In this document: one piece after another, positions 1 through 64,000 of the stretch
Layout: every line of letters begins with the position of its first letter
Position numbering within the stretch: the first letter of the stretch is position 1
Assembly: GCA_964291405.2 (NCBI GenBank)
Contig: OZ219926.1
Span: 3,456,001-3,520,000 of the forward strand
DNA from: Thermodesulfobacteriota bacterium
Lineage (GTDB): Bacteria > Desulfobacterota > Binatia > Bin18
DNA: 64,000 nucleotides
Direction of reading: 5' to 3'
Program-made: the position numbers and the translations under genes
The notes under the pieces: generated by a model
The model's database searches: none
The model's input: the letters and a program-made list of their open reading frames with translations, nothing else
Told to the model about the DNA's origin: nothing

Positions 1-248
1 TTTGAAATTCTTGCAGAGCGGCCGACGGTCCGGGTGGTCCGTTTCGTCGTCCCCGCTGCCTCTTGTGGGCCTGATGATTCTGCTCACCAGGCTGTGCTCT
101 CCTGCCTCTCCCCCGCTGCCGCCTGTTCTTACGCATGATATTTCTATTGTTCCTGATCTCCATGCTACCTACAATCTCGATAGACTACAAAATGAAAGTT
201 GCAATCGGCCGCCTGAGCCCCCTGTTTCTTGGGTGACGGCGAGGTGGG

Positions 249-1073
249 CTAGCGTGTCCCTGCCCGTCGGCGCAGCCATTCTACACTCAGCATGAACAGC
301 AGGGAAAAAGCAATCAGCAGGGTCGCCACAGCCAGAATCGCCGGACTGATCTGCTCACGGATACCGGTCCACATCTGGCGCGGCACCGTCCGTTGTTCCA
401 GACCACCCATGAACAGTACCGTCACCACTTCGTCGAACGAGGTGGCAAACGCAAACAAGGCCCCGGAAATCACGCCTGGGGCGATCAGCGGCAGCACGAC
501 GCGCCGGAACGTCCGCAGCGGTCCGGCGCCCAGACTGGCCGCTGCGCGATACAGGTTGGGGTCGAAACCGGACAGCGTTGCGGTCACCGTGATAACGACA
601 AACGGTGTGCCCAGTGTGGCGTGGGCCAGGATGAGCCCCAGGTGGGTCTGAGTCAGACCTAGGTTTGAGTAGAAGAAGAACATACCCGCGGCCGAGATAA
701 TCACCGGAGTGATCATAGGCGAGATCAACAGACCCATGATCGCCGAGCGGCCCGGCAGGGCGGGATGCGTCAGTCCCAGGGCCGCAAGCGTACCAAGCGT
801 GGTCGCGAGCGCGGTGGCCGCCAGACCGATAAACAGGCTGTTGAGGAGCGCGTGTCTCCACTCCGGGTCGCCCACCACATTCTGGTACCAGCGGAGCGAA
901 TAGGCGGAGGACTCCAGACGCAGCATCCCTTCGGTAAAGGTAAAATAGGGTTCGGCGTTAAAACTGAGCGGGACGATGACCACAATCGGCGCAATCAGAA
1001 ACACGAACACCGCAGTGCAGAAGGCCAGGTAGGCAGTCCGGCCGACGCGCTCCCAGGCTCCTCTCGGCGTCAT
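249..1073 (-). CDS. ABC transporter permease, polyamine (PotC-like)
   Basis: Hydrophobic 274-aa ORF with EAA-like loop (YRAAASLGAGPLRTFRRVVLP) and FATSFDEV; last gene of a four-gene ABC operon. Confidence 0.9.
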   Translation of the reverse strand: MTPRGAWERVGRTAYLAFCTAVFVFLIAPIVVIVPLSFNAEPYFTFTEGMLRLESSAYSLRWYQNVVGDPEWRHALLNSLFIGLAATALATTLGTLAALGLTHPALPGRSAIMGLLISPMITPVIISAAGMFFFYSNLGLTQTHLGLILAHATLGTPFVVITVTATLSGFDPNLYRAAASLGAGPLRTFRRVVLPLIAPGVISGALFAFATSFDEVVTVLFMGGLEQRTVPRQMWTGIREQISPAILAVATLLIAFSLLFMLSVEWLRRRAGTR

Positions 1074-1074
1074 C

Positions 1075-2298
1075 TCAACCTAACCTCATCCGTTCGATTC
1101 CCACCAGGCGGTCGTACACCAGATACAGCACCAGGACGAAGGCCAGCAGCAGACCGCCTATTGCTGCGGCCAGCCCCCAGTTCAAGGAAGTCTGCATATG
1201 GTAGGCGATCATATTGGAAATGAGCTGGCCGCTCTGGCCGCCGACCAGGGCGGGCGTGATGTAATAGCCAATCGCCAGGATAAAAACCAGCAGCGAGCCG
1301 GCACCAACACCAGGCAAAGTTTGCGGCCAATAGACCCGCCAAAATGCCTGGACCGCACTCGCGCCCAGCGAAGCTGCCGCGCTCATATGCAGCTGCGGGA
1401 TGGTACGCATGACCGCGTACAGCGGCAGCACCATGAAAGGCAGCAGGACGTGGGTCATGGCGACTATAGTGCCGGTCATATTGTAGATCATGGCGAGGCG
1501 GCTATTGTCGGCGATCAGGCCGAGCGCGACGAACGTGCTGTTGATCACTCCCTGGGTCTGGAGCAGGACGATCCAGGCGGTCGTGCGCACCAGCAAGGAG
1601 GTCCAGAACGGCACCAGCACCAACAGCAGCAGGAGATTCGCCCGTTGCGGTGGGGCATGGGCGATCAGATAGGCGATCGGATAACCGAGGAGCAGGCACA
1701 GCCCGGTCAGGCTCAGGCTTACGACCAGGGTACGCCACAGCAGCGGCAGATAGACGCGATACTCGTCCGGTCGCGGAGCGATGTGGCCATCGCTGCGGCG
1801 TTCCAGGTCCAGAGCGTGCAAATAGTGGCGTGCAGTGAAGCGCTCGCCGGCGTAACGAATCGCGTGCCAGGTTTGTACATCGTCCCAGGCCGCGTGGATG
1901 CCGATCAGCGTGTCACGCCACGATGGACCTTCCGCGTCGCGCATGCGTCGCGCCGTGCGAGTGATGACGCTCCGCAGGCCACCATGCACGCGGTTGATAC
2001 GGGTAGCGACCCGCCCCAGGGTGCGCTCCTGACGCGCTCTGCGCAGTTCGCGTGCGACCGTCTCGAACACCGGCTCAGGCGGAATGTGCACGCCGTCCCA
2101 ATCTTGCAACAGACCCAATGTTTCGGGCAGCGCATCAGCCACCACCGGGTCATACACGCTGCGCGACAGCATGGTCGCCAGCGGCGCCATGAAGGTCAGC
2201 CCGATAAAGGCGACCAGCGGCAGCACCAGCCCTATGGCACGAAGCTGTGGACCGAAAAGGATAAACGTGCCAACACCTGCATGTCTACTGGAGGACAC
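1075..2298 (-). CDS. ABC transporter permease, polyamine (PotB-like); start uncertain
   Basis: LVPFWTSLLVRTTAW, AAASLGAS and GYYITPALVGG motifs; 5' end overlaps a palindromic repeat. Confidence 0.88.
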   Translation of the reverse strand: MSSSRHAGVGTFILFGPQLRAIGLVLPLVAFIGLTFMAPLATMLSRSVYDPVVADALPETLGLLQDWDGVHIPPEPVFETVARELRRARQERTLGRVATRINRVHGGLRSVITRTARRMRDAEGPSWRDTLIGIHAAWDDVQTWHAIRYAGERFTARHYLHALDLERRSDGHIAPRPDEYRVYLPLLWRTLVVSLSLTGLCLLLGYPIAYLIAHAPPQRANLLLLLVLVPFWTSLLVRTTAWIVLLQTQGVINSTFVALGLIADNSRLAMIYNMTGTIVAMTHVLLPFMVLPLYAVMRTIPQLHMSAAASLGASAVQAFWRVYWPQTLPGVGAGSLLVFILAIGYYITPALVGGQSGQLISNMIAYHMQTSLNWGLAAAIGGLLLAFVLVLYLVYDRLVGIERMRLG

Positions 2299-2310
2299 GT
2301 TTACTCTTTT
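2255..2310. repeat. ~55-bp palindromic REP/MITE-like element, copy 1 (inverted relative to copies 2 and 3)
   Basis: AAAAGGATAAACGTG...GGAGGACACGTTTACTCTTTT; shares arms with 42312-42365 and 59228-59281. Confidence 0.75.
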
Positions 2311-3426
2311 TCAGCGAGCCAGCCATGCGCTGAAGCGCTCGTTCATCTCGTCGCCGTGATCTCTCCACCACCGCCAGTCGTGGATCAGAGCGTGGGCGAC
2401 GTTTGCGGGGCTGTTCGGCATATGCGGTTTCATGTCCACCCCGGTTACGAGATGGGTGGCGATCAGGGCCGCTCCCGACTTCCGGGCGGGACTATAGGCG
2501 ATATAGCGCCCGACCGCGGCCAGGGACTCGGTCCGCGTTGCAAAGGTGAGGAACTTCCGGGCCGCTTCCAACCTTGGCGTACCGGCAACAATACCGAGGA
2601 TGCCGTGGTCCAGCACTTGGCCGTCCCAGACAATCACAAAGGGCTGATTTTCCAAGACTTGGGCGTTAAAGATGCGGCCGTTATAGGCTGTGCTCATCAC
2701 GACCTCGCCGTCGGCCAGCATCTGCGGCGGCTGCGCCCCGGCTTCCCACCAGACGATGTGCTCCTTGATCGTGTCAAGCTTACGGAATGCCCGGCCCACG
2801 CCCTCCGGCGTGTCCAGCGTCGCATACACCTGATCCACGGGCACGCCGTCGGCCATCAGCGCGAACTCCAGATTAACCAGCGGACTGCGGCGCATGCCGC
2901 GGCGGCCGGGGAATTTCTCCAGATTGAAAAAGTCCCGGAGCGTCGTCGGTTTGGGGCCGGGAAGGTGGGTCGGGTTATAGGCGTACACCGTGGAGTAGAA
3001 CAGCATGCCGACGCCGCATTCGGTGATCATATCGGGGAAGAAATCGTCCACCGCAGGGGTCCCGTCCGGCGCCGGAGGCAGGTCGGCGGCGGCGATGGGT
3101 TCGAGCAGTCCCTCATCACAGCCCCGCGCCGCGTCGGCCATCTCCAGATCAACCAGGTCCCAGTAGACCTTGCCGGTCTCCACCTGAGCGCGGATTTGGG
3201 CCAGACCGCCGTTATAGGATTCCAGGCGAACTTCAATACCCGTTTCCGCAGTGAAGGGCTCGTTATACGCCTTCTGGCAGGCACGAGCGTAGGAGCCTCC
3301 CCAAGAGACCAAGGTGAGCGATTCGTTGCCAACAGCCGGACGGCTCCAACTCAGGCTGGCCAGCAAAACGAGTGCTGCGGCAGAGACTCCCGAGTGGATT
3401 CGGCTGCGATATAGGCGGGCTGTCAT
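2311..3426 (-). CDS. ABC transporter substrate-binding protein (PotD/PotF-like)
   Basis: Signal peptide followed by LTLVSWGGSY and AYNGRIF; start set at ATG 3426, just after the ATPase stop. Confidence 0.88.
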   Translation of the reverse strand: MTARLYRSRIHSGVSAAALVLLASLSWSRPAVGNESLTLVSWGGSYARACQKAYNEPFTAETGIEVRLESYNGGLAQIRAQVETGKVYWDLVDLEMADAARGCDEGLLEPIAAADLPPAPDGTPAVDDFFPDMITECGVGMLFYSTVYAYNPTHLPGPKPTTLRDFFNLEKFPGRRGMRRSPLVNLEFALMADGVPVDQVYATLDTPEGVGRAFRKLDTIKEHIVWWEAGAQPPQMLADGEVVMSTAYNGRIFNAQVLENQPFVIVWDGQVLDHGILGIVAGTPRLEAARKFLTFATRTESLAAVGRYIAYSPARKSGAALIATHLVTGVDMKPHMPNSPANVAHALIHDWRWWRDHGDEMNERFSAWLAR

Positions 3427-3431
3427 GCTGT

Positions 3432-4532
3432 CTACTCCTCCTCGTCCGGTATCAGGGCCCGGCAATCGATCGGCGTCCAGCCGATCTGGACCCGGTCGCC
3501 CGCCAGCACGGCACCGTGACCGACGATATTCGGGATCTTGATGATGAAGTCCGTGCTGCCACACACGGCCACCCGCAGGCGTAAGTGGTCTCCCAGGAAG
3601 GTAATATCCTGAATATCGGCCTCAAACCGATTGCTGTACAGCTCTGGCTTGGGCGCGAGGCAGACTCGTTCCGGACGGATGGCCAGGGTGACCGGGTCAC
3701 CAGGTTTGCACGGCCCGACCTGGAAGGCCTGGACGATCTGGCCACCGGTCTCCACCCGCGAGATCTCGTGCTCAACACTGAGGACCCGTCCGTGCAGCAG
3801 ATTGTTTTCACCAATGAAGCTGGCAACGAACGGGCGTTCCGGCTCTTCGTACAGCGTTTCCGGCAGGGCGACCTGCTCAATACGGCCGCGGCGAAAGACG
3901 GCAACCCGATCCGACAGCACCATCGCCTCCTGCTGGTCGTGGGTGACGTAGACGACCGTGACTCCCAGGCCGCGCTGGATACGCCGAATCTCATACTGCA
4001 TTTCCTCACGCAAACGACGGTCAAGGGCACCAAGCGGTTCGTCCATCAGCACTAGGCTGGGCTCAAACACCAGCGCCCGGGCAATGGCCACGCGTTGCTG
4101 CTGACCACCGGACAACTCGGTGGACCGGCGATCCTCAAGACCCTCCAGGCGGACGAGTTGCAGCGCCCGCCGGACGCGCTCGCGACGCTGCTGCGGGTCG
4201 ATCCCGCGCACTTCGAGCGGAAACGCCAGATTGCCACCAACCGTCATATGCGGAAACAGCGCATAGTTCTGAAAAACCACGCCAATACCTCGTTTGCGCG
4301 GCGGTAGATCGCGCATTGAACGCCCACGAATGCGAATGATCCCCGAAGTGGGTGCTTCAAAGCCGGCCAGCATCATCAGGCAGGTGGTCTTGCCCGAGCC
4401 GGAGGCCCCCAGCAGGGTCAGAAACTCCCCTTCATGCACGGTCAGGTCCAGGTCGCGCACGACTTGGACCTGACCGTCATAGCTCTTACACACGCGCTCG
4501 AATTCAACGTGGGCATTATGGGTTGAAGCCAT
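3432..4532 (-). CDS. ABC transporter ATP-binding protein (PotA-like) with TOBE-like C-terminus
   Basis: Walker A GASGSGKT, signature LSGGQQQRVA, Walker B LVLMDEPLG. Confidence 0.93.
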   Translation of the reverse strand: MASTHNAHVEFERVCKSYDGQVQVVRDLDLTVHEGEFLTLLGASGSGKTTCLMMLAGFEAPTSGIIRIRGRSMRDLPPRKRGIGVVFQNYALFPHMTVGGNLAFPLEVRGIDPQQRRERVRRALQLVRLEGLEDRRSTELSGGQQQRVAIARALVFEPSLVLMDEPLGALDRRLREEMQYEIRRIQRGLGVTVVYVTHDQQEAMVLSDRVAVFRRGRIEQVALPETLYEEPERPFVASFIGENNLLHGRVLSVEHEISRVETGGQIVQAFQVGPCKPGDPVTLAIRPERVCLAPKPELYSNRFEADIQDITFLGDHLRLRVAVCGSTDFIIKIPNIVGHGAVLAGDRVQIGWTPIDCRALIPDEEE

Positions 4533-4622
4533 GTTGATCCTGTACGGCTGTCCGGGCCTGCGGATATGGGCGACCCGTCCCTTCTAAATGGCAGGTATCC
4601 TGACGTATTCGAGCGAGTAGTG

Positions 4623-5954
4623 TCAAGTTCGGTCCGATGAGGCGTCGCCGGGCGGTTCCATCTGCTGGCCCGTTCTGATGCCGCGTCGTTCGTTCACTGT
4701 GAGCAGCAGCAAGCCGCCAAGAACGAAAAATCCGACCACCGTGGCCACACCCAGGCGTTGGCTGCCCGTCGCCTCGGTCACTATGCCCAGCAGCAGAGGG
4801 CCGGCAAAAGTGGTAATCTTACCGGAAAAGGCGAACAGGCCGAAAAAGGCGGCGGAGTGCTGCTCCGGTACGAAGCGGGACATCAGCGTACGGCTGGCCG
4901 ACTGATTCGGCCCCACAAACAGCCCCAGGCTCAGGCCGGCCAGCCACAGCCAGCCGACGCTGGGCGCCCATACCGCCAGCAGGCTGAACACCGTCAGCGC
5001 TACCAGCGTAACCAGGATGGTGCGCTTTCCGCCCAACCGGTCATCCACAACGCCGAACACGCCGGCGCCGATGCCGGCCGCGACGTTGAGGGCAATACCG
5101 AACTGGATAACCTCTGGCAGACTCATCCCGAACGTGCCGGCCGCGTAGATGCCGCCGAAGGCGAAAATGGTGATCAGCCCGTCATTATACAAGAGCCGGG
5201 CGGCCAGCAGACGAGTGATGTCCGGATAATGACGCAACTGCTCGAACGTGTGCCTCAGCTCGCGGTAGGCCCCCATACGGGGTTGTAGGGGCAATTCATG
5301 AATTGCCCCTACGGATGGTCGGCGCGGAGCGAACACGAACAGCGGCAGGCTGAACAGCGCGAACCAGCCGGCTGCCAGCAGGCAGACCGCCCGGTAGTTG
5401 AATCCGGCCTCGGTACTGATGCCGAACAAGGGCTGCTCACGCGCCAGCACGGCCAGGGCCAGAACCAAGCTCAGCAGGCCCCCAGCATAGCCCAGTCCCC
5501 AGGCCCAGCCCGACAACCGGCCGACCCGTTCGGCTGGGACCAACTCGGGCAGAAAGGCGTTGTAAAATACGGTGCTCAGCTCGAATGCGACATTGGCGAC
5601 CACGAACAGAGACAATGCTATCAGCCCGGCCCAGACCCAGTCCGGGTGCACGCCGGTCAGGCCCGCACTGGCGACGCAGCACACCAGGGTACAGACCCCC
5701 AGATAGGTCAGCCGCTGGCCGTTACGGTCAGCCAGTGAGCCGAGCGGTGGGGCCAAAACCGCTACCAGTATGCCGCTCAGGCCGACCGCGCGTGACCACT
5801 GCACCGTACCGGTCACTTCGTCCGCGGCAATGGCGGTCGTGAAATAGGTGGAATAGACAAAAGTCACCACCAGGGTGGCGAACGCCGAGTTGGCCCAGTC
5901 GAACATCGCCCAGGCGGCTAATGTCCTGCGGGGCTGGGCGCGAGTGGCTTGCAT
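4623..5954 (-). CDS. MFS transporter (UMF1/ATG22-like)
   Basis: AWAMFDWANSAF N-terminus, FYNAFLPEL, GPNQSASRTLM; about 12 hydrophobic segments. Confidence 0.88.
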   Translation of the reverse strand: MQATRAQPRRTLAAWAMFDWANSAFATLVVTFVYSTYFTTAIAADEVTGTVQWSRAVGLSGILVAVLAPPLGSLADRNGQRLTYLGVCTLVCCVASAGLTGVHPDWVWAGLIALSLFVVANVAFELSTVFYNAFLPELVPAERVGRLSGWAWGLGYAGGLLSLVLALAVLAREQPLFGISTEAGFNYRAVCLLAAGWFALFSLPLFVFAPRRPSVGAIHELPLQPRMGAYRELRHTFEQLRHYPDITRLLAARLLYNDGLITIFAFGGIYAAGTFGMSLPEVIQFGIALNVAAGIGAGVFGVVDDRLGGKRTILVTLVALTVFSLLAVWAPSVGWLWLAGLSLGLFVGPNQSASRTLMSRFVPEQHSAAFFGLFAFSGKITTFAGPLLLGIVTEATGSQRLGVATVVGFFVLGGLLLLTVNERRGIRTGQQMEPPGDASSDRT

Positions 5955-6065
5955 GACCGGTCACATAGCAGGGAGCCGGCGCTGTGGCGAGACTGATGAA
6001 CGACTCGACCTTATGACAAATTCCGACTAGTCTACCAATAGTCTGAAGTTCTGAAGGTCTGTTTC

Positions 6066-6308
6066 ATGCCTAGAATCGGCGCTTCTGAAGCAAAAACTCA
6101 CCTGCCGCAACTGTTACGGCGCGTTCAGGTGGGAGAACGATTCATCATTACCAAGCATAATCGCCCTGTGGCCGAGCTGATTCCTTTTCCGCCGCGCGAT
6201 TCCGACAAGGTACGCGCGGCGATTGCCAGGCTGAAGACGTTTCAGGAAACGCACAGTCTGGAAGGACTGTCGGTTCGCCAGATGATCGAGGAAGGGCGCA
6301 AGTACTGA
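6066..6308 (+). CDS. Phd/YefM-family type II antitoxin with no adjacent toxin
   Basis: IGASEAKTHLPQLLRRV..GERFIITKHNRPVAEL is typical of the Phd family. Confidence 0.85.
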   Translation: MPRIGASEAKTHLPQLLRRVQVGERFIITKHNRPVAELIPFPPRDSDKVRAAIARLKTFQETHSLEGLSVRQMIEEGRKY

Positions 6309-6356
6309 TGACCCTCTCCCTGCAGGGGCGAGGGAATATCAAGGCTCGCCTGCGTA

Positions 6357-6677
6357 TCAGGCTCCCGGGGGCCGGTAGGGTACGCTTTTGCCTATGGCCT
6401 CGTCCACGGTCTCGGGTGTCACGAGTACGGTGATACCGATGTTGAGGGCTCCGGCGGCGCCGATCGTCAAGGACACGGCCGATGCCGTTGCATCGTCGGG
6501 CAGATCGGCAATGATGTACAGGTCGGGCTCTCCGAAGGCGTAGTACAGCACCTCCACGCTCCCACCCATGCCCTCAATGGTCTGGGTTAATGCCTCCCGC
6601 CGCCGTGTGCCGCCTTCCTTCAACAAACCGGTCAATCCCGACTGCGTGTACGTTGCGTGAAACATGTATTTACCCAT
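6357..6677 (-). CDS. GYD domain-containing protein
   Basis: YMFHATYT...GGSVEVLYYAFGEPDLYIIADLPD pattern. Confidence 0.8.
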   Translation of the reverse strand: MGKYMFHATYTQSGLTGLLKEGGTRRREALTQTIEGMGGSVEVLYYAFGEPDLYIIADLPDDATASAVSLTIGAAGALNIGITVLVTPETVDEAIGKSVPYRPPGA

Positions 6678-6858
6678 TGGCTTCCCTCCAAATGTCGTGG
6701 TTTTTGATCATCGCGCTCCCGTTGCCTGAATGCAAGCGTCGGGCCGATATTCCGCTTAACGCGCTTAGCTGTCGTCATCGAGTTCCGTCGGAACCGCGTC
6801 TCATTTGCATTCGCGTGATGGGGTGCCGTATGATTCCGAAAAAAGAAGGAGGCTACCC

Positions 6859-8361
6859 ATGCCTGTGCGTATGCCCACCCCTCAGGATTTGCGCGACGCC
6901 GGTCGGCGCTTCGGTTTTGACGTACATGACGAGGAGGTTGACGGCTTCTCGCAGTATATCCGCGAGATGCTGCCGGCCTACCGGCGCCTTGACGAGTTGG
7001 TTGCCCCCACCGTCCCGGTCAAGTATCCGCGGCGGGATTTCGGGGCACGACCGGCGACCGAGGACAACCGGGACAACGGCTGGGCGTGGCGGTGCTCCAT
7101 CCCCGGTGCGCCCGACGGCCCGCTGGCCGGTAAGACGGTGGGGCTGAAGGACCATGTGCGCGTTGCGGGTGTTCCCATGATGAACAGCTCCAGCCTCATG
7201 GAAGGCTATGTGCCGACCGAAGACGCGACGATAGTCACCCGCCTGCTCGATGCCGGCGCCGAGATCATCGGCAAGGTGGTGAATGGCTCGCACTGTTTCG
7301 ACGCAATCGGGCTCAGCATCTATCCTGGGCCGCAGCCGATCAACCCGGCCACGGGCCGCCATTGCGCCGGCGGGTCGTCAAACGGCAGCGCGGTCGTGGT
7401 CGCCAACGGCGATGCGGATATCACCATGGGCGGTGACCAGGGTGGCTCGATTCGTATTCCGGCGGCCTGGTGCGGCATTGTGGGACTCAAACCGACCTTC
7501 GGCCTGGTGCCGCATACCGGGTTGGCCGGCCTCGATCCTACGGTCGATCATACTGGGCCGATGACGAAAACGGTGCGCGACTGCGCGCTGGCCTTGCAGG
7601 CCGTGGCCGGTGCGGACAGTCTGGACCCGCGCCAGAAAGACGTCCAGGTCAAGGATTACACCACCCACCTCGAAGAGGGTGTCGACGGCCTGCGGATAGG
7701 CGTCCTCACCCAGGGTTTCGGTCACGCCCAATCCATGCCTGAGGTGGACGCGGCTGTGCGCGAGGCCGCGCGGGTGTTGGAGCGTGTCGGGGCGACGCTG
7801 GCTGACGTTTCGGTCCCGATGCACCTGGACGGCAACGCGATTCTGTGGCCGCTCATGATTCAGGGCGGGAACGAGACCAATAAGCAGGATGGCTGGGGAC
7901 ACGGCTGGTCGGGCCACTACGCCCTGGATCACGTGAACTTCATGCACCGGGCCGTCAAGGCGCGTGCAAACGATCTGCCGCTGGGCCTGAAGCTCGTGCT
8001 GCTGCTCGGTGAATACACCTACCAACGCTACGGTATGCACTATTATGCCAAGGCGCAGAACCTGACGCGCGCGCTGCGGGCCGCCTACGAGCGGGCCTTC
8101 GAGGACGTCGATGTATTGCTCATGCCGACGATCCCGTTTACCGCCCCGCCCATGCCCGAAGCGGAACTCTCGCCGTACGAGTTTCTGTCGATTTTTGCCA
8201 ACATGATCCACAATACCGGGTCGTTCAACGCGACCGGCCATCCGGCGCTCACTGTTCCCTGCGGCGAGCACGGGGGGCTGCCGGTCGGCCTGCAACTGGT
8301 CGGCCGGCACTTTGAAGACGACGTGCTGCTGCGGGCCGCGTATGCCTATGAGCAGAGCTGA
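6859..8361 (+). CDS. Amidase (amidase-signature family)
   Basis: GLKD Lys, GGSSNGS and GGDQGGSIRIPA motifs; AGGAGG SD before ATG 6859. Confidence 0.92.
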   Translation: MPVRMPTPQDLRDAGRRFGFDVHDEEVDGFSQYIREMLPAYRRLDELVAPTVPVKYPRRDFGARPATEDNRDNGWAWRCSIPGAPDGPLAGKTVGLKDHVRVAGVPMMNSSSLMEGYVPTEDATIVTRLLDAGAEIIGKVVNGSHCFDAIGLSIYPGPQPINPATGRHCAGGSSNGSAVVVANGDADITMGGDQGGSIRIPAAWCGIVGLKPTFGLVPHTGLAGLDPTVDHTGPMTKTVRDCALALQAVAGADSLDPRQKDVQVKDYTTHLEEGVDGLRIGVLTQGFGHAQSMPEVDAAVREAARVLERVGATLADVSVPMHLDGNAILWPLMIQGGNETNKQDGWGHGWSGHYALDHVNFMHRAVKARANDLPLGLKLVLLLGEYTYQRYGMHYYAKAQNLTRALRAAYERAFEDVDVLLMPTIPFTAPPMPEAELSPYEFLSIFANMIHNTGSFNATGHPALTVPCGEHGGLPVGLQLVGRHFEDDVLLRAAYAYEQS

Positions 8362-8376
8362 GGTTCTGGCGGCGAA

Positions 8377-9555
8377 TCAGGGGGGTCCTGGCTGGCCGAC
8401 GAGTTCCCGGGCGAGCCAGCGGTAGAACTGGGCAATGGTTTGCTCGAACGGGCTCAGCGGCCCGCGCGCCGCCTTGCTCGAATGCATAGCCTTGGCGAGT
8501 TCGGTGGTCGCCAGCTTGTCCTGTTCGTTGACGCGTTCCATGATCTCGCGACGCTGCTCGCCGATATCCGGGGCGACTTCGAGCAGGTCCGGCGACGCCA
8601 GATAGCCGCCCAGAATCCCGGTGCGCTCGGGTCCCTGTGGGTGGAAGCTCAACCAGTTGTTGCCGTTGGGCCGCATCGCCATGGTAAACGCCGGCCAGAT
8701 ATAGACCATATACCCGGTGGTGAGGTCCTCTTCGGTGAAGGTGTCCAGACGTCCTCTGGGTGACATGGTGTGGCCACTGGATTTGAGCGCCTCGTTCATG
8801 CGGCAGCGCATATGGGTGAAGGACAAATCCGCGGGCGGCGGCGGGGTATAGGAATTCTGGCCCGGCATATAGTCCTGCACCGTGTCGCTGTGCAGCCCCA
8901 TGTGGTGGTAGTACTCCATCGAGTTCTCGGCCGAGAGCTTCCAGTTGCCGTCCCAGACGGATTCGTAATGAAAAATCTCTTTTTGCTCGGCCACGCGATA
9001 GTTGGCGATATAGCCTTCGAGGGTTTGCATTTGGGCGGCGAGTGGAGGCGCATCTTCATTCAGATTGACAAACAAGAAGCCGAACCATTCTTCGAGTCGG
9101 TAGCGCGGCAAGCCGCATGCATCGCGGTCGAAGCGGCCCACGCCTTCCATATGCGGCGCGGATAGCAGGCGGCCGTCGGTCGCATACGTCCAGGCGTGGT
9201 AGGGACAGACAAACCGGCGCGTGCTGCCCGAGTCCTGCACGAGCGGCATGAAACGGTGCCGGCAGATGTTTGACAACGCCCGAACCTGGCCATCGCCGCC
9301 ACGCACGATGATGAGCATGTCACCCAGGACATCGAAGGCGTAATAGTCGCCCGGATTGGGGGTATATTCTGCGCGCCCGACACAGATCCAGGCGTGCTTG
9401 AAAATTTTCTCGATCTCCAATGCGTACAGCTCGGACGACCGGTAGGCTGCGGGCGGCAGGCTGAGGCAGTCAGTGTCGTCGAGCGAGAGATACTCGCCGA
9501 GCACTGCGAGCAGTTGGGCCAGCGTCGGCTGGGGCGAGACCATGTGGATATTCAA
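8377..9555 (-). CDS. Rieske oxygenase alpha subunit (choline monooxygenase/CntA-like group)
   Basis: CRHR...CPYH Rieske motif; NWKLSAENSMEYYHHMGLH iron site. Confidence 0.9.
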   Translation of the reverse strand: MNIHMVSPQPTLAQLLAVLGEYLSLDDTDCLSLPPAAYRSSELYALEIEKIFKHAWICVGRAEYTPNPGDYYAFDVLGDMLIIVRGGDGQVRALSNICRHRFMPLVQDSGSTRRFVCPYHAWTYATDGRLLSAPHMEGVGRFDRDACGLPRYRLEEWFGFLFVNLNEDAPPLAAQMQTLEGYIANYRVAEQKEIFHYESVWDGNWKLSAENSMEYYHHMGLHSDTVQDYMPGQNSYTPPPPADLSFTHMRCRMNEALKSSGHTMSPRGRLDTFTEEDLTTGYMVYIWPAFTMAMRPNGNNWLSFHPQGPERTGILGGYLASPDLLEVAPDIGEQRREIMERVNEQDKLATTELAKAMHSSKAARGPLSPFEQTIAQFYRWLARELVGQPGPP

Positions 9556-9598
9556 TCACGAAATCAGCCCCAGGAGAAGGTCTCGTGGACTCGGTATG

Positions 9599-11431
9599 TT
9601 ACCGACTGCGTTGATAGAAAAACAGCAGCGCGGCCAGCACGGCAAGAATGCTCAGCCCGGTTTGCAGGCCGTCCGGCAGGCCAAGCTCAAGGCGGCTGAA
9701 GCCCAGGCTGGCGGCTAGTGCAATACCGACACCGGTCAGGGCCTCGCCGGCAATGGCCCCCGAGGCTAACAGCACGCCGGGCTGAGAGGCAGCGGTCTCT
9801 GAGGATGGGGGTCGCTTGCGGTGCAGGAGGGCGGACAGCAGGCCACCCAGAAAAATCGGAACGCTCAGCCCGAACGGCAGATACATACCGACCGCAACCG
9901 GCATGAGGTGGAGCCGGAAAGCTACTCCCCGTCGGGCGAGTAGCCGGTCCACCCCAACCAGCACGAGACCGATCATGGCTCCAGTCCCGACCAGATGCCA
10001 AGGCAGCTGACCGTCGCCGAAAAAACCGCGTGCCAGACTGGCAAACAGTTGCGCCTGGGGGGCGGCGAGTTCCTTGCCGCCAATGCCGCCGGGCGTGTAA
10101 TCGTGCAGCAGTTGCAGGACGGGTGCCATAATCAGCGCGGCCACGGCCACGCCGCCGATCTGCATGATTTGCTGGCGGCGGGGCGAGGCGCCGACCAACT
10201 GACCGGTCTTGAGATCGTTGCACACATCACCGGCTGTGCAGGCTGTACAGCACACTACCGCGGCCACGCCCAGGATGGCCAGCATGCCGGTCGTGCCCGT
10301 AAAGCCGAATAGGACGAGCATCAGTCCGGTAACCAGTACGGTCGTGATGGTCATGCCCGAGACCGGGCTGTTGGAGTTGCCAACCAGGCCCACGATATAA
10401 CTGGCCACTGCGGTAAAAAAGAGGGCCATGACGAACATGATCGTGGTGGCCGTCAGGGTCACATCCATCCGCCCGGTAAACAGAAAATACACACTACCGG
10501 TGAGGGCCAGGCAGCCCAGAGTCAGGGCGCCGATCCAGGTCAGCGGCATATCCTGAGACACGTCCCGAGTTCCTGTCCGGGCAGCCGGCAGCAGCGACCG
10601 GATGGCCTCACCCAAGCCGCTCCATACCTGCCCAATGGTCACCACACCACCCACGACCATGGCGCCGACCCCAATATAGCGCACCTGCTGTGACCATACC
10701 GTGTAGGCGCGTTCAACCGGATTTTCGGGGCCGGAGACGTACGCACCCAAGATGGGTAGGGTCAGCAGCCAACCCAGCCCGCCTCCCAGAAATACGAGGG
10801 CCGCGATGTTGAGCCGGACGATCATGCCCACACCCAATAGAGCAACTGACAGATCGCTACCCAGATAGACCACGCTCTTGCCCACCACCCAGGCCCCTTC
10901 GAGCGTTCCCCTGAGTACGCCGACAAAGCTCACCAGCGCCTTGAAGACAAAGCCAAACAGGGCTCCCTGGATGATCTGGCGGGCGTCCTGGTCACCAGAT
11001 TGTTGACCGGTTTTCAGTACCGCGGCACACGCCACGCCTTCGGGAAAGGGCAGGGTGTCGGCGGTGACAAACACCCGGCGCATTGGAATCATGAGCACAA
11101 TACCCAGCAGGCCACCGGCCAGGGCAACCAGCGTGGTCAACAGCATGTCAAACTCGTGCCACACACCGACCAGAACCAGGGCTGGCATAGTAAAAATAAT
11201 GCCGGCGGCCAGAGACTCGCCCGCGGACGCTGCGGTCTGGGCCTGGTTGGCTTCAAGCACCGACTGTCTGCCCAGCAGGACGCGTAAGATCAGCAGGGAG
11301 ACCACCGCGGCCGGAATGGAGGCCGACACCGTCATGCCGACCTTGAGGCCCAGATAGACGTTTGCCGCGCCCATGATCACAGCGAGGGCCAGCCCTATGG
11401 AGATGGAGTAGACCGTCAGTTCCTGCCGCAT
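9599..11431 (-). CDS. OPT-family oligopeptide transporter
   Basis: NVYLGLKVGMTVSASIPAAV, LPFPEG, SNSPVSG, DLKTGQLVGA, APQA motifs. Confidence 0.92.
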   Translation of the reverse strand: MRQELTVYSISIGLALAVIMGAANVYLGLKVGMTVSASIPAAVVSLLILRVLLGRQSVLEANQAQTAASAGESLAAGIIFTMPALVLVGVWHEFDMLLTTLVALAGGLLGIVLMIPMRRVFVTADTLPFPEGVACAAVLKTGQQSGDQDARQIIQGALFGFVFKALVSFVGVLRGTLEGAWVVGKSVVYLGSDLSVALLGVGMIVRLNIAALVFLGGGLGWLLTLPILGAYVSGPENPVERAYTVWSQQVRYIGVGAMVVGGVVTIGQVWSGLGEAIRSLLPAARTGTRDVSQDMPLTWIGALTLGCLALTGSVYFLFTGRMDVTLTATTIMFVMALFFTAVASYIVGLVGNSNSPVSGMTITTVLVTGLMLVLFGFTGTTGMLAILGVAAVVCCTACTAGDVCNDLKTGQLVGASPRRQQIMQIGGVAVAALIMAPVLQLLHDYTPGGIGGKELAAPQAQLFASLARGFFGDGQLPWHLVGTGAMIGLVLVGVDRLLARRGVAFRLHLMPVAVGMYLPFGLSVPIFLGGLLSALLHRKRPPSSETAASQPGVLLASGAIAGEALTGVGIALAASLGFSRLELGLPDGLQTGLSILAVLAALLFFYQRSR

Positions 11432-11583
11432 GAGCTGTTACTTAGCCTGTTCTGGGTGGCATCGAAAGATTAGCCACGAACAGATGCTGCCCCCTGTTAG
11501 ATGTCTTGCCAGCGCGAGGGAAAGCTTCTACAAGCATTTCCAGGGAGCACTGGCCCGTTATGGCCAGGGAGTATTGAAACCTG

Positions 11584-13638
11584 ATGTCCTATCGTCTTGG
11601 TGTTGATGTGGGCGGTACTTTTACCGACTGCCTGCTGATTGACGAAGAACGTGGCAGTGCCGTCACGGCCAAGGTACTGTCAACGCCGACCGATCCGTCT
11701 GTGGGCGTACTCAACGGGATTGTGCTGGTATGCGAACGGGCCGGGGCGGATGCTCGCGATATCGCTCATGTGCTGCACGGCACCACCGTTGCAACCAATG
11801 CGATCTTAACCGGCAGTGGGGCCCGGGTTGGCTTGGTGACAACCCAGGGCTACCGCCAGGTGTTACAGATTGCGCGCTCTTTTGTGCCCGGCGCGCTGAG
11901 CGGCTGGGTGTTGTATAATAAAAGCGAACCTCTGGCCGCGCTGGAATGTACGGTTGAGGTGTCCGAACGCATCAGTGCCACGGGCGAGGTCGTGGACCCC
12001 TTGGATGAGGCTCAAGCCCGCCAAGCGTTGCGAAGCCTGCACGCCCGGCAGATCGAATCCCTGACCATTTCTCTTATCAATGCCTATGCCAACGGTACGC
12101 ACGAACAACGCCTGCGTACGCTGGCGGCGGAAGAGTTGCCCGGCCTGCCGGTCTCCCTGTCGTCCGAAGTCATTCCGGAAATGCAGGAGTATGAGCGGAC
12201 TATTACCACGGTGGCGAATTCCTACGTCCGGCCCGTGGTCGAAACCTATGTGCGCAATATCAAGACCGAACTGGCCAAAACCATGCGGGACCCCAAGCTC
12301 CACATCCTGCGCTCGGACGGTGGGCTGGCCTCGGCCCAGGCTGCCGGGCACTATCCGGTGAATTTACTGATGAGCGGGCCCGCCGGCGGAGTCTCGGGAG
12401 CTATTTGGGTGGCCGGCCAGGCCGGATATCAGAACCTGCTGACGTTTGACATGGGTGGCACCTCGACCGACGTGGCCCTGGTTCAAGACGGCAAGGCCCA
12501 GCTCCGGCGTGAGACCACGGTCGGAGATGTGACGGTCCGGGCGTCCTCGGTTGACGTGCGCTCAGTTGGGGCGGGCGGTGGCTCGATTGCCCACGTACCG
12601 GAGCTGACCGCGGCGCTGCGGGTTGGCCCGCATAGTGCCGGCGCCGACCCCGGCCCGGCCTGCTATGGTAAAGGCGGCGATGAGCCTACCGTCACAGATG
12701 CCAATCTCGTGCTTGGCTATCTGCCTGCGGCGACCCGGCTAGGTGGAGAAATGGTGCTTGATCTCGCCGCGGCCGAGCAGGCCGTTGATACAGTCGCGCG
12801 CGGTCTGGGTATGTCGGTCAAACAGGCTGCGGCCGGCATCATCGATATTGTGAATGAAAAAATGTTCAGCGCCCTGCGGCTGATCTCGGTCCAGCAGGGT
12901 ATTGATCCGCGCGACTACGCGCTGACTGCCTTTGGCGGGGCGGGTCCTTTGCACGCCAACGCCCTGGCCAGGCTGCTCGGTGCCTGGCCGGTGATTATTC
13001 CCAGAGGGCCGGGTGTGCTGTGTGCCTATGGGGACGCCACAACACGCTTGCGGAACGAAACCTCTCGTACCCTGTTGCGCCCGTTCTCGCAGCTTGAGAC
13101 GGCCGATGTGATTACGGTATGCGACGAACTCGCCCAGGCTGCGGCCCGCGCCCTTGACGCCGAAAACGTGCCGCGCGCAGACCAGATGACCAGCTTTGAG
13201 ATCGATCTCCGTTACCACGGTCAGGGCACGCTGCTTACCCTGGAGCTGGAGCGGCAGGAATTACAGCATGGGGGTTTGGCGGCAGTTGGGGAGCGATTTG
13301 ATCGCCTGCACGAGCAGTTGTACACCTTTGCGCTCGACTCCGACCGTGAACTGGTCAATATCCGGGCCGTTGTGCAGGGTACGGCCACTACGGTGACGCC
13401 CTATCGCGCCGAGCCGGGAGACGGTAACCCGGCCCGCGCGGCAATGGGGGAACAGCCGGTGTTTCTCGACAATACGGACCGGCCGGCCGTGATCTATGAC
13501 CGGACGCGGTTGTGTGCCCAAGACGTCATCAGCGGTCCAGCTATTGTCATGGAAATGGACTCGACCAGCTTGATTCTGTCCGACCATATCGGTCGGGTCG
13601 ATACGTATGGTAATATTCTGATCACCCCGGAGGCCTGA
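11584..13638 (+). CDS. Hydantoinase/oxoprolinase A subunit (ATP-dependent)
   Basis: GVDVGGTFTD, HGTTVATNA, SGPAGG, DMGGTSTDV, GAGGGSIA. Confidence 0.93.
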   Translation: MSYRLGVDVGGTFTDCLLIDEERGSAVTAKVLSTPTDPSVGVLNGIVLVCERAGADARDIAHVLHGTTVATNAILTGSGARVGLVTTQGYRQVLQIARSFVPGALSGWVLYNKSEPLAALECTVEVSERISATGEVVDPLDEAQARQALRSLHARQIESLTISLINAYANGTHEQRLRTLAAEELPGLPVSLSSEVIPEMQEYERTITTVANSYVRPVVETYVRNIKTELAKTMRDPKLHILRSDGGLASAQAAGHYPVNLLMSGPAGGVSGAIWVAGQAGYQNLLTFDMGGTSTDVALVQDGKAQLRRETTVGDVTVRASSVDVRSVGAGGGSIAHVPELTAALRVGPHSAGADPGPACYGKGGDEPTVTDANLVLGYLPAATRLGGEMVLDLAAAEQAVDTVARGLGMSVKQAAAGIIDIVNEKMFSALRLISVQQGIDPRDYALTAFGGAGPLHANALARLLGAWPVIIPRGPGVLCAYGDATTRLRNETSRTLLRPFSQLETADVITVCDELAQAAARALDAENVPRADQMTSFEIDLRYHGQGTLLTLELERQELQHGGLAAVGERFDRLHEQLYTFALDSDRELVNIRAVVQGTATTVTPYRAEPGDGNPARAAMGEQPVFLDNTDRPAVIYDRTRLCAQDVISGPAIVMEMDSTSLILSDHIGRVDTYGNILITPEA

Positions 13639-13676
13639 ATGTCGGAGGGGATAAGCCCAAAGAAGGAGCAGCGACT

Positions 13677-15668
13677 ATGCCGGCCACGATTATTGAGACC
13701 CATCCGCAAGCGCATACTCCCCTCCCTCGCGTTCCGGTCGATCCGATTACGCTTGATCTGATTGAAAACGGCCTAGTGGCCGCACGGGAACAGATGGACG
13801 CCCTGCTGTTCCGGACTGCCATGTCGCCGATCATCCGCGACCAGCGCGACGGCTTTCCGGTCATTACCAGCCGGGACGGCAAACTGTTAGCCGGACAGTT
13901 TGGCTCGCCCGTACACGGTTTTACCGAGCGGTATGACGGAACGATTGAAGAGGGCGATATCTTCCTGACCTCAGACCCCTATGAATGTGACGGTGCTATC
14001 AGCCACGCCAATGACTGGTTGGTCTGCATGCCCGTGTTCAAGGACGGCCGGCTGATCAACTGGTCCGCCATGTTCGGGCATATGGCCGATATTGGTGGCA
14101 AGGTGCCGGGTAGCATACCGATCGATTCCGAACAGATCTTTGAGGAGGGGATTTGTATTCCGCCGGTCAAAATTTTCAGCAAAGGAGTCCTCCAGGAAGA
14201 AATCCTGCGTGTCATCCTGCATAACTGCCGCATTCCCGAGTGGAACCGGGGTGATTTTCATTCCATTGTGGCAGCCTGTCGGATGGCTGCCAGCCGCTGT
14301 GTTGAAATGGCCGAGCGGTTCGGCGAAGCGGTCTATGTCTCCGCCCTGCACGATCTCCTCGACCGCAACCGGCGCGCCATGCAGAAGCTCATCAGCGAGA
14401 CCATTACCGAAGAGAAGCGCCACTTTGAGGACTATATCTGTGATGACGGCATGGGTATGGGACCGTACAAAATTGCCTGTAGCCTGTGGCGTGAGGGCGA
14501 GCGGATCGTTTTTGACTTTAGCGACACCGACCCGCAGTCGGTCGGCGCGATCAATTTTCTCCTGAGCGAGCAGATGTTCCGGATGTTCTGCGGCCAGTTC
14601 ATGATCAATTTCTTCGATCCCCAGATTCTTCTTAACGACGGATTTTTTGACTTGGTGGATGTCCGTATTCCCGAAGGCTGTTTGCTCAAGCCGCTCAAGC
14701 CTGCGGCCCTGTCGAGTCGCACCCACGCCCTGGCCCGCATCTTTGACGTGCTGAGCGGTCTGCTAGGCCAGTCCAACCCTGACTATATGTGCGCGGCCGG
14801 ATTCTCAGACAGCCCGCATTTGATGTACTCGGGTTACGACCAGGATGGGGACTGGTTTCTGCTCTTCCAAATCGGTTTTGGCGGTATTCCCGGCAAGCCA
14901 GGCGGCGACGGGCCGGACGGCCACTCCTTATGGCCAAAATTCATGAACGTCCCGAACGAATTTATTGAAAGCTATTTCCCGGTGCGGATTGAATGTTATG
15001 AGACCATACCGGATAGCGGCGGTCCAGGGCTGCATCGGGGTGGCAATGCCATGAATGTGGGCTATCGGTTCCTGGCCCCCGGTGTGCTTTCTCTACACGA
15101 CGATCGCTGGTTGACCTATCCCTGGGGGGTGCGGGGCGGCCTGCCGGGCGGTCGAAGTACGAAAATCATCGAACGCACGGACGGCCGGCGTGAGCTGTTG
15201 CCGTCCAAATGTGACCGGGTGCGGGTCGAGGTCGGAGACAAGCTGCTGTTCAAGACCTGGGGCGGCGGCGGCTGGGGTAATCCGCTGGAGCGCCCAGCCC
15301 ATAAAGTCGCGGCCGATGTGGACCGGGGGCTGGTGACGCGGGAAGGGGCCAAACGCTACGGGGTGGTCCTGCGGGACGACCTGAGTGTGGATGAGCCGGC
15401 CACAACCGCGCTGCGCGCCGAGCTGGCACGGCAACGCGGTCCAGCCGAGTTGTTCGATTTCGGTGGCAATATTGCCGAACTGAAAGCGCGCTGCAAAGCG
15501 GAGACCGGTTTCGACCCCCCTCAGCCGCCAACCTTTGCCGCTTGGGTCCGGGCGCGGCAGGGGAAGACCCAAGTTGTGAGTCACGTCAACGGCGGACAAC
15601 CCGTCTCCGCATCAACGGAAGCGGAATATACGGGCGAGATTCCCTTGCCGGAGCCACGAGCGAAGTAG
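13677..15668 (+). CDS. Hydantoinase B/oxoprolinase subunit
   Basis: RTAMSPIIRD, SDPY..HAND, HMADIGG, DSGGPGLHRGG, GGGGWGNP. Confidence 0.92.
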   Translation: MPATIIETHPQAHTPLPRVPVDPITLDLIENGLVAAREQMDALLFRTAMSPIIRDQRDGFPVITSRDGKLLAGQFGSPVHGFTERYDGTIEEGDIFLTSDPYECDGAISHANDWLVCMPVFKDGRLINWSAMFGHMADIGGKVPGSIPIDSEQIFEEGICIPPVKIFSKGVLQEEILRVILHNCRIPEWNRGDFHSIVAACRMAASRCVEMAERFGEAVYVSALHDLLDRNRRAMQKLISETITEEKRHFEDYICDDGMGMGPYKIACSLWREGERIVFDFSDTDPQSVGAINFLLSEQMFRMFCGQFMINFFDPQILLNDGFFDLVDVRIPEGCLLKPLKPAALSSRTHALARIFDVLSGLLGQSNPDYMCAAGFSDSPHLMYSGYDQDGDWFLLFQIGFGGIPGKPGGDGPDGHSLWPKFMNVPNEFIESYFPVRIECYETIPDSGGPGLHRGGNAMNVGYRFLAPGVLSLHDDRWLTYPWGVRGGLPGGRSTKIIERTDGRRELLPSKCDRVRVEVGDKLLFKTWGGGGWGNPLERPAHKVAADVDRGLVTREGAKRYGVVLRDDLSVDEPATTALRAELARQRGPAELFDFGGNIAELKARCKAETGFDPPQPPTFAAWVRARQGKTQVVSHVNGGQPVSASTEAEYTGEIPLPEPRAK

Positions 15669-15683
15669 CGAGATGGTCCCTTC

Positions 15684-15758
15684 CGTCATTCCGGCGAAAG
15701 CCGGAACCCAGGTCTCGACTTCAGCCTCTGGATGTCGGATCACGCCCGGGGCATGACG
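15684..15758. repeat. Degenerate GTCATTCCGGCGAAAGCCGGAA-type palindromic REP-like element between convergent genes
   Basis: CGTCATTCCGGCGAAAGCCGGAACCCAG...CTGGATGTCGG...GCATGACG, with terminal inverted CGTCAT/ATGACG. Confidence 0.6.
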
Positions 15759-15784
15759 AGAGCGGAACGGCACGCCTACAACCG

Positions 15785-16663
15785 TCACTCATGCACATAT
15801 GAAGGCTGGTTGAGATTCCAGTCGTACTCGTAGTCCACTGACCCGGCAAAGTCCTTGAGACGGGCCGCGAGTCCTGCCTCGGCGTACTGGATGAGGTGGG
15901 CCAGCACGGACGTTTGGTTACCGCCGAAGTCCTCCACATACCAGTCATAGATGCTCGAAATCACCAGGAAGTCGTCGTCCACGAAATCCACTCCGCGCGG
16001 ATGATTGACATAGGCGCGCGCACCAGCGTCAAGCAGTTCCTCGGTGTTGGCCGCGGTAAAGACCGTTGGCGACTGATTCGGGCAGCCGTAGCTGGCACAG
16101 TTCACGGCGTAGTGGATCCGGTTGTCGCGCCAGATGGGCCGCAGGATGCCGTGTTCGATATTGTTGAGCGTCAACTCCTGGCCGGCGACCTGAGCGTGGA
16201 CGTCGTCCCAGGGGCCGGATAAGGGGATCCAACTCTCGTGGATGCCGCGGATGGAATCCACGGGATAGGCGTTGACGACGACCTGCACGGTGAGCGCGTT
16301 ATAGAAGTTGATCCAGTAGGCTTTCTGTTCGGCCCTGGCATAGGCTCGCGGATCGTGGGCCTGCAAATGCGCCAGGTAACCGGCCAGCTTGGCCCTATCC
16401 TCGTCGCTGGCCTTGAGCGCGGCATAGTCGAAGCGGTTGACGCCCGACGGGTGAGAACTGAGGTAGGTGGTCAGGAGATTCTGCCAGGCGCTGTGATCGA
16501 TGGTTGCGGTATTGGTCTCGTCGCTCGTGTCCCAGACCTCGAGCAGGGCCGATGAAGGTGCGGCCAGGACGAAGCTGGGAACGACGAGTAGGGCCGTTAC
16601 GACCAGACCCAGTACCAGCCGACCGTGATAGATCGCCCGTTCAGTGGGGTGGAGCTGCTTCAT
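15785..16663 (-). CDS. DUF547 domain-containing exported protein
   Basis: AYWINFYNALT, LTLNNIEHGILR, IHYAVNCASYGCP, YDWNLN. Confidence 0.9.
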   Translation of the reverse strand: MKQLHPTERAIYHGRLVLGLVVTALLVVPSFVLAAPSSALLEVWDTSDETNTATIDHSAWQNLLTTYLSSHPSGVNRFDYAALKASDEDRAKLAGYLAHLQAHDPRAYARAEQKAYWINFYNALTVQVVVNAYPVDSIRGIHESWIPLSGPWDDVHAQVAGQELTLNNIEHGILRPIWRDNRIHYAVNCASYGCPNQSPTVFTAANTEELLDAGARAYVNHPRGVDFVDDDFLVISSIYDWYVEDFGGNQTSVLAHLIQYAEAGLAARLKDFAGSVDYEYDWNLNQPSYVHE

Positions 16664-17005
16664 AGTTAGTTCTCTCCTCAACACTCATGTACTATCTGAT
16701 TCTTTGCAGAACGAAAGGCCCGTGACCAGGGCCGGTGGGCTGACTGTGCGCCTGTATCCTACGCATCCGCCAATACTGACAAGGGGGGCTTGCACTCTCT
16801 CTCAGATTCGCATTATATTGCGCAATTATTAAATTATACAGTCTGTATGCATGGAAAATAGTCAAATAGAGCCTTGTACTCATTTCCAGTCCACATTATG
16901 GTCGTCAACAGGATTCTTCATTATCCCCCATCCTTCGATTCTCCGAAGCCTATCCTGCCCCTCAGGTCTATAGAAACGCACAACACTTTTATAGGAGGAA
17001 ACCAT

Positions 17006-17374
17006 ATGAAAGCGGTAATCGGTATAGTGGCCCTCGTTGTTCTCGGAGCCCTGTGGCAGGTGTCCGCGTCCGCATCGGGCTCCATTTCGATAGGCGGCGG
17101 CATAAGCCCCCGAGACGCGTACACGCAGGGCAAGAAGCTCACCTTCAAGAAGCTTGTATGCTCCTCCTGCCCAATCCAGCGGGGCGAGCTGGACCAAACT
17201 CGGGCTCAGAGCCTGAAGAACAGCCTTGAGGCGCGCGATGCGGAAACCAAGCCGGGCACGCCGGACGACGAACATATCCAGTTGCTGTGTCCGGGCAGCC
17301 AGGGGACTGATTGCGGTAGTGTGGACGAACAGGAACTCGTCCATTATTACCTGACCCGCCGCTACAAGCTGTAA
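17006..17374 (+). CDS. Small exported protein with CxxCP motif, possible cytochrome-c-like fold
   Basis: AGGAGG SD, signal peptide MKAVIGIVALVVLGALWQVSASA, YTQGKKLTFKKLVCSSCP, EQELVHYYL. Confidence 0.7.
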   Translation: MKAVIGIVALVVLGALWQVSASASGSISIGGGISPRDAYTQGKKLTFKKLVCSSCPIQRGELDQTRAQSLKNSLEARDAETKPGTPDDEHIQLLCPGSQGTDCGSVDEQELVHYYLTRRYKL

Positions 17375-17441
17375 CTGTTTGATCCTGCGGTCACGCCACG
17401 CGCCTTAGCCGTCTTACCGACGAAGTAGAGAGGTCTATATT

Positions 17442-18344
17442 ATGCGACTAGCCTGTATTCCGGCCTTTGTTATAGCAACTTTGGCCATTTTTCTTTTTAC
17501 TGCTGCACCAGCACGCGCGGGTTCGCCCTGGCTCCCCGCACCAGGGGCCGGAGACGTCAACCTGTCTTACACCTACCAGACTGCGGACGAATTTTATCGC
17601 AACACCACAAAAGTCCCGACACCAGGAAACGTCGGAGAAGATCTCGTACAGCACACGACGTATGTAGAAGCGCGCTACGGATTGTTGGATAACCTCGCCC
17701 TAGACGGTCGTATCGGCTATGCGCAAGGCCACTATAGCTTCGACCCTTCCCGCGGCGCAGGCGCGATCAGTGAGAAGAGTCCTGACGGTTTGGCCGATGT
17801 GAACCTGGGCATCACCTATCGTCTCCTTGACGAGACGATCACCGAGAGCCCACTACTACCCACTCTCGCCATACGTTTCGGCGGGATCATCGCCGGAGAC
17901 TACGAGAGCGGCGACATCAATTCGATTGGTGATGGCGGTGACGGGTTTGAGGTCTCAGGCATGGCAGGTAAGTTTATCGGCGATATGTTCGTTCTGTCCT
18001 CGGAGTTCGGATACCGTAACCGCACCAACGATATACCGGACAATCTCTTTTTGAACCTGTCCGGTGGGATCATCCTTTTCAACCGCGTAAGCCTGAACAT
18101 CAGCTACTATCGCGTTGACACCCCGTGGTCCAGCTTCGACATTGGCGACCCCGGCTTCTCTCCGATCGGAAATGTTTTTCCCGAACTGAAAGAGGAGATG
18201 GAACTCATCGGTGGCGGATTCAATGTTGCGGTCACGGACAGCATTAACCTCGGGTTTCAGTATGCGTCGGTCATCGAGGGCCGGAATACCGCGGCGTCCG
18301 ATGTTTTCAGTGTATCGCTCGGCTACTCGTTTGACGCCTATTGA
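17442..18344 (+). CDS. Outer-membrane beta-barrel protein (putative transporter)
   Basis: Signal peptide, alternating beta-strand pattern, C-terminal VSLGYSF. Confidence 0.7.
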   Translation: MRLACIPAFVIATLAIFLFTAAPARAGSPWLPAPGAGDVNLSYTYQTADEFYRNTTKVPTPGNVGEDLVQHTTYVEARYGLLDNLALDGRIGYAQGHYSFDPSRGAGAISEKSPDGLADVNLGITYRLLDETITESPLLPTLAIRFGGIIAGDYESGDINSIGDGGDGFEVSGMAGKFIGDMFVLSSEFGYRNRTNDIPDNLFLNLSGGIILFNRVSLNISYYRVDTPWSSFDIGDPGFSPIGNVFPELKEEMELIGGGFNVAVTDSINLGFQYASVIEGRNTAASDVFSVSLGYSFDAY

Positions 18345-18418
18345 TCCTTCCTATTCCACCTGATGAGCTTGCTTGAGGCCTGCTGCAAGACGTGACGGAA
18401 GGGAAGTCATGGGATACG

Positions 18419-18943
18419 ATGACTGAAATACGGCTTCCCCATAATTCTCATTCGGTGGACCACCGCTTCGGCGTCTCTTTGGAGCATCTGACCCGGACGG
18501 TCGCGATGGCAGGCGGCCTGCTACTGATCGGGGTCATGGCGATGACCGTGATCAGTGTTCTCGGACGCTATCTCTTCAATGCGCCGATCCCAGGCGATTA
18601 CGAGATGACCGAGCTTGCCTGTGGGATCGCCGTGTTTGCCTTCTTCCCCTATGGCCACCTGAAGAACGCCAACATCGTTGTTGAGTTCTTCACCGCTCGA
18701 CTGCATCCGCGTCTCAAGACGGCGTTGGACACGGTGCACAGTTTCGCCTTTACGGTGGTCTCAGGTCTCGTCGCTTGGCGCCTCTTCGTCGGTGGAATGC
18801 ACAAACTGAGGGATGGCGAGACCACACTGTTTCTCGCCATCCCGATCCATTGGGGTTACTTCCTGGCGCTACTGGGAGCAGGATTGTTGACCGCGGTCTG
18901 CGTCTGGGTGTTCTCCCGTCATCTGCACGCACTCAGGCAATGA
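18419..18943 (+). CDS. dctQ: TRAP transporter small permease
   Basis: SVLGRYLFNAPIPGDYEMTE; four TM segments; overlaps dctM start (ATGA). Confidence 0.88.
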   Translation: MTEIRLPHNSHSVDHRFGVSLEHLTRTVAMAGGLLLIGVMAMTVISVLGRYLFNAPIPGDYEMTELACGIAVFAFFPYGHLKNANIVVEFFTARLHPRLKTALDTVHSFAFTVVSGLVAWRLFVGGMHKLRDGETTLFLAIPIHWGYFLALLGAGLLTAVCVWVFSRHLHALRQ

Positions 18944-20256
18944 CCAATATCGAGTTCGGCGGGCTCTTGTTCGGCATCTGCGTGGTGTTGATCGCTTTCC
19001 GGATGCCCGTTGGGGTCGCAATGTTCGTGGTCGGCGGTTTCGGCTTCGCCTCGTTGGCGGGATGGTCGGCGTTTCTCAACCTCCTCAACACTGCCCCGTT
19101 CAGTCGGGTGTCGAGCTATACCCTTTCGGTGCTGCCGCTATTCCTGCTGATGGGTCAGTTTGCGACCCGGGCGGGGCTCACCCGCTCGCTGTTCACAGCA
19201 GCTCGCGCGTGGGTGGGACACTATCGCGGCGGGCTCGCCATCTCGACTATCTGTGGATGTGCGGCGTTCGGGGCTGTCTGTGGCTCGTCGATCGCGACCG
19301 GAGCGACGATGGCCTCGGTGGCGCTGCCCGAGATGAAACGCTCCGGCTATTCCGGGGCGCTGGCTACCGGTACGCTGGCCGGCGGCGGTACGCTCGGTAT
19401 TCTGATCCCTCCTTCGATCATCCTGGTGATCTACGCGATCATTACCGAACAGTCGGTCGGCAAGCTGTTTCTCGCCGCGCTCATCCCCGGTCTCATCACG
19501 GTGCTTGGTTATTCGATCGCGATCAGCCTGTATGTCCGGCTCAAGCCCGAATCGGCCCCGGTCGCGCCGGCCGTGCCGTTCAGTGAACGCGTGCGCAGCC
19601 TGGGCGCGGTGCTGCCGGTCGCGGCGATCTTTCTGCTGGTCATCGGCGGCATCTATCTCGGCGTGTTCACCCCGACCGAGGGCGCTGCCATCGGGGCTGC
19701 GGCCACCGCCTTGGTCGCCGTTGCCTCTGGCCGGATGAGTTGGGCGAGCCTTGTATCGAGTCTGCTCGATACCGCGCAAGCCACCGCGATGGTCTTCATT
19801 ATTTTAATTGGTGCCGATATCTACAGCGCCTTTCTCGCGCTGTCCCAGATTCCGGTCGAACTGGCGGACGCGCTCACGACATCGGGACTGGCGCCAATGC
19901 CGATCCTGATCGGTATTTTGGTCGTCTATTTGCTCCTCGGCTGCGTGATGGACAGCATGGCCATGATCCTTCTCACAGTGCCGGTATTCTTCCCGCTGGT
20001 CACCGGGCTTGATTTCGGCTTCACCGAGGAGGAGATGGCGCTCTGGTTCGGAATTCTGACGCTGATCGTCGTCGAGATCGGGCTGATCACCCCGCCGATC
20101 GGCCTCAACGTCTACATTATCAATTCGCTGGCCGAGGGCGTCCGACTTGGCGAATCGTTCCGGGGCATCGTCCCGTTCCTGCTGAGCGACTTTGTCCGAG
20201 TCGCGATCATTCTGGCCCTGCCCGCAACCTGCCTCTGGCTCCCGGGGTTGCTCTAG
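18940..20256 (+). CDS. dctM: TRAP transporter large permease
   Basis: LPLFLLMG, GTLGILIPPS, GVFTPTEG, GLITPPIGLNV. Confidence 0.93.
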   Translation: MTNIEFGGLLFGICVVLIAFRMPVGVAMFVVGGFGFASLAGWSAFLNLLNTAPFSRVSSYTLSVLPLFLLMGQFATRAGLTRSLFTAARAWVGHYRGGLAISTICGCAAFGAVCGSSIATGATMASVALPEMKRSGYSGALATGTLAGGGTLGILIPPSIILVIYAIITEQSVGKLFLAALIPGLITVLGYSIAISLYVRLKPESAPVAPAVPFSERVRSLGAVLPVAAIFLLVIGGIYLGVFTPTEGAAIGAAATALVAVASGRMSWASLVSSLLDTAQATAMVFIILIGADIYSAFLALSQIPVELADALTTSGLAPMPILIGILVVYLLLGCVMDSMAMILLTVPVFFPLVTGLDFGFTEEEMALWFGILTLIVVEIGLITPPIGLNVYIINSLAEGVRLGESFRGIVPFLLSDFVRVAIILALPATCLWLPGLL

Positions 20257-21290
20257 TCGCTATACTTAGCGACCAAGCGCCTCGCATCAGCGATCAGAGC
20301 CTGTCCATCATACCCCATAGCGCTGACCTTCTCGATCCAGCTATCAACAACCGTCTGGGTCACCCTCTCCCAGCGCGCCCTCTCCACTTCGGAGAGCGAC
20401 AGAATCGGATCGTCTCGCTTGACCGCAATGGCGCGACCCGGCTTCTCGTCGTCCTTCCATATCCGTCCGAGTCGTTTGGACAATGCCATCCCCGTGCTGT
20501 CGTCGATTATGGCTCTGATATCCTGCGGGAGCTGATCGTAGCGCTGTTTGTTCATTGTCATCACGAACACGGCGCAGGAGAGGAAGACCTCAGTGTGGTA
20601 TTTCGTCACTTCGTGCAGGCGGAGGGGGCGCAGGATGGTCCAAGGCATCCAGGTTCCGTCGACCACGCCCAGGGACAGCGCTTCATAGACTTTGGGGGCC
20701 GGCATACCGACCGGGATGGCGCCGAGCGCCCTGAGCATAGCCGCGCTAGCCTGCGATGGGACGCGCATCTTCAACCCCTTGAGGTCCTCCAAGGTGCGAA
20801 CCTGTTTCCCGGTGGTGTGGAGGTGGCTGCGTGCGGTGGTATGAAAGACCAACGGTTGAGTGTCCTTATATTCGTCCCGCATCCACTTCCGATAGAACTC
20901 GGTCAATGCTTGGCTGGTCGCTACTGCGTCGCCGGCAACGGAAGGCAGTTCGAATATCTCCGTCAGCGGAAAACGCCCCGGCGAGTAGCCGGGCAGGGTC
21001 CAGACAATATCAACCACCCCGTCACGCGCTTGGCCATAGAGATCAGACGGCTTGCCGCCGAGCTGCATGGCCGGAAACACTTGGATCTCGACTCGATTCT
21101 CGGACCTCTCCTCAATTGCCTGAGCCCAGGGCTGTATGAACAACCGATAGGCGATCGCCTTAGGCGCGCTGAAAGTGTGCAGCCGAAGCGTGATCTGCTC
21201 CGCGTATACACTGCTCGAAGGCGTGCAGACTATGCCCGCGCAGAGCGCGGCAAATGTCGCCCATCCCGTGACCCCTCGGAGCATAGTCAT
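20253..21290 (-). CDS. dctP: TRAP transporter substrate-binding protein, convergent with dctQM
   Basis: Signal peptide, VFPAMQLGG, DGVVDIVWTLPGYSPGRFP, LEDLKGLKMR. Confidence 0.9.
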   Translation of the reverse strand: MTMLRGVTGWATFAALCAGIVCTPSSSVYAEQITLRLHTFSAPKAIAYRLFIQPWAQAIEERSENRVEIQVFPAMQLGGKPSDLYGQARDGVVDIVWTLPGYSPGRFPLTEIFELPSVAGDAVATSQALTEFYRKWMRDEYKDTQPLVFHTTARSHLHTTGKQVRTLEDLKGLKMRVPSQASAAMLRALGAIPVGMPAPKVYEALSLGVVDGTWMPWTILRPLRLHEVTKYHTEVFLSCAVFVMTMNKQRYDQLPQDIRAIIDDSTGMALSKRLGRIWKDDEKPGRAIAVKRDDPILSLSEVERARWERVTQTVVDSWIEKVSAMGYDGQALIADARRLVAKYSD

Positions 21291-21686
21291 CTGTTCCCTT
21301 TCTGATATTGACCTGAATGAATATCGGCTCTGTAGAGGATGTTCGTGAACTCTCCTGCCCACGCTTTGGCTGATCGCGGCTGTTTGAGCATGAGCTGCGT
21401 TATTGCGAGATACATAAAGGTCTCAGAGGTGACAGACAAGCGCAGTACGCCCTGGAGATATCGGCGTCCCCGAGTGACAAGCCGCCCCCGCGCATACGTG
21501 TTGTCCGCTCAGATCAACACCAACTGCCCGAAGCGATCGTTGAAAGGGCACAAACGCGGTGCTAGGCTCCTAGGCCATGCCATCGAGAGGAGATGTTCCT
21601 ATCGTTGCATTCCTCCGCACTAAGCCCAATATAACAACATCGGCCCGCAATGGCCGCCTCGTCCGCTGGAACATAAGGGGGCTGGT

Positions 21687-23435
21687 ATGAGTACCCACGC
21701 GTCCAAGCCTGGTTCCAGCATTCGCTACCAGCCCGACGAGAAACTTCCGGCGGCGCTTGCCCTCGGCCTCGCTCTGCAACTCGCCGCTCTCCTTTTGCCC
21801 GGTATCGTGCTGATTCCGACGACCATGTTCCAGGCCGTCGGCGCGACCGATGTCTTCCTGTTGTGGGCCGTATCTGCCTCCGTCATAGCCTGTGGTGTCA
21901 CCACGCTGCTGCAAGCGGTTCGGGTCGGCCCGGTCGGTGCAGGCTATATCCTGACGACAGGACCACCCGGAATCGCTATCGCGGTCAGCGCCATGGCGGT
22001 CGCCGCGGGCGGTCCGGCCTTGCTCGCCACCATGGTCTTCATCATGGCTCTCTTCCAGTTTGTGTTCTCCGCGCGTCTTTCGCTGTTCCGGCGGCTCCTG
22101 ACTCCGACCATCACGGGAACGGTGTTCATGCTGACGCCGGTTACGGTCATGCCGATTATCTTCAATCAGTTGAAGAACGTGCCGGACGGAACCCCGGCAT
22201 TGGCCGCTCCTCTGAGTGCTCTGGCGACCCTCCTCGTCGCTGTTGGCATCATGCTGAAGGCGACGGGGTCGCTGCGCCTCTGGGCGCCGGGCATCGGTAT
22301 TGCCGCCGGCTCAGCGATCGCCGGGGTTTTCGGTCTCTACGACATCGACCGCGTCGCTGAGGCTTCGTGGATTGGCCTCCCGAGGGCCGAATGGCCGGGC
22401 TTCGATCTCAACTTCGGGACGGCTTTCTGGGGGCTTCTTCCGGCGTTTCTGTTCATCGCCCTGCTCTGCACGGTCCAAACGATCAGCAGTGCCGTTTCCA
22501 TTCAGCGCCTATCCTGGCGTCAGCCCCGGGCGGTGGATTTCCGAGCGGTGCAAGGGGCGGTAGCCGCAGACGGCGTCGGCAATCTCCTGTCCGGCCTCGC
22601 GGGAACAATGCCGAACGGGTTCCGTCCGACGGGCGCGGCGATGGCTGAGCTGACCGGAATCAACTCCCCCAGTGTCGGAGTCGTCCTCGGGGCATTGCTC
22701 ATCACGCTCGCCTTCCTGCCGAAAGTGCTCGCCGTATTTCTGGCGATACCGAGCCCGGTTATCGCCGCTTTTATTACCATAACGATGGCAACGATTTTCA
22801 TCCTGGGTATAAAGGTCGTCGTTCAGGATGGGCTCGACTATCGCAGGGGCTTAATCGTCGGCGTCGCGTTCTGGCTTGGAGTCGGCTTTCAGAATGGCGT
22901 GATATTTCCCGAGTATGTATTGGAGTTCGCGGGAGGTCTGCTGCGGAACGGGATGATAGCCGGCGGCCTCGTCGCCATTGTCGTGACCCTCTTCGTGGAG
23001 CTGACGAAGCCGCGCCGCAGTCGGCTTGAGGTGGAGTTCGGCCTCTCGGCCCTGCAGAAGATCAGAGATTTTCTCGGCGTATTCGCGTCCCGCAACGGTT
23101 GGGACACAACCATGGCGGACCGCCTCGACGCCGTCGGCGAGGAGGCGTTGCTGACGCTCCTCGGGCAAGATGAAGCTGAAGAAGAGCGTCAGCGGCGGCG
23201 CTTGCTCCTGGTTGCGCATAAAGAAGACGGTGCGGCGATCCTCGAATTCGTCGCCTCGATGGGCGATGAGAACCTTCAGGATCAGATCGCGTTGCTCAGC
23301 GAGCAGCCCGCCGAAGATTTGATCGAGCGGGAAGTCTCACTTCGGCTATTGCGGCACCTCGCGTCCTCGGTTCGTCATCAACAATACCATGACGTTGACA
23401 TCGTGACCGTTCGTGTGGCAAGTCCAGACGGGTAG
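21687..23435 (+). CDS. NCS2 (xanthine/uracil) permease with ~140-aa soluble C-terminal extension
   Basis: IRYQPDEKLP..LALQ N-terminus, AVAADGVGNLLSGLAG, FLPKVLAVFLAIPSPV. Confidence 0.85.
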   Translation: MSTHASKPGSSIRYQPDEKLPAALALGLALQLAALLLPGIVLIPTTMFQAVGATDVFLLWAVSASVIACGVTTLLQAVRVGPVGAGYILTTGPPGIAIAVSAMAVAAGGPALLATMVFIMALFQFVFSARLSLFRRLLTPTITGTVFMLTPVTVMPIIFNQLKNVPDGTPALAAPLSALATLLVAVGIMLKATGSLRLWAPGIGIAAGSAIAGVFGLYDIDRVAEASWIGLPRAEWPGFDLNFGTAFWGLLPAFLFIALLCTVQTISSAVSIQRLSWRQPRAVDFRAVQGAVAADGVGNLLSGLAGTMPNGFRPTGAAMAELTGINSPSVGVVLGALLITLAFLPKVLAVFLAIPSPVIAAFITITMATIFILGIKVVVQDGLDYRRGLIVGVAFWLGVGFQNGVIFPEYVLEFAGGLLRNGMIAGGLVAIVVTLFVELTKPRRSRLEVEFGLSALQKIRDFLGVFASRNGWDTTMADRLDAVGEEALLTLLGQDEAEEERQRRRLLLVAHKEDGAAILEFVASMGDENLQDQIALLSEQPAEDLIEREVSLRLLRHLASSVRHQQYHDVDIVTVRVASPDG

Positions 23436-23468
23436 ACGTGAGGCGACCACGACTTCACCAATTTCTCA

Positions 23469-23786
23469 ATGAAGGAGGATACGTTGATGTATTTCGTGAT
23501 TTTCATAACCGACAAACCAGGTGCGGAACAGACGCGGATTGATATGATGGACACCATTCGTACCTATCTGCATGATCACCCTGATCATCCCAGCGTCAGC
23601 CTTCATCACGCCGGCCCGACGCTGGCCGAGAACGGAGAGACCATAAACGGCTCTCTCCTGGTGGTCGAAGCGCCTTCGCTTGAGGCGGTGCGGGCTTTTG
23701 TTGCGGACCATCCTCTCAACAAGGCGGGTCGCCTCGCCGAATGTCAGGTGCGTCAGTGGGACTGGCGGACGGGCTGCCCCACCTAG
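23469..23786 (+). CDS. YciI-family protein
   Basis: FVIFITDKPG, AGPTL..NGSLLVVEA, ADHPLNKAG. Confidence 0.8.
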   Translation: MKEDTLMYFVIFITDKPGAEQTRIDMMDTIRTYLHDHPDHPSVSLHHAGPTLAENGETINGSLLVVEAPSLEAVRAFVADHPLNKAGRLAECQVRQWDWRTGCPT

Positions 23787-23931
23787 GGTCCGGTCATAAC
23801 CAACGCTCCGGGCGGTACTCCGCCGCCCTCCTCAATTCGGCCCTTCTTCTGTAGTGCTGACTTGGAACTGGTGGCTGCAACTACGTCATCCGCCGGTCAG
23901 TATGACTTCCACCGGAGATACGGGGGAATGT

Positions 23932-25263
23932 GTGGAGATCAAAGACCTGATTATCGATGACCGTGAGAGAGGAATTTTCAGGGTCCACAGGTCGACCATG
24001 ACCTCCAGAGATTTGTTTCGGCGGGAACAGGCACGTATCTTCAACCGCTGCTGGATATATCTGGGACACGAGTCGGAAGTGGAAAACCCCGGAGACTACC
24101 GGCGCCGCACAGTAGCGGGCCGCCCGCTTTTCTTTATCCGTGGGAAAGACGGTCAGGTCCGGGTGTTCCTCAATTCCTGTCCCCACCGGGGTGCGTTGAT
24201 CTGCCGCCGCGACGAGGGAAACGCCGAAGTCCTGCGATGCTTCTATCACGCCTGGTCTTTCAACACCTCCGGGGAGTTGATCGGCCTCCCCGGGGAAGAC
24301 GCCTACGGCCCTTCCTTCGACCGGAGCGAACTGAGCCTGAAGGAACCACCGAGGGTCGACAGCTACCGGGGTTTTTACTTCGTGAGTTTCAACCCCGCTG
24401 TCGAAGACCTGCTCTCCTACTTGGCAGGAGCCAGAGACTACCTTGACCTGATCGTGGATCAGGCCGAGGCAGGGATGCAGGTAGTTTCCGGTTCCAACAT
24501 GTACACGATAAAGGCCAACTGGAAGCTCCTGGCCGAAAACAGCCTGGATGGATATCACCTGATCCCGACCCATCGGACTTACGTGGATTATATCGCCGGT
24601 CTGGGGACAGACGACAGCGGGGACACGATGGCGGCCCGCCCCCCCGGCGTAGCGAGAGCCTTGGGCAACGGCCATTGTGTGTCGGAGAACATCGCCCGGA
24701 GCGGCCGCCCCATCGCCCACTGGCACCCCTTATTCGGCGAAGAGGCGCGGGAACCGCTGGCGCGAGTCCGCCGGCGGTTGGTGGGAAAATACGGAGAAGA
24801 GCGCGCCTACCGGATGGCCGATACCTCTCGCAATCTGCTCATCTATCCCAACCTGATCATCCTGGACTTCGTGGCCATCACCATCAGGTATATCGAACCC
24901 CTGGCACCCGACAGCATGGAAGTCACGGCATGGCACTTGGCCCCCAGGGAGGAATCAGGCGCCAGGCTGGTCACCCGACTCGACAGTTTCCTGACGTTCC
25001 TCGGACCGGGCGGCTTTGCCACCCCGGATGATGTGGAAGCCTTGGAATCGTGTCAGACCGGCTTTCGTGCCACCGAAACCGAGTGGTCCGACCTCTCCAG
25101 GGGCATGCTCAAGCCCACCCCGGGAACGGCGGATGAGCTCCAGATGCGAGGATTCTGGCGACAATGGCACGCTCATATGCAAGGTCTGAGCAAGACCGAC
25201 GTACAGGACGGGCTCCCCACCGTCAGGGAAGCCGCGGTGGCTTCCGGATCAGGGGAACGATGA
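23932..25263 (+). CDS. Aromatic ring-hydroxylating dioxygenase alpha subunit (benzoate/p-cumate-like)
   Basis: CPHR...CFYH, NWKLLAENSLDGYHLIPTH, FLGPGGFATPDD; start (GTG) uncertain. Confidence 0.9.
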   Translation: MEIKDLIIDDRERGIFRVHRSTMTSRDLFRREQARIFNRCWIYLGHESEVENPGDYRRRTVAGRPLFFIRGKDGQVRVFLNSCPHRGALICRRDEGNAEVLRCFYHAWSFNTSGELIGLPGEDAYGPSFDRSELSLKEPPRVDSYRGFYFVSFNPAVEDLLSYLAGARDYLDLIVDQAEAGMQVVSGSNMYTIKANWKLLAENSLDGYHLIPTHRTYVDYIAGLGTDDSGDTMAARPPGVARALGNGHCVSENIARSGRPIAHWHPLFGEEAREPLARVRRRLVGKYGEERAYRMADTSRNLLIYPNLIILDFVAITIRYIEPLAPDSMEVTAWHLAPREESGARLVTRLDSFLTFLGPGGFATPDDVEALESCQTGFRATETEWSDLSRGMLKPTPGTADELQMRGFWRQWHAHMQGLSKTDVQDGLPTVREAAVASGSGER

Positions 25264-25754
25264 TGGCCGCTCACCCGCCGACATTGCGCGAACTGGTAGA
25301 GGATTTCCTGTTTCAGGAAGCCGCGATGCTGGATGAATGGCGCCTGGACGACTGGGTCAAGCTTTTTACCGAAGACGCCCGGTACGTGGTCCCCACCACT
25401 GATTTGCCGGAAGGGGACCCCAAACGCGACCTGGTGTTCATCAATGACGACATCACCCGGTTGCACGCCCGGGTGGCGCGGTTAACCAGCCGTCATGCGC
25501 ACCGCGAGTATCCGTGGTCGCGGACCCGCCGGTTTGTTTCCAACGTGCGGGTTGAAGAAAGCAACGATGCCGAGCTGTCGGTCACGGCAAACGTCCTGGT
25601 TTACCGGTTTCGGAGCGGGGAGGGAGCGCCTTACGTTGGCAGCATTGACTATGTCCTGCGGCGGGATGGCGGAGACTTGAGAATAGCCTATCGGCGTGCA
25701 GTGCTGGACTTGGAAGCGCTCTCGTGGCACGGGGCGGTCAGCATCATCTTTTGA
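25260..25754 (+). CDS. Aromatic ring-hydroxylating dioxygenase beta subunit
   Basis: EDFLFQEAAMLDEWRLDDW, EYPWSRTRRFVSNV; ATGA overlap with alpha stop. Confidence 0.9.
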   Translation: MMAAHPPTLRELVEDFLFQEAAMLDEWRLDDWVKLFTEDARYVVPTTDLPEGDPKRDLVFINDDITRLHARVARLTSRHAHREYPWSRTRRFVSNVRVEESNDAELSVTANVLVYRFRSGEGAPYVGSIDYVLRRDGGDLRIAYRRAVLDLEALSWHGAVSIIF

Positions 25755-25860
25755 ACCCCGGGGCAATGTGATTCGTCGAAGCCTACGGGGCCATCAGGAT
25801 GAAGGTTGAATACATAAAAGCAACAAGTATACAATGCACTCAACCCATAGGAGGTGACTC

Positions 25861-26058
25861 ATGGAAGACCCGAAGGTAGGCAAGCTCCGCGAGAAGTTGG
25901 GGCTCTCTGCCAAGGACCAGCAGGAGACGGCAGGTAAGGCGATCAGCCCCAATCTGCGGAAGAAGATCTCCACCGATCCGAAACCAGGGGGGAATTTCCT
26001 TTCCGCGACCACCGATCCGAAATCAGGGGGGAATTTCCTTTCCGCGATTGGCTCGTGA
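25861..26058 (+). CDS. Putative RiPP precursor peptide with two tandem GG-NFLSA cores
   Basis: TAGGAGGT SD 5 nt upstream; charged leader; TDPKPGGNFLSA-T-TDPKSGGNFLSA-IGS; co-oriented with rSAM/SPASM gene. Confidence 0.8.
   Translation: MEDPKVGKLREKLGLSAKDQQETAGKAISPNLRKKISTDPKPGGNFLSATTDPKSGGNFLSAIGS
25970..26047 (+). repeat. In-frame 39-bp tandem duplication encoding the repeated core
   Basis: CCACCGATCCGAAA(C/T)CAGGGGGGAATTTCCTTTCCGCGA x2, single mismatch. Confidence 0.95.
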
Positions 26059-26450
26059 CCGATACGGCGATGCCGCTAAGCAGTCCACGTTAAGCGCGTC
26101 ATCGCCCCCTCCCCGAAGGCGGGCAGCTCTGAGAAGAGCTGCCCCGTGTTGTGACGGGCCGTTATCTCGATTACGGCGTGGGGTGGTCGGTCGGAGTCAT
26201 GACCCAAACATCCGCACTTGTCCCATCGCCTGGAACCGATTAACCTACACTTCCAACGAAGCGCGGTTACTTCCTGGAGACGGACGCCGGCAAGCTGGAG
26301 TACTGTCACGTCGCCGGGGGAGGCCATTGGCTAATCTCAATCGACAAGCGTCGACGACCAGACTATCTCGGCAAAGAGGTCGTTCAAGCACGCCAGCAAC
26401 GTAATGCGAGTTCGACTCTACCAAGGCCAACCATAATACGGGTAACGAGC

Positions 26451-27626
26451 ATGCTTACCGCCACTGACAGAAGAGCAGTGAGTTTCCGCAAGCTCCGAAC
26501 GCTGGAAGTCGTATTGAAGGTCACCGAACGGTGTAACCTGGATTGCGACTATTGCTATTTCTTCAACGCGGGGGACGACAGCTACAAGAATCATGCGGCG
26601 TTTATTTCCAAGGACACGGTCGCGCTGCTCGTGCGGCGGCTTACGGAATTCTCCAAAGAGCGCAAACTTGAACGAATAGCGATTCACCTACATGGCGGCG
26701 AGCCTCTACTCATGTCAAAAGCCCAACTGGACAGCATCTGCGATGAGATTCGATCAAATCTGGCACCTGTTGTCGATCTGTCGATTACCATCCAGACCAA
26801 CGGAATGTTGATTGACCTTGAGTGGATAGAGATTTTTAACAGACACGGCGTCGCGGTGGGTATCAGCCTTGACGGGACGCAGGAGGACAACGACGCCCAT
26901 CGACTCGATCATCGTGGCAGGTCCTCATATCAGGCGACCGTTCGCGGTCTGGAGCTGTGCCAGCGACACCTGAGTCAGCCGCCCGGCGTCTTGGCCGTGA
27001 TTGCCGAGAACTCCGACCCTAAGGCAATCTACGAACACTTCCGACACGGTCTTGGCCTCGGGCGCCTCGACTTTCTCCTCCCCGACCTGAATCACGACAA
27101 CTTCGACGGCGACGCAGAGGCATATGGTGAATTCCTGATCCAGATCTTCGACATGATGGTGAATGACGAGGAGCCCGTCAGTGTCAGAATCATCGATCAT
27201 TTTCTCGCGAGCATCTACGGATACGGAAACTTCCTCTTCGGTGCCGGGCGTGGTGACCCCGAATATCTGCTCATCACCGTTTCGTCCGATGGCGGAGTCG
27301 GGCCTGACGACACCCTGAGATCCACGAAGTTTTGGAGTGGATATGAATACAGGGACTTAAGGAGTTACCGCATTGAGGAGATAATCCACGATCCGTTGTT
27401 TCAAGAATTTGAGCTTGCCAAGAAGACGACCGCATCCGCATGTTCAGGTTGCTGTTGGCGTAATATCTGTGGCAGTGGCCAGCCGGTCCACCGGTATGCG
27501 ACGCGCAATGGATTCGACAACCCGACCGTCTATTGCAAGGGACTGGATGGGTTCTACACCCATGTTTTGAGGTATTTGGCCTTACACGGAGAGCCTTTGG
27601 AGAAGATCAGTGCAAACTTGGTCTGA
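26451..27626 (+). CDS. Radical SAM/SPASM peptide maturase, cyclophane-forming XyeB/FxsB-like
   Basis: LKVTERCNLDCDYCYFF, HGGEPLL, QTNG, GISLDG, DFLLPDLNHD, SSDGGVGPDDTL, CSGCCWRNICGSGQPVHRY..FDNPTVYC. Confidence 0.88.
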   Translation: MLTATDRRAVSFRKLRTLEVVLKVTERCNLDCDYCYFFNAGDDSYKNHAAFISKDTVALLVRRLTEFSKERKLERIAIHLHGGEPLLMSKAQLDSICDEIRSNLAPVVDLSITIQTNGMLIDLEWIEIFNRHGVAVGISLDGTQEDNDAHRLDHRGRSSYQATVRGLELCQRHLSQPPGVLAVIAENSDPKAIYEHFRHGLGLGRLDFLLPDLNHDNFDGDAEAYGEFLIQIFDMMVNDEEPVSVRIIDHFLASIYGYGNFLFGAGRGDPEYLLITVSSDGGVGPDDTLRSTKFWSGYEYRDLRSYRIEEIIHDPLFQEFELAKKTTASACSGCCWRNICGSGQPVHRYATRNGFDNPTVYCKGLDGFYTHVLRYLALHGEPLEKISANLV

Positions 27627-27667
27627 GACGACCGTAATGCGTCGTGGTTGGAAACGCGCATCGACAG

Positions 27668-29023
27668 TCAGGTCTGAGGTCCCTGATCGGTTGGCGGCGC
27701 GCCTTGTTGGCAGATACGCCCGAACACGGGCCAGGCCAGCGCCAGCCCGATCAGTCCGAATTCCAGCAGACGGGCCCAGAGCGGCTGCTGATAGGCTTGC
27801 AACTCGTAGTCGTTCACATTGAGCCCGGTAATATAAGAGATGAGGACGGCCATGGAGGCCGTCCAGGTCCATACGCTGGGAAAGATCGCCGCAAAGGGCA
27901 GCAGCCAGAGCAGATACCACGGATTGATGACCGGAGACGCCGCCAGCAGCACCCCGTAGACCCAGTCGCCGCGCGGAACGGACCGCCCCGCGTCCCGGCA
28001 ATACTGCCAGTAGTACCAGCCACAGAACAGGGCGCAGGCCAGTCCCAAAACGAGCTTGGCCTCAAAGGCCGGCAGCACCAGCGTCAACAGCCCAAAGGCC
28101 GCGGAGTTGAACTCCCACTCTCGGGCGAAGACCAGCAGCGAGTGCAGGTCCGTGCCGCCACCCAGGGCGAACGGCGCGTATAGGGCCGTCAGCGTAGCGC
28201 CGAACAGGACCCAGTGCCGGATTGAGGCGCCGACCAGCACGAACGGCACCAGCACCAGAGCGAATATCTTGGCCCCGCAGGCCAGACCCAGACACACCGC
28301 TGTGCTCTGCCAGCGGTAGTTCCGGGCCAGGACAAGCGCGGCCAGCAGCAGGCCGACGCCGATGCCGTCCGGGTGAGCGGTAAAGGCAATTTCTTTGACC
28401 ACTAGCGGACACCAGGCGTAGAGCATGACGTTCCGCGCCGGCGCCAGGCGTAGCAGCAGGACCACAGTGGCAAGGTCAATGCTAATCAGCAGAACCTGCA
28501 AGGCCGCGATGCTGCCCGGTCGCAGCCAGTAGCCGAGCAGGAAAACGAACTGTGTCGTCGGAGCGTAGATGGTCGGCAACTCGGGATGGTTGATCCCATC
28601 CAGCACGCTGTGAAACGTGGAGGGAACGGTAGGGTCGGTGAAAAACGCTTCCGGGACGGCGGCGTAGGGCGTACCGGCGGTGGCAAAACGATAACCGTCC
28701 CACAGGTAGCGATAGAAGTCGTCTTCAAACAGTGGCCCGCCGACCAGCCCGCAGATTCTGAAGGCTACGGCCCAGAAGAGCAGGCAGTCGAGCGGGAACG
28801 GTTCGTCACGCCGGTGACAGTACAGGAAGAGGCCGAATACCGGCAGGCCGGTCCAGGCCATCAGGATGAAGAAGGCGACCAGGTCGGGTTCACCAAGGGG
28901 ACGTGCCAAAAAGGCGAGGGCGGCGTAGCCCAGGGTACAGCCAAGACCGACCGCGTCCACCAGCCGACGCGTCTCCACGCTCGGTTGCCCACGCGCGTTT
29001 GCGCCGGCTATCGTCTCAAGCAT
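27668..29023 (-). CDS. Membrane glycosyltransferase (GT-C, GT87/DUF2029-like)
   Basis: EDDFYRYLWDG, INHPELPTIYAP, YAWCPLVVKE, SPVINPWYLLW. Confidence 0.8.
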   Translation of the reverse strand: MLETIAGANARGQPSVETRRLVDAVGLGCTLGYAALAFLARPLGEPDLVAFFILMAWTGLPVFGLFLYCHRRDEPFPLDCLLFWAVAFRICGLVGGPLFEDDFYRYLWDGYRFATAGTPYAAVPEAFFTDPTVPSTFHSVLDGINHPELPTIYAPTTQFVFLLGYWLRPGSIAALQVLLISIDLATVVLLLRLAPARNVMLYAWCPLVVKEIAFTAHPDGIGVGLLLAALVLARNYRWQSTAVCLGLACGAKIFALVLVPFVLVGASIRHWVLFGATLTALYAPFALGGGTDLHSLLVFAREWEFNSAAFGLLTLVLPAFEAKLVLGLACALFCGWYYWQYCRDAGRSVPRGDWVYGVLLAASPVINPWYLLWLLPFAAIFPSVWTWTASMAVLISYITGLNVNDYELQAYQQPLWARLLEFGLIGLALAWPVFGRICQQGAPPTDQGPQT

Positions 29024-29054
29024 ATCCCGCCCGGCACGACAGGTCGTTACCTGC

Positions 29055-29726
29055 TCATGACCCGTCTCGTTTCTGTCCCCAGGTATCCCAATGGGTCAGT
29101 TCGGTAGCCGGAATACGCCGGGCCGCCTTGAAATCCGTGCCTGTATAATAGGCCACGGGCAAGAGCACGCCTTGTGTCACCGAGTCCGGAATATTGAGCA
29201 GCTTGGCCGCTTCGTCGGCGTGTTTGAGATGCACGGTGGTCCAACAGCAGCCCAGGCCCCGCGCACGGGCGGCCAGCATAAATGACCAGGCCGCCGGCAG
29301 AATGGAGCCGTAGGCCGTAGCCTGATCAAAAAGCGGTACGTCGCGGACCTGATCCTCGATGCAGAACAGCACATGGACCGGAACCTCATGCAGATGATCG
29401 ACCAGATAGACGGCGGAGTCGATCATGCGCTGGGTTTCGGTTGATGCGGGTCCTGTGGTCCCATACGTCGCGTCGTCGGCCTGCTCCCAGTAGGACTCAA
29501 ACGCCTGTTTGTAGAGTCGCGCGATGCCAGCCCGTTTTTCGGCGTCGTGAATCACCACAAAGCGCCATTTCTGGGTATTAGTGGCTGAGGGGCTCTGCAC
29601 CGCCACTTCCAGACATTCTTCGATCAATGCCGGTGGGACCGGACGGGTCAGATCGAGGCGCTTCCGTATGGAGCGTGTGGTGGTTAAGAGCGTGTCACAT
29701 GTACTCAGGTCCAAATCCGTATTCAT
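29055..29726 (-). CDS. Nitroreductase family protein
   Basis: TTRSIRKRLD, SPSATNTQKWRFVV, FMLAARARGLGCCWT. Confidence 0.9.
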   Translation of the reverse strand: MNTDLDLSTCDTLLTTTRSIRKRLDLTRPVPPALIEECLEVAVQSPSATNTQKWRFVVIHDAEKRAGIARLYKQAFESYWEQADDATYGTTGPASTETQRMIDSAVYLVDHLHEVPVHVLFCIEDQVRDVPLFDQATAYGSILPAAWSFMLAARARGLGCCWTTVHLKHADEAAKLLNIPDSVTQGVLLPVAYYTGTDFKAARRIPATELTHWDTWGQKRDGS

Positions 29727-29805
29727 AGCTCACCTCTGTCAGAAAAAATCACAAAGCGCGGGTGAGAACAACTCGCACGCCTGCTGTAATGACGTGCCAA
29801 TGGTG

Positions 29806-29840
29806 TTGACAAATGAAATTGATAATGATTCTCAATTTCA
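29806..29840 (+). promoter_or_regulatory. TTGACA -35 element next to a Fur-box-like operator
   Basis: TTGACA 29806-29811; TGAAATTGA-N9-TCAATTTCA inverted repeat 29814-29840; GATAATGATTCTCAATTTC matches 15/19 of GATAATGATAATCATTATC. Confidence 0.8.
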
Positions 29841-29969
29841 ACAAAATAATTTTGACAGGAGGAGGTGAGGTAGCAGCAGACCTGTCGGCAATCGATTATG
29901 AGGCACACACGAGTGGCCCGAGGACCTGATCCCAGCGCCCATCAAAGGACAGAGAGGAGACAGACCATA

Positions 29970-31443
29970 ATGCGGAAAAGCGTATGGATTTTGAGCGCGC
30001 TGGCTCTCGTACTGGGCATTCCCGTGAGCGGCCATGCCGCCGATGAAGAGCGGATGCAGCAACTTGAACAGCAATTGCAGGCCATGCAGAACGCGATGTC
30101 GTCGATGCAGGGCGAGTTGGAAAGCCTGCGGACCGAACACAAGCAGGAACAGGAGCGGGAGGCAGAACAGACCCGCCGCCAGGACGTCCTGGCCGAGGAA
30201 GTGGACAACCTGCGCACCAGCCTGACCCTGCCCGACTTCAAACCCCTGACCATGGAAGACAGCCGTATACGGCCTGGGACCGTCGGCCTCCAAAGTTTAC
30301 GGCGTCGAGCAGGGCTTGTCGATCGGCGGTTATGGCGAGGCCTATTACCGCAAGGACGTGAGCGACAAGTCGCGGAGCGACCGCGACTTTGCGGACAACC
30401 TGCGTTTCGTGCTGTACACCGGCTTTAAGTTCACCGACCGCATCATCCTCAATGCCGAGCTGGAGTTCGAGCACGCCGGAACGGGCGCTGGCGGTTCGGT
30501 GTCGGTCGAGTTTGCCTACATCGATTTCCTGATGTGGGAATGGGCCAATTTCCGGGCCGGTATGTTGCTCGCCCCGCTGGGCATCGTCAACGAGTTGCAT
30601 GAGCCCGTGTTCTTCAACGGCGTGGAGCGACCCGAGGTTGAGCGGCGCATCATCCCCTCGACTTGGCGCGAGAACGGCATTGGCATATTCGGTGAGCTGC
30701 TGCCCGGCCTCGAATACCGCATCTACGGCATGAACGCGCTTGAAGGCGTGGCAAGCAACACGTCCAAGTGTTCGCCTAACGATGACGGCAACTGTTTGAC
30801 CAAGCCCTCGTTCAAACTGAAGGAGCACTTCCGCAGTACGCGCCAGAAGGGCGGTAATGCCGTGGCCGAGGATATCGGGCTTGCGGCGCGGCTGGACTAT
30901 ACGCCCATGCTGAACCTCAAGTTTGGCGGCTCGGTCTACACCGGCAAGTCCTCCCACGATAGTCAGTACTACGAGTGTGTGGACGGGAAGTGTGGCCCGG
31001 TCAATGTGCCCGGCGCGCGGCTGACCATCTGGGAGCTGCACTCCATGTACAGTTGGCAGGGGCTGGACCTGCGGGCGCTGTTCGCCATGTCCCATCTCAA
31101 GGACTCGGACGAACTCAACCGCATCGGTGGTGGCGGGAAGATCGCCAAGGAGATGTACGGCTTCTACGCCGAGGCGGCCTACGACATCATGCCGTGGGTG
31201 CTGGGGAATACCATACAGCAACTGTCGCCCTTTGTGCGTTTTTCCTATATTGACCAGCACGCCGAGATGGCTGGTGACTGGGACGCCAAGGGTCGGTATG
31301 AGCACCGCATCTGGACCACCGGTGTCAGCTATAAACCCCACCCGAACGTGGTGCTCAAGGTGGATTACCGCAACTTCGATACCGTGGATAACGACAACGA
31401 GCGTGAAGACGAGGTCAACTTTGGCATTGGCTTTGTTTTCTAG
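29970..31443 (+). CDS. Outer-membrane porin with N-terminal coiled coil; one frameshift at ~30250-30262
   Basis: Signal peptide and coiled coil in the first frame; AVYGLGPSASKVYG..SIGGYGE, ELEFEH, IIPSTWRENG and terminal GIGFVF in the next frame. Confidence 0.8.
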
Positions 31444-31471
31444 AGCCCGTGTCGTTCAGTACGTTCTGGGC

Positions 31472-31987
31472 ATGGTGGCACTGCTGGGCAGTGCCACCAT
31501 TGCCGAGGCCGAGGTTTTTTATTCCAAGGCAGAGGCGTTACAGGTGGCATTTCCCCAGGCAGACCGCGTCGAGACGCAAACCTTCTTCCTCACCCCGCAG
31601 CAGATCGAACGGGTTGAGACCTTGGCGCAGGCCCCGGTCGATTCCAAGCTGGCCACCTTTCACGTCGGCCATGCGGCCGACATCGTGCAGGGCTACGCCT
31701 TTATTGAGACACATATTGTGCGGACCTTTCCGGAAACATTTCTGATGGTGGTGTCCCCCGACGGCATACTACAGAAACTCCTGGTGCTGGCCTTTTATGA
31801 GCCGCTCGACTATCTGCCGTCGGATCTCTGGCTGGAGCAGTTTGATCGGAAGCGACTGACGCCCTCGTTGCGCCTGCGGCGCGATATCCACGGTATCATG
31901 GGCTCAACGCTGACCGCCCAGGCCGCGACCCAAGGCGTGCGCAAAGTCCTGGCCCTTTTTCAGGTCTTGATTCAGGAGAAACAATAG
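31472..31987 (+). CDS. Exported FMN-binding domain protein; start approximate
   Basis: Signal-like N-terminus; HIVRTFPET, AFYEPLDYLP..WLEQF, DIHGIMGSTLTA resembling the flavinylation motif; upstream of apbE. Confidence 0.72.
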   Translation: MVALLGSATIAEAEVFYSKAEALQVAFPQADRVETQTFFLTPQQIERVETLAQAPVDSKLATFHVGHAADIVQGYAFIETHIVRTFPETFLMVVSPDGILQKLLVLAFYEPLDYLPSDLWLEQFDRKRLTPSLRLRRDIHGIMGSTLTAQAATQGVRKVLALFQVLIQEKQ

Positions 31988-31988
31988 C

Positions 31989-32561
31989 GTGCGCTTTGTG
32001 ATTACCGGCGAGTGGTCCAGAAACCGGCTGCTCCAACTCATCATCGTCATCTTCGTCATCTATGTCATCGGCCTGTGGCTGACGAACGCCCTGCTGTACT
32101 TCCAGAAGATGGACCTGAGCTATGTCTCGGTAACGGAATACTATCTGGGCTCGGAAGAGCGTTTTCTTCAGCCCCGCAGCTATCAGGGCATGCTGGAAGT
32201 GACGCATTTTCACTTATTTGCCATGGGACTGCTGCTGCTGACGCTGACACATCTGATGTTGTTCGTGCCCATCTCTCCGAACCTGAAAGCCTGGCTGATC
32301 ATCATTCCGTTTTTCTCCGCCCTGATTGATGAGGGCGGCGGCTGGCTGGTGCGCTTTGTCCACCCCGGCTTTGCCTATCTGAAAATTGCCGGCTTTCTTG
32401 CCCTGGAAATCAGTCTGGCGGCGCTGGTCGTGATCTGTCTGTGGTCTATCTTTCGGGGCTCACAAGAGCACTACCGGCAGCCGAGGCCGCCCGCGGTGCG
32501 GCGGGACAAAGTCGATGTGGAAAATGTCGGTCTTGGGGCCGCAGGGGAGATGGTGGAATGA
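31989..32561 (+). CDS. Four-TM membrane protein with intramembrane His residues, possible cytochrome b-like
   Basis: LEVTHFHLFAMG, LTHLMLF; sits between FMN-binding gene and apbE. Confidence 0.7.
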   Translation: MRFVITGEWSRNRLLQLIIVIFVIYVIGLWLTNALLYFQKMDLSYVSVTEYYLGSEERFLQPRSYQGMLEVTHFHLFAMGLLLLTLTHLMLFVPISPNLKAWLIIIPFFSALIDEGGGWLVRFVHPGFAYLKIAGFLALEISLAALVVICLWSIFRGSQEHYRQPRPPAVRRDKVDVENVGLGAAGEMVE

Positions 32562-33610
32562 GGAGGGATTGGGGATTCGGGATTGGGGGTTGGACGGTCG
32601 TTGGGATCGTCAGCCTCCTGGTTCAGGGTGGTCCTGTCCGGGCGTGTGAGACCGATGGCCGCTATATTATGGGCACGGTTTTCCAGGCCACGCTGTGCCC
32701 GACAGAGCCTACTTCCCAGGCGCAGATGGGCGCGGTGTGGCACGAGGTTTTTACCACCGCGCAGCGGTTTGACGCTCTTTTTACCACCTATGCTCCGCAC
32801 AGCCCGCTCAGTCATCTGAACGCCCGGGCCGGGCAGGGACTCCAGGCGGTTCCGGCCGAAGTGAGTGATATTCTACGGATCTCGCAGCGCTACGCAGACC
32901 TGACCAATGGCGCTTTCGACATTACGGTGCGGCCGCTCCTGAGCCTATGGCGACAGGCGGAGACAACCCAAACGCAGCCAACCGCAGCGGCTATTCGCCA
33001 TACCCTGCGGTTCATTGGGAGTCAGAAGCTGTACTTTGCTGCTCCTCATCAAGTTGGCCTTCCTGCACCGGGCATGGCGCTGGACCTGGGGGGCATCGGC
33101 AAAGGCTATGCGCTCGACCGGATCGCCCAGCAGCTCCATGAACAGCGGCTGACAAACGCCCTGCTCAATTTTGGGCAGAGCAGCCTGTGGGCGCTTGGCC
33201 GCCCGACTGACGGGGAGGGCTGGCGCTTATTGTTACGACAGCCGAATGGCGAGATCGTCGGCGTTGCCACGTTTTCCGATCAGGCCGTTTCCATCTCCGG
33301 GAGTCTTGGCCAGAGCATGCAGGTCGAAGGCCGGCGCTACGGCCATGTCATCGATCCCCGGACCGGCCGGCCCGTGCAGCGCGACCTTTTGGCCTGTGTT
33401 GTGGCTCCGAGCGCGGCCCAAGCCGAGGCCCTGAGCACGGCGCTTTTGATTTTAGGAGAACAGGAAGGACTCGATCTCATTGAGCAACTCGATGGCGTCG
33501 AAGGATTCTTACGTGAAGCACACGGCACACAGTGGATGACAACGGGGTGGGAGCGGGTCAGCCGTTTTGTCGCCTTAGTAGGGGCGGCGCAGGCGTCGCC
33601 CCTACCTTGA
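32558..33610 (+). CDS. apbE: FAD:protein FMN transferase
   Basis: IMGT, TNGAFDITV, LDLGGIGKGYALD, YGHVIDPRTG, AEALSTAL. Confidence 0.92.
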   Translation: MRRDWGFGIGGWTVVGIVSLLVQGGPVRACETDGRYIMGTVFQATLCPTEPTSQAQMGAVWHEVFTTAQRFDALFTTYAPHSPLSHLNARAGQGLQAVPAEVSDILRISQRYADLTNGAFDITVRPLLSLWRQAETTQTQPTAAAIRHTLRFIGSQKLYFAAPHQVGLPAPGMALDLGGIGKGYALDRIAQQLHEQRLTNALLNFGQSSLWALGRPTDGEGWRLLLRQPNGEIVGVATFSDQAVSISGSLGQSMQVEGRRYGHVIDPRTGRPVQRDLLACVVAPSAAQAEALSTALLILGEQEGLDLIEQLDGVEGFLREAHGTQWMTTGWERVSRFVALVGAAQASPLP

Positions 33611-33652
33611 CGAACAGCGAGTTCTGTCAGCGTACAGAGGAGGGACACAGAC

Positions 33653-33961
33653 ATGCGCACCAACGAAATACTGGCAACCATTCCAAACGAGGCATCTGCC
33701 ACCGCCCTGCCCAATACTGCGCTGGAGATCGCCGTGGAACTGCCCCAACCGGATGATCCCAACGGACAGGTAGACGAACAGCCGAGCATTGCCTTCCGGC
33801 GTCTGACGTGGGGCTCGGGTCTGGGTTGGTGTCGGCAGCAAACCCTGACCTTGACTCCGACTGAAGCCGAGGCCGTGCTCAAGGCATTACAGAAGAGTCG
33901 GCGCAAATGGCGCGGGGACTCTGCCGCGCCCCAGGGCAAAGTCATCCCTTTTCCGGGCTGA
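33653..33961 (+). CDS. Hypothetical protein
   Basis: GAGGAGG SD; 102-aa ORF ending GKVIPFPG. Confidence 0.55.
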   Translation: MRTNEILATIPNEASATALPNTALEIAVELPQPDDPNGQVDEQPSIAFRRLTWGSGLGWCRQQTLTLTPTEAEAVLKALQKSRRKWRGDSAAPQGKVIPFPG

Positions 33962-33979
33962 CCCTCAATCTGACCCATT

Positions 33980-34142
33980 TCCGTCACCTCGGCCCCCTCC
34001 CTTTCCCCCTAGGGGGAGGGGGCTCCTCCCTTTCCCGGCTCAATACATCCTAGGGACCCTCAAGCATCCGTCACCTCGGCCCCCTCCCTTTCCCCCTAGG
34101 GGGAGGGGGCTCCTCCCTTTCCCGGCTCAATACTCCTAGGGA
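33980..34142. repeat. Direct repeat (period 87 bp), each copy with a GCCCCCTCCC...GGGAGGGGGC hairpin
   Basis: TCCGTCACCTCGGCCCCCTCCCTTTCCCCCTAGGGGGAGGGGGCTCCTCCCTTTCCCGGCTCAATAC at 33980 and 34067. Confidence 0.9.
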
Positions 34143-34254
34143 GCACCTCTGTATTGCTTTGTCGGCCCAGGCGTGTTCAGAAGGTTTCAATTCTGAAGGT
34201 CGAAAATCATGGAGACCGTGTGCATAGCCCGGTTGTAATTATTGGCATGGACCC

Positions 34255-35070
34255 ATGTCTGAACGCAGATTTGGCCATATTCCAGGCTATCCGATTGGCT
34301 CCCACTTCGTCTCTCGCCAGGCACTCTCCAGAGCTGGAGTACACCGGCCTCGCATTGCCGGTATTGCTGGCAGCGGGCAGGTGGGCGCCGATTCGGTGGT
34401 TCTGGCTGGCGGCTATGAAGATGGGGTGGATTATGAGCATACCATTTTTTATACCGGCCACGGTGGGCGCGACCCTCAGACCCGTGAGCAGATAGGCCAT
34501 CAGGTCCTCATTCGTGGTAATCTGGCGCTGGCGCAGAACCGATTGCACGGCCTGCCCGTCCGCGTTATCCGTGGGGCAGGGTTTCGTTCCCCCTATGCGC
34601 CCGATTCCGGCTATCGGTACGACGGCTTGTACACGGTTGTCGACTACTGGCGGGGCGTCGGACGAGCGGGATTTTTTATCTGGCGTTTTCGGTTGGTCAA
34701 AATGGGTGAAGACCTACAGCGGCAGGAACGGGTCGTCCAAGAACGACTGTACGCTCAGGAGCTCAAGCAGCTCTACCACTATCGCTGCCAGATATGTCGC
34801 GTCCAACTCCGAGGTACCGCCGGGTCGTATGCCGAAGCGGTGCATATCCGGCCCCTCGAAGCCCCGCACAACGGCCCTGATACTTCCGAGAATATGCTAT
34901 GTCTGTGTCCGAACTGTCATATCCTGCTGAGCATCGGCGGGATCGGTATTGCCGATGATTTTACGTTGATCGGCAGACCGGGGAGTTTATACGTTGATTT
35001 TCGACACCGGATCAACATCGAGCATATACGTTATCGACGGCAGCACTATCCACCTGACTCCGAGATGTGA
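34255..35070 (+). CDS. SRA/YDG-HNH endonuclease (modification-dependent restriction, TagI/Sco5333-like)
   Basis: FGHIPG..GVHRP..GIAG..SVVLAGGYED..YTGHGG..GYRYDGLY SRA domain; CQIC..HIRPL..HNGPD..NMLCLCPNCH HNH domain. Confidence 0.88.
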   Translation: MSERRFGHIPGYPIGSHFVSRQALSRAGVHRPRIAGIAGSGQVGADSVVLAGGYEDGVDYEHTIFYTGHGGRDPQTREQIGHQVLIRGNLALAQNRLHGLPVRVIRGAGFRSPYAPDSGYRYDGLYTVVDYWRGVGRAGFFIWRFRLVKMGEDLQRQERVVQERLYAQELKQLYHYRCQICRVQLRGTAGSYAEAVHIRPLEAPHNGPDTSENMLCLCPNCHILLSIGGIGIADDFTLIGRPGSLYVDFRHRINIEHIRYRRQHYPPDSEM

Positions 35071-35118
35071 GGAGTACGAGTTCCCCCAGGTAGGAAAGAA
35101 AAAAGGGAGAGACCAACG

Positions 35119-35949
35119 ATGCAGGGCAATCTACGCAAGATGCGAACGCAGCCGGGTCCGCCCGTGGAGTATCGCTTGCCGGTCGGCGAGCAGGAGGTTG
35201 CTTTAAATCTCTTACTGGGTAAAACCGTGCGTCTCAGATTTGCCGGCGAGATTCACTGTGTGGCCTGCGGGCGCAAGACCAAGAAAAGTTTCAATCAGGG
35301 CTATTGTTATCCCTGCTTTCAGAGTCTTGCTCAGTGCGACATCTGCATCGTGAAACCCGAACTGTGTCATTACGAGCAGGGCACCTGTCGTGAGCCGACC
35401 TGGGGTGAGGCACACTGTATGCAGCCTCACTATGTCTACATAGCCAACTCATCCGGCCTGAAAGTCGGCATTACGCGCGGGAGTCAGATTCCAACCCGCT
35501 GGATGGATCAGGGCGCGGTACAGGCTTTGCCGATTTTTCGGGTGCAGAGTCGCTATCAGGCCGGGCTGCTTGAGGTCATGTTCAAGCAGCATATAGCCGA
35601 TCGCACCAACTGGCAGCGCATGCTCAAGGGCGAGCCCGAATTGGCGGACTTGGCAGCCAAGCGAGACGATCTCCTTGGGCTGTGTCAGGCTGAACTGTAC
35701 GACCAAACGCGGACCGCCGGGGAAAGCGCACTCACGCTGCTTGAGGAGGAGGACAGCCATTCGTTTACCTACCCCGTGCTGGAGTATCCCACCAAGGTCA
35801 AGTCACGCAATTTCGAGAAGACGCCCGAGATCGAAGGCACGTTGCTGGGCATCAAGGGGCAGTATCTCATATTCGATACCGGCGTGCTGAACGTGCGCAA
35901 GTTTGGCGGGTATGAGGTGCGGTTCGAGTCCCCAGACTCTCCCGCCTGA
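35119..35949 (+). CDS. DUF2797 domain-containing protein
   Basis: CVACGRKTKKSFNQGYCYPCF, KVGITR..PTRWMDQGA, GIKGQYLIFD. Confidence 0.88.
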   Translation: MQGNLRKMRTQPGPPVEYRLPVGEQEVALNLLLGKTVRLRFAGEIHCVACGRKTKKSFNQGYCYPCFQSLAQCDICIVKPELCHYEQGTCREPTWGEAHCMQPHYVYIANSSGLKVGITRGSQIPTRWMDQGAVQALPIFRVQSRYQAGLLEVMFKQHIADRTNWQRMLKGEPELADLAAKRDDLLGLCQAELYDQTRTAGESALTLLEEEDSHSFTYPVLEYPTKVKSRNFEKTPEIEGTLLGIKGQYLIFDTGVLNVRKFGGYEVRFESPDSPA

Positions 35950-36006
35950 AAAGCGAGGTGTTTTGCAAGACCCGACACCGCTGAGCTGAGACGTCCGTCC
36001 GGAGGA

Positions 36007-36543
36007 TTATTCTCCCAAGACCTGGACCCCGGCCTCGGCGCAGGAAATGTCCTGTTCGACCGTCCCGCCCCCGACACCAATTCCTCCAACGACTTCGTCG
36101 TCGATTATAATGGGCAGCCCGCCACCAACCACGGTTGCCCCCTCAAAATGGGACAATCCCACTAACAGGGCCGGGTCGTCTTTGATGGCATTATAAAAAT
36201 CGGCCGTGCCAAATCCGAATAGCGCGGTATACGCCTTGCGTTGACTGCCTTCGATGCCGAGGAGTGGAGCGCCGTCCATACGGGCAAAAGCTTTCAGATG
36301 CCCGCCGTCATCAACAACCGCCACATTTTGCTTGACACCCAGTTCTTTGGCGCGGGCGATCGCTGCTGCGACCATCCGTGCCGCCAGGGCATGGGTAATC
36401 GTTTTTTTGGTATAGGTTGTCTGCGGCTTCTGTTTTGCGTCTTCAGCGCTGCCGGCCGTAGGCGTCAGCGCGATGGAGGCAGCAACGGCAACACATAAGA
36501 GCAGAAAGAACCCTCTGGAAAAAACATGCCTGAGTTGAGTCAT
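36007..36543 (-). CDS. GlcG/HbpS-family heme-binding protein with signal peptide
   Basis: VAVVDDGGHLKAFARMDGA, KAYTA, GGLPIII..VGGIGVGG. Confidence 0.85.
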   Translation of the reverse strand: MTQLRHVFSRGFFLLLCVAVAASIALTPTAGSAEDAKQKPQTTYTKKTITHALAARMVAAAIARAKELGVKQNVAVVDDGGHLKAFARMDGAPLLGIEGSQRKAYTALFGFGTADFYNAIKDDPALLVGLSHFEGATVVGGGLPIIIDDEVVGGIGVGGGTVEQDISCAEAGVQVLGE

Positions 36544-36617
36544 GGGGTATCCCACCTTTCTCGTCGCCCGGCGCATCGCGCACCAGCTTCGTATCTCACC
36601 ATTATGAGCGAACCTCC

Positions 36618-38135
36618 CTAGCGCGTCCAGGCCAACCACCTGGTGAAGAGCGATTTGACCCGTGGGGTCAGCCGGGTACGATTATAGGCATCCGCGGCGC
36701 GTTTTATAGCTTCGGCCTGGGTGGGATAGGTATGAATGGTCCTGGCCAGGGTGCCGAGTCCCAGGCCGCCGACCATGGCCAGAGTCAGCTCCGAGATCAT
36801 TTCGCCGGCGTGCCGGGTCACAATCGTTGCGCCTAGAATAGTATCCTTACCGGCCTTGGTGTGGATTTTCACAAAACCGTCGGTATCGCCTTCGAGCACG
36901 GCCCGGTCGACCTGCCCCATCTCCTGCTGAAAGGTCTGGATGGCAATGCCCTGTTTTTCCGCTTCATGTTCATACAGCCCGACATGCGCGATTTCAGGAT
37001 CGGTATAGGTACACCACGGCACGGTGAGGGCGCTCGCCTTTGCCCGTCCGACGAACAGGGTGTTCTGGATCACAACGCGGGCCAGGGCATCCGCCATATG
37101 GGTGAATTTATACGGCGAGCAAATATCACCCGCTGCATAAATACGTGGGTTGGTCGTCTGAAGTCGATCATCGACCTTCACTCCTTGTCTGGTATCAAAA
37201 TCCACGTCGATGGCCTCCAGGTTCATCCCTTCGACGTTGGGCGCGCGACCCACCCCGAGGAGGACGGCATCCACGCGAACCTCTTCTTGCTGCCCATCTT
37301 TTTCAACCCGAAGCACTTTGTCCTGGCCGTCCCGCTCCACCCCGGTGATCTGACAGCCGAGGACGAGCGAGACGCCGTCTCGAATCAACGCGGCCTGGAT
37401 GAGGGCTGCGGCGTCCTTGTCCTCGCGGATGAGTATCTGGGGCATCACTTCCAGGAGGGTGACCTGCGACCCGAAGCGCGCAAACGCCTGGGCCATTTCA
37501 CAGCCGATCGGGCCGGCGCCGATGATAGCCAGCCGTTTGGGCAACTCGGTTAAGGAAAAGACGGTTTCGTTGGTCAGATAACCCGCTTCCGACAAGCCGG
37601 GAATCGGCAGGGGCATGGCCCGGGCGCCCGTGGCGATGACCGCCCGACGGAAACGCAGGTGCCGGCCGTCGACCTCCACGCTGTCCGAATCGACAAAACG
37701 TCCTTCGCCCAGAAAGACATCCACGCCAAGTTCGTCACGATAGCGCTGTGCCGAGTCGTGCGGACTGATTTCCGAGCGGAGCCGGCGCATCCGTTCCATG
37801 ACCGCCGGGAAATTCACTCGGGTTCCGGTCGGCACCTCGACTCCGTACTGGCCCGCGTCCCGGACATCCGCAACAGCCCGAGCCGCCCGGAGCAGAGCTT
37901 TGGACGGCACGCAGCCGACGTTTAAGCAGTCGCCGCCCAAATGCTCCCGTTCCACCAGGGCAACCTTCGCCCCAAGACCGGCCGCACCGGCTGCCGTAAT
38001 CAGGCCGGCAGTGCCTCCACCCAGGACGACCAGATTATAACTCGGGGCGGGCTCCGGGTTTGTCCAGTCACGGGGGTGGACGTTGGCAACGAGGGTCTGG
38101 TTATATGCATCCTCAGGGAATGCAATGGTCGTCAT
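36618..38135 (-). CDS. Pyridine nucleotide-disulfide oxidoreductase (MerA/Lpd-like, no C-terminal Cys pair)
   Basis: GGGTAG, GGDCLNVGCVPSK, GAGPIGCE, HTYPTQAE. Confidence 0.88.
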   Translation of the reverse strand: MTTIAFPEDAYNQTLVANVHPRDWTNPEPAPSYNLVVLGGGTAGLITAAGAAGLGAKVALVEREHLGGDCLNVGCVPSKALLRAARAVADVRDAGQYGVEVPTGTRVNFPAVMERMRRLRSEISPHDSAQRYRDELGVDVFLGEGRFVDSDSVEVDGRHLRFRRAVIATGARAMPLPIPGLSEAGYLTNETVFSLTELPKRLAIIGAGPIGCEMAQAFARFGSQVTLLEVMPQILIREDKDAAALIQAALIRDGVSLVLGCQITGVERDGQDKVLRVEKDGQQEEVRVDAVLLGVGRAPNVEGMNLEAIDVDFDTRQGVKVDDRLQTTNPRIYAAGDICSPYKFTHMADALARVVIQNTLFVGRAKASALTVPWCTYTDPEIAHVGLYEHEAEKQGIAIQTFQQEMGQVDRAVLEGDTDGFVKIHTKAGKDTILGATIVTRHAGEMISELTLAMVGGLGLGTLARTIHTYPTQAEAIKRAADAYNRTRLTPRVKSLFTRWLAWTR

Positions 38136-38248
38136 ACGGCTCCTCCTGCTGTGTTCCGGGCTCCTAAGAACAGGGTACTCGGGATGGTCCGGTTTACAAG
38201 GAGGGGAGGGGATATGGGCAGGCTGTCCCGCCGTGCCTGGGCCGGTTT

Positions 38249-38692
38249 CTACTTGGCCCAGCCCTCTTTGAGCGGCACAAAATAATAGGCGTTGAATTTG
38301 CGTGAGCGGAACTTCCAGACTCCGTCAATTTTGGCATACACGTCATCGTAATGCCCGGCGGCAATCACACTCTGGCCATCCTGCGTGGCGCGCAGCTCCA
38401 GATAACACGTTCCCGTGGCCCGGTCGCCCTCAAGGTCGATGACGTGATTATGGATAAAAGGACGTGGATCAAGAGCGGCCAGCCCCTGCTCATAGGCTGC
38501 CAATAACGCCTCGCTCCCCTTTGCCGTAGGCTGTGCCCCGCCGGCATCAAACTCACCATCTGCGGTAAAGAGGCTGACCACGGCAGGCACGTCCTGCTGC
38601 CACACATAATGGCAGTACCGCTGTGGAAGGTCTCGAATCGCCTCTCGGTCCAACATCTCCTGCACCTGTGTTTCCAGACTTTTGTCGGCCAT
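38249..38692 (-). CDS. SnoaL/NTF2-like protein
   Basis: LDREAIRDL..YC, SLFTADG, HNHVIDLEGDRATG, YDDVY..GVWKFRSR. Confidence 0.82.
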   Translation of the reverse strand: MADKSLETQVQEMLDREAIRDLPQRYCHYVWQQDVPAVVSLFTADGEFDAGGAQPTAKGSEALLAAYEQGLAALDPRPFIHNHVIDLEGDRATGTCYLELRATQDGQSVIAAGHYDDVYAKIDGVWKFRSRKFNAYYFVPLKEGWAK

Positions 38693-38854
38693 TGCTTTCT
38701 CCTTTTTCGGTTCGTTGTGTGGCCGTCTTACCAAAAGTCAGGCGCCCGGGATATGGCAGGATAGAGCTGGGTAGGGCCAAGGGCGTGGGTTGCGCGCAGA
38801 CAACGAGAGCTTATAGGATGCGCCGGTGATATGGCTGGCGCTCAGGAGGGGAGT

Positions 38855-40033
38855 ATGGCCCATACAGCGGATATCGTGATTATCGGTGCGGGTGTGACGG
38901 GATCGAGCATTGCGTTCAATCTTGCCACCCGGGGTATCACCAATGTCGTCGTCCTGGAGAAAAACTTTATTGCCTCCGGGGCAACCGGCAAAAGCTCGGC
39001 CTGTATTCGCCAGCACTATTCAACCGAGGTGACCGCGCGTATGGTCCGGCGCAGCCTGGACGTGTTTGAAAACTTCGGCGACGTGGTCGGCGGATCGGCC
39101 GGTTTTACGCGAACGGGCTATCTGATGGGGGTGCCCGAGCAGGACCTCGAAGCGCTCAAAAAGGTTGTGGCCATGCAACGCCGCGTCGGGATCAACACCC
39201 GCTTTATCTCTCCCGAAGAAATCCGTGAAATCGAACCGCGCACGCGCGTGGAAGACCTGGCCGGCGGGGCCTGGGAGCCGGACTCCGGCTACGCCGACCC
39301 GTCCGACACCACCTCGTCCTTTATCCGACGGGCACGAGAGTTGGGCGTGCAGGTTCATCAGGGGACCGAAGTCACCGGCATTCAACTGGTGGGCGGCGCG
39401 GTGGCCGAGGTGGTCACCAATCAGGGACGCTTTTCCACGCCCACAGTTATTGACGCGGCCGGTGCCTGGGGCGATCGTATTGCGGCCATGGTGGAAGTGG
39501 CGATTCCCCTGACCGTGTGCCGCCACAATATCTGTTTTGTCAAACGGCCCGTCGAGGCCGCCGACCGGCATCCCCTGTTTTACGACTTCGTCAGCCAGGT
39601 CTACACGCGGCCCGAGGGCGCGGACCTGACCCTGGTGGGTTCGCTGGACCCGATTGAACTCAACGACCGGGTCGATCCCGACCACTACGACCACGGTGTG
39701 AGCTATGACAGAACGGTTGAGATGACGGGCCATGTCACCCATCGCTTCCCCCGCTTTGAGACCGGCTATTTTCACAGCGGCTACTCGGGCTTTTTCGATG
39801 TCATGCCCGACTGGCATCCCATTCTGGACGCCGTGCCGGGGATTAGCGGAATGTATATGGCCGTCGGCTTCAGCGGCCACGGCTTCAAGCTGGCCCCGGC
39901 GGTGGGCGAGATGATGGCCGAGCTGATTATCAACGGCAAGCAGCCTGGTACGGATATTGACGCCTTTCGCTTTACCCGTTTTGCGGAAAAACAACCCATC
40001 CGGGGTATGTATGATGAGGGCCTGATGGGCTAA
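38855..40033 (+). CDS. FAD-dependent oxidoreductase (sarcosine oxidase beta/DAO family)
   Basis: IIGAGVTG, GATGKSSACIR, MPDWHPILD, GFSGHGFKLAP. Confidence 0.9.
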   Translation: MAHTADIVIIGAGVTGSSIAFNLATRGITNVVVLEKNFIASGATGKSSACIRQHYSTEVTARMVRRSLDVFENFGDVVGGSAGFTRTGYLMGVPEQDLEALKKVVAMQRRVGINTRFISPEEIREIEPRTRVEDLAGGAWEPDSGYADPSDTTSSFIRRARELGVQVHQGTEVTGIQLVGGAVAEVVTNQGRFSTPTVIDAAGAWGDRIAAMVEVAIPLTVCRHNICFVKRPVEAADRHPLFYDFVSQVYTRPEGADLTLVGSLDPIELNDRVDPDHYDHGVSYDRTVEMTGHVTHRFPRFETGYFHSGYSGFFDVMPDWHPILDAVPGISGMYMAVGFSGHGFKLAPAVGEMMAELIINGKQPGTDIDAFRFTRFAEKQPIRGMYDEGLMG

Positions 40034-40060
40034 CAGTGATACAGGACTAAGGAGAAACCC

Positions 40061-41215
40061 ATGACGCAATTGCCCCCTGAAGCCGCCCGGACACGGCAGC
40101 CGCTGTCCCAGGCGCGGCATATGCCGGCCCATTTTTACACTTCGCCCGAGATTTATGAACGCGAGAAAGAACGCATCTTTCAAAAAGAATGGCTGTGCAT
40201 GGGCCGGGTCGAAGAGCTGGACCAGCCAGGCAGCTATTTGACCTTTCGGGTGGCGGGCGAGCCGGTTGTCATCTGTAAAGATCGCCAGGGAGAGATTCGG
40301 GCCTTTTCCAATGTGTGTCGTCACCGGGGGACGCAGGTGGCGTTCGGCGAGCCCGACAACGGGACCCCGTTTGGCAAAGGCTGCGACAAGGCCCTGTCGT
40401 GTCCCTACCACGGCTGGACGTATGACATGGACGGCCGGCTTCTCAACGCACCCCACTCCGCGGAAATGGAGGGCTTTGACACCAAGGATTTCGGCCTGAT
40501 TCCCCTGCGGGTCGATACCTGGGCAGGCTTTCTGTTTATCAACTTCGACCCGGCGGCGCGGAGCTTGATGGATGTCCTGAACGAGATGGACTTTCCCCGG
40601 ACCTATCAGCCCTACCGCTATGAAGATTTTCGCCTGGCGAGCAAGTTTTCGTTCGAGCTGGACTGCAACTGGAAGTTCGTGAACGAAAACCTGACCGACA
40701 TCTACCATATTGCCGTGCTCCACGTGAACACCTTCGGTCCCTGGCAGCCGCTGGAGTCCTACGAGTTCCGGCCGGTGCGGGGCGGCTATCACGGCTATTT
40801 CAAGGGCAAGACCCTGGCCCCGAACGGCGACTCCTTGTTCGGCACGATTCCCTGGATCTCGGGCAAGCTGGCCGAGGGTGGCTATTCCAGCCATCTGCGG
40901 CCGAACATCCCCTGGTTTCCACGCCACGACTTCCTGTGCTTTATGTCGGTCTGGCCAGGCGAGCGCGTCGATAAAACGGTCGGCGTTTCGTATCAGCTCT
41001 TTCCCAAGCAGCATTTCGAGCAGCCCGATTTTCAGGACAAGGTGCGAATCTATGATGATTTCCTCAAGGAGTTCCTGTCCGAAGACATCTCGATGATCAA
41101 GTCGCTCCAGCAGGGCATGGATTCCAAGTATTTCAAACCCGGACCGATGTCCCGTTTTGAGGTCGCCATTCACAGTATCGCCAACTATTATCTCGAACGC
41201 CTGGAGGCCGAGTAG
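40061..41215 (+). CDS. Rieske oxygenase alpha subunit
   Basis: CRHR...CPYH, NWKFVNENLTDIYHIAVLH. Confidence 0.9.
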   Translation: MTQLPPEAARTRQPLSQARHMPAHFYTSPEIYEREKERIFQKEWLCMGRVEELDQPGSYLTFRVAGEPVVICKDRQGEIRAFSNVCRHRGTQVAFGEPDNGTPFGKGCDKALSCPYHGWTYDMDGRLLNAPHSAEMEGFDTKDFGLIPLRVDTWAGFLFINFDPAARSLMDVLNEMDFPRTYQPYRYEDFRLASKFSFELDCNWKFVNENLTDIYHIAVLHVNTFGPWQPLESYEFRPVRGGYHGYFKGKTLAPNGDSLFGTIPWISGKLAEGGYSSHLRPNIPWFPRHDFLCFMSVWPGERVDKTVGVSYQLFPKQHFEQPDFQDKVRIYDDFLKEFLSEDISMIKSLQQGMDSKYFKPGPMSRFEVAIHSIANYYLERLEAE

Positions 41216-41254
41216 GCATACTACGGTACGGGCCAGACACAGGAGGGTGGCAGA

Positions 41255-42292
41255 GTGATTACCAATCTCGGACCGGAACTCACCCAAGCCGCGGACGCGA
41301 TGATTCGTGATGTCCTGCTGGTCCAGTCGGGCGAAACTGTGCTGATCACTGCGGATACGGCCTCGGATATGCAGACGGTTGAGGCCATCCAGAACGCGGC
41401 CCGCAGTCTGGATACGCCGGTGGCCCTGCTCATCTCTCCGCAACTCCCCTTCCAGGGCGCGCTGGGCGATCCCTATATTTCCGATCCAGTCCGAGCCGCG
41501 GTTACGAACTGTGACGTCTGGATAGACTTGGCCTTCCCCTATATGGCCGGCTCGAATGCGTTTGACGCGGCCATGCAGAACAAACGCACTCGCTATTATC
41601 TGGCTGCGGGTCTGAACGCCGAGTCCACGGTCCGGCTCTTCGGCAAGGTCAACCTCGACCGCCTGTTCGCCGTCACTGCTGCCTTTGACACCCTGCTGAT
41701 GGAGAAACAGGGCGCTCGAGGCCGCATTACCAACCCGGTCGGCACGGACATCAGCTTCACTCTTGGTGAGCCCATGGCCATGGGGACGGGGCGGGCCAAC
41801 GGACCGGGCGCCCTGTTCGTTCCAGGCACGGTCATGATCATGCCCAAGGAAGACTCGGTCAAAGGCGTGGTGAAGTTCGATACCGTTTTCCACGAGTACT
41901 ACACCCCGCTGGAAGAACCGATCAGCCTGACCATAGACGGAACCGTCCAAGACGTGTCGGGCGGTGTGGCTGAGGGAACCGTGTTGGAACGCTCGTTGCG
42001 GCGGGCCAGTGGCGAGGGGTTGGGCTACATCATTCACTTCACCTGCGGCATCCATCCGGCCGCGCGCTACACGGGTAACTGTTTTCTTGAGGACCAGCGC
42101 GTGTTGGGCTATAACGCGGTCGGCCTGGGCCTGCCGTTCTGGATGCCCGGCGGCGGCGAGAACCATCCCGACGCCGTGCTGTCAAAGCAGTCGCTCTGGC
42201 TCGACGGCGAGCAGATTGTCAAGGACGGCATTATTGTCGGTCCCCCCGACCTGGCGGAACTCGCCCAAGACTTGCAACCGCTGTATCGCTAA
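41255..42292 (+). CDS. M29 aminopeptidase/NicX-fold protein (divergent)
   Basis: VQSGETVLITAD, ITNPVGTDISF, IHFTCGIHP, NHPDAVL..LWLDGEQIVKDG. Confidence 0.7.
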   Translation: MITNLGPELTQAADAMIRDVLLVQSGETVLITADTASDMQTVEAIQNAARSLDTPVALLISPQLPFQGALGDPYISDPVRAAVTNCDVWIDLAFPYMAGSNAFDAAMQNKRTRYYLAAGLNAESTVRLFGKVNLDRLFAVTAAFDTLLMEKQGARGRITNPVGTDISFTLGEPMAMGTGRANGPGALFVPGTVMIMPKEDSVKGVVKFDTVFHEYYTPLEEPISLTIDGTVQDVSGGVAEGTVLERSLRRASGEGLGYIIHFTCGIHPAARYTGNCFLEDQRVLGYNAVGLGLPFWMPGGGENHPDAVLSKQSLWLDGEQIVKDGIIVGPPDLAELAQDLQPLYR

Positions 42293-42311
42293 ACTTCCCC
42301 TCCTCGGAGGG

Positions 42312-42365
42312 AAAGAGGAAACGTATCCTCCAGTCAAACAAAATAGCTGGACACGTTTCCTCTTT
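42312..42365. repeat. ~55-bp palindromic element, copy 2
   Basis: AAAGAGGAAACGTATCC...GGACACGTTTCCTCTTT. Confidence 0.78.
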
Positions 42366-42394
42366 GTGCCGCGTAGCGGCGGGGTGGGTTTTCC

Positions 42395-42700
42395 TCAGAC
42401 AGGCTCATAACGCCTAACGCTGATTTCATGCGCTCGGGCACGCATCTGCGACGCGTCATACCAGGCCTGCATTCGTAGGAGTAGGTCCATGCTCACGTCA
42501 AATGCCTGTTCGACACGAAATGCCATCTCCGGTGATAAGGCGGCCTTGGCGTTCAAGACTGCCGAAAGTGTTGCTCGTCGTACACCAAGAATTGCGGCCG
42601 CTTTTGTGATGCTCAGCCCCAGCTCTTCAATGACCTCGGCGCGGATGAAGTCACCTGGGTGAGAAGGGGTCATGTTCACTTTGATGCCGTTGGCCTCCAT
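42395..42700 (-). CDS. higA: HigA-family antitoxin
   Basis: HPGDFIR, LSITKAAAILGVRRATLS, LSPEMAFR, LLRMQAWYD. Confidence 0.9.
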   Translation of the reverse strand: MEANGIKVNMTPSHPGDFIRAEVIEELGLSITKAAAILGVRRATLSAVLNAKAALSPEMAFRVEQAFDVSMDLLLRMQAWYDASQMRARAHEISVRRYEPV

Positions 42701-42990
42701 CAGTGGTAATCCTCCAAGTTCAAATGGTTAATAGTACCATCCTCCTCTTCAAACGTGATTCGCCAATTGCCGGATACTGAAACGCTCCATTCATTCTGCC
42801 GGTCTCCTGAGAGTCAGTGGACACGCTAGCCGCGAGGGGCATTACCAATAAAGCTGTCCAAATCGTCAGCCAGAATGAGCACCGTCAAAATCCTGCGAAT
42901 CCGATTAGCCAAGTCGTGTCTCAAAAACCGTGGGTCGTTGTTCTCAATAAGCCGACGTAAACCCCTGTGTCGGATAGAGCGTACAGTCAC
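42700..42990 (-). pseudogene. higB: HigB-family toxin with two in-frame stops
   Basis: Manual translation: VTVRSIRHRGLRRL...APRG*RVH*LSGDRQNEWSVSVSGNWRITF...LEDYH; TAG at 42826-42828, TGA at 42814-42816. Confidence 0.88.
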
Positions 42991-43082
42991 ATCTCCAAGC
43001 GTACGGTTTCAGCGTACACTCTTCAAGGTCCTTCTTGAGTGTCGGCCGACTTCCCTTCCACTCTGGACATCTCAGAGAGGGA

Positions 43083-43195
43083 ATGGCGCTTGACCGTGTC
43101 ATCTCCTTGAACTCAGGTTCTTTTTCACCATTACCTTTGGCTCGATTATTGGCGTGGGCTGGATGATTGTGGTCGGGGACTGGCTCCAGAGTGCC
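43083..43195 (+). pseudogene. Remnant 5' end of an APC-family amino acid permease
   Basis: Fragment reads FFTITFGSIIGVGWMIVVGDWLQSA, then homology stops. Confidence 0.5.
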
Positions 43196-43324
43196 GAACC
43201 GTCCTGCTACAGGGCAAGCTGGACCCTATGGCTAAACGCCTTTTTCCCTTGACCGGGTTCGGCTGTGCGCGCTAACGTCCATCCAGGCGCTTTCCAAGCT
43301 CATGCCTAATAACAGGGGAGGCGG

Positions 43325-44203
43325 ATGCAATACGGGATACATGTCAATAGTGGGGCGTCCGTGACCGACCCCGCCGTGCTGCGGGATATGGCCCAGCTTG
43401 CGGAAGAACTGGGCTGCGAGTCCATCTTGATTGGCGACCACATCCTGCCGCCACAAAAAATCCAGACTCCCTTCCCGGTGACGATGGACAATCCGCCGTG
43501 GCATGTGTACCAGGAGCACGATTGGCCGGACTGTTTCACTACCCTGGCGTTTCTGGCTGCCATCACGACGCGGGTCCGGTTGGGGGTGAGCGTGATTATC
43601 CTGCCCTATCGCCATCCCGCGGCCGTTACCAAGATGCTCACAACCCTGGACCGCTTGTCGGGTGGACGGATCATCTGTGGCGTTGGTATCGGCTGGCTGA
43701 AGGACGAGTTTGCGTTTCTTGGAGTCCCGTTCGAAGATCGTGCGGCCTTGAGCGAGGACTGTCTCAAGCTGATGAAAACCTTGTGGACGGACCCACATCC
43801 ACGTCTCAGCACAGCCTACGGCAGGATTGATGTCGATGTGAATTTTGGGCCGCAGCCCGTTCAGCGGCCACATCCGCCGATTTGGATCGGTGGCAACACC
43901 ACGCCCGCCCTGCGCCGCGTGGCACGGTGGGGAGACGGCTGGCAGCCGGTTTTTCTCCCGCCCGAGACAATTCAGCAGAAGACCGAGACCCTACACGCCC
44001 TGATGCGCGAGGCCGGGCGCGATGCCGCCCAGTTGGAGATCACCACCCTGGTCGGCTCGAATGTTTCCGTCGCCCAAGCGCAGGCCTACCAAGCGGCAGG
44101 AGTGCATGCCTTATACATGCTGACCACAACGGATCGGCCAGATGAACTCTTTGCGCAGATAAAACAGTTTGTGGCGACCATGCGAGAAGTCGGAAACGGT
44201 TAG
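43325..44203 (+). CDS. LLM-class (F420-type) oxidoreductase
   Basis: AEELG..IGDH, TTRVRLGVSVIILPYRHP, GPQPVQRPHPPIWIGG. Confidence 0.88.
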   Translation: MQYGIHVNSGASVTDPAVLRDMAQLAEELGCESILIGDHILPPQKIQTPFPVTMDNPPWHVYQEHDWPDCFTTLAFLAAITTRVRLGVSVIILPYRHPAAVTKMLTTLDRLSGGRIICGVGIGWLKDEFAFLGVPFEDRAALSEDCLKLMKTLWTDPHPRLSTAYGRIDVDVNFGPQPVQRPHPPIWIGGNTTPALRRVARWGDGWQPVFLPPETIQQKTETLHALMREAGRDAAQLEITTLVGSNVSVAQAQAYQAAGVHALYMLTTTDRPDELFAQIKQFVATMREVGNG

Positions 44204-44218
44204 AAAAGGAGAGACGCC

Positions 44219-45349
44219 ATGACGCGTATTATTGATGCGGACAGTCACTTTATGGAACCGCTCGATCTGTGGGAGCAGCATATCGATCCCCAGTACCGCT
44301 CGCGCTGCTTGCGGTTTGAACAAGACCCAAAAAGCAACCGGTATGCGGTTGCGGTTGAAGATGTGCGAATTGATCACTCTGGAGACCTCAGCATCGAGGA
44401 ACTCATGGGCGTTGCCGTGGGCTATGGCCAAAAAGAATCGGGCCAGGGGCTCAAGTCCTTTGATTGGACGCAGGCGTTCAGCCATTCACTTGAGGACATG
44501 GAGCAACGCATCCACTTCCTCGATGTCGAGGGCATAGAAGGCCAGTTTATCTACCCCACCCTTGGCTTGCTATGGGAGGACCTGGTTGAGGACCCGGAAC
44601 TCGCCGCGGCTCATTGCCGCGCCTATAACCGTTGGGCGATTGAAACCTGTCAGGGGCGTCTGGATCGTCTCTATCCCCTGGGTCATATTTCGTTGCGCAA
44701 CCCTGCCGCCGCAGTTGAGGAAATTAAGCAGTTGGCCAAAGCCGGCGTGCACGGAGTCTTTGTTGGCGCCCTGCCCATCGATGGCAAAAGCTTTGGCCAT
44801 CCGGACTTTGATCCCGTCTGGGCAACGGCCCAAGAGTGCGACATTGCCGTCGGACTGCACTTGGTGGTCCATGCAAAATACATTGGCAACGAGTGGTATA
44901 GCGACCGTGATCCCGGCTTTATGTTTCTCAGCATGAACGTCATTCAAGACCCGCGCATGGCCCTCACCACCATGATCTATGATGGCGTGTTTGAGCGTTT
45001 CCCGCGCTTACGGGTCGCCACGATTGAATCGGCGAGCGGCTGGGTGGCCGAGTGGCTCGACCGGCTGGACTATCGGTTTAGCTATATGGGTCATACCTGC
45101 CAGATGAAGCGGCCGGCCAGCGAATACTTTGCGCGGAATATCTGGATTTCCGCCGATCCGAGCGAACGGACCCTGCCGCATATGGTTGAGCTGGTTGGAG
45201 ACGACAAGTTTTTTGTTGGCTCGGACTATCCCCATGCCGAAGGCTTTACCGAGCCGGTCAAGAAAACCCGCGAATCGCTGACTCGTCTGCCCGAAGCCTC
45301 GGTCAACAAAATCCTGGGGGGGAATGCGGCCACCTTCTTTGGCCTGTAG
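44219..45349 (+). CDS. Amidohydrolase_2 family protein
   Basis: IIDADSHFME, AYNRW, GVFERFPRLR..IES..GW, GSDYPHAE. Confidence 0.9.
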   Translation: MTRIIDADSHFMEPLDLWEQHIDPQYRSRCLRFEQDPKSNRYAVAVEDVRIDHSGDLSIEELMGVAVGYGQKESGQGLKSFDWTQAFSHSLEDMEQRIHFLDVEGIEGQFIYPTLGLLWEDLVEDPELAAAHCRAYNRWAIETCQGRLDRLYPLGHISLRNPAAAVEEIKQLAKAGVHGVFVGALPIDGKSFGHPDFDPVWATAQECDIAVGLHLVVHAKYIGNEWYSDRDPGFMFLSMNVIQDPRMALTTMIYDGVFERFPRLRVATIESASGWVAEWLDRLDYRFSYMGHTCQMKRPASEYFARNIWISADPSERTLPHMVELVGDDKFFVGSDYPHAEGFTEPVKKTRESLTRLPEASVNKILGGNAATFFGL

Positions 45350-45397
45350 TCCATACGAGCCTGATGCCGTCCAGAGCAGTGTTATGAGGCCAGCCGC

Positions 45398-47965
45398 ATG
45401 AAACAGCACGCCTTAGCCGATATGCAGTCTTCCGACCGCGTCCGCCGGTGGGACCTGTACGACCTGGACATGCTCGAGCGTATCCAACAGCGGGTGCTGT
45501 GGCTCTCAACTTATATTGTGCATTATGCGAACTTTGTGCGTCCCAACCCGGACGGGATCAAAGTGGGCGGGCATGAGGCCAGCTCCGCCTCTGTGGTGAC
45601 GCTGCTGACCGCGCTGTACTTTTATTTTCTGCGGCCGGGTGACCGCGTGTCCATTAAGCCGCACGCTTCCCCGGTGTTTCATGCGATTCAGTTTTTACGC
45701 GGCGTGCTGCCCCAGGAGAAGCTCAAGGCCTTCCGCCAGTACGGCGGCCTGCAAGCCTATCCGTCCCGCACCAAAGATCCGGACCAGGTCGATTTTTCAA
45801 CCGGGTCGGTCGGTCTTGGCGCGGTGGCGCCGCTCTTTGGTGCCCTGGTCCGTGACTATCTGGGCGACCACGCTGACGGAGCGGCCCAGCAGTCCGCTCC
45901 GTCTGAGGACGGGCCGTCCTCGGGCTGGCATATTGCCCTGGTCGGTGATGCCGAGTTGGACGAGGGCAATATCTGGGAGGCGCTGGGTGAAGCTTATACT
46001 CAGCGGATGTCCCGGGTGCTGTGGATTGTGGACCTGAACCGCCAGAGCCTCGACCGCGTCGTCCCGGACGGCCGCGCCCAGCAGTTGCGGGAAATGTTTG
46101 CCGCCAACGGCTGGCATATCATCGACCTCAAATACGGCCACCAACTCGAAAACGTCTTCCGCAAACCCTACGGGCTCAAACTCAGAGCCCGGATCGATGA
46201 GATGAGCAATGAGGAGTACCAGAGCCTGTTGCTCCAGGATGGCATCACTATCCGTGATCGTTTCATTCAATCCAACGGGAAAAAAGATGCGGCCATGGCC
46301 GAGCTGCTGGCCGGTTATGAGCCGGATGAGGTGAAAGAGCTGCTGGCCAATCTCGGCGGGCACGACCTGGAGCGGGTGCTCGAAGCCTTTGCCGAGGCGT
46401 TCGCCATCGAGACCCAACCGATTGTAATTTTTGCCTATACGATCAAAGGCTGGAGTCTGCCGCTGGCCGGCAATCCTGCCAACCACGCGCGGCTGCTCAA
46501 ACCCGGGGAGATCGAAGACGTCCGCCAGCGGCTGGGCGTGGCCGAGGGCGAGGAGTTTGCCGCCTTTCCCCCGGACAGCGAAGAGGCGCGCTATATCACC
46601 GCGTTGCTGCAGGAGGGGGAGGAGTTGGCCGAGGAAGCCCAGCATTCTGCTCCGGCCGAAGGGGCTGCGGGAACGGCCATCGAGATTCCAGCCGGCCTGG
46701 GCGGAACGTATCATGGCGTCCTGTCGACGCAGGCCATACTGGGTCGTATTTTTCTGGCCTTGAGTCGTCAGCCCGAGATTGCGCCCTATCTGGTCACGAT
46801 TTCACCCGATGTCGCCATGTCAACCAATCTGGGCGGCTGGATTCACAAGGTCGGCGTGTACTCGCGTCGTCAGATGAAGAATTATTTTGGAGAGTCGGAT
46901 ATCTCTCTGCTGATCGACTGGCGCGAGAACCCGACCGGTAAACACATTGAACTGGGCATCTCCGAGAATAATCTGTTTCTGGCTCTGGGTGCGTTTGGCC
47001 TGGCTGACGAGTTGTATGGGCAGTCCCTGCTGCCGATTGGCACGGTCTACGATCCGTTTGTGTGTCGGGCACTCGATGCTTTTATTTACGCGGCCTACTC
47101 GCAGGCTAAATTCATTGTCATCGGCACTCCCTCGGGGATCAGCCTCAGCCCCGAAGGCGGGGCGCACCAGTCGCTCATTACGCCGGGCATCGGGGTCCAA
47201 CTGCCGGGGGTCACGTATTATGAGCCGGCCTATGCGCTTGAGTTGGAATGGATCCTCCTGGCCGCGCTGGCTGAACTCCAGGACCGGGACACCGGTAAGA
47301 GCGCCTATTTGCGGCTCTCAACCAAACCGCTGGACCAAGCCGTCTTCAATATGGCGTTGGAGCGAGACGGGGAAGAAGACCTGCGGCAGCAGGTGCTTCA
47401 GGGAGGCTATCGGCTGCTGGATTGGCAGGCCGAAGAAGCCTACCAACCCGGCATGAACGTTGTCCATGTGTTTGTGACAGGCGCCATGCTGCCGGAAGCT
47501 GTTGAGGCCGCTCAACAGCTCAAGCAGCATGGGGTTTTTGCCAACGTGTTCAACGTGACCAGCGCGGACGTGTTGTTCCACGACTATATGACGACCCAGC
47601 AGCAGAATATGCAGGGCCAACGATACGAAAGCTGGGTGGAAGCCCTGGTGCCGGTTACGGAGCGGAGCGCTCCGGTTGTGACCCTCCACGACGCACACCC
47701 ACATACTCTGTCGTTTATTGGTGGGGCGCTGGCAACGCGGATGACCTGTCTCGGGGTGACCGAGTTCGGACAGTCCGGCGCCCAGGCCGACCTGTACCGA
47801 CGCTACGGGATTGCGCCCGAGAATACTCTTTCCCTTTTGTCGAATGAAGGCGGCCGCCCGCTGGATCGTGGGGCAGCAAGGATAGCTGATTTTCCTCTTC
47901 CTCGTCCCGGAAACACGTTCGTGCTTGAACGGGAAGAAAGTTCACGGCAATTTTGTGATTCGTGA
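45398..47965 (+). CDS. AceE-like thiamine-diphosphate 2-oxoacid dehydrogenase E1/transketolase-type protein; C-terminus probably corrupted after ~47815
   Basis: KVGGHEASSAS, LQAYPSR, STGSVGLG, GDAELDEG, HIELGISENN, EGGAHQS, FGQSG. Confidence 0.85.
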   Translation: MKQHALADMQSSDRVRRWDLYDLDMLERIQQRVLWLSTYIVHYANFVRPNPDGIKVGGHEASSASVVTLLTALYFYFLRPGDRVSIKPHASPVFHAIQFLRGVLPQEKLKAFRQYGGLQAYPSRTKDPDQVDFSTGSVGLGAVAPLFGALVRDYLGDHADGAAQQSAPSEDGPSSGWHIALVGDAELDEGNIWEALGEAYTQRMSRVLWIVDLNRQSLDRVVPDGRAQQLREMFAANGWHIIDLKYGHQLENVFRKPYGLKLRARIDEMSNEEYQSLLLQDGITIRDRFIQSNGKKDAAMAELLAGYEPDEVKELLANLGGHDLERVLEAFAEAFAIETQPIVIFAYTIKGWSLPLAGNPANHARLLKPGEIEDVRQRLGVAEGEEFAAFPPDSEEARYITALLQEGEELAEEAQHSAPAEGAAGTAIEIPAGLGGTYHGVLSTQAILGRIFLALSRQPEIAPYLVTISPDVAMSTNLGGWIHKVGVYSRRQMKNYFGESDISLLIDWRENPTGKHIELGISENNLFLALGAFGLADELYGQSLLPIGTVYDPFVCRALDAFIYAAYSQAKFIVIGTPSGISLSPEGGAHQSLITPGIGVQLPGVTYYEPAYALELEWILLAALAELQDRDTGKSAYLRLSTKPLDQAVFNMALERDGEEDLRQQVLQGGYRLLDWQAEEAYQPGMNVVHVFVTGAMLPEAVEAAQQLKQHGVFANVFNVTSADVLFHDYMTTQQQNMQGQRYESWVEALVPVTERSAPVVTLHDAHPHTLSFIGGALATRMTCLGVTEFGQSGAQADLYRRYGIAPENTLSLLSNEGGRPLDRGAARIADFPLPRPGNTFVLEREESSRQFCDS

Positions 47966-48223
47966 AGTACGGTGGGCAGATCTTGGGTCGATTTCTGACA
48001 GACGTTTGATATTGCGGGCGTGCAGTTCAGCCTGGGGACCAACAATACGTTATGGCATCGGAAGACTGAGCATTTTCATGAAACGCTGCCCAGTGAGGAG
48101 GGCCTCCACGACGAACTTCTCACTTGAATATTGGATAGATGATGGCTGCCCCATACCCAACCGGAGGGCCGCCTGCTTTTTGCAGTCTGCTCCCCTCCCT
48201 GATGAGGGCTGACAGCCTGGCCT

Positions 48224-49557
48224 ATGTCCAAGAAATTCCCGGAATTTTCAGCCAAGGGGACAACGCTCGAAGACGTTGGAAGAGATTTCATATACGGTGA
48301 TACCAGCAGCTATAAAATGCATGATCGTTCCAATTTCGATAGTGACGTGCATTTTAATAGCAACGAACGCTCGGGTAGATACCGGGTTGCGCTGCATGAA
48401 TTCGGCCATGTGCTGGGCGATCACCCGGACGATCATGGTCAGTTTGTGAATGCCATTATGAACTCCAAGACCGATGATAACGGTCCGGTCAACGGACGAC
48501 TCATCGCTCGGGCCAAGTATGGTGGCGGTTCTAGTCGTGGACAACCCGACCCCACTGTCGGGATTTTGGACCCTGTCCGGCAGGGAAGGGCGTCGACTCT
48601 AACAGCGAATGCCAGGCCGGGCTTTGTCAACGATGTGGGCGCGCAGTATGGCCGGCGCGGAGCGGGGGGGCCTGACCCCGACTACACTACTGTGGGCCTC
48701 CACGAAGGTGTGTGTGCGATGTGGGCGGAGTATCGGCTCACCTGTGCGAAGCGGGGGGGCCTGACCCCGCTGGACTGTCCGGCAGGGAAGGGCGATTGCG
48801 ACTCTAACAGCGAATGCCAGGCCGGGCTCACCTGTGTCAACGATGTGGGCGCGCATATGGCTTAATACGATCGCTGACCCCGACGCTGGCGGCTCGGGGC
48901 AATAATGACAGCGGATGGGACGACCCGCGGGTGGTAATGAAGGCGTGTCAACGATGTGGGCGCGCAGTATGGCTTACCGGCATGTGTGCGAAGCGGGGGG
49001 ATCCGAGAGTAGCCTCAACGACTTGCTTGGGCTGGCAGTTTACGTATACCATAGGAAGCCCTCCGTCGTTCACTCAGACCTATCGGCTCAGCCGGATTGA
49101 TACCAGCACCGGGACTCGCCTCATTGTTGGAACCGATCAATACGGCGACCCGGTTGTTGCTGGACGCATCCAGGATGTCAATCCAGGTAATCCCTTACTG
49201 TATGAATTTGGATTGCTCGAACCTAGCGATTTCCTTATTTGTCGGTTCTTTGTGTTCAATAAGACCGGTAGTAACAGCGTTGAGGGGTTCTATTTTCAAA
49301 TTGATGTACGGAATGGAGTGTGTGGTACGGCTGCATCTGATATCTCTAATCCTTATCCAATGACAGGAATACGAACGAGTCGGTCCACATCGAGCATACA
49401 AGGGCAATCGACACCTCAAGATACAGTACTAGAACAACCGAACGCTGGGCTTCAGAGTCTTGAAGAGACCTCGACACTGAGCCTTTCCAGTCCCGATGAG
49501 GCGGACAGTGCCGCGATTCGGGATATGATAAACACGCTCTCCTCTGCACTAGACTAG
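48224..49557 (+). other. Fragmented matrixin-like Zn metalloprotease with Cys-rich repeats, interleaved with pieces of neighbouring genes
   Basis: VALHEFGHVLG-DHPD and AIMNS Met-turn; CPAGKGDCDSNSECQAGLTCVNDVGA with partial copies; many frame breaks. Confidence 0.55.
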
Positions 49558-49613
49558 GCTGAAACGCCGTGCAGGTATATGAAGCTCTTTGAATCCTTAC
49601 TCTCACTAAGGGA

Positions 49614-49766
49614 ATGCTCATCTTTCTCACTTGAATATTGGATAGATGATGGCTGGTATGTCGGAGGGCTGAGATTCCCGGAATTTTCAGCCAAGGGGAG
49701 ACGCTCGAAGAGTTGGAAGAGAATATACGGGATGCCTATAAAATGATGATCGAATTTTGGAATTAA
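49614..49766 (+). pseudogene. hicB: Short HicB-family antitoxin, frameshifted, no hicA seen
   Basis: FSLEYWIDDGWYVG/IPGIFSQGETLEELEENIRDAYKMMIE across frames. Confidence 0.7.
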
Positions 49767-49805
49767 CGCTTAGATATCCCCGGTGCATAGGAAGAAAGAT
49801 AACCC

Positions 49806-50339
49806 ATGCGTATCGGTCTCGTCACGGACACTCACCTGCCAAGTACGATCCGCGATCTATGGGACGAAGTCAGAGTCATTTTTGCAGGCGCGGACCTCAT
49901 CCTCCACGGCGGGGATATCGTCTCTCCTCGCGTGCTGGACTGGTTGGAGAATATCGCGCCGACGCTGGCGGCTCGGGGCAATAATGACAGCGGATGGGAC
50001 GACCCGCGGGTGGAAGACGTGCAGCGCCTGCACCTCGAAGGCTGGCGCATTGCCATGGTCCACGACATGGAGCCCGAAGAGCGGCCGATTGCCGACTTAA
50101 CCCGGCAGTATCTGCGCGGTGAGCCCGCCGACATTATCATCACCGGGCATACGCACTTTGAGCGTTTGGATTATCGAGAGGGAGTCTTGCAGATCAATTC
50201 GGGCAGCGTACCCACCCCCATCTGTGGTCCACCCGGCTCGGAACGGTCGGCCTCGATATCGTGCCCGGAAACATCACCGCCCTATTCTCCGGCTGGGCGA
50301 GAGCCCGCTGAAGAATCCGGGCCGGGAATTATTCTTTGA
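49806..50339 (+). CDS. YfcE-like metallophosphoesterase; C-terminus likely frameshifted
   Basis: VTDTH, LHGGDI, ARGNND, TGHTH, INSGS. Confidence 0.85.
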   Translation: MRIGLVTDTHLPSTIRDLWDEVRVIFAGADLILHGGDIVSPRVLDWLENIAPTLAARGNNDSGWDDPRVEDVQRLHLEGWRIAMVHDMEPEERPIADLTRQYLRGEPADIIITGHTHFERLDYREGVLQINSGSVPTPICGPPGSERSASISCPETSPPYSPAGREPAEESGPGIIL

Positions 50340-51303
50340 TCTGGAATTCAGCAGAGTCCGACCGCCCCGTAGGCACTATTTCCCCACTGCAACATTTCGA
50401 GCGACGGGGCAAAAAATGCGCGCCTGACACGGCCTGGGTGTAGTCCATGAGATGATCGTGCAGCCCGTCGCCGCTAGCTCCCAGCATGCGCCGCAGCATC
50501 TTGTCGGTAATATCAAGATCTTTGGTATAGGCAATGAAGAACAGACCCGCCTCCGAGGTCGTCCCATAGGGGAAACTGTGACGCAGGATTTCCAGCTCTT
50601 CTCCGTTTTCCTCTATGACCACACGGCTGATGTGGGCGGTCGGGGGTTTGACCTCGTCGGACAGCTCTTCGCTGTCCGTCTTGCGGCGGCCGACAGCTCC
50701 TTCCTGCCCGTCTTGTGAGGTAGCGTTCCACTTGGGGAAATTATGCACATAGCGTTGGGTGAAAACGTAACTGCCTCCGGCGAAGTCGGGGTCTTCGTCA
50801 CCGATCAGGGCGACCTCTGCCCGCTCCTCATCGCCGCTGGGGTTTTCCGTACCGTCAATAAATCCGGTCAGATCACGTGAGTCCAGGTAGCGAAAGCCGT
50901 GGACCTCGTCCAACACGTCTATCGTCGCTCCAAGCTGACCCCGGATCTGTTTGGCCAACTCGAAATTGAGGTCCAAGCGTTTTGAGATGAGATGAAACAG
51001 GATGTCTCCGCCTGTGCTTGGTGCGGTCTTGCCGGGAAGGTCAATGGCGGTGAAGGGTCGCAGCCCCCCGGGCCGCCGGCCTGGGGAGAGCACATCCCAA
51101 AAGCCCGAGCCAAAACTGACCGTACACACCAGGGCGGCCTCTGTATCGTGCCCACCAGCCGCCGTCACCAGCTCGGGAATACCCGCAACCACCCCGGCGA
51201 CCGTTTCGCGGGTGGCGGTTGGATTGTTGACCCTGGTGACCAGAAAGAGGGCATGTTGATTCGGTTCCGGAATAATGCCTGCCTGTGGAGTCTGTGCTGC
51301 CAT
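50329..51303 (-). CDS. Dyp-type peroxidase; probable homopolymer frameshift near 3' end
   Basis: RDLTGFIDGTENP, TAHISR, ILRHSFPYG; adding one T at the A6 run 50411-50416 restores HFFAPSLEML; start ATG 51303. Confidence 0.88.
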   Translation of the reverse strand: MAAQTPQAGIIPEPNQHALFLVTRVNNPTATRETVAGVVAGIPELVTAAGGHDTEAALVCTVSFGSGFWDVLSPGRRPGGLRPFTAIDLPGKTAPSTGGDILFHLISKRLDLNFELAKQIRGQLGATIDVLDEVHGFRYLDSRDLTGFIDGTENPSGDEERAEVALIGDEDPDFAGGSYVFTQRYVHNFPKWNATSQDGQEGAVGRRKTDSEELSDEVKPPTAHISRVVIEENGEELEILRHSFPYGTTSEAGLFFIAYTKDLDITDKMLRRMLGASGDGLHDHLMDYTQAVSGAHFLPRRSKCCSGEIVPTGRSDSAEFQIKE

Positions 51304-51399
51304 TTTTTCCCTCCTGACGTGTGCTGGATTGCGCCTGCGGTACTCTTTAACTGTAATTGAGGGAGGGAGCCCACGCCAGCCAGGTTGCAGCTTGGAACG

Positions 51400-51432
51400 A
51401 AAAAAAGACGCCCGTTCAGGACGTCTTTTTTT
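51400..51432. terminator. Intrinsic terminator-like hairpin with A7/T7 tails
   Basis: AAAAAAAGACG-CCCGTTCAGGA-CGTCTTTTTTT directly after the yfbR stop. Confidence 0.7.
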
Positions 51433-52009
51433 AACCCAACTCGTCGAGGGTGAGGCGGAAACTCGGGACAAAGGTCTCCAGAAAATAGCGCACCTCCGGC
51501 AGGTCAATCCGCTCGACCGTCTCCTTGAGCGTTTGTTCTGCCTGCGAGAACTCCTGATTGCCCGTGCTGACCTCCTCCAGGCATTTGAGATAGGCGCACA
51601 GCTTGTCTGCGGCTTTGACCAGTTCGTGGTGGTCGCGGTCGGCTTCATCCGGCTTAAAGAACGGCTGGTAGTCACCCCTGAGTTCTTCGGGCAGCATGCC
51701 GAACAGCTTATGCACCGCGGTTTGCTCAATGGTCTGATAGGCGGTCTTGATCTCGGGGTTAAAATACTTGACGGGTGTGGGCAGGTCGCCAATCAAGACC
51801 TCACCAACATCGTGGTAGAGGGCCAGAGTTGCGGCCCGCTCCGGGTTCACCTCGCCGGAGAAGAGCCGATTCCGAATAACGGCTAACATGTGGGTCACCA
51901 GCGCGACTTGCAGACTGTGTTCCTGGACGTTTTCCGGATAGGTGCTGTGCATCAAACTCCAGCGCCGAATAAATTTCATCCGAGAAAGATAGGCAAACAA
52001 GTGGCTCAT
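51431..52009 (-). CDS. yfbR: 5'-deoxynucleotidase (HD domain)
   Basis: SHLFAYLSRMKFIRRWSLM..ENVQEHS, YHD, GDLPTPVKY, KAADKLCAYLKCLEE. Confidence 0.92.
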   Translation of the reverse strand: MSHLFAYLSRMKFIRRWSLMHSTYPENVQEHSLQVALVTHMLAVIRNRLFSGEVNPERAATLALYHDVGEVLIGDLPTPVKYFNPEIKTAYQTIEQTAVHKLFGMLPEELRGDYQPFFKPDEADRDHHELVKAADKLCAYLKCLEEVSTGNQEFSQAEQTLKETVERIDLPEVRYFLETFVPSFRLTLDELG

Positions 52010-52054
52010 ATGAGACTCCGCATGCGTTCCGCTTCGGTTGAGGGTGAGGCCGGG

Positions 52055-53278
52055 TTAGGTTGGGATCATTCCAAACACGCGGAAGAATTGAAAGACACCT
52101 AAGCCCGTCACAATAAGCACGACCGTACCGCCCGCCATGTTGGCCAGCATGCCGTTGGTGTACGAACCGAGAAGGTTCTGCTGATTCATGACAACCAGGA
52201 GACAGCCGGCAAGGAGGGGCAGTAGACAGGCGTTGACCGCCTGGGCAAGCAGGATGGCCACCAGCGGCTGCTGCCCAAAAAAGGCAAGTCCTGTCCCAAT
52301 TAGGACGACCGCACTCCACACCAGTCGGACCTTGCCTGTATCGAGGTCTACGGACCAGCCCAGCACCCCGGCCGTGGCATAGGCGGCGGCAAGCGGGGCG
52401 GTGATGGCACTCGTTAAACCAGCGGCAAACAGGCCGGTCGCAAAGAGGAGAGGCGCGTGGGAGCCGACGAGGGGCTCAAGCTGTTTGGCTATGGAGCTGG
52501 CATTTTCCAATGCTATCCCTTGGCGAAAAAAAGCCGCGGCCGCAGTTGCGACCAGGGCCAGGGTAAGAACCCCACCCAGACTGATCGAGAGAAACGTATC
52601 GCGACGTGCCTCACGCAGGGCTTGGGAGGCGAACAACGTCGCCGGCCACTTGGCTTGGACCGTACTGGCGTGCAGAAACAAATTGTATGGAACGACCGTG
52701 GTGCCGATCAGCGCCATCACGGTCACAAATGACCCGGCGGGAAGGGTTGGGCTGAAGAAACCGGTCAGGATATCCGAGAGTGATGGTTGGACGAGTAGAG
52801 CCGTCAGCAGAAAGACTCCACTCATGAGCAGAACCAGAAAAACCAGCACGCGCTCAATCGCCGCGTACGTCCCGGACCACAGCAACACAAACGCCAGGCT
52901 ACCAACGACCAGAGTCCAGGATGAGGTTGAAAGCCCGGAGACCTCGGCTAGGGCCACCGATGCGCCAAGGATATTGCCCATCTCAAAGGCAGCGTTGCCG
53001 CCGCCTATGCCGATGACCACCAGGGACAGGAGCAGGAGACGGAGGAACGGAGTTCGAATAGCCGTCCGGAGCGCTTCGCCGAGTCCGCTACGTGCAATAA
53101 TGCCGAGTCGGGCCGCCATTTCTTGTAGGACGAGGGTGGCAAAAATAGAGAACCCGACCGCCCATACCAGGGCAAACCCAAACTGCGCTCCTGCGACACT
53201 GGCGGTCATGACCGTTCCAGGGCCGATAAAGGCGGCAGCAACGAGCAACCCAGGACCAAAGGGTCTCTTCCGCCTCAT
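52055..53278 (-). CDS. Nramp-like (YcsG-type) transporter
   Basis: GPGLLVAAAFIGPGT, LQEMAARLG, GTTVVPYNLFLH. Confidence 0.87.
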   Translation of the reverse strand: MRRKRPFGPGLLVAAAFIGPGTVMTASVAGAQFGFALVWAVGFSIFATLVLQEMAARLGIIARSGLGEALRTAIRTPFLRLLLLSLVVIGIGGGNAAFEMGNILGASVALAEVSGLSTSSWTLVVGSLAFVLLWSGTYAAIERVLVFLVLLMSGVFLLTALLVQPSLSDILTGFFSPTLPAGSFVTVMALIGTTVVPYNLFLHASTVQAKWPATLFASQALREARRDTFLSISLGGVLTLALVATAAAAFFRQGIALENASSIAKQLEPLVGSHAPLLFATGLFAAGLTSAITAPLAAAYATAGVLGWSVDLDTGKVRLVWSAVVLIGTGLAFFGQQPLVAILLAQAVNACLLPLLAGCLLVVMNQQNLLGSYTNGMLANMAGGTVVLIVTGLGVFQFFRVFGMIPT

Positions 53279-53341
53279 GCCTGAGTTTATAGCATATTTA
53301 TGCGGGCTCAGCCGAGAAGCGCAGTAATTTTGGCGCAAGCA

Positions 53342-54421
53342 CTAGTAGCGCGCCATGACCTGCTCGGAGAAATCTTTGAACACCGTGCGCGCCGCGGCCA
53401 TCGGCGGCAAGAGCGTGACTTCCTTCAGACCGGCCTTTTCGACCGCCCGGAGCTGGTCGATGATTTCCGCCGGCCCACCAATCAGACACGTCGCCTGGAT
53501 TGCCTCGGGGGTGACAAAGCGGCGCTCCTCGGGCACGAGAAAGGTGCAGTGGCCATTGTGAAGCTGGAGGTAACGTTTGTCCGCTGGGGTTTCCATCTGC
53601 TCGACGTGGGCGCAGTATTCCTCCCAGATGCCTCTATAGCCGGCGGGGATGACTTCCTCCTGACCGGTTTGTTGATAGATTTCGTAGACAAAGTGGATGA
53701 TGGCGGCGACCTGAGAACCGCACATCTCAATGACCCGATCCGAGGTCAGTGGCTCGCCGGGTTGTAGCACGACGGCCGTGGTAAAAGCCGCGGTATGGAA
53801 GCCGTCGGGCAAGGCCCGACTCGCCTGTTCCGCCCCGGCTTGGACCTGGTGCCAGTCGCCGAGGAAGGCTTCCGGTCCGGGTTTCACTCCGGCGACCCAG
53901 CCATCCCCGAACTCGCCCGCAGTTTTCAGGGCTCGGGGTCCATTGGCGGCGACAATCATCGGAATCGGGTCGTCCAGATTCAGGAAGTGTAGGTCCTGAT
54001 GCAGAAAACGGATCGTCCGCGTAGTGTCGTTATAGGTGTATTCAACTTCTTCCCCCCGCAGGAGCGTTTTGACCACCCGGAGATACTCTCGGAAGTCTCG
54101 AATACGCATCGGCTGCATACCCATGACCCGCATAGCCGTATGTCCGGTACCGATACCCAAAAAGACTCGGCCCGGCGCGAGGCGATTAATGGAAGCGATG
54201 GAGTGGGCGGTGACCGGGGCGATTCTCGTCCCAGGTATGGCAACTCCCGTCCCAATCTGGATACGCGACGTGTGCTGGGCGGCCAGGGCTAAGGTGGCGT
54301 AACAGTCCGACCAGATCATCTGCGAGTCGGGGATCCAGGCTCGGTCATAGCCCAGTTCCTCGGCATATTGGATCAACTGCCAGTCGTCGATCTTCGTAGC
54401 AACACAAATCCCGAACTGCAC
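53342..54421 (-). CDS. LLM-class flavin-dependent oxidoreductase
   Basis: AEELGYDRAWIPDSQ, TSRIQIGTGV, LAPGRVFLGIGTG. Confidence 0.88.
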   Translation of the reverse strand: MQFGICVATKIDDWQLIQYAEELGYDRAWIPDSQMIWSDCYATLALAAQHTSRIQIGTGVAIPGTRIAPVTAHSIASINRLAPGRVFLGIGTGHTAMRVMGMQPMRIRDFREYLRVVKTLLRGEEVEYTYNDTTRTIRFLHQDLHFLNLDDPIPMIVAANGPRALKTAGEFGDGWVAGVKPGPEAFLGDWHQVQAGAEQASRALPDGFHTAAFTTAVVLQPGEPLTSDRVIEMCGSQVAAIIHFVYEIYQQTGQEEVIPAGYRGIWEEYCAHVEQMETPADKRYLQLHNGHCTFLVPEERRFVTPEAIQATCLIGGPAEIIDQLRAVEKAGLKEVTLLPPMAAARTVFKDFSEQVMARY

Positions 54422-54435
54422 GGTCCGTCCTCCTT

Positions 54436-56826
54436 CTAGTCAGGTGTCCCTGCTGAATTCCTCGCCCGTTCAATACACGCCAACACCCGCTCCGGCGTGA
54501 GCGGGATTTCACTAACCTGGACTCCGAACGGGGAGAGCGCATCGGCAACTGCATTCGCAATCGCCGCCGGCGGTGCAATGGCCCCCCCTTCGCCTATACC
54601 TTTGATGCCTCCCTTGCTGAAAGGTGAGGGCGACTCAATATGTCCAATCTCGACGTGCGGGACGTCTACCGCTGTAGGGACGAGATAATCCATGAGCGTA
54701 CCGGTCAAGAACTGTCCATTCTCGTCGTAGATGGCATGTTCATACATGGCCGTGCCGATACCCTGGGCGACACCGCCCTGAATTTGCCCATCGACAATGA
54801 TGGGGTTAATAATCCTGCCGCAGTCCTCAACAACGATATAGCGCCGCAGGCTGATCTGCCCGGTTTCAACATCCACCTCGACCGTTGCCAGGTGAGTCGC
54901 ATTGGAATGCGTTGCCGGCGGCGGCTCATAATTTGTGGTTGCCTCTAAACCGGGCTCGTCTTCCGGGGCTAAATTGCTGGGTGTGACGATGGCGTGGTAG
55001 GCGATCGTCTTAATCGGCATGAGCGTGGTCCCGTCCTGTTTGCGGACCACCATACCGACCGCCAATTCGAGGTCGTCTGGAGGAATTTCGCTGAGCCGTG
55101 AGGCCGTACGCAGAATCTTCTCCCGAATTTTCGTCGCTGCTCCGATAATAGCCCCACCACTGGTCACCGCCGTTCGGCTGCCCCAGGTTCCCCAGCCGTA
55201 TGGAACAAGAGCGGTGTCGCTTTGCACGACTTTCACATCGGCCACGGCCACGCCTAATTCGTCGGCTGCAACTTGGGCGAGGGTGGTTTGATGACCCTGA
55301 CCATGTGAAGAAGAGCCGGTCAAAACGGTGACTTTCCCATTGACATCCATCCGGACGGTGGCCGACTCATAGCCGCCAACCTGTATGCCCATGAGGTTAA
55401 AAAACGAAGAACCAGGGGCCGTACCTTCTATGTAACAGCCAAGGCCCACGCCAAGATAGCGGCCGGCTTTTCGACCTTGTTCCTGCTCCGCTCGGAAGTT
55501 GTCATACCCCAACATATCAAGCGCCTTTTGTAAGGACTCCTGATGGCTCCCGCTTTCGATCTTTGCTCCGGCAATCGTGGTGTAGGGATGATCTTCCCGG
55601 CGGATCATATTCCGCAGGCGGATCTCTGCCGGATCAAGCCCCAGCCGCTGCGCGCCAAGATTCAGCAAGCGTTCCATAACCAGGATGGCAATCGGCAGGC
55701 CCACGCCGCGGTAGGCGCCCAGGGTGACCTTATTGGTGACAATGGAGACGGCCTCGTAGCGATAGGCCGGGATCTTATACGGACCGGGCAGCCCTGATGC
55801 GGCATGCCCGGCTTCCAGAGCAGAACTAAACGGAAAGCAGGAATACGCACCAACGTCGTTCAGAAAGCGTGCTCTCACCCCGAGAATGGTCCCGTCGTTT
55901 TTCAGGGCGAGCTCGGCCTCGACAATTTGATGCTTGGCGTGCATGGCGGCTACCAGATTTTCTCGCCGATCTTCAATCCACTTGATCGGGCAGCCAAAAC
56001 GACGGGCAAGGAAAGCAGTCAGGATTTCCTCGGGAAACACATGCGCCTTGGGTCCAAAACCGCCGCCGACGTCTGGGGCGATGGCCCGGATATGGTGTTC
56101 GGGAAAGTCTAATAAGAGCGCCAGGTTTGAACGGAGGACATGCGGCACTTGGGTCGAGGACCAGATCGTCAGCGAGTCCGTCACCGGATCAAAAGTCGCC
56201 AGACAGCCACGCGTCTCCATGGGCAGGGACATGTGACGACCGGTTGTAAAACGTTCAGCCACCACACAGTCAGCCGCCTGAAACGCGGTAGCGACCTCGC
56301 CCATGCTTGCTTCCAGGGTCTGCATGACGTTGTCGCCCCAGTCTTCATGTGCCAGGGGGGCGTCCGGCTCCAGCGCCTGTTCCATGTCCCAGAGAGCGTC
56401 GAGCGGATCGTACTCGACCTCGACCAGCGCGGCGGCATCCTCGGCGACATAGCGATCGGTGGCAATAACGGCTGCCACCATCTCACCCACAAACCGGACT
56501 TTTCCCCGAGCCAGGACCGGCCAATCGCAGGACTTGTGAGTGGGCGCATTTGTGGGGTCAAACTCGACCCGGAGCGGCTGTATGGCATCTACGACATCCT
56601 CGCCGGTCACCACCGCCTGGACACCAGGGTGGGCCGCGGCTGCGCTGGTATCAATGTTGAGGAGACGCGCGTGGGCATACGGGCTGCGGACAAAGGCGAC
56701 CGCCCGTGTATCGGGCAGATGGATATCGTCCACATACTGACTTTTACCCAGGAGCATCCGTGGGTCTTCCACCCGCTTGACCTCAGCGCCGACCATCTTT
56801 CCCGTGCCAGCAAGACTGGTTGCCAT
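54436..56826 (-). CDS. Xanthine dehydrogenase-family Mo-binding large subunit (CoxL form II-like)
   Basis: RVEDPRML, VGGGFGPK, AYRGVG, SHGQGHQT, WGSRT, GIKGIGEGG; start may extend to 56844. Confidence 0.92.
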   Translation of the reverse strand: MATSLAGTGKMVGAEVKRVEDPRMLLGKSQYVDDIHLPDTRAVAFVRSPYAHARLLNIDTSAAAAHPGVQAVVTGEDVVDAIQPLRVEFDPTNAPTHKSCDWPVLARGKVRFVGEMVAAVIATDRYVAEDAAALVEVEYDPLDALWDMEQALEPDAPLAHEDWGDNVMQTLEASMGEVATAFQAADCVVAERFTTGRHMSLPMETRGCLATFDPVTDSLTIWSSTQVPHVLRSNLALLLDFPEHHIRAIAPDVGGGFGPKAHVFPEEILTAFLARRFGCPIKWIEDRRENLVAAMHAKHQIVEAELALKNDGTILGVRARFLNDVGAYSCFPFSSALEAGHAASGLPGPYKIPAYRYEAVSIVTNKVTLGAYRGVGLPIAILVMERLLNLGAQRLGLDPAEIRLRNMIRREDHPYTTIAGAKIESGSHQESLQKALDMLGYDNFRAEQEQGRKAGRYLGVGLGCYIEGTAPGSSFFNLMGIQVGGYESATVRMDVNGKVTVLTGSSSHGQGHQTTLAQVAADELGVAVADVKVVQSDTALVPYGWGTWGSRTAVTSGGAIIGAATKIREKILRTASRLSEIPPDDLELAVGMVVRKQDGTTLMPIKTIAYHAIVTPSNLAPEDEPGLEATTNYEPPPATHSNATHLATVEVDVETGQISLRRYIVVEDCGRIINPIIVDGQIQGGVAQGIGTAMYEHAIYDENGQFLTGTLMDYLVPTAVDVPHVEIGHIESPSPFSKGGIKGIGEGGAIAPPAAIANAVADALSPFGVQVSEIPLTPERVLACIERARNSAGTPD

Positions 56827-56992
56827 AGTGTGTTCCTTCATCATTCCCCTTTCTCCGTTGGAGAGAGGGTCAGGGTAGGGGGAGAAATCACTACGGCGTG
56901 AGTCTGGCAGTGTGGGAAAAAGGTGTCAAGACTTTTGCTTGACAGATCGTAAGAGAACGGTATACGCCACAGTAGAAGGAGGCTGTCCGCAT

Positions 56993-58159
56993 ATGACCCT
57001 GTCTTCGCAAGAGAACGGGACGAAAGGGGGAGGAGCGCGGGACGCATCTCGTATTACCCAGACTCAAGCGCCTTTACCTCAAGCCCGGCATCTCCCGGGT
57101 GACTTTTACACCTCGCAAGAGACCTACGAATTAGAAAAGGAGCACATCTTCCAAAAGGATTGGCTGTGCGTCGGCCGCATGGAAGAGTGTGAAAAGCCGG
57201 GGGACTATCTCACCCTGTGTATTGCGGATGAGCCGATTGTGATTGTCCGCGATGAAGAGAGGCGACTCAACGCCTTTTATAACGTCTGTCGTCATCGGGG
57301 GACCGAGGTGGCGGCTGGGCAGGGCAATACCAGACGGTTTACGTGTCCGTATCATGGCTGGACGTATGACCTGTGTGGGCGGCTCCGAGGCGCGGCCTAT
57401 ACCCAAGAGATCGAGAATTTCGACATGCGGCAGTACCGCCTGGTGCCACTCAAGCTGGACACCTGGGGCGGGTTTATTTTTGTCAATTTCAATCCGGATA
57501 GTAAAAGCCTGCTGGAATTCTTGGGCGACTTTCCCGAGGCCTTTGGACCATACCAACCCGAAGATCTCCGTTTGGCCATTAAGTTCGCCATCGAATATGA
57601 GTGCAACTGGAAAGCCACGGCTGAAAATCTGGTTGATATTTATCATCTGGCAACGCTGCACGCTTCTTCGTTCGGTCCGCATCAGCCGCTTGAGTCGTAT
57701 GAATTTCAGCTCAAACCGTGGGGCTATTGCGGCCGTTTTATCGGCGTGAGTCCGATGACGCCCGATGGCCGGCCTCGCTTTGATTTTATGCCCTGGCTGT
57801 CAGGCGAACATCTTGAGAAGGGCTATTCCAGCCATCTCCAGCCCAATATGGGCTTTTATGCCAGGCAGGATAATATTCATTATGTGACCGAATGGCCGAT
57901 AGGCGCAAATCGCAGCATGGCTCTTGTCCATATGCTCTTCCCCAAGCAGCGCTTTGGTCTGCCGGATTTTAAGGAACGCGTCAAAGTCTATGAGGACTTT
58001 TTGCACCTTGCCCTAGAGGAAGACATGGGCATGGTGCAGTCTTTACAGCGCGGTTTTCGGTCCCGAGCCTATCAGCCAGGGCCGATGTCGAAGTACGAGG
58101 TCGCCGTGCATCATGTGATGAATTACTATCTGGATAAAGTTTTTGGTGAGCAACAATAA
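56993..58159 (+). CDS. Rieske oxygenase alpha subunit (close paralog of 40061-41215)
   Basis: CRHR...CPYH, NWKATAENLVDIYHLATLH; AGGAGG SD. Confidence 0.9.
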   Translation: MTLSSQENGTKGGGARDASRITQTQAPLPQARHLPGDFYTSQETYELEKEHIFQKDWLCVGRMEECEKPGDYLTLCIADEPIVIVRDEERRLNAFYNVCRHRGTEVAAGQGNTRRFTCPYHGWTYDLCGRLRGAAYTQEIENFDMRQYRLVPLKLDTWGGFIFVNFNPDSKSLLEFLGDFPEAFGPYQPEDLRLAIKFAIEYECNWKATAENLVDIYHLATLHASSFGPHQPLESYEFQLKPWGYCGRFIGVSPMTPDGRPRFDFMPWLSGEHLEKGYSSHLQPNMGFYARQDNIHYVTEWPIGANRSMALVHMLFPKQRFGLPDFKERVKVYEDFLHLALEEDMGMVQSLQRGFRSRAYQPGPMSKYEVAVHHVMNYYLDKVFGEQQ

Positions 58160-58185
58160 TTCGCACGTAGACAAGGAGCGATGCC

Positions 58186-59235
58186 ATGTCACTCTCAATC
58201 AGCCAGACCAATACAATGGTGAGTCTGTTTCGGCAGGAGCTTGAACTGTGCAAAGTCAAGCCGGGAGAAACCGTTGCGGTTCTGTCAGAGGCGGAACAAG
58301 CGGTTGAGTACGCCTCGGCGTTTATGATCGCCGCGCGCGAGCTGGGGGTGGATGTGTTCAACGTCAACCTGCCGGCGCGGGGCGCGGGCGGAGCGCAGAA
58401 CGTGGCCGGCGATGTGGGTCAGAACGCTCTGGCCGGGAACGGGCCGGCCATCGAGGCCCTCAAAAGCGCGGACCTTGTCGTGGACCTCATCTTTCTGCTG
58501 TTTTCAAAAGAACAGCTGGAGATTCAGGCTGCGGACACCCGCATCCTGCTGGTGGTTGAACCCTTTGAGGTTCTGTCGCGTCTCTTTCCCACTCAGGCAC
58601 TGCGCGAGCGTGTCGAGGCCGCGGAAGCGCGTTTGGCCAAGGCCCAAAACCTCCGCTTTACCAATCCGGCCGGAACGGACGTGCAGTACGAGTTGGGGCA
58701 ATTCCCGATTCTGACCGAATACGGCTTCACGGACACTCCCGGTCGCTGGGACCACTGGCCGGGCGGATTTCTGGCGACCCAGGGCAGTGAGACCGGGGTC
58801 AACGGTACGGTCGTCATGGACCGCGGCGATATTCTGTTTCCGTTCAATAAATATGTCCAGGAGCCGATCATCTTTACCATTCGAGACGGCATGATCGTTG
58901 ATATCGACGGCGGCTTTGACGCCATGCTGGTGAAGAACTATATGGACGGCTTTCACGACCCTCGGGCGTTTGCCATCTCGCACATCGGCTGGGGCCTCAA
59001 CGATCTCGCGCGCTGGGATTACCTCGCCACCGGCGCTCCCACGGTTGGCATGGACGGGCGGGCCTTTTACGGCAACGTTCTGTTCTCGACCGGTCCCAAC
59101 ACCGAACTCGGTGGGAGCAACGACACGGCCTGTCATATGGACCTACCCATGAAAGGCTGTACGCTGTATCTTGATGACGAACTTATTGTACAGGACGGTG
59201 ACGTGATCCCCACAGAGATGCGGGCCGAAGAGTAA
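58186..59235 (+). CDS. NicX-like 2,5-dihydroxypyridine 5,6-dioxygenase family protein
   Basis: ELCKVKPGETVAVL, PGRWDHWP, ISHIGWGLN, DGRAFYGNVLFSTGPN, CHMD. Confidence 0.82.
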   Translation: MSLSISQTNTMVSLFRQELELCKVKPGETVAVLSEAEQAVEYASAFMIAARELGVDVFNVNLPARGAGGAQNVAGDVGQNALAGNGPAIEALKSADLVVDLIFLLFSKEQLEIQAADTRILLVVEPFEVLSRLFPTQALRERVEAAEARLAKAQNLRFTNPAGTDVQYELGQFPILTEYGFTDTPGRWDHWPGGFLATQGSETGVNGTVVMDRGDILFPFNKYVQEPIIFTIRDGMIVDIDGGFDAMLVKNYMDGFHDPRAFAISHIGWGLNDLARWDYLATGAPTVGMDGRAFYGNVLFSTGPNTELGGSNDTACHMDLPMKGCTLYLDDELIVQDGDVIPTEMRAEE

Positions 59236-59281
59236 ACGTGTCCTCCAATAGACGCACAGATGCTGGACACGTTTACTCTTT
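59228..59281. repeat. ~55-bp palindromic element, copy 3, overlapping the stop of the NicX-like gene
   Basis: AAGAGTAAACGTGTCC...GGACACGTTTACTCTT. Confidence 0.8.
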
Positions 59282-59300
59282 ATAAGAAGGAGACAGTTGC

Positions 59301-60479
59301 ATGCGGACCGTAATCGCGGATAAACGCTGGGCGGAGAAATATCCGGAGGTCGGCACCGGCCCGGTTGCGGCCGAGCCGCTGATTTCATCGGAACATTTTG
59401 AGCTCGAACGGGAGAAAATTTTTCGGCGTACCTGGCTGAACATCGGACGGGTCGAGGAGATTCCGAACCCCGGCGATTATATTGCCAAAGACCTGACTAT
59501 GTGTCGCGCCTCGGTCCTGATCATTCGGGGCAAGGACGGTGAGGTCCGGGGCTTTCATAACGTGTGCTCCCACCGCGGCAATAAGCTCGTCTGGGACGAG
59601 AAGGGCTCGTGTAAAGGCACGCTTGCCTGTGGCTTTCACGCCTGGGCGTATAATACCAAGGGCGAACTGACCTGGGTGGCGGATGAAGACAACTTTTTTG
59701 ATCTGCCCAAGTGCGACCTGGGTCTGACCCCGATCCACACCGAGGTGTTTGAAGGCTTTATCTTTATTCATCTGGCCGAGCGCCCACCCGAGAGTCTCCG
59801 AGAATATCTTGGGGGGGTGGCCGACCAGCTTGAGGGTGGTGGCTTTGGTGAACTGGCGCTGGCCAAGCGGTATAGAGTGGACGAGCACGCCAACTGGAAA
59901 ATTGCCCTTGACGCCCAGAACGAGCTGTATCATTTGCCGTTTCAACACCGCCGGACTATTCCCGAGTTCTGCGTGATGAAAGACGGGCAATTCACGCGCC
60001 TGCTCGACGTCCGTCTATTCAATCACCATAGCGTGTATTCGTCAGACCCGCCCGAGGATCGCGTTGGCCCAGCCACCGAAAAGCTGGCCGCCCAGTTCAG
60101 CGTTGCCGAGACCGAATCTCGCCTGCCCCGCATCGGCTCCTTTGATTTTTATACGATCTTTCCCAATACGGCGCTGCTGCTCTTCCGCGGCGTCTCGCAC
60201 GACTTCTATATGACGTATAACTTCTGGCCACAGACGGTCGACCGGACCGACTGGGACATCAAGATCTATTTTCGTCCGGCGGAAAACGCCGGCCAGCGTG
60301 TCGGCCAGGAGTATTTCACCTGCCTGCTCCGGGACCTGCTGCAAGAGGACGCCACCGCCCACGAACAGATTCATATCGGGCTGGCCTCGCGAGCCAAGAA
60401 GGATCTGTATTTCCAGGACGAAGAAATGCAGATTCGGTATTTCCACACCGTACTCGAACGCTTTTACGCTGAGGCGTAG
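59301..60479 (+). CDS. Rieske oxygenase alpha subunit
   Basis: CSHRGNKL...CGFH, NWKIALDAQNELYHLPFQH. Confidence 0.9.
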   Translation: MRTVIADKRWAEKYPEVGTGPVAAEPLISSEHFELEREKIFRRTWLNIGRVEEIPNPGDYIAKDLTMCRASVLIIRGKDGEVRGFHNVCSHRGNKLVWDEKGSCKGTLACGFHAWAYNTKGELTWVADEDNFFDLPKCDLGLTPIHTEVFEGFIFIHLAERPPESLREYLGGVADQLEGGGFGELALAKRYRVDEHANWKIALDAQNELYHLPFQHRRTIPEFCVMKDGQFTRLLDVRLFNHHSVYSSDPPEDRVGPATEKLAAQFSVAETESRLPRIGSFDFYTIFPNTALLLFRGVSHDFYMTYNFWPQTVDRTDWDIKIYFRPAENAGQRVGQEYFTCLLRDLLQEDATAHEQIHIGLASRAKKDLYFQDEEMQIRYFHTVLERFYAEA

Positions 60480-60537
60480 CCTCCCTACCTTTGGGGGGCC
60501 GACCGAGCGGAGCGAGGGAGAGGGGATAAAATAAACC

Positions 60538-60867
60538 GTGGCTGCACAGACACTGCCCGCCGAGTTTGCCGACCTTGAGCCTTTTATCGACTGGGCGCTC
60601 GCCACGGAACGCGAGCGGACCAGCAAGCGCCTGGCCAGCAGCATGGAAGAGATCCAGGCCTTCTACGACCATATGTCTACGCGTGTGGAAGCCGCTGCGG
60701 CATATCTGAACGCCTTTCCGCTCGCCGCCCTGCCGCCCGAAGCGGAGCGGCTGTTCCAGATGAGTCTGTCCTTAATGGAGGTAGCCAACGCCGTGGAGAT
60801 GTTTCAAAACCCAGCCGTGATCAATGGCTTTGATGTCAAGCGCTTTGCGCCAGTGGAGGATGTATGA
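60538..60867 (+). CDS. Small helical hypothetical protein
   Basis: LPAEFADLEPFIDWALATERER..KRLASSMEEIQAFYD; operonic with Rieske and VOC genes. Confidence 0.75.
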   Translation: MAAQTLPAEFADLEPFIDWALATERERTSKRLASSMEEIQAFYDHMSTRVEAAAAYLNAFPLAALPPEAERLFQMSLSLMEVANAVEMFQNPAVINGFDVKRFAPVEDV

Positions 60868-61331
60868 AATCCGAGTGCCCGATTCAATTTCACGGTATCG
60901 ATCATGTCGTGCTGCAAGTCACGGATGTCGAAAAAACCTTGCACTTCTATACGACGGTCCTGGGGCTGAGCGTCGAGCGGGTCATCGAGGACATGGGGCT
61001 GTACCAGGTCCGGTGCGGCCGCAATCTGATCGACCTGCGGGTTCTGCCGGAAGGGAGCACGCTGGCGGAGAAAGACCAGCGAGGGGTCGATCATGTCTGC
61101 CTGCATATGCACGGTGATTTTGACGCCATTGTCCAGTATCTGAAGGACAACGCCGTGCCGATCACCTTCGGACCCGTCGAGCTGTACGGCGCGACCGGCT
61201 ATGGCACCTCGGTCTACGTCACCGACCCGAACGGCCATACCCTTGAGCTGAAGGCGGACTATTCCCAGTACCCGCTCAAGACGACTGTCAAAGGTGCGAT
61301 GGCTGGGGTATCGAGACCGGCCGCCAACTAG
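60864..61331 (+). CDS. VOC/glyoxalase family protein
   Basis: GIDHVVLQVTD..FYTTVLG, DHVCL, SVYVTDPNGHTLEL. Confidence 0.9.
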   Translation: MKSECPIQFHGIDHVVLQVTDVEKTLHFYTTVLGLSVERVIEDMGLYQVRCGRNLIDLRVLPEGSTLAEKDQRGVDHVCLHMHGDFDAIVQYLKDNAVPITFGPVELYGATGYGTSVYVTDPNGHTLELKADYSQYPLKTTVKGAMAGVSRPAAN

Positions 61332-61379
61332 ATCGCGCAAAGACTTGGCGTAGAGCGTATTCCGAGGAGGGCCGGCCGT

Positions 61380-62435
61380 ATGTTGCAACCCAACCCGACG
61401 TTGACCGCCTTGTTTGCCCAAGAGTTCGCCTGGTGCCAGGTGCAGCCCGGCCAGACCGCGGCGATTCTGACCGAACCGGACTCGTCTGCGCAGTATCTGG
61501 CGGCGAGTTTGACGAGTCTGAGCGCCTGCGGGGCGCGGCCGTTTCAGCTCATGCTGCCCATTGACCCGACGCAGCAAAACGACACTGCGGTGAACCGGGG
61601 CAATGCCTGTTCCACGCTCCTGCAAGGATTTCCCGAGGTGGTTGAGATGCTGAAGCAGGTTGACTTCATCGTCGACCTCTCGGTCGAAGGGCTGATTCAC
61701 TCCGAGGAGCGCGGCGAGATTCTCAAGCACGGCCCGCGCATGCTCTACATCCGAGAACCCGCGGACGCTCTCGCTCGTCTGCTGCCAACCACGGAGCGGA
61801 CACAGCGCGTCGACCGGGCGGTTGCACATGCCAAGGACGCAAAAACAATGACGGTGACCTCACCGGCGGGCACGGGCCTGCGTGTTGACCTGGCGGGCAG
61901 TCTGGTGACCGGCTCACGCGGGTTTTGCGCCGAGCCGGGAAGTTGGGCCAACTGGGGGCAAGGGCTGATCGCCGCCTTTCCGGCCTCATCAGATGTGAAT
62001 GGGTTGGCCGTGTTAGCTCCCGGCGATATTGTCTTCCCCTTTTATAAATACGTCGAAAGCCCGGCCCATCTATACTTCACCGACGGGTTTGTGACCGGGG
62101 TGGAAGGCAGCGGCGTCGATGCGGCGTTGATCCGTGATTATCTGGACCGCTGGGACGATCGGGCCGCCCGCGGCATTTCTCATGTGGGCTGGGGGATGCA
62201 CGAGAAGGCGCTTTGGCACGCCCTCAGTCTGTACAGCAAAGATGAAGCGATCGGCGTTGACGGACGCGCGTTTGCGGGCAACTTCCTCTTGTCCACGGGT
62301 CCGAACCCGGCGGCGGGCCGGCATACGTTGTGCCATTTCGATATCCCGATGCGAAACTGTAGCGTGTTCCTTGATGGTCAACCGGTTGTGGAAAACGGTG
62401 CTATCGTCGAGCCGACGCTCAAGCCGAACGCCTGA
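61380..62435 (+). CDS. NicX-like dioxygenase family protein
   Basis: CQVQPGQTAAIL, ISHVGWG, DGRAFAGNFLLSTGPN, CHFDIPMR. Confidence 0.8.
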   Translation: MLQPNPTLTALFAQEFAWCQVQPGQTAAILTEPDSSAQYLAASLTSLSACGARPFQLMLPIDPTQQNDTAVNRGNACSTLLQGFPEVVEMLKQVDFIVDLSVEGLIHSEERGEILKHGPRMLYIREPADALARLLPTTERTQRVDRAVAHAKDAKTMTVTSPAGTGLRVDLAGSLVTGSRGFCAEPGSWANWGQGLIAAFPASSDVNGLAVLAPGDIVFPFYKYVESPAHLYFTDGFVTGVEGSGVDAALIRDYLDRWDDRAARGISHVGWGMHEKALWHALSLYSKDEAIGVDGRAFAGNFLLSTGPNPAAGRHTLCHFDIPMRNCSVFLDGQPVVENGAIVEPTLKPNA

Positions 62436-62487
62436 GCCGTACCGGCAGGCGGAACGCTAACAGAGTGCCCGACAGGAGGGGAAGAGC

Positions 62488-63528
62488 ATGGACTTCTCGT
62501 TTTTTATTATCAACCAGACGCCAGACGGCTCTTCCATGAAGCAGATATACGACGAGGGTCTGGAGCAGATCGAATGGGGCGACCGGCTCGGCTATAGTAC
62601 CGTCTTTTTGGCCGAGCACGCCTTTTATCATCACGGCAAACCTTCCCCGCATGTGCTGCTGGGCAATATCGCGGCGCGGACCAAACGTATTCGCCTGGGC
62701 ACGGCGGTCAGCGTCCTGCCGTGGCACAACCCGATTGAGGTCGCTCAGGATTACGCCACGGTCGATCTGCTGTCCGACGGACGGCTGGATTTTGGTGTGG
62801 GCCGGGGCTTGTTCAAGGGCGAGTTCGACGGCTATGGCGTCCCCTGGGGAGAGGCCGAGGAGCGCTTTAACGAGAGTCTGGATATTGTTCTCAAGGCCTG
62901 GACCGGCGAACCCTTTTCGTATGAGGGCCAGTTTTTCAGCATCCCGGAAGTGACCGTGATGCCGAAACCGCTCCAGGAACCGCACCCTCCATTGTGGCAG
63001 CCCTGTTTGAGTCCCTCGACCATGGAAAAAGCCCTGCGGCGGGGGATTACACCTATTCTGGGGGCCTCACTCACCCCCCTGGCCGACCTCAAGCAACTGT
63101 TTGGGCGGCTTGATGCGGCCATGAAAAAGACCGGCCGGACCGACCTGCCGCGGGTCGGTCACCCCTTTGTCTACGTGAGTGATACGACCAAAAGAGCCCA
63201 GGAAGAAGCCCGCCAGGGCATGCAGTGGTTTCTGGACGACTTTGCCATGATGTTTACCCTGCCCGAGGGAGAAAGCTGGCCGGAGACGTATCAGTTCTTC
63301 GAGCCGTGGGCCAAGTATATTCGCTCGTTGAGCTATGACAAAGTGATTGACGAGGATCTGGTCTGGTTTGGCGACCCCGAAACGGTCCGCGCCAGAATCC
63401 GCTGGCTCCGAGACGAATGCAAAGTCTCCCACGTGCTGTTGTTCATGCATTTTGGCGGCATGGAGCACGAGAAGGTCATGAAGTCGATGGAACTGTTTGC
63501 GACCAAGGTCATGCCCGAGTTTCAATAG
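62488..63528 (+). CDS. LLM-class flavin-dependent oxidoreductase (luciferase-like)
   Basis: FLAEHAF, RTKRIRLGTAVSVLPWHNP, DGRLDFGVGRG, PKPLQEPHPP. Confidence 0.9.
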   Translation: MDFSFFIINQTPDGSSMKQIYDEGLEQIEWGDRLGYSTVFLAEHAFYHHGKPSPHVLLGNIAARTKRIRLGTAVSVLPWHNPIEVAQDYATVDLLSDGRLDFGVGRGLFKGEFDGYGVPWGEAEERFNESLDIVLKAWTGEPFSYEGQFFSIPEVTVMPKPLQEPHPPLWQPCLSPSTMEKALRRGITPILGASLTPLADLKQLFGRLDAAMKKTGRTDLPRVGHPFVYVSDTTKRAQEEARQGMQWFLDDFAMMFTLPEGESWPETYQFFEPWAKYIRSLSYDKVIDEDLVWFGDPETVRARIRWLRDECKVSHVLLFMHFGGMEHEKVMKSMELFATKVMPEFQ

Positions 63529-63541
63529 TCAGAGGATATAG

Positions 63542-63571
63542 AGGGCGGGTCACGCGCGGCGAACCCGCCCT
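63542..63571. terminator. GC-rich hairpin between convergent genes (terminator or REP-like)
   Basis: AGGGCGGGT-CACGCGCGGCGA-ACCCGCCCT. Confidence 0.5.
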
Positions 63572-63578
63572 GCGGGAC

Positions 63579-64000
63579 TCACGTCAGATTATACAGCCGG
63601 GCCACATTGTCCCCGAGCACACACTGCTGGGCTTGTGGCGATAACGACGCAATGGCCTCTTTTGTCTCGCCCAGCGCGTCAAGGCTACCGTCCCAGTGCG
63701 GAAAGTCCGAGGCCCACAGAAAGCGCTCGGCGCCATAGCGCTCGGCCATATAGGGGATCGTGGTTTCATCCGGATCAAAGGAGATCCAGCACTGCCGAGC
63801 GAAATACTCGCTCGGCAGATGCTTGAGGCCAGTCTTATAGCCGATTTTTTGGTACTTGGAGTCCCAGCGATCCAAGGCGTGCGGAATCCAGCCGGCGCCG
63901 ACTTCCAGGAGATTCACTTTCAGGCTGGGAAACCGATCGAAGACTGCGCCCTGAAAGAGTGCGGCAAAGGCCGCCTGGACGTCAGCCACGAGCGGCAGAC
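63579..64000 (-). CDS. Amidohydrolase_2 family protein, C-terminal part (runs off window)
   Basis: GAVFDRFPSLK..LEVGAGW, PSEYFARQ, WASDFPHWD, LGDNVARLY. Confidence 0.88.
   Translation of the reverse strand, partial: LPLVADVQAAFAALFQGAVFDRFPSLKVNLLEVGAGWIPHALDRWDSKYQKIGYKTGLKHLPSEYFARQCWISFDPDETTIPYMAERYGAERFLWASDFPHWDGSLDALGETKEAIASLSPQAQQCVLGDNVARLYNLT

What the first reader, a model, noticed from the sequence alone, without database searches (positions are those of the whole stretch)
25861..27626. Candidate new cyclophane RiPP system: GG-NFLSA precursor plus XyeB/FxsB-like radical SAM/SPASM enzyme
Seen: a 65-aa ORF with a strong SD, a charged leader and two GG-N-F-L-S-A units. It lies 392 bp upstream of a co-oriented rSAM with CxxxCxxC, DFLLPDLNHD, a Cys-free DGxxxPDDTL segment and CxxC-x5-C-GSG-xx-xHRY...FDNPTVYC. 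Established: this C-terminal pattern is characteristic of three-residue cyclophane-forming enzymes (XyeB, GrrM, FxsB), which crosslink an aromatic residue to residue +2. FxS is a known substrate motif, and XyeA cores follow a GG motif. Inference: Phe-Ser cyclophanes are installed in each FLS. The precursor fits neither the strict FxSxx-COOH pattern (it ends FLSAIGS) nor the Trp-rich Xye cores. No peptidase or exporter is adjacent, so it may be an undescribed minimal family. The block looks more AT-rich than its flanks by eye, suggesting acquisition.
Basis: partly seen in the sequence, partly recalled or inferred. Interest (0 to 1): 0.9.

Follow-up and report, generated by a model that had tools for sequence, protein, structure and literature searches.

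The report
New Phe-Ser cyclophane peptide gene pair
A small gene for a repeat-bearing peptide sits beside a radical SAM enzyme of the kind that staples an aromatic side chain to a residue two positions on, and the same pair is shared by unrelated bacteria of marine sponges.

Summary
The 65-aa ORF (25861..26058) and the 391-aa radical SAM enzyme (26451..27626) form a real, conserved RiPP pair.

- **Enzyme:** it belongs to the three-residue-cyclophane (triceptide) class. Its best HMMs are YhhB, XyeB and FxsB, all below their curated cut-offs. The closest solved structure is the triceptide synthase ChlB. It lies in a separate 100/100-supported clade.
- **Precursor:** all 20 orthologous loci (64-99% identity; Binatia, Alpha- and Gammaproteobacteria MAGs) carry a co-oriented upstream peptide. 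Each has the same leader and 1-4 GGNF[V/I/L]SA units, under purifying selection.
- **Binding:** a complex model with controls supports peptide-enzyme binding.
- **Habitat:** DNA holders of the stretch are labelled sponge metagenome, and RNA-library contigs cover both genes.
- **Acquisition:** within the genus the pair is a 1.84-kb presence/absence unit.

The "minimal family" idea does not hold family-wide. In 18 of 20 other loci a MicC-like αKG/Fe oxygenase follows the enzyme. An NCS2 permease, a YciI-like protein and a Rieske oxygenase usually lie nearby, and the last three are present in this window.

The Phe-to-Ser Cβ crosslink is inferred, not shown. Verdict: a new family within a known RiPP class.

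The parts
25861..26058 (+). Precursor peptide gene, 65 aa. Leader is residues 1-42 (MEDxKxxKLRxKLG..NL..K conserved). Two core units GGNFLSA lie at residues 43-49 (25987-26007) and 56-62 (26026-26046). The two Phe are the only aromatic residues in the peptide.
   Evidence: The same peptide is upstream of the enzyme in 20 of 20 orthologous loci. Leader dN/dS 0.10-0.55. 22 DNA versions of 27 units. A profile search of 1.84 billion representatives finds 8 proteins with this leader.
25970..26047 (+). Two tandem 39-bp copies (38 of 39 identical) that create the second core unit: a recent duplication.
   Evidence: Unit number varies from 1 to 4 among loci.
25849..25854 (+). Shine-Dalgarno AGGAGG, 6 nt before the ATG.
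   Evidence: A similar GAGGTGAC precedes the start in most loci.
25806..25835 (+). Promoter-like TTGAAT-18-TACAAT. It begins 1 nt inside the left edge of the presence/absence module.
   Evidence: 1 site found against 0.8 expected by chance, so position only. Module edge.
26121..26144 (+). 10-bp GC-rich hairpin (GGGCAGCTCT-GAGA-AGAGCTGCCC) 63 nt after the precursor stop. A possible attenuator between precursor and enzyme gene; inferred.
   Evidence: region z-score -3.28; 1 of 200 shuffles folds as well. The terminator scan found none here.
26451..27626 (+). Radical SAM/SPASM-type peptide maturase, 391 aa, triceptide (3-CyFE) class, unnamed clade. Radical SAM cluster Cys at 26532-26555. One auxiliary-cluster motif C331/C334/C340 (27441-27470) plus C362 (27534-27536).
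25805..27648 (.). The precursor + enzyme module as a presence/absence unit within the genus. It is present in G000 and G004. In G041 it is replaced by 303 unrelated bases.
23854..25754 (+). Rieske ring-hydroxylating oxygenase alpha (23854..25263) and beta (25164..25754; true start uncertain) genes. Within 4 kb of the pair in 13 of 21 loci; 67-82% identical across phyla.
   Evidence: Not found in 5 of 5 genomes of the subclade that lacks it nearby. Absent together with the pair in G023 and G010.
23469..23786 (+). YciI-like protein, 105 aa. Near the pair in 17 of 21 loci.
21687..23435 (+). NCS2 (xanthine/uracil permease family) transporter, 582 aa, with a C-terminal extension of about 140 aa that has no family match. 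Near the pair in 15 of 21 loci.

Best explanation
This is a working two-gene RiPP module of the triceptide class.

- The 65-aa peptide is the substrate.
- Its conserved leader helix (MEDxKxxKLRxKLG) docks on the C-terminal helices of the radical SAM enzyme, and the core threads into the barrel.
- The enzyme cleaves SAM, and the 5'-deoxyadenosyl radical abstracts a hydrogen from Ser Cβ (X3).
- The resulting radical adds to the ring of the Phe two residues upstream (Ω1). Re-aromatisation, with the electron leaving through the single auxiliary [4Fe-4S] cluster, gives a Phe-x-Ser three-residue cyclophane.
- This would happen once per GGNF[L/V/I]SA unit, so twice here (-4 Da).

The module belongs to a gene set shared horizontally among sponge-associated Binatia, Alpha- and Gammaproteobacteria. 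In most carriers a MicC-like αKG/Fe oxygenase follows the enzyme and probably processes the peptide oxidatively at Gly. This lineage lacks that gene, and how the product is released here is unknown.

Shown: gene pair, conservation, enzyme class, selection, indel status, habitat label. Inferred: binding mode, site and type of crosslink, role of neighbours.
For: Enzyme class
- NCBIfam scores are YhhB 301.6, XyeB 278.3 and FxsB 272.3 bits, against anSME 154.4.
- The closest solved chain is the triceptide synthase ChlB (9gm3, E 5e-55), then anSME at 1.5e-19.
- ChlB shows the same Cys pattern: CxxCx5C-GGG...C and a Cys-free DG segment. anSME carries the extra Cys.

Precursor
- 20 of 20 orthologous loci carry the peptide with the same leader and 1-4 units.
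- G43 G44 N45 F46 S48 A49 are invariant.
- Phe is the only aromatic residue in the window's peptide.
- Mean pS is 0.61 against pN 0.21 in the leader.
- 22 DNA versions encode 27 units.

Binding
- The complex model supports binding but does not show it. Score 0.79, best of 3 controls 0.00.
- That mark was reached by 58 of 80 solved complexes and 2 of 110 mismatched pairs.
- The runs agree in at least 85% of contacts, and the partner's pLDDT is at least 68.
- Leader residues 5-15 lie on enzyme residues 370-391, and core residues 34-51 lie in the barrel.

Chemistry precedent
- A review states that MscB links Phe C4 to Ser Cβ (PMC11002830, passages).
- In minviopeptin a His-Ala-Ser cyclophane to Ser Cβ was shown by NMR (PMC12912966, passages).

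Still under selection here
- The enzyme differs from the G004 copy by 9 synonymous and 3 non-synonymous changes (pN/pS 0.10).

In RNA libraries
- RNA-library contigs of 4 of 4 runs laid (3 studies) cover the precursor and parts of the enzyme gene at 90-99% likeness. One 1331-nt contig spans both genes.
Against: - No chemistry was measured.
- The enzyme is below the curated cut-off of every named cyclophane family, so function is transferred across 31-35% identity.
- The complex pass may reflect likeness to a solved relative (ChlB entries 9gm3/9gmc). It was run with my own alignments and with ligands riding along, which the calibration did not cover.
- RNA-library contigs do not prove transcription. 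No silent-stretch control could be laid, because the cap is one call.
- This genome lacks the MicC-like partner found in 18 of 20 other loci, and has no C39 peptidase domain. No maturation or export route is visible.
- The module has been lost or was never gained in close relatives, so its value to this lineage may be low.
Confidence: 0.72

Rival explanations
1. The pair is real, but the chemistry differs. The enzyme modifies the repeat units in another way than a Phe-to-Ser Cβ cyclophane. Options include oxidation of Ser Cβ (anSME-like), a link involving the invariant Asn, a C-O or C-N link, or side-chain cyclisation of the Val/Leu/Ile at X2 as TvgB does on TVGG repeats.
For: - The enzyme is in an unnamed clade on a long stem (0.92 changes per column) and below all curated cut-offs.
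- Asn45 and Ala49 are as invariant as Phe and Ser.
- The TvgABC system also combines a repeat precursor, a radical SAM enzyme of the sulfatase-maturase subfamily and an αKG/Fe enzyme (PMC11002830, passage).
Against: - The three best HMMs and the best solved structure are all cyclophane formers, with about twice the anSME score.
- X2 varies (V, I, L), while Phe and Ser never vary within GGNFxS-matching units of the 20 loci.
- The unit matches the Ω1-X2-X3 rule, and Phe-x-Ser has precedent.
Confidence: 0.18
2. In this genome the module is a decaying remnant of a larger acquired cluster. It has already lost the MicC-like gene and no longer makes a useful product.
For: - The MicC-like gene is absent here and was not found anywhere in G000 with one query.
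- Close relatives show stepwise absence: G041 lacks the pair, while G023 and G010 also lack the Rieske genes.
- One alphaproteobacterial copy of the enzyme gene (L034) is interrupted.
Against: - Both ORFs are intact.
- The window and G004 copies differ by 9 synonymous against 3 non-synonymous changes.
- The core was recently duplicated in frame.
- RNA-library contigs 90-99% alike cover both genes.
Confidence: 0.1
3. The 65-aa ORF is a chance reading frame, and the enzyme acts on another substrate.
For: The peptide has no family match. Its two units are one DNA duplication.
Against: - 20 of 20 loci conserve it, with synonymous drift.
- 8 representatives in 1.84 billion proteins share the leader.
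- The complex score is 0.79 against 0.00 for the best control.
Confidence: 0.02

Closest known systems
Fxs family (FxsB/MscB, TIGR04269): Phe C4 to Ser Cβ triceptides
   Same: The predicted motif is the same (Phe-x-Ser) and the enzyme class is the same. A review states that MscB forms the Phe C4-Ser Cβ bond (PMC11002830, passage).
   Different: The enzyme scores 272.3 bits against a cut-off of 370. The carriers are Binatia and Proteobacteria MAGs.
XyeAB (TIGR04496), Xenorhabdus
   Same: Precursor followed by the enzyme, with the core starting after GG (XyeA ...SGGWVNVFARWDKAI). The enzyme is 33% identical.
   Different: 278.3 bits against a cut-off of 450. Xye cores are Trp/Phe motifs without spacers. 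The Xye locus carries HlyD and a peptidase-domain ABC transporter. No C39 domain was found in this genome.
YhhABC (NF041707)
   Same: It is the best-scoring HMM (301.6 bits). Its layout is precursor, enzyme, then a 2OG/Fe oxygenase, like the layout in 18 of 20 sister loci here. True YhhB genes occur in other species of the same genus (489.7 and 475.6 bits).
   Different: The score is below the cut-off of 445. YhhA cores are HNR motifs. The oxygenase of the sister loci is not detectably related to YhhC (hhalign probability 0.07).
Minviopeptin cluster MicABCD (PNAS 2026, PMC12912966)
   Same: It is a triceptide with X3 = Ser next to Gly-Gly. MicC is an αKG/Fe enzyme that cuts the backbone at Gly to leave a C-terminal amide (passages). 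MicC (9vkm) is the only PDB match of the oxygenase in the sister loci (E 1e-5 with a profile; HxD and distal His aligned).
   Different: The match is distant. Here GG precedes the motif rather than following it. No ADP-ribosyltransferase is present. The window itself has no MicC-like gene.
ChlB (PDB 9gm3, 9gmc), triceptide synthase
   Same: It is the closest solved structure (E 5e-55 over residues 21-374), with the same Cys pattern and LLPD motif.
   Different: Its native motif is YDR, as stated in PMC11499958. It is a separate family.
TvgABC poly-cyclopropylglycine system
   Same: Repeat precursor, radical SAM enzyme of the sulfatase-maturase subfamily, αKG/Fe enzyme and transporters (PMC11002830, passage).
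   Different: The repeats are TVGG and the chemistry is on Val methyls. Here the branched residue varies (V/I/L) while Phe and Ser are fixed.

Membership tests
Triceptide maturases (3-residue cyclophane forming radical SAM enzymes) | CxxxCxxC radical SAM cluster motif | tested here: met
   C28, C32 and C35 are invariant in 25 and in 33 aligned homologues.
Triceptide maturases (3-residue cyclophane forming radical SAM enzymes) | C-terminal auxiliary-cluster region of the same type as a validated member | tested here: met
   C331-x2-C334-x5-C340 ... C362 and a Cys-free DG segment align with the same features of ChlB. anSME has additional Cys. The Pfam SPASM model itself scores 16.7, below its cut-off of 21.5.
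Triceptide maturases (3-residue cyclophane forming radical SAM enzymes) | Closer in sequence to validated cyclophane formers than to other radical SAM/SPASM classes | tested here: met
   YhhB 301.6, XyeB 278.3 and FxsB 272.3 bits against anSME 154.4, DynA 125.6 and HxsB 74.5. ChlB E 5e-55 against anSME 1.5e-19.
Triceptide maturases (3-residue cyclophane forming radical SAM enzymes) | Adjacent precursor with aromatic-X-X (Ω1-X2-X3) motifs | tested here: met
   F-[L/V/I]-S in every unit of 20 of 20 loci and the window. The definition comes from PMC11499958.
Triceptide maturases (3-residue cyclophane forming radical SAM enzymes) | Aromatic carbon to Cβ bond, -2 Da per motif | not testable with these tools
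   Needs co-expression, MS/MS and NMR.
XyeB (TIGR04496) | Score at or above the curated cut-off of 450 bits | tested here: not met
   278.3 bits.
YhhB (NF041707) | Score at or above the curated cut-off of 445 bits | tested here: not met
   301.6 bits. Same-genus paralogues L005 and L007 pass with 489.7 and 475.6, so the model works in this lineage.
FxsB family (TIGR04269) | Score at or above the curated cut-off of 370 bits | tested here: not met
   272.3 bits.
FxsB family (TIGR04269) | Precursor ending in FxSxx-COOH (pattern recalled, not taken from a call) | tested here: not met
   The window peptide ends FLSAIGS and has an internal unit. Other loci end ...APPVTD...ATKS and so on. The peptide hits no NCBIfam model.
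GrrM/OscB (TIGR04261) | Score at or above the curated cut-off of 310 bits | tested here: not met
   116.6 bits.
Anaerobic sulfatase maturase (TIGR03942) | Score at or above 349.45 bits, and both auxiliary clusters' Cys | tested here: not met
   154.4 bits. The Cys that anSME has in the DG segment and after CxxCx5C are absent.
Triceptide clusters with a MicC-like αKG/Fe oxygenase | [quoted passage not shown] | tested here: not met
   There is none after the enzyme in the window, L015 or L021. One is present in 18 of 20 other loci. It was not found in G000 with the L025 protein as query (one query only).

The most novel reading that the evidence does not exclude
The pair is the core of a horizontally mobile, multi-enzyme pathway of sponge symbionts. 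Each GGNF[V/I/L]SA unit would be stapled, then excised without any protease by the MicC-like oxygenase cutting at the Gly-Gly that precedes every unit. That would release several short amide-ended cyclophane peptides per precursor.

In lineages that keep the Rieske oxygenase, YciI-like and NCS2-permease genes, the ring would be oxidised further and the product trafficked. The result would be a small host-facing or cofactor-like metabolite rather than a classical bacteriocin.

The within-genus series (full pair; Rieske genes only; neither) would then be a natural knock-out set.
Probability: 0.15. Interest if true: 0.75.

Novelty: new member of a known kind. Interest (0 to 1): 0.52.

Why it matters
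- **New family.** This adds a precursor family and an enzyme clade to the triceptides that no curated model covers (NCBIfam release 20.0 and Pfam). My text searches found it in no paper: the motif strings gave 2 unrelated papers, and 'triceptide' + 'sponge' gave 4 papers, none about such a system by title or abstract.
- **Caveat on novelty.** The triceptide landscape paper (JACS 2022) is not held and supplements are closed. Uncharacterised nodes of this clade may already sit in its network.
- **Ecology.** The same expressed-looking gene set is shared at 59-82% protein identity for four of its five proteins (44-52% for the YciI-like one) between Binatia and two proteobacterial classes. DNA runs holding the stretch are labelled sponge metagenome. 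This points to a function selected in the sponge holobiont and to a possible bacterial source of a sponge peptide.
- **Enzymology.** It offers a multi-core Phe-x-Ser substrate with natural X2 variation (V, I, L), 1-4 copies, and paired lineages with and without the MicC-like enzyme.

Tried and rejected
- **RNA genes.** The intergenic stretch near 26400-26430 looked like a tRNA 3' end by eye. ARAGORN found no tRNA or tmRNA in the window, Rfam found nothing, and the stretch is not conserved in G004. Dropped.
- **Terminator and promoter scans.** No terminator-like site lies between the two genes. The single promoter-like site is no more than chance gives (1 found, 0.8 expected).
- **Structure of the MicC-like protein.** The model built from 11 sequences had mean pLDDT 49.7, so no fold search was made.
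- **Scans that gave no answer.** The metagenome-contig scan failed three times because the machine did not answer. The precursors of the nearest outgroup (37-42% identity) therefore remain unseen.
- **Closed or unavailable sources.** The JACS 2022 triceptide landscape paper is not held.
- **Rieske oxygenase as an obligatory partner.** Rejected. It was not found in 5 of 5 genomes of the subclade that lacks it nearby (E <= 1e-40; completeness not given).
- **Double-glycine leader cleavage by a C39 ABC transporter.** No PF03412 match in G000 (97.5% complete), while 7 of 14 control genomes matched.
- **Nearby peptidase or exporter.** No peptidase or ABC exporter among 8 further ORFs within about 12 kb.
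- **RNA contigs.** Contig depth and the uncovered stretch 26198-26389 in three runs carry no weight.
- **YhhC.** No detectable relation to the MicC-like protein.
Full report
**Observation**

- A 65-aa ORF lies at 25861..26058 on the + strand, behind AGGAGG (25849-25854).
- Its translation is MEDPKVGKLREKLGLSAKDQQETAGKAISPNLRKKISTDPKPGGNFLSATTDPKSGGNFLSAIGS.
- 392 bp downstream is a co-oriented 391-aa ORF (26451..27626).
- That ORF carries C28-x3-C32-x2-C35, DFLLPDLNHD, a Cys-free SSDGGVGPDDTL segment, C331-x2-C334-x5-C340-GSG, HRY and FDNPTVYC.
- GC is 0.54-0.58 across the pair against 0.60-0.64 on either side.
- The two GGNFLSA units are a 39-bp tandem repeat identical at 38 of 39 positions, so here they are one recent duplication.
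- The two Phe are the only aromatic residues in the peptide.
- Both genes are single-copy in the 4.95-Mb genome.
- No tRNA or Rfam family lies in the window.

**The enzyme**

- NCBIfam ranks three cyclophane-forming maturases first: YhhB 301.6 bits (cut-off 445), XyeB 278.3 (450) and FxsB 272.3 (370).
- Further down are the anaerobic sulfatase maturase at 154.4 (349), GrrM/OscB at 116.6 (310) and HxsB at 74.5.
- Pfam sees the Radical_SAM domain. The SPASM model scores below its threshold.
- The closest solved chain is the triceptide synthase ChlB (9gm3, E 5e-55 over residues 21-374). anSME follows at 1.5e-19.
- In the printed alignments ChlB shares the LLPD motif, the Cys-free DG segment and CxxCx5C-GGG...C. 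anSME has extra Cys in both places.
- In 25 homologues spanning 37-77% identity, only C28, C32, C35, C331, C334, C340 and C362 are invariant Cys.
- The enzyme therefore seems to carry the radical SAM cluster and one auxiliary cluster, as ChlB's sequence suggests. This is an inference from sequence.

**A distinct clade**

- Among 5.8 billion clustered proteins, 59 clusters are 64-98% identical to the enzyme. Identity then drops to 42% or less (120 of 967 hits listed).
- Seven of those more distant proteins also fall below every curated cut-off, scoring best on XyeB at 273.6-335.7 bits.
- Two same-genus/order paralogues (L005, L007) pass the YhhB cut-off (489.7 and 475.6 bits). They are a different family.
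- The tree had 41 rows: the window, 19 loci, 18 of the 61 listed distant homologues and 3 YhhB paralogues.
- Rows dropped from the tree: L034, because the gene is interrupted, and L008 and L009, because my cut was on the wrong strand.
- In that tree the window's clade has 100/100 support on a stem of 0.92 changes per column.
- Annotated XyeB and YhhB genes on plasmids are 33% and 35% identical.

**The precursor**

- A scan of one genome per species returned 23 loci. Twenty encode a 64-99% identical enzyme. The other three are weak partial matches to unrelated radical SAM genes.
- The record titles name MAGs of Candidatus Binatia (1), Alphaproteobacteria/Rhodospirillales (5) and Gammaproteobacteria/Pseudomonadales (14).
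- In 20 of 20 loci a co-oriented ORF lies 73-1121 bp upstream. It has the leader MEDxKxxKLRxKLGIS..DQ..GK...NLxKKxS and 1-4 units GGNF[V/I/L]SA, usually followed by PP or PS. One locus, L020, is cut by a run of N.
- Invariant positions are M1 E2 D3 L9 R10 K12 L13 G14 N31 L32 K35 and G43 G44 N45 F46 S48 A49.
- Over leader codons 1-37, eight representatives give mean pS 0.61 against pN 0.21. dN/dS is 0.10-0.55 in the 22 of 28 pairs that were not saturated.
- The 27 units of 10 loci are written in 22 different DNA versions.
- A profile of the 20 peptides, run against 1.84 billion representatives, finds 13 proteins at E <= 0.001 and 8 at E <= 1e-10.
- Of those 8, five are normal precursors. Variants include one GGNLVS unit and one GGHFVS unit.
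- The other three keep the leader but run into an out-of-frame core, which looks like frameshifted gene calls.
- The family is therefore small and tied to this enzyme clade.
- The peptide matches no Pfam or NCBIfam model.

**Binding model**

- The job used the enzyme (alignment of 33), the first 52 residues of the precursor (alignment of 19 rows as used), SAM and two 4Fe-4S clusters. The model supports binding; it does not show it.
- Score 0.79; best of 3 controls 0.00. That mark was reached by 58 of 80 solved complexes and 2 of 110 mismatched pairs.
- The runs agree in at least 85% of contacts, and the partner's pLDDT is at least 68.
- The tightest contacts put leader residues 5-15 on enzyme residues 370-391 and C335. 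N31/L32 lie on residues 237 and 252. Residues 34-51 run along barrel residues.
- Caveats: my own alignments and the ligands are outside the calibration, and a relative (ChlB) has been solved, so likeness may drive the pass.

**Likely chemistry**

- Triceptides are defined by an aromatic-to-Cβ link on Ω1-X2-X3 motifs (PMC11499958, whole text read).
- A review states that MscB links Phe C4 to Ser Cβ (PMC11002830, passages).
- In minviopeptin a His-Ala-Ser cyclophane to Ser Cβ was shown by NMR (PMC12912966, passages).
- Here F and S are fixed, X2 varies, and F is the only aromatic residue.
- A Phe-x-Ser cyclophane per unit is therefore the best-supported reading. It is inferred, not shown.

**Neighbours: not a minimal family**

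All-against-all comparison of ORFs covered 21 loci (the window plus 20, with 4-kb flanks). It gives the following.
- A protein of about 236 aa lies directly after the enzyme in 18 of 20 other loci. It is absent in the window, the Binatia locus L015 and L021.
- A YciI-like protein is present in 17 of 21 loci.
- An NCS2-family permease is present in 15 of 21.
- Rieske oxygenase alpha and beta subunits are present in 13 of 21.
- These genes appear in at least four different gene orders.

The window has the permease (21687..23435), the YciI-like gene (23469..23786) and the Rieske genes (23854..25754) directly upstream.

The 236-aa protein has no Pfam or NCBIfam match.
- It has invariant H124-x-D126 and H213.
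- A language-model search gave a lead to Kdo hydroxylase at 0.86, below the 0.9 mark.
- Its only PDB match is MicC, the αKG non-heme-iron oxygenase of the minviopeptin cluster. E is 0.002 with one sequence and 1e-5 with a profile, with the HxD and distal His aligned.
- MicC cuts the peptide backbone at the Gly after the Ser-containing cyclophane and leaves a C-terminal amide (PMC12912966, passages).
- It is not detectably related to YhhC, although the Yhh locus has the same three-gene layout.
- It was not found in this genome with one query.
- Its structure model was too poor to use.

Other neighbour checks.
- The Rieske alpha subunit was not found in 5 of 5 genomes of the gammaproteobacterial subclade that lacks it nearby, so it is not obligatory.
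- This genome has no C39 peptidase domain, while controls matched in 7 of 14 genomes.
- There is no peptidase or ABC exporter among the 8 further ORFs scanned.

**Acquisition**

- The window's proteins are 64-81% (enzyme), 73-82% and 67-78% (Rieske alpha, beta), 59-68% (permease) and 44-52% (YciI-like) identical to those of the proteobacterial loci.
- Among 24 other genomes of the genus drawn, only G004 has the orthologue (99%). Five others have a 32-35% identical relative; the two of these that were scored (L005, L006) behave as YhhB-type.

DNA comparison across flanking genes shows three states.
- G004 has everything.
- G041 matches the window up to 25804 and again from 27649. It keeps the Rieske genes but has 303 unrelated bases in place of the pair.
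- G023 and G010 jump from about 23786/23862 to about 27687/27673, and so lack both the Rieske genes and the pair.

The left edge of the pair's module falls 1 nt before a TTGAAT-18-TACAAT promoter-like site (not above chance on its own). Whether the states arose by stepwise loss or stepwise gain cannot be told from these data. Between the window and G004 the enzyme gene differs by 9 synonymous and 3 non-synonymous changes.

**Habitat and RNA**

- Of 20 public runs holding part of the stretch (12 studies), 14 hold half or more of its sampled words.
- Four of these, from three studies, are labelled sponge metagenome. The others carry coded organism names.
- Four RNA-library runs (3 studies) were laid. 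All four have contigs 90-99% alike over the precursor ORF and over parts of the enzyme gene.
- In one run a 1331-nt contig spans both genes, with a different spacer.
- These are contigs. They show presence in RNA libraries, not proven transcription, level or strand.

**Comparison with what is known, and verdict**

- By class this is a triceptide system. By family it is none of XyeB, YhhB, FxsB or GrrM/OscB, since a defining score was tested and not met for each.
- The predicted bond (Phe to Ser Cβ) and the enzyme-plus-αKG-oxygenase layout both have precedents.
- New elements are the precursor family, the enzyme clade, the multi-core GGNFxSA design, and the cross-phylum spread with DNA holders of the window's stretch labelled sponge metagenome.
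- I rate it a new member of a known kind, of moderate interest.
- A bolder but unproven reading is that the wider conserved gene set forms one pathway.

Noticed in passing
L005-L010 (G011, G001, G025, G019, G002, G006): Other species of the same genus/order carry a different cyclophane maturase. L005 and L007 pass the YhhB cut-off (489.7 and 475.6 bits). The lineage therefore hosts at least two triceptide families in different genomes.
   Followed up: partly
L034:3923-5174: The orthologous enzyme gene of one alphaproteobacterial MAG is split into two ORFs (first stop after 108 aa from the match start). This is either a broken gene or an assembly error.
   Followed up: no
P0128, P0129, P0130: Three precursor representatives keep the leader but continue as GRQFRLCA-like text. 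That is what the GGNFVSA unit looks like when read out of frame. They are probably frameshifted gene calls in assemblies.
   Followed up: no
window 27668-29023 (-): A 451-aa membrane protein without a Pfam match lies directly downstream. Its matches in G041, G007, G015 and G011 each contain one in-frame TAG, and in G010 it is in three pieces.
   Followed up: no
window 26205-26420 vs L041: The spacer between precursor and enzyme differs between the two Binatia genomes: about 216 bases are replaced by about 153 unrelated ones. An RNA-library contig carries yet another spacer (249 skipped, 113 between). The spacer is the fastest-changing part of the module.
   Followed up: partly
G000:C3:4148772-4149317 (L002): A second radical SAM gene in the genome is 32% identical over residues 19-198 of the query (E 6.5e-10). 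Its open frame is 497 aa.
   Followed up: no
window 13677-21362: Upstream neighbours are hydantoinase B/oxoprolinase, DUF547, an outer-membrane beta-barrel protein, and TRAP transporter DctM and DctP components. The DctP gene is present in only 7 of 28 genomes of the genus.
   Followed up: no
window 21687-23435: The NCS2-family permease has about 140 extra C-terminal residues beyond the permease domain (Pfam match ends at residue 401 of 582). These residues have no family match.
   Followed up: no
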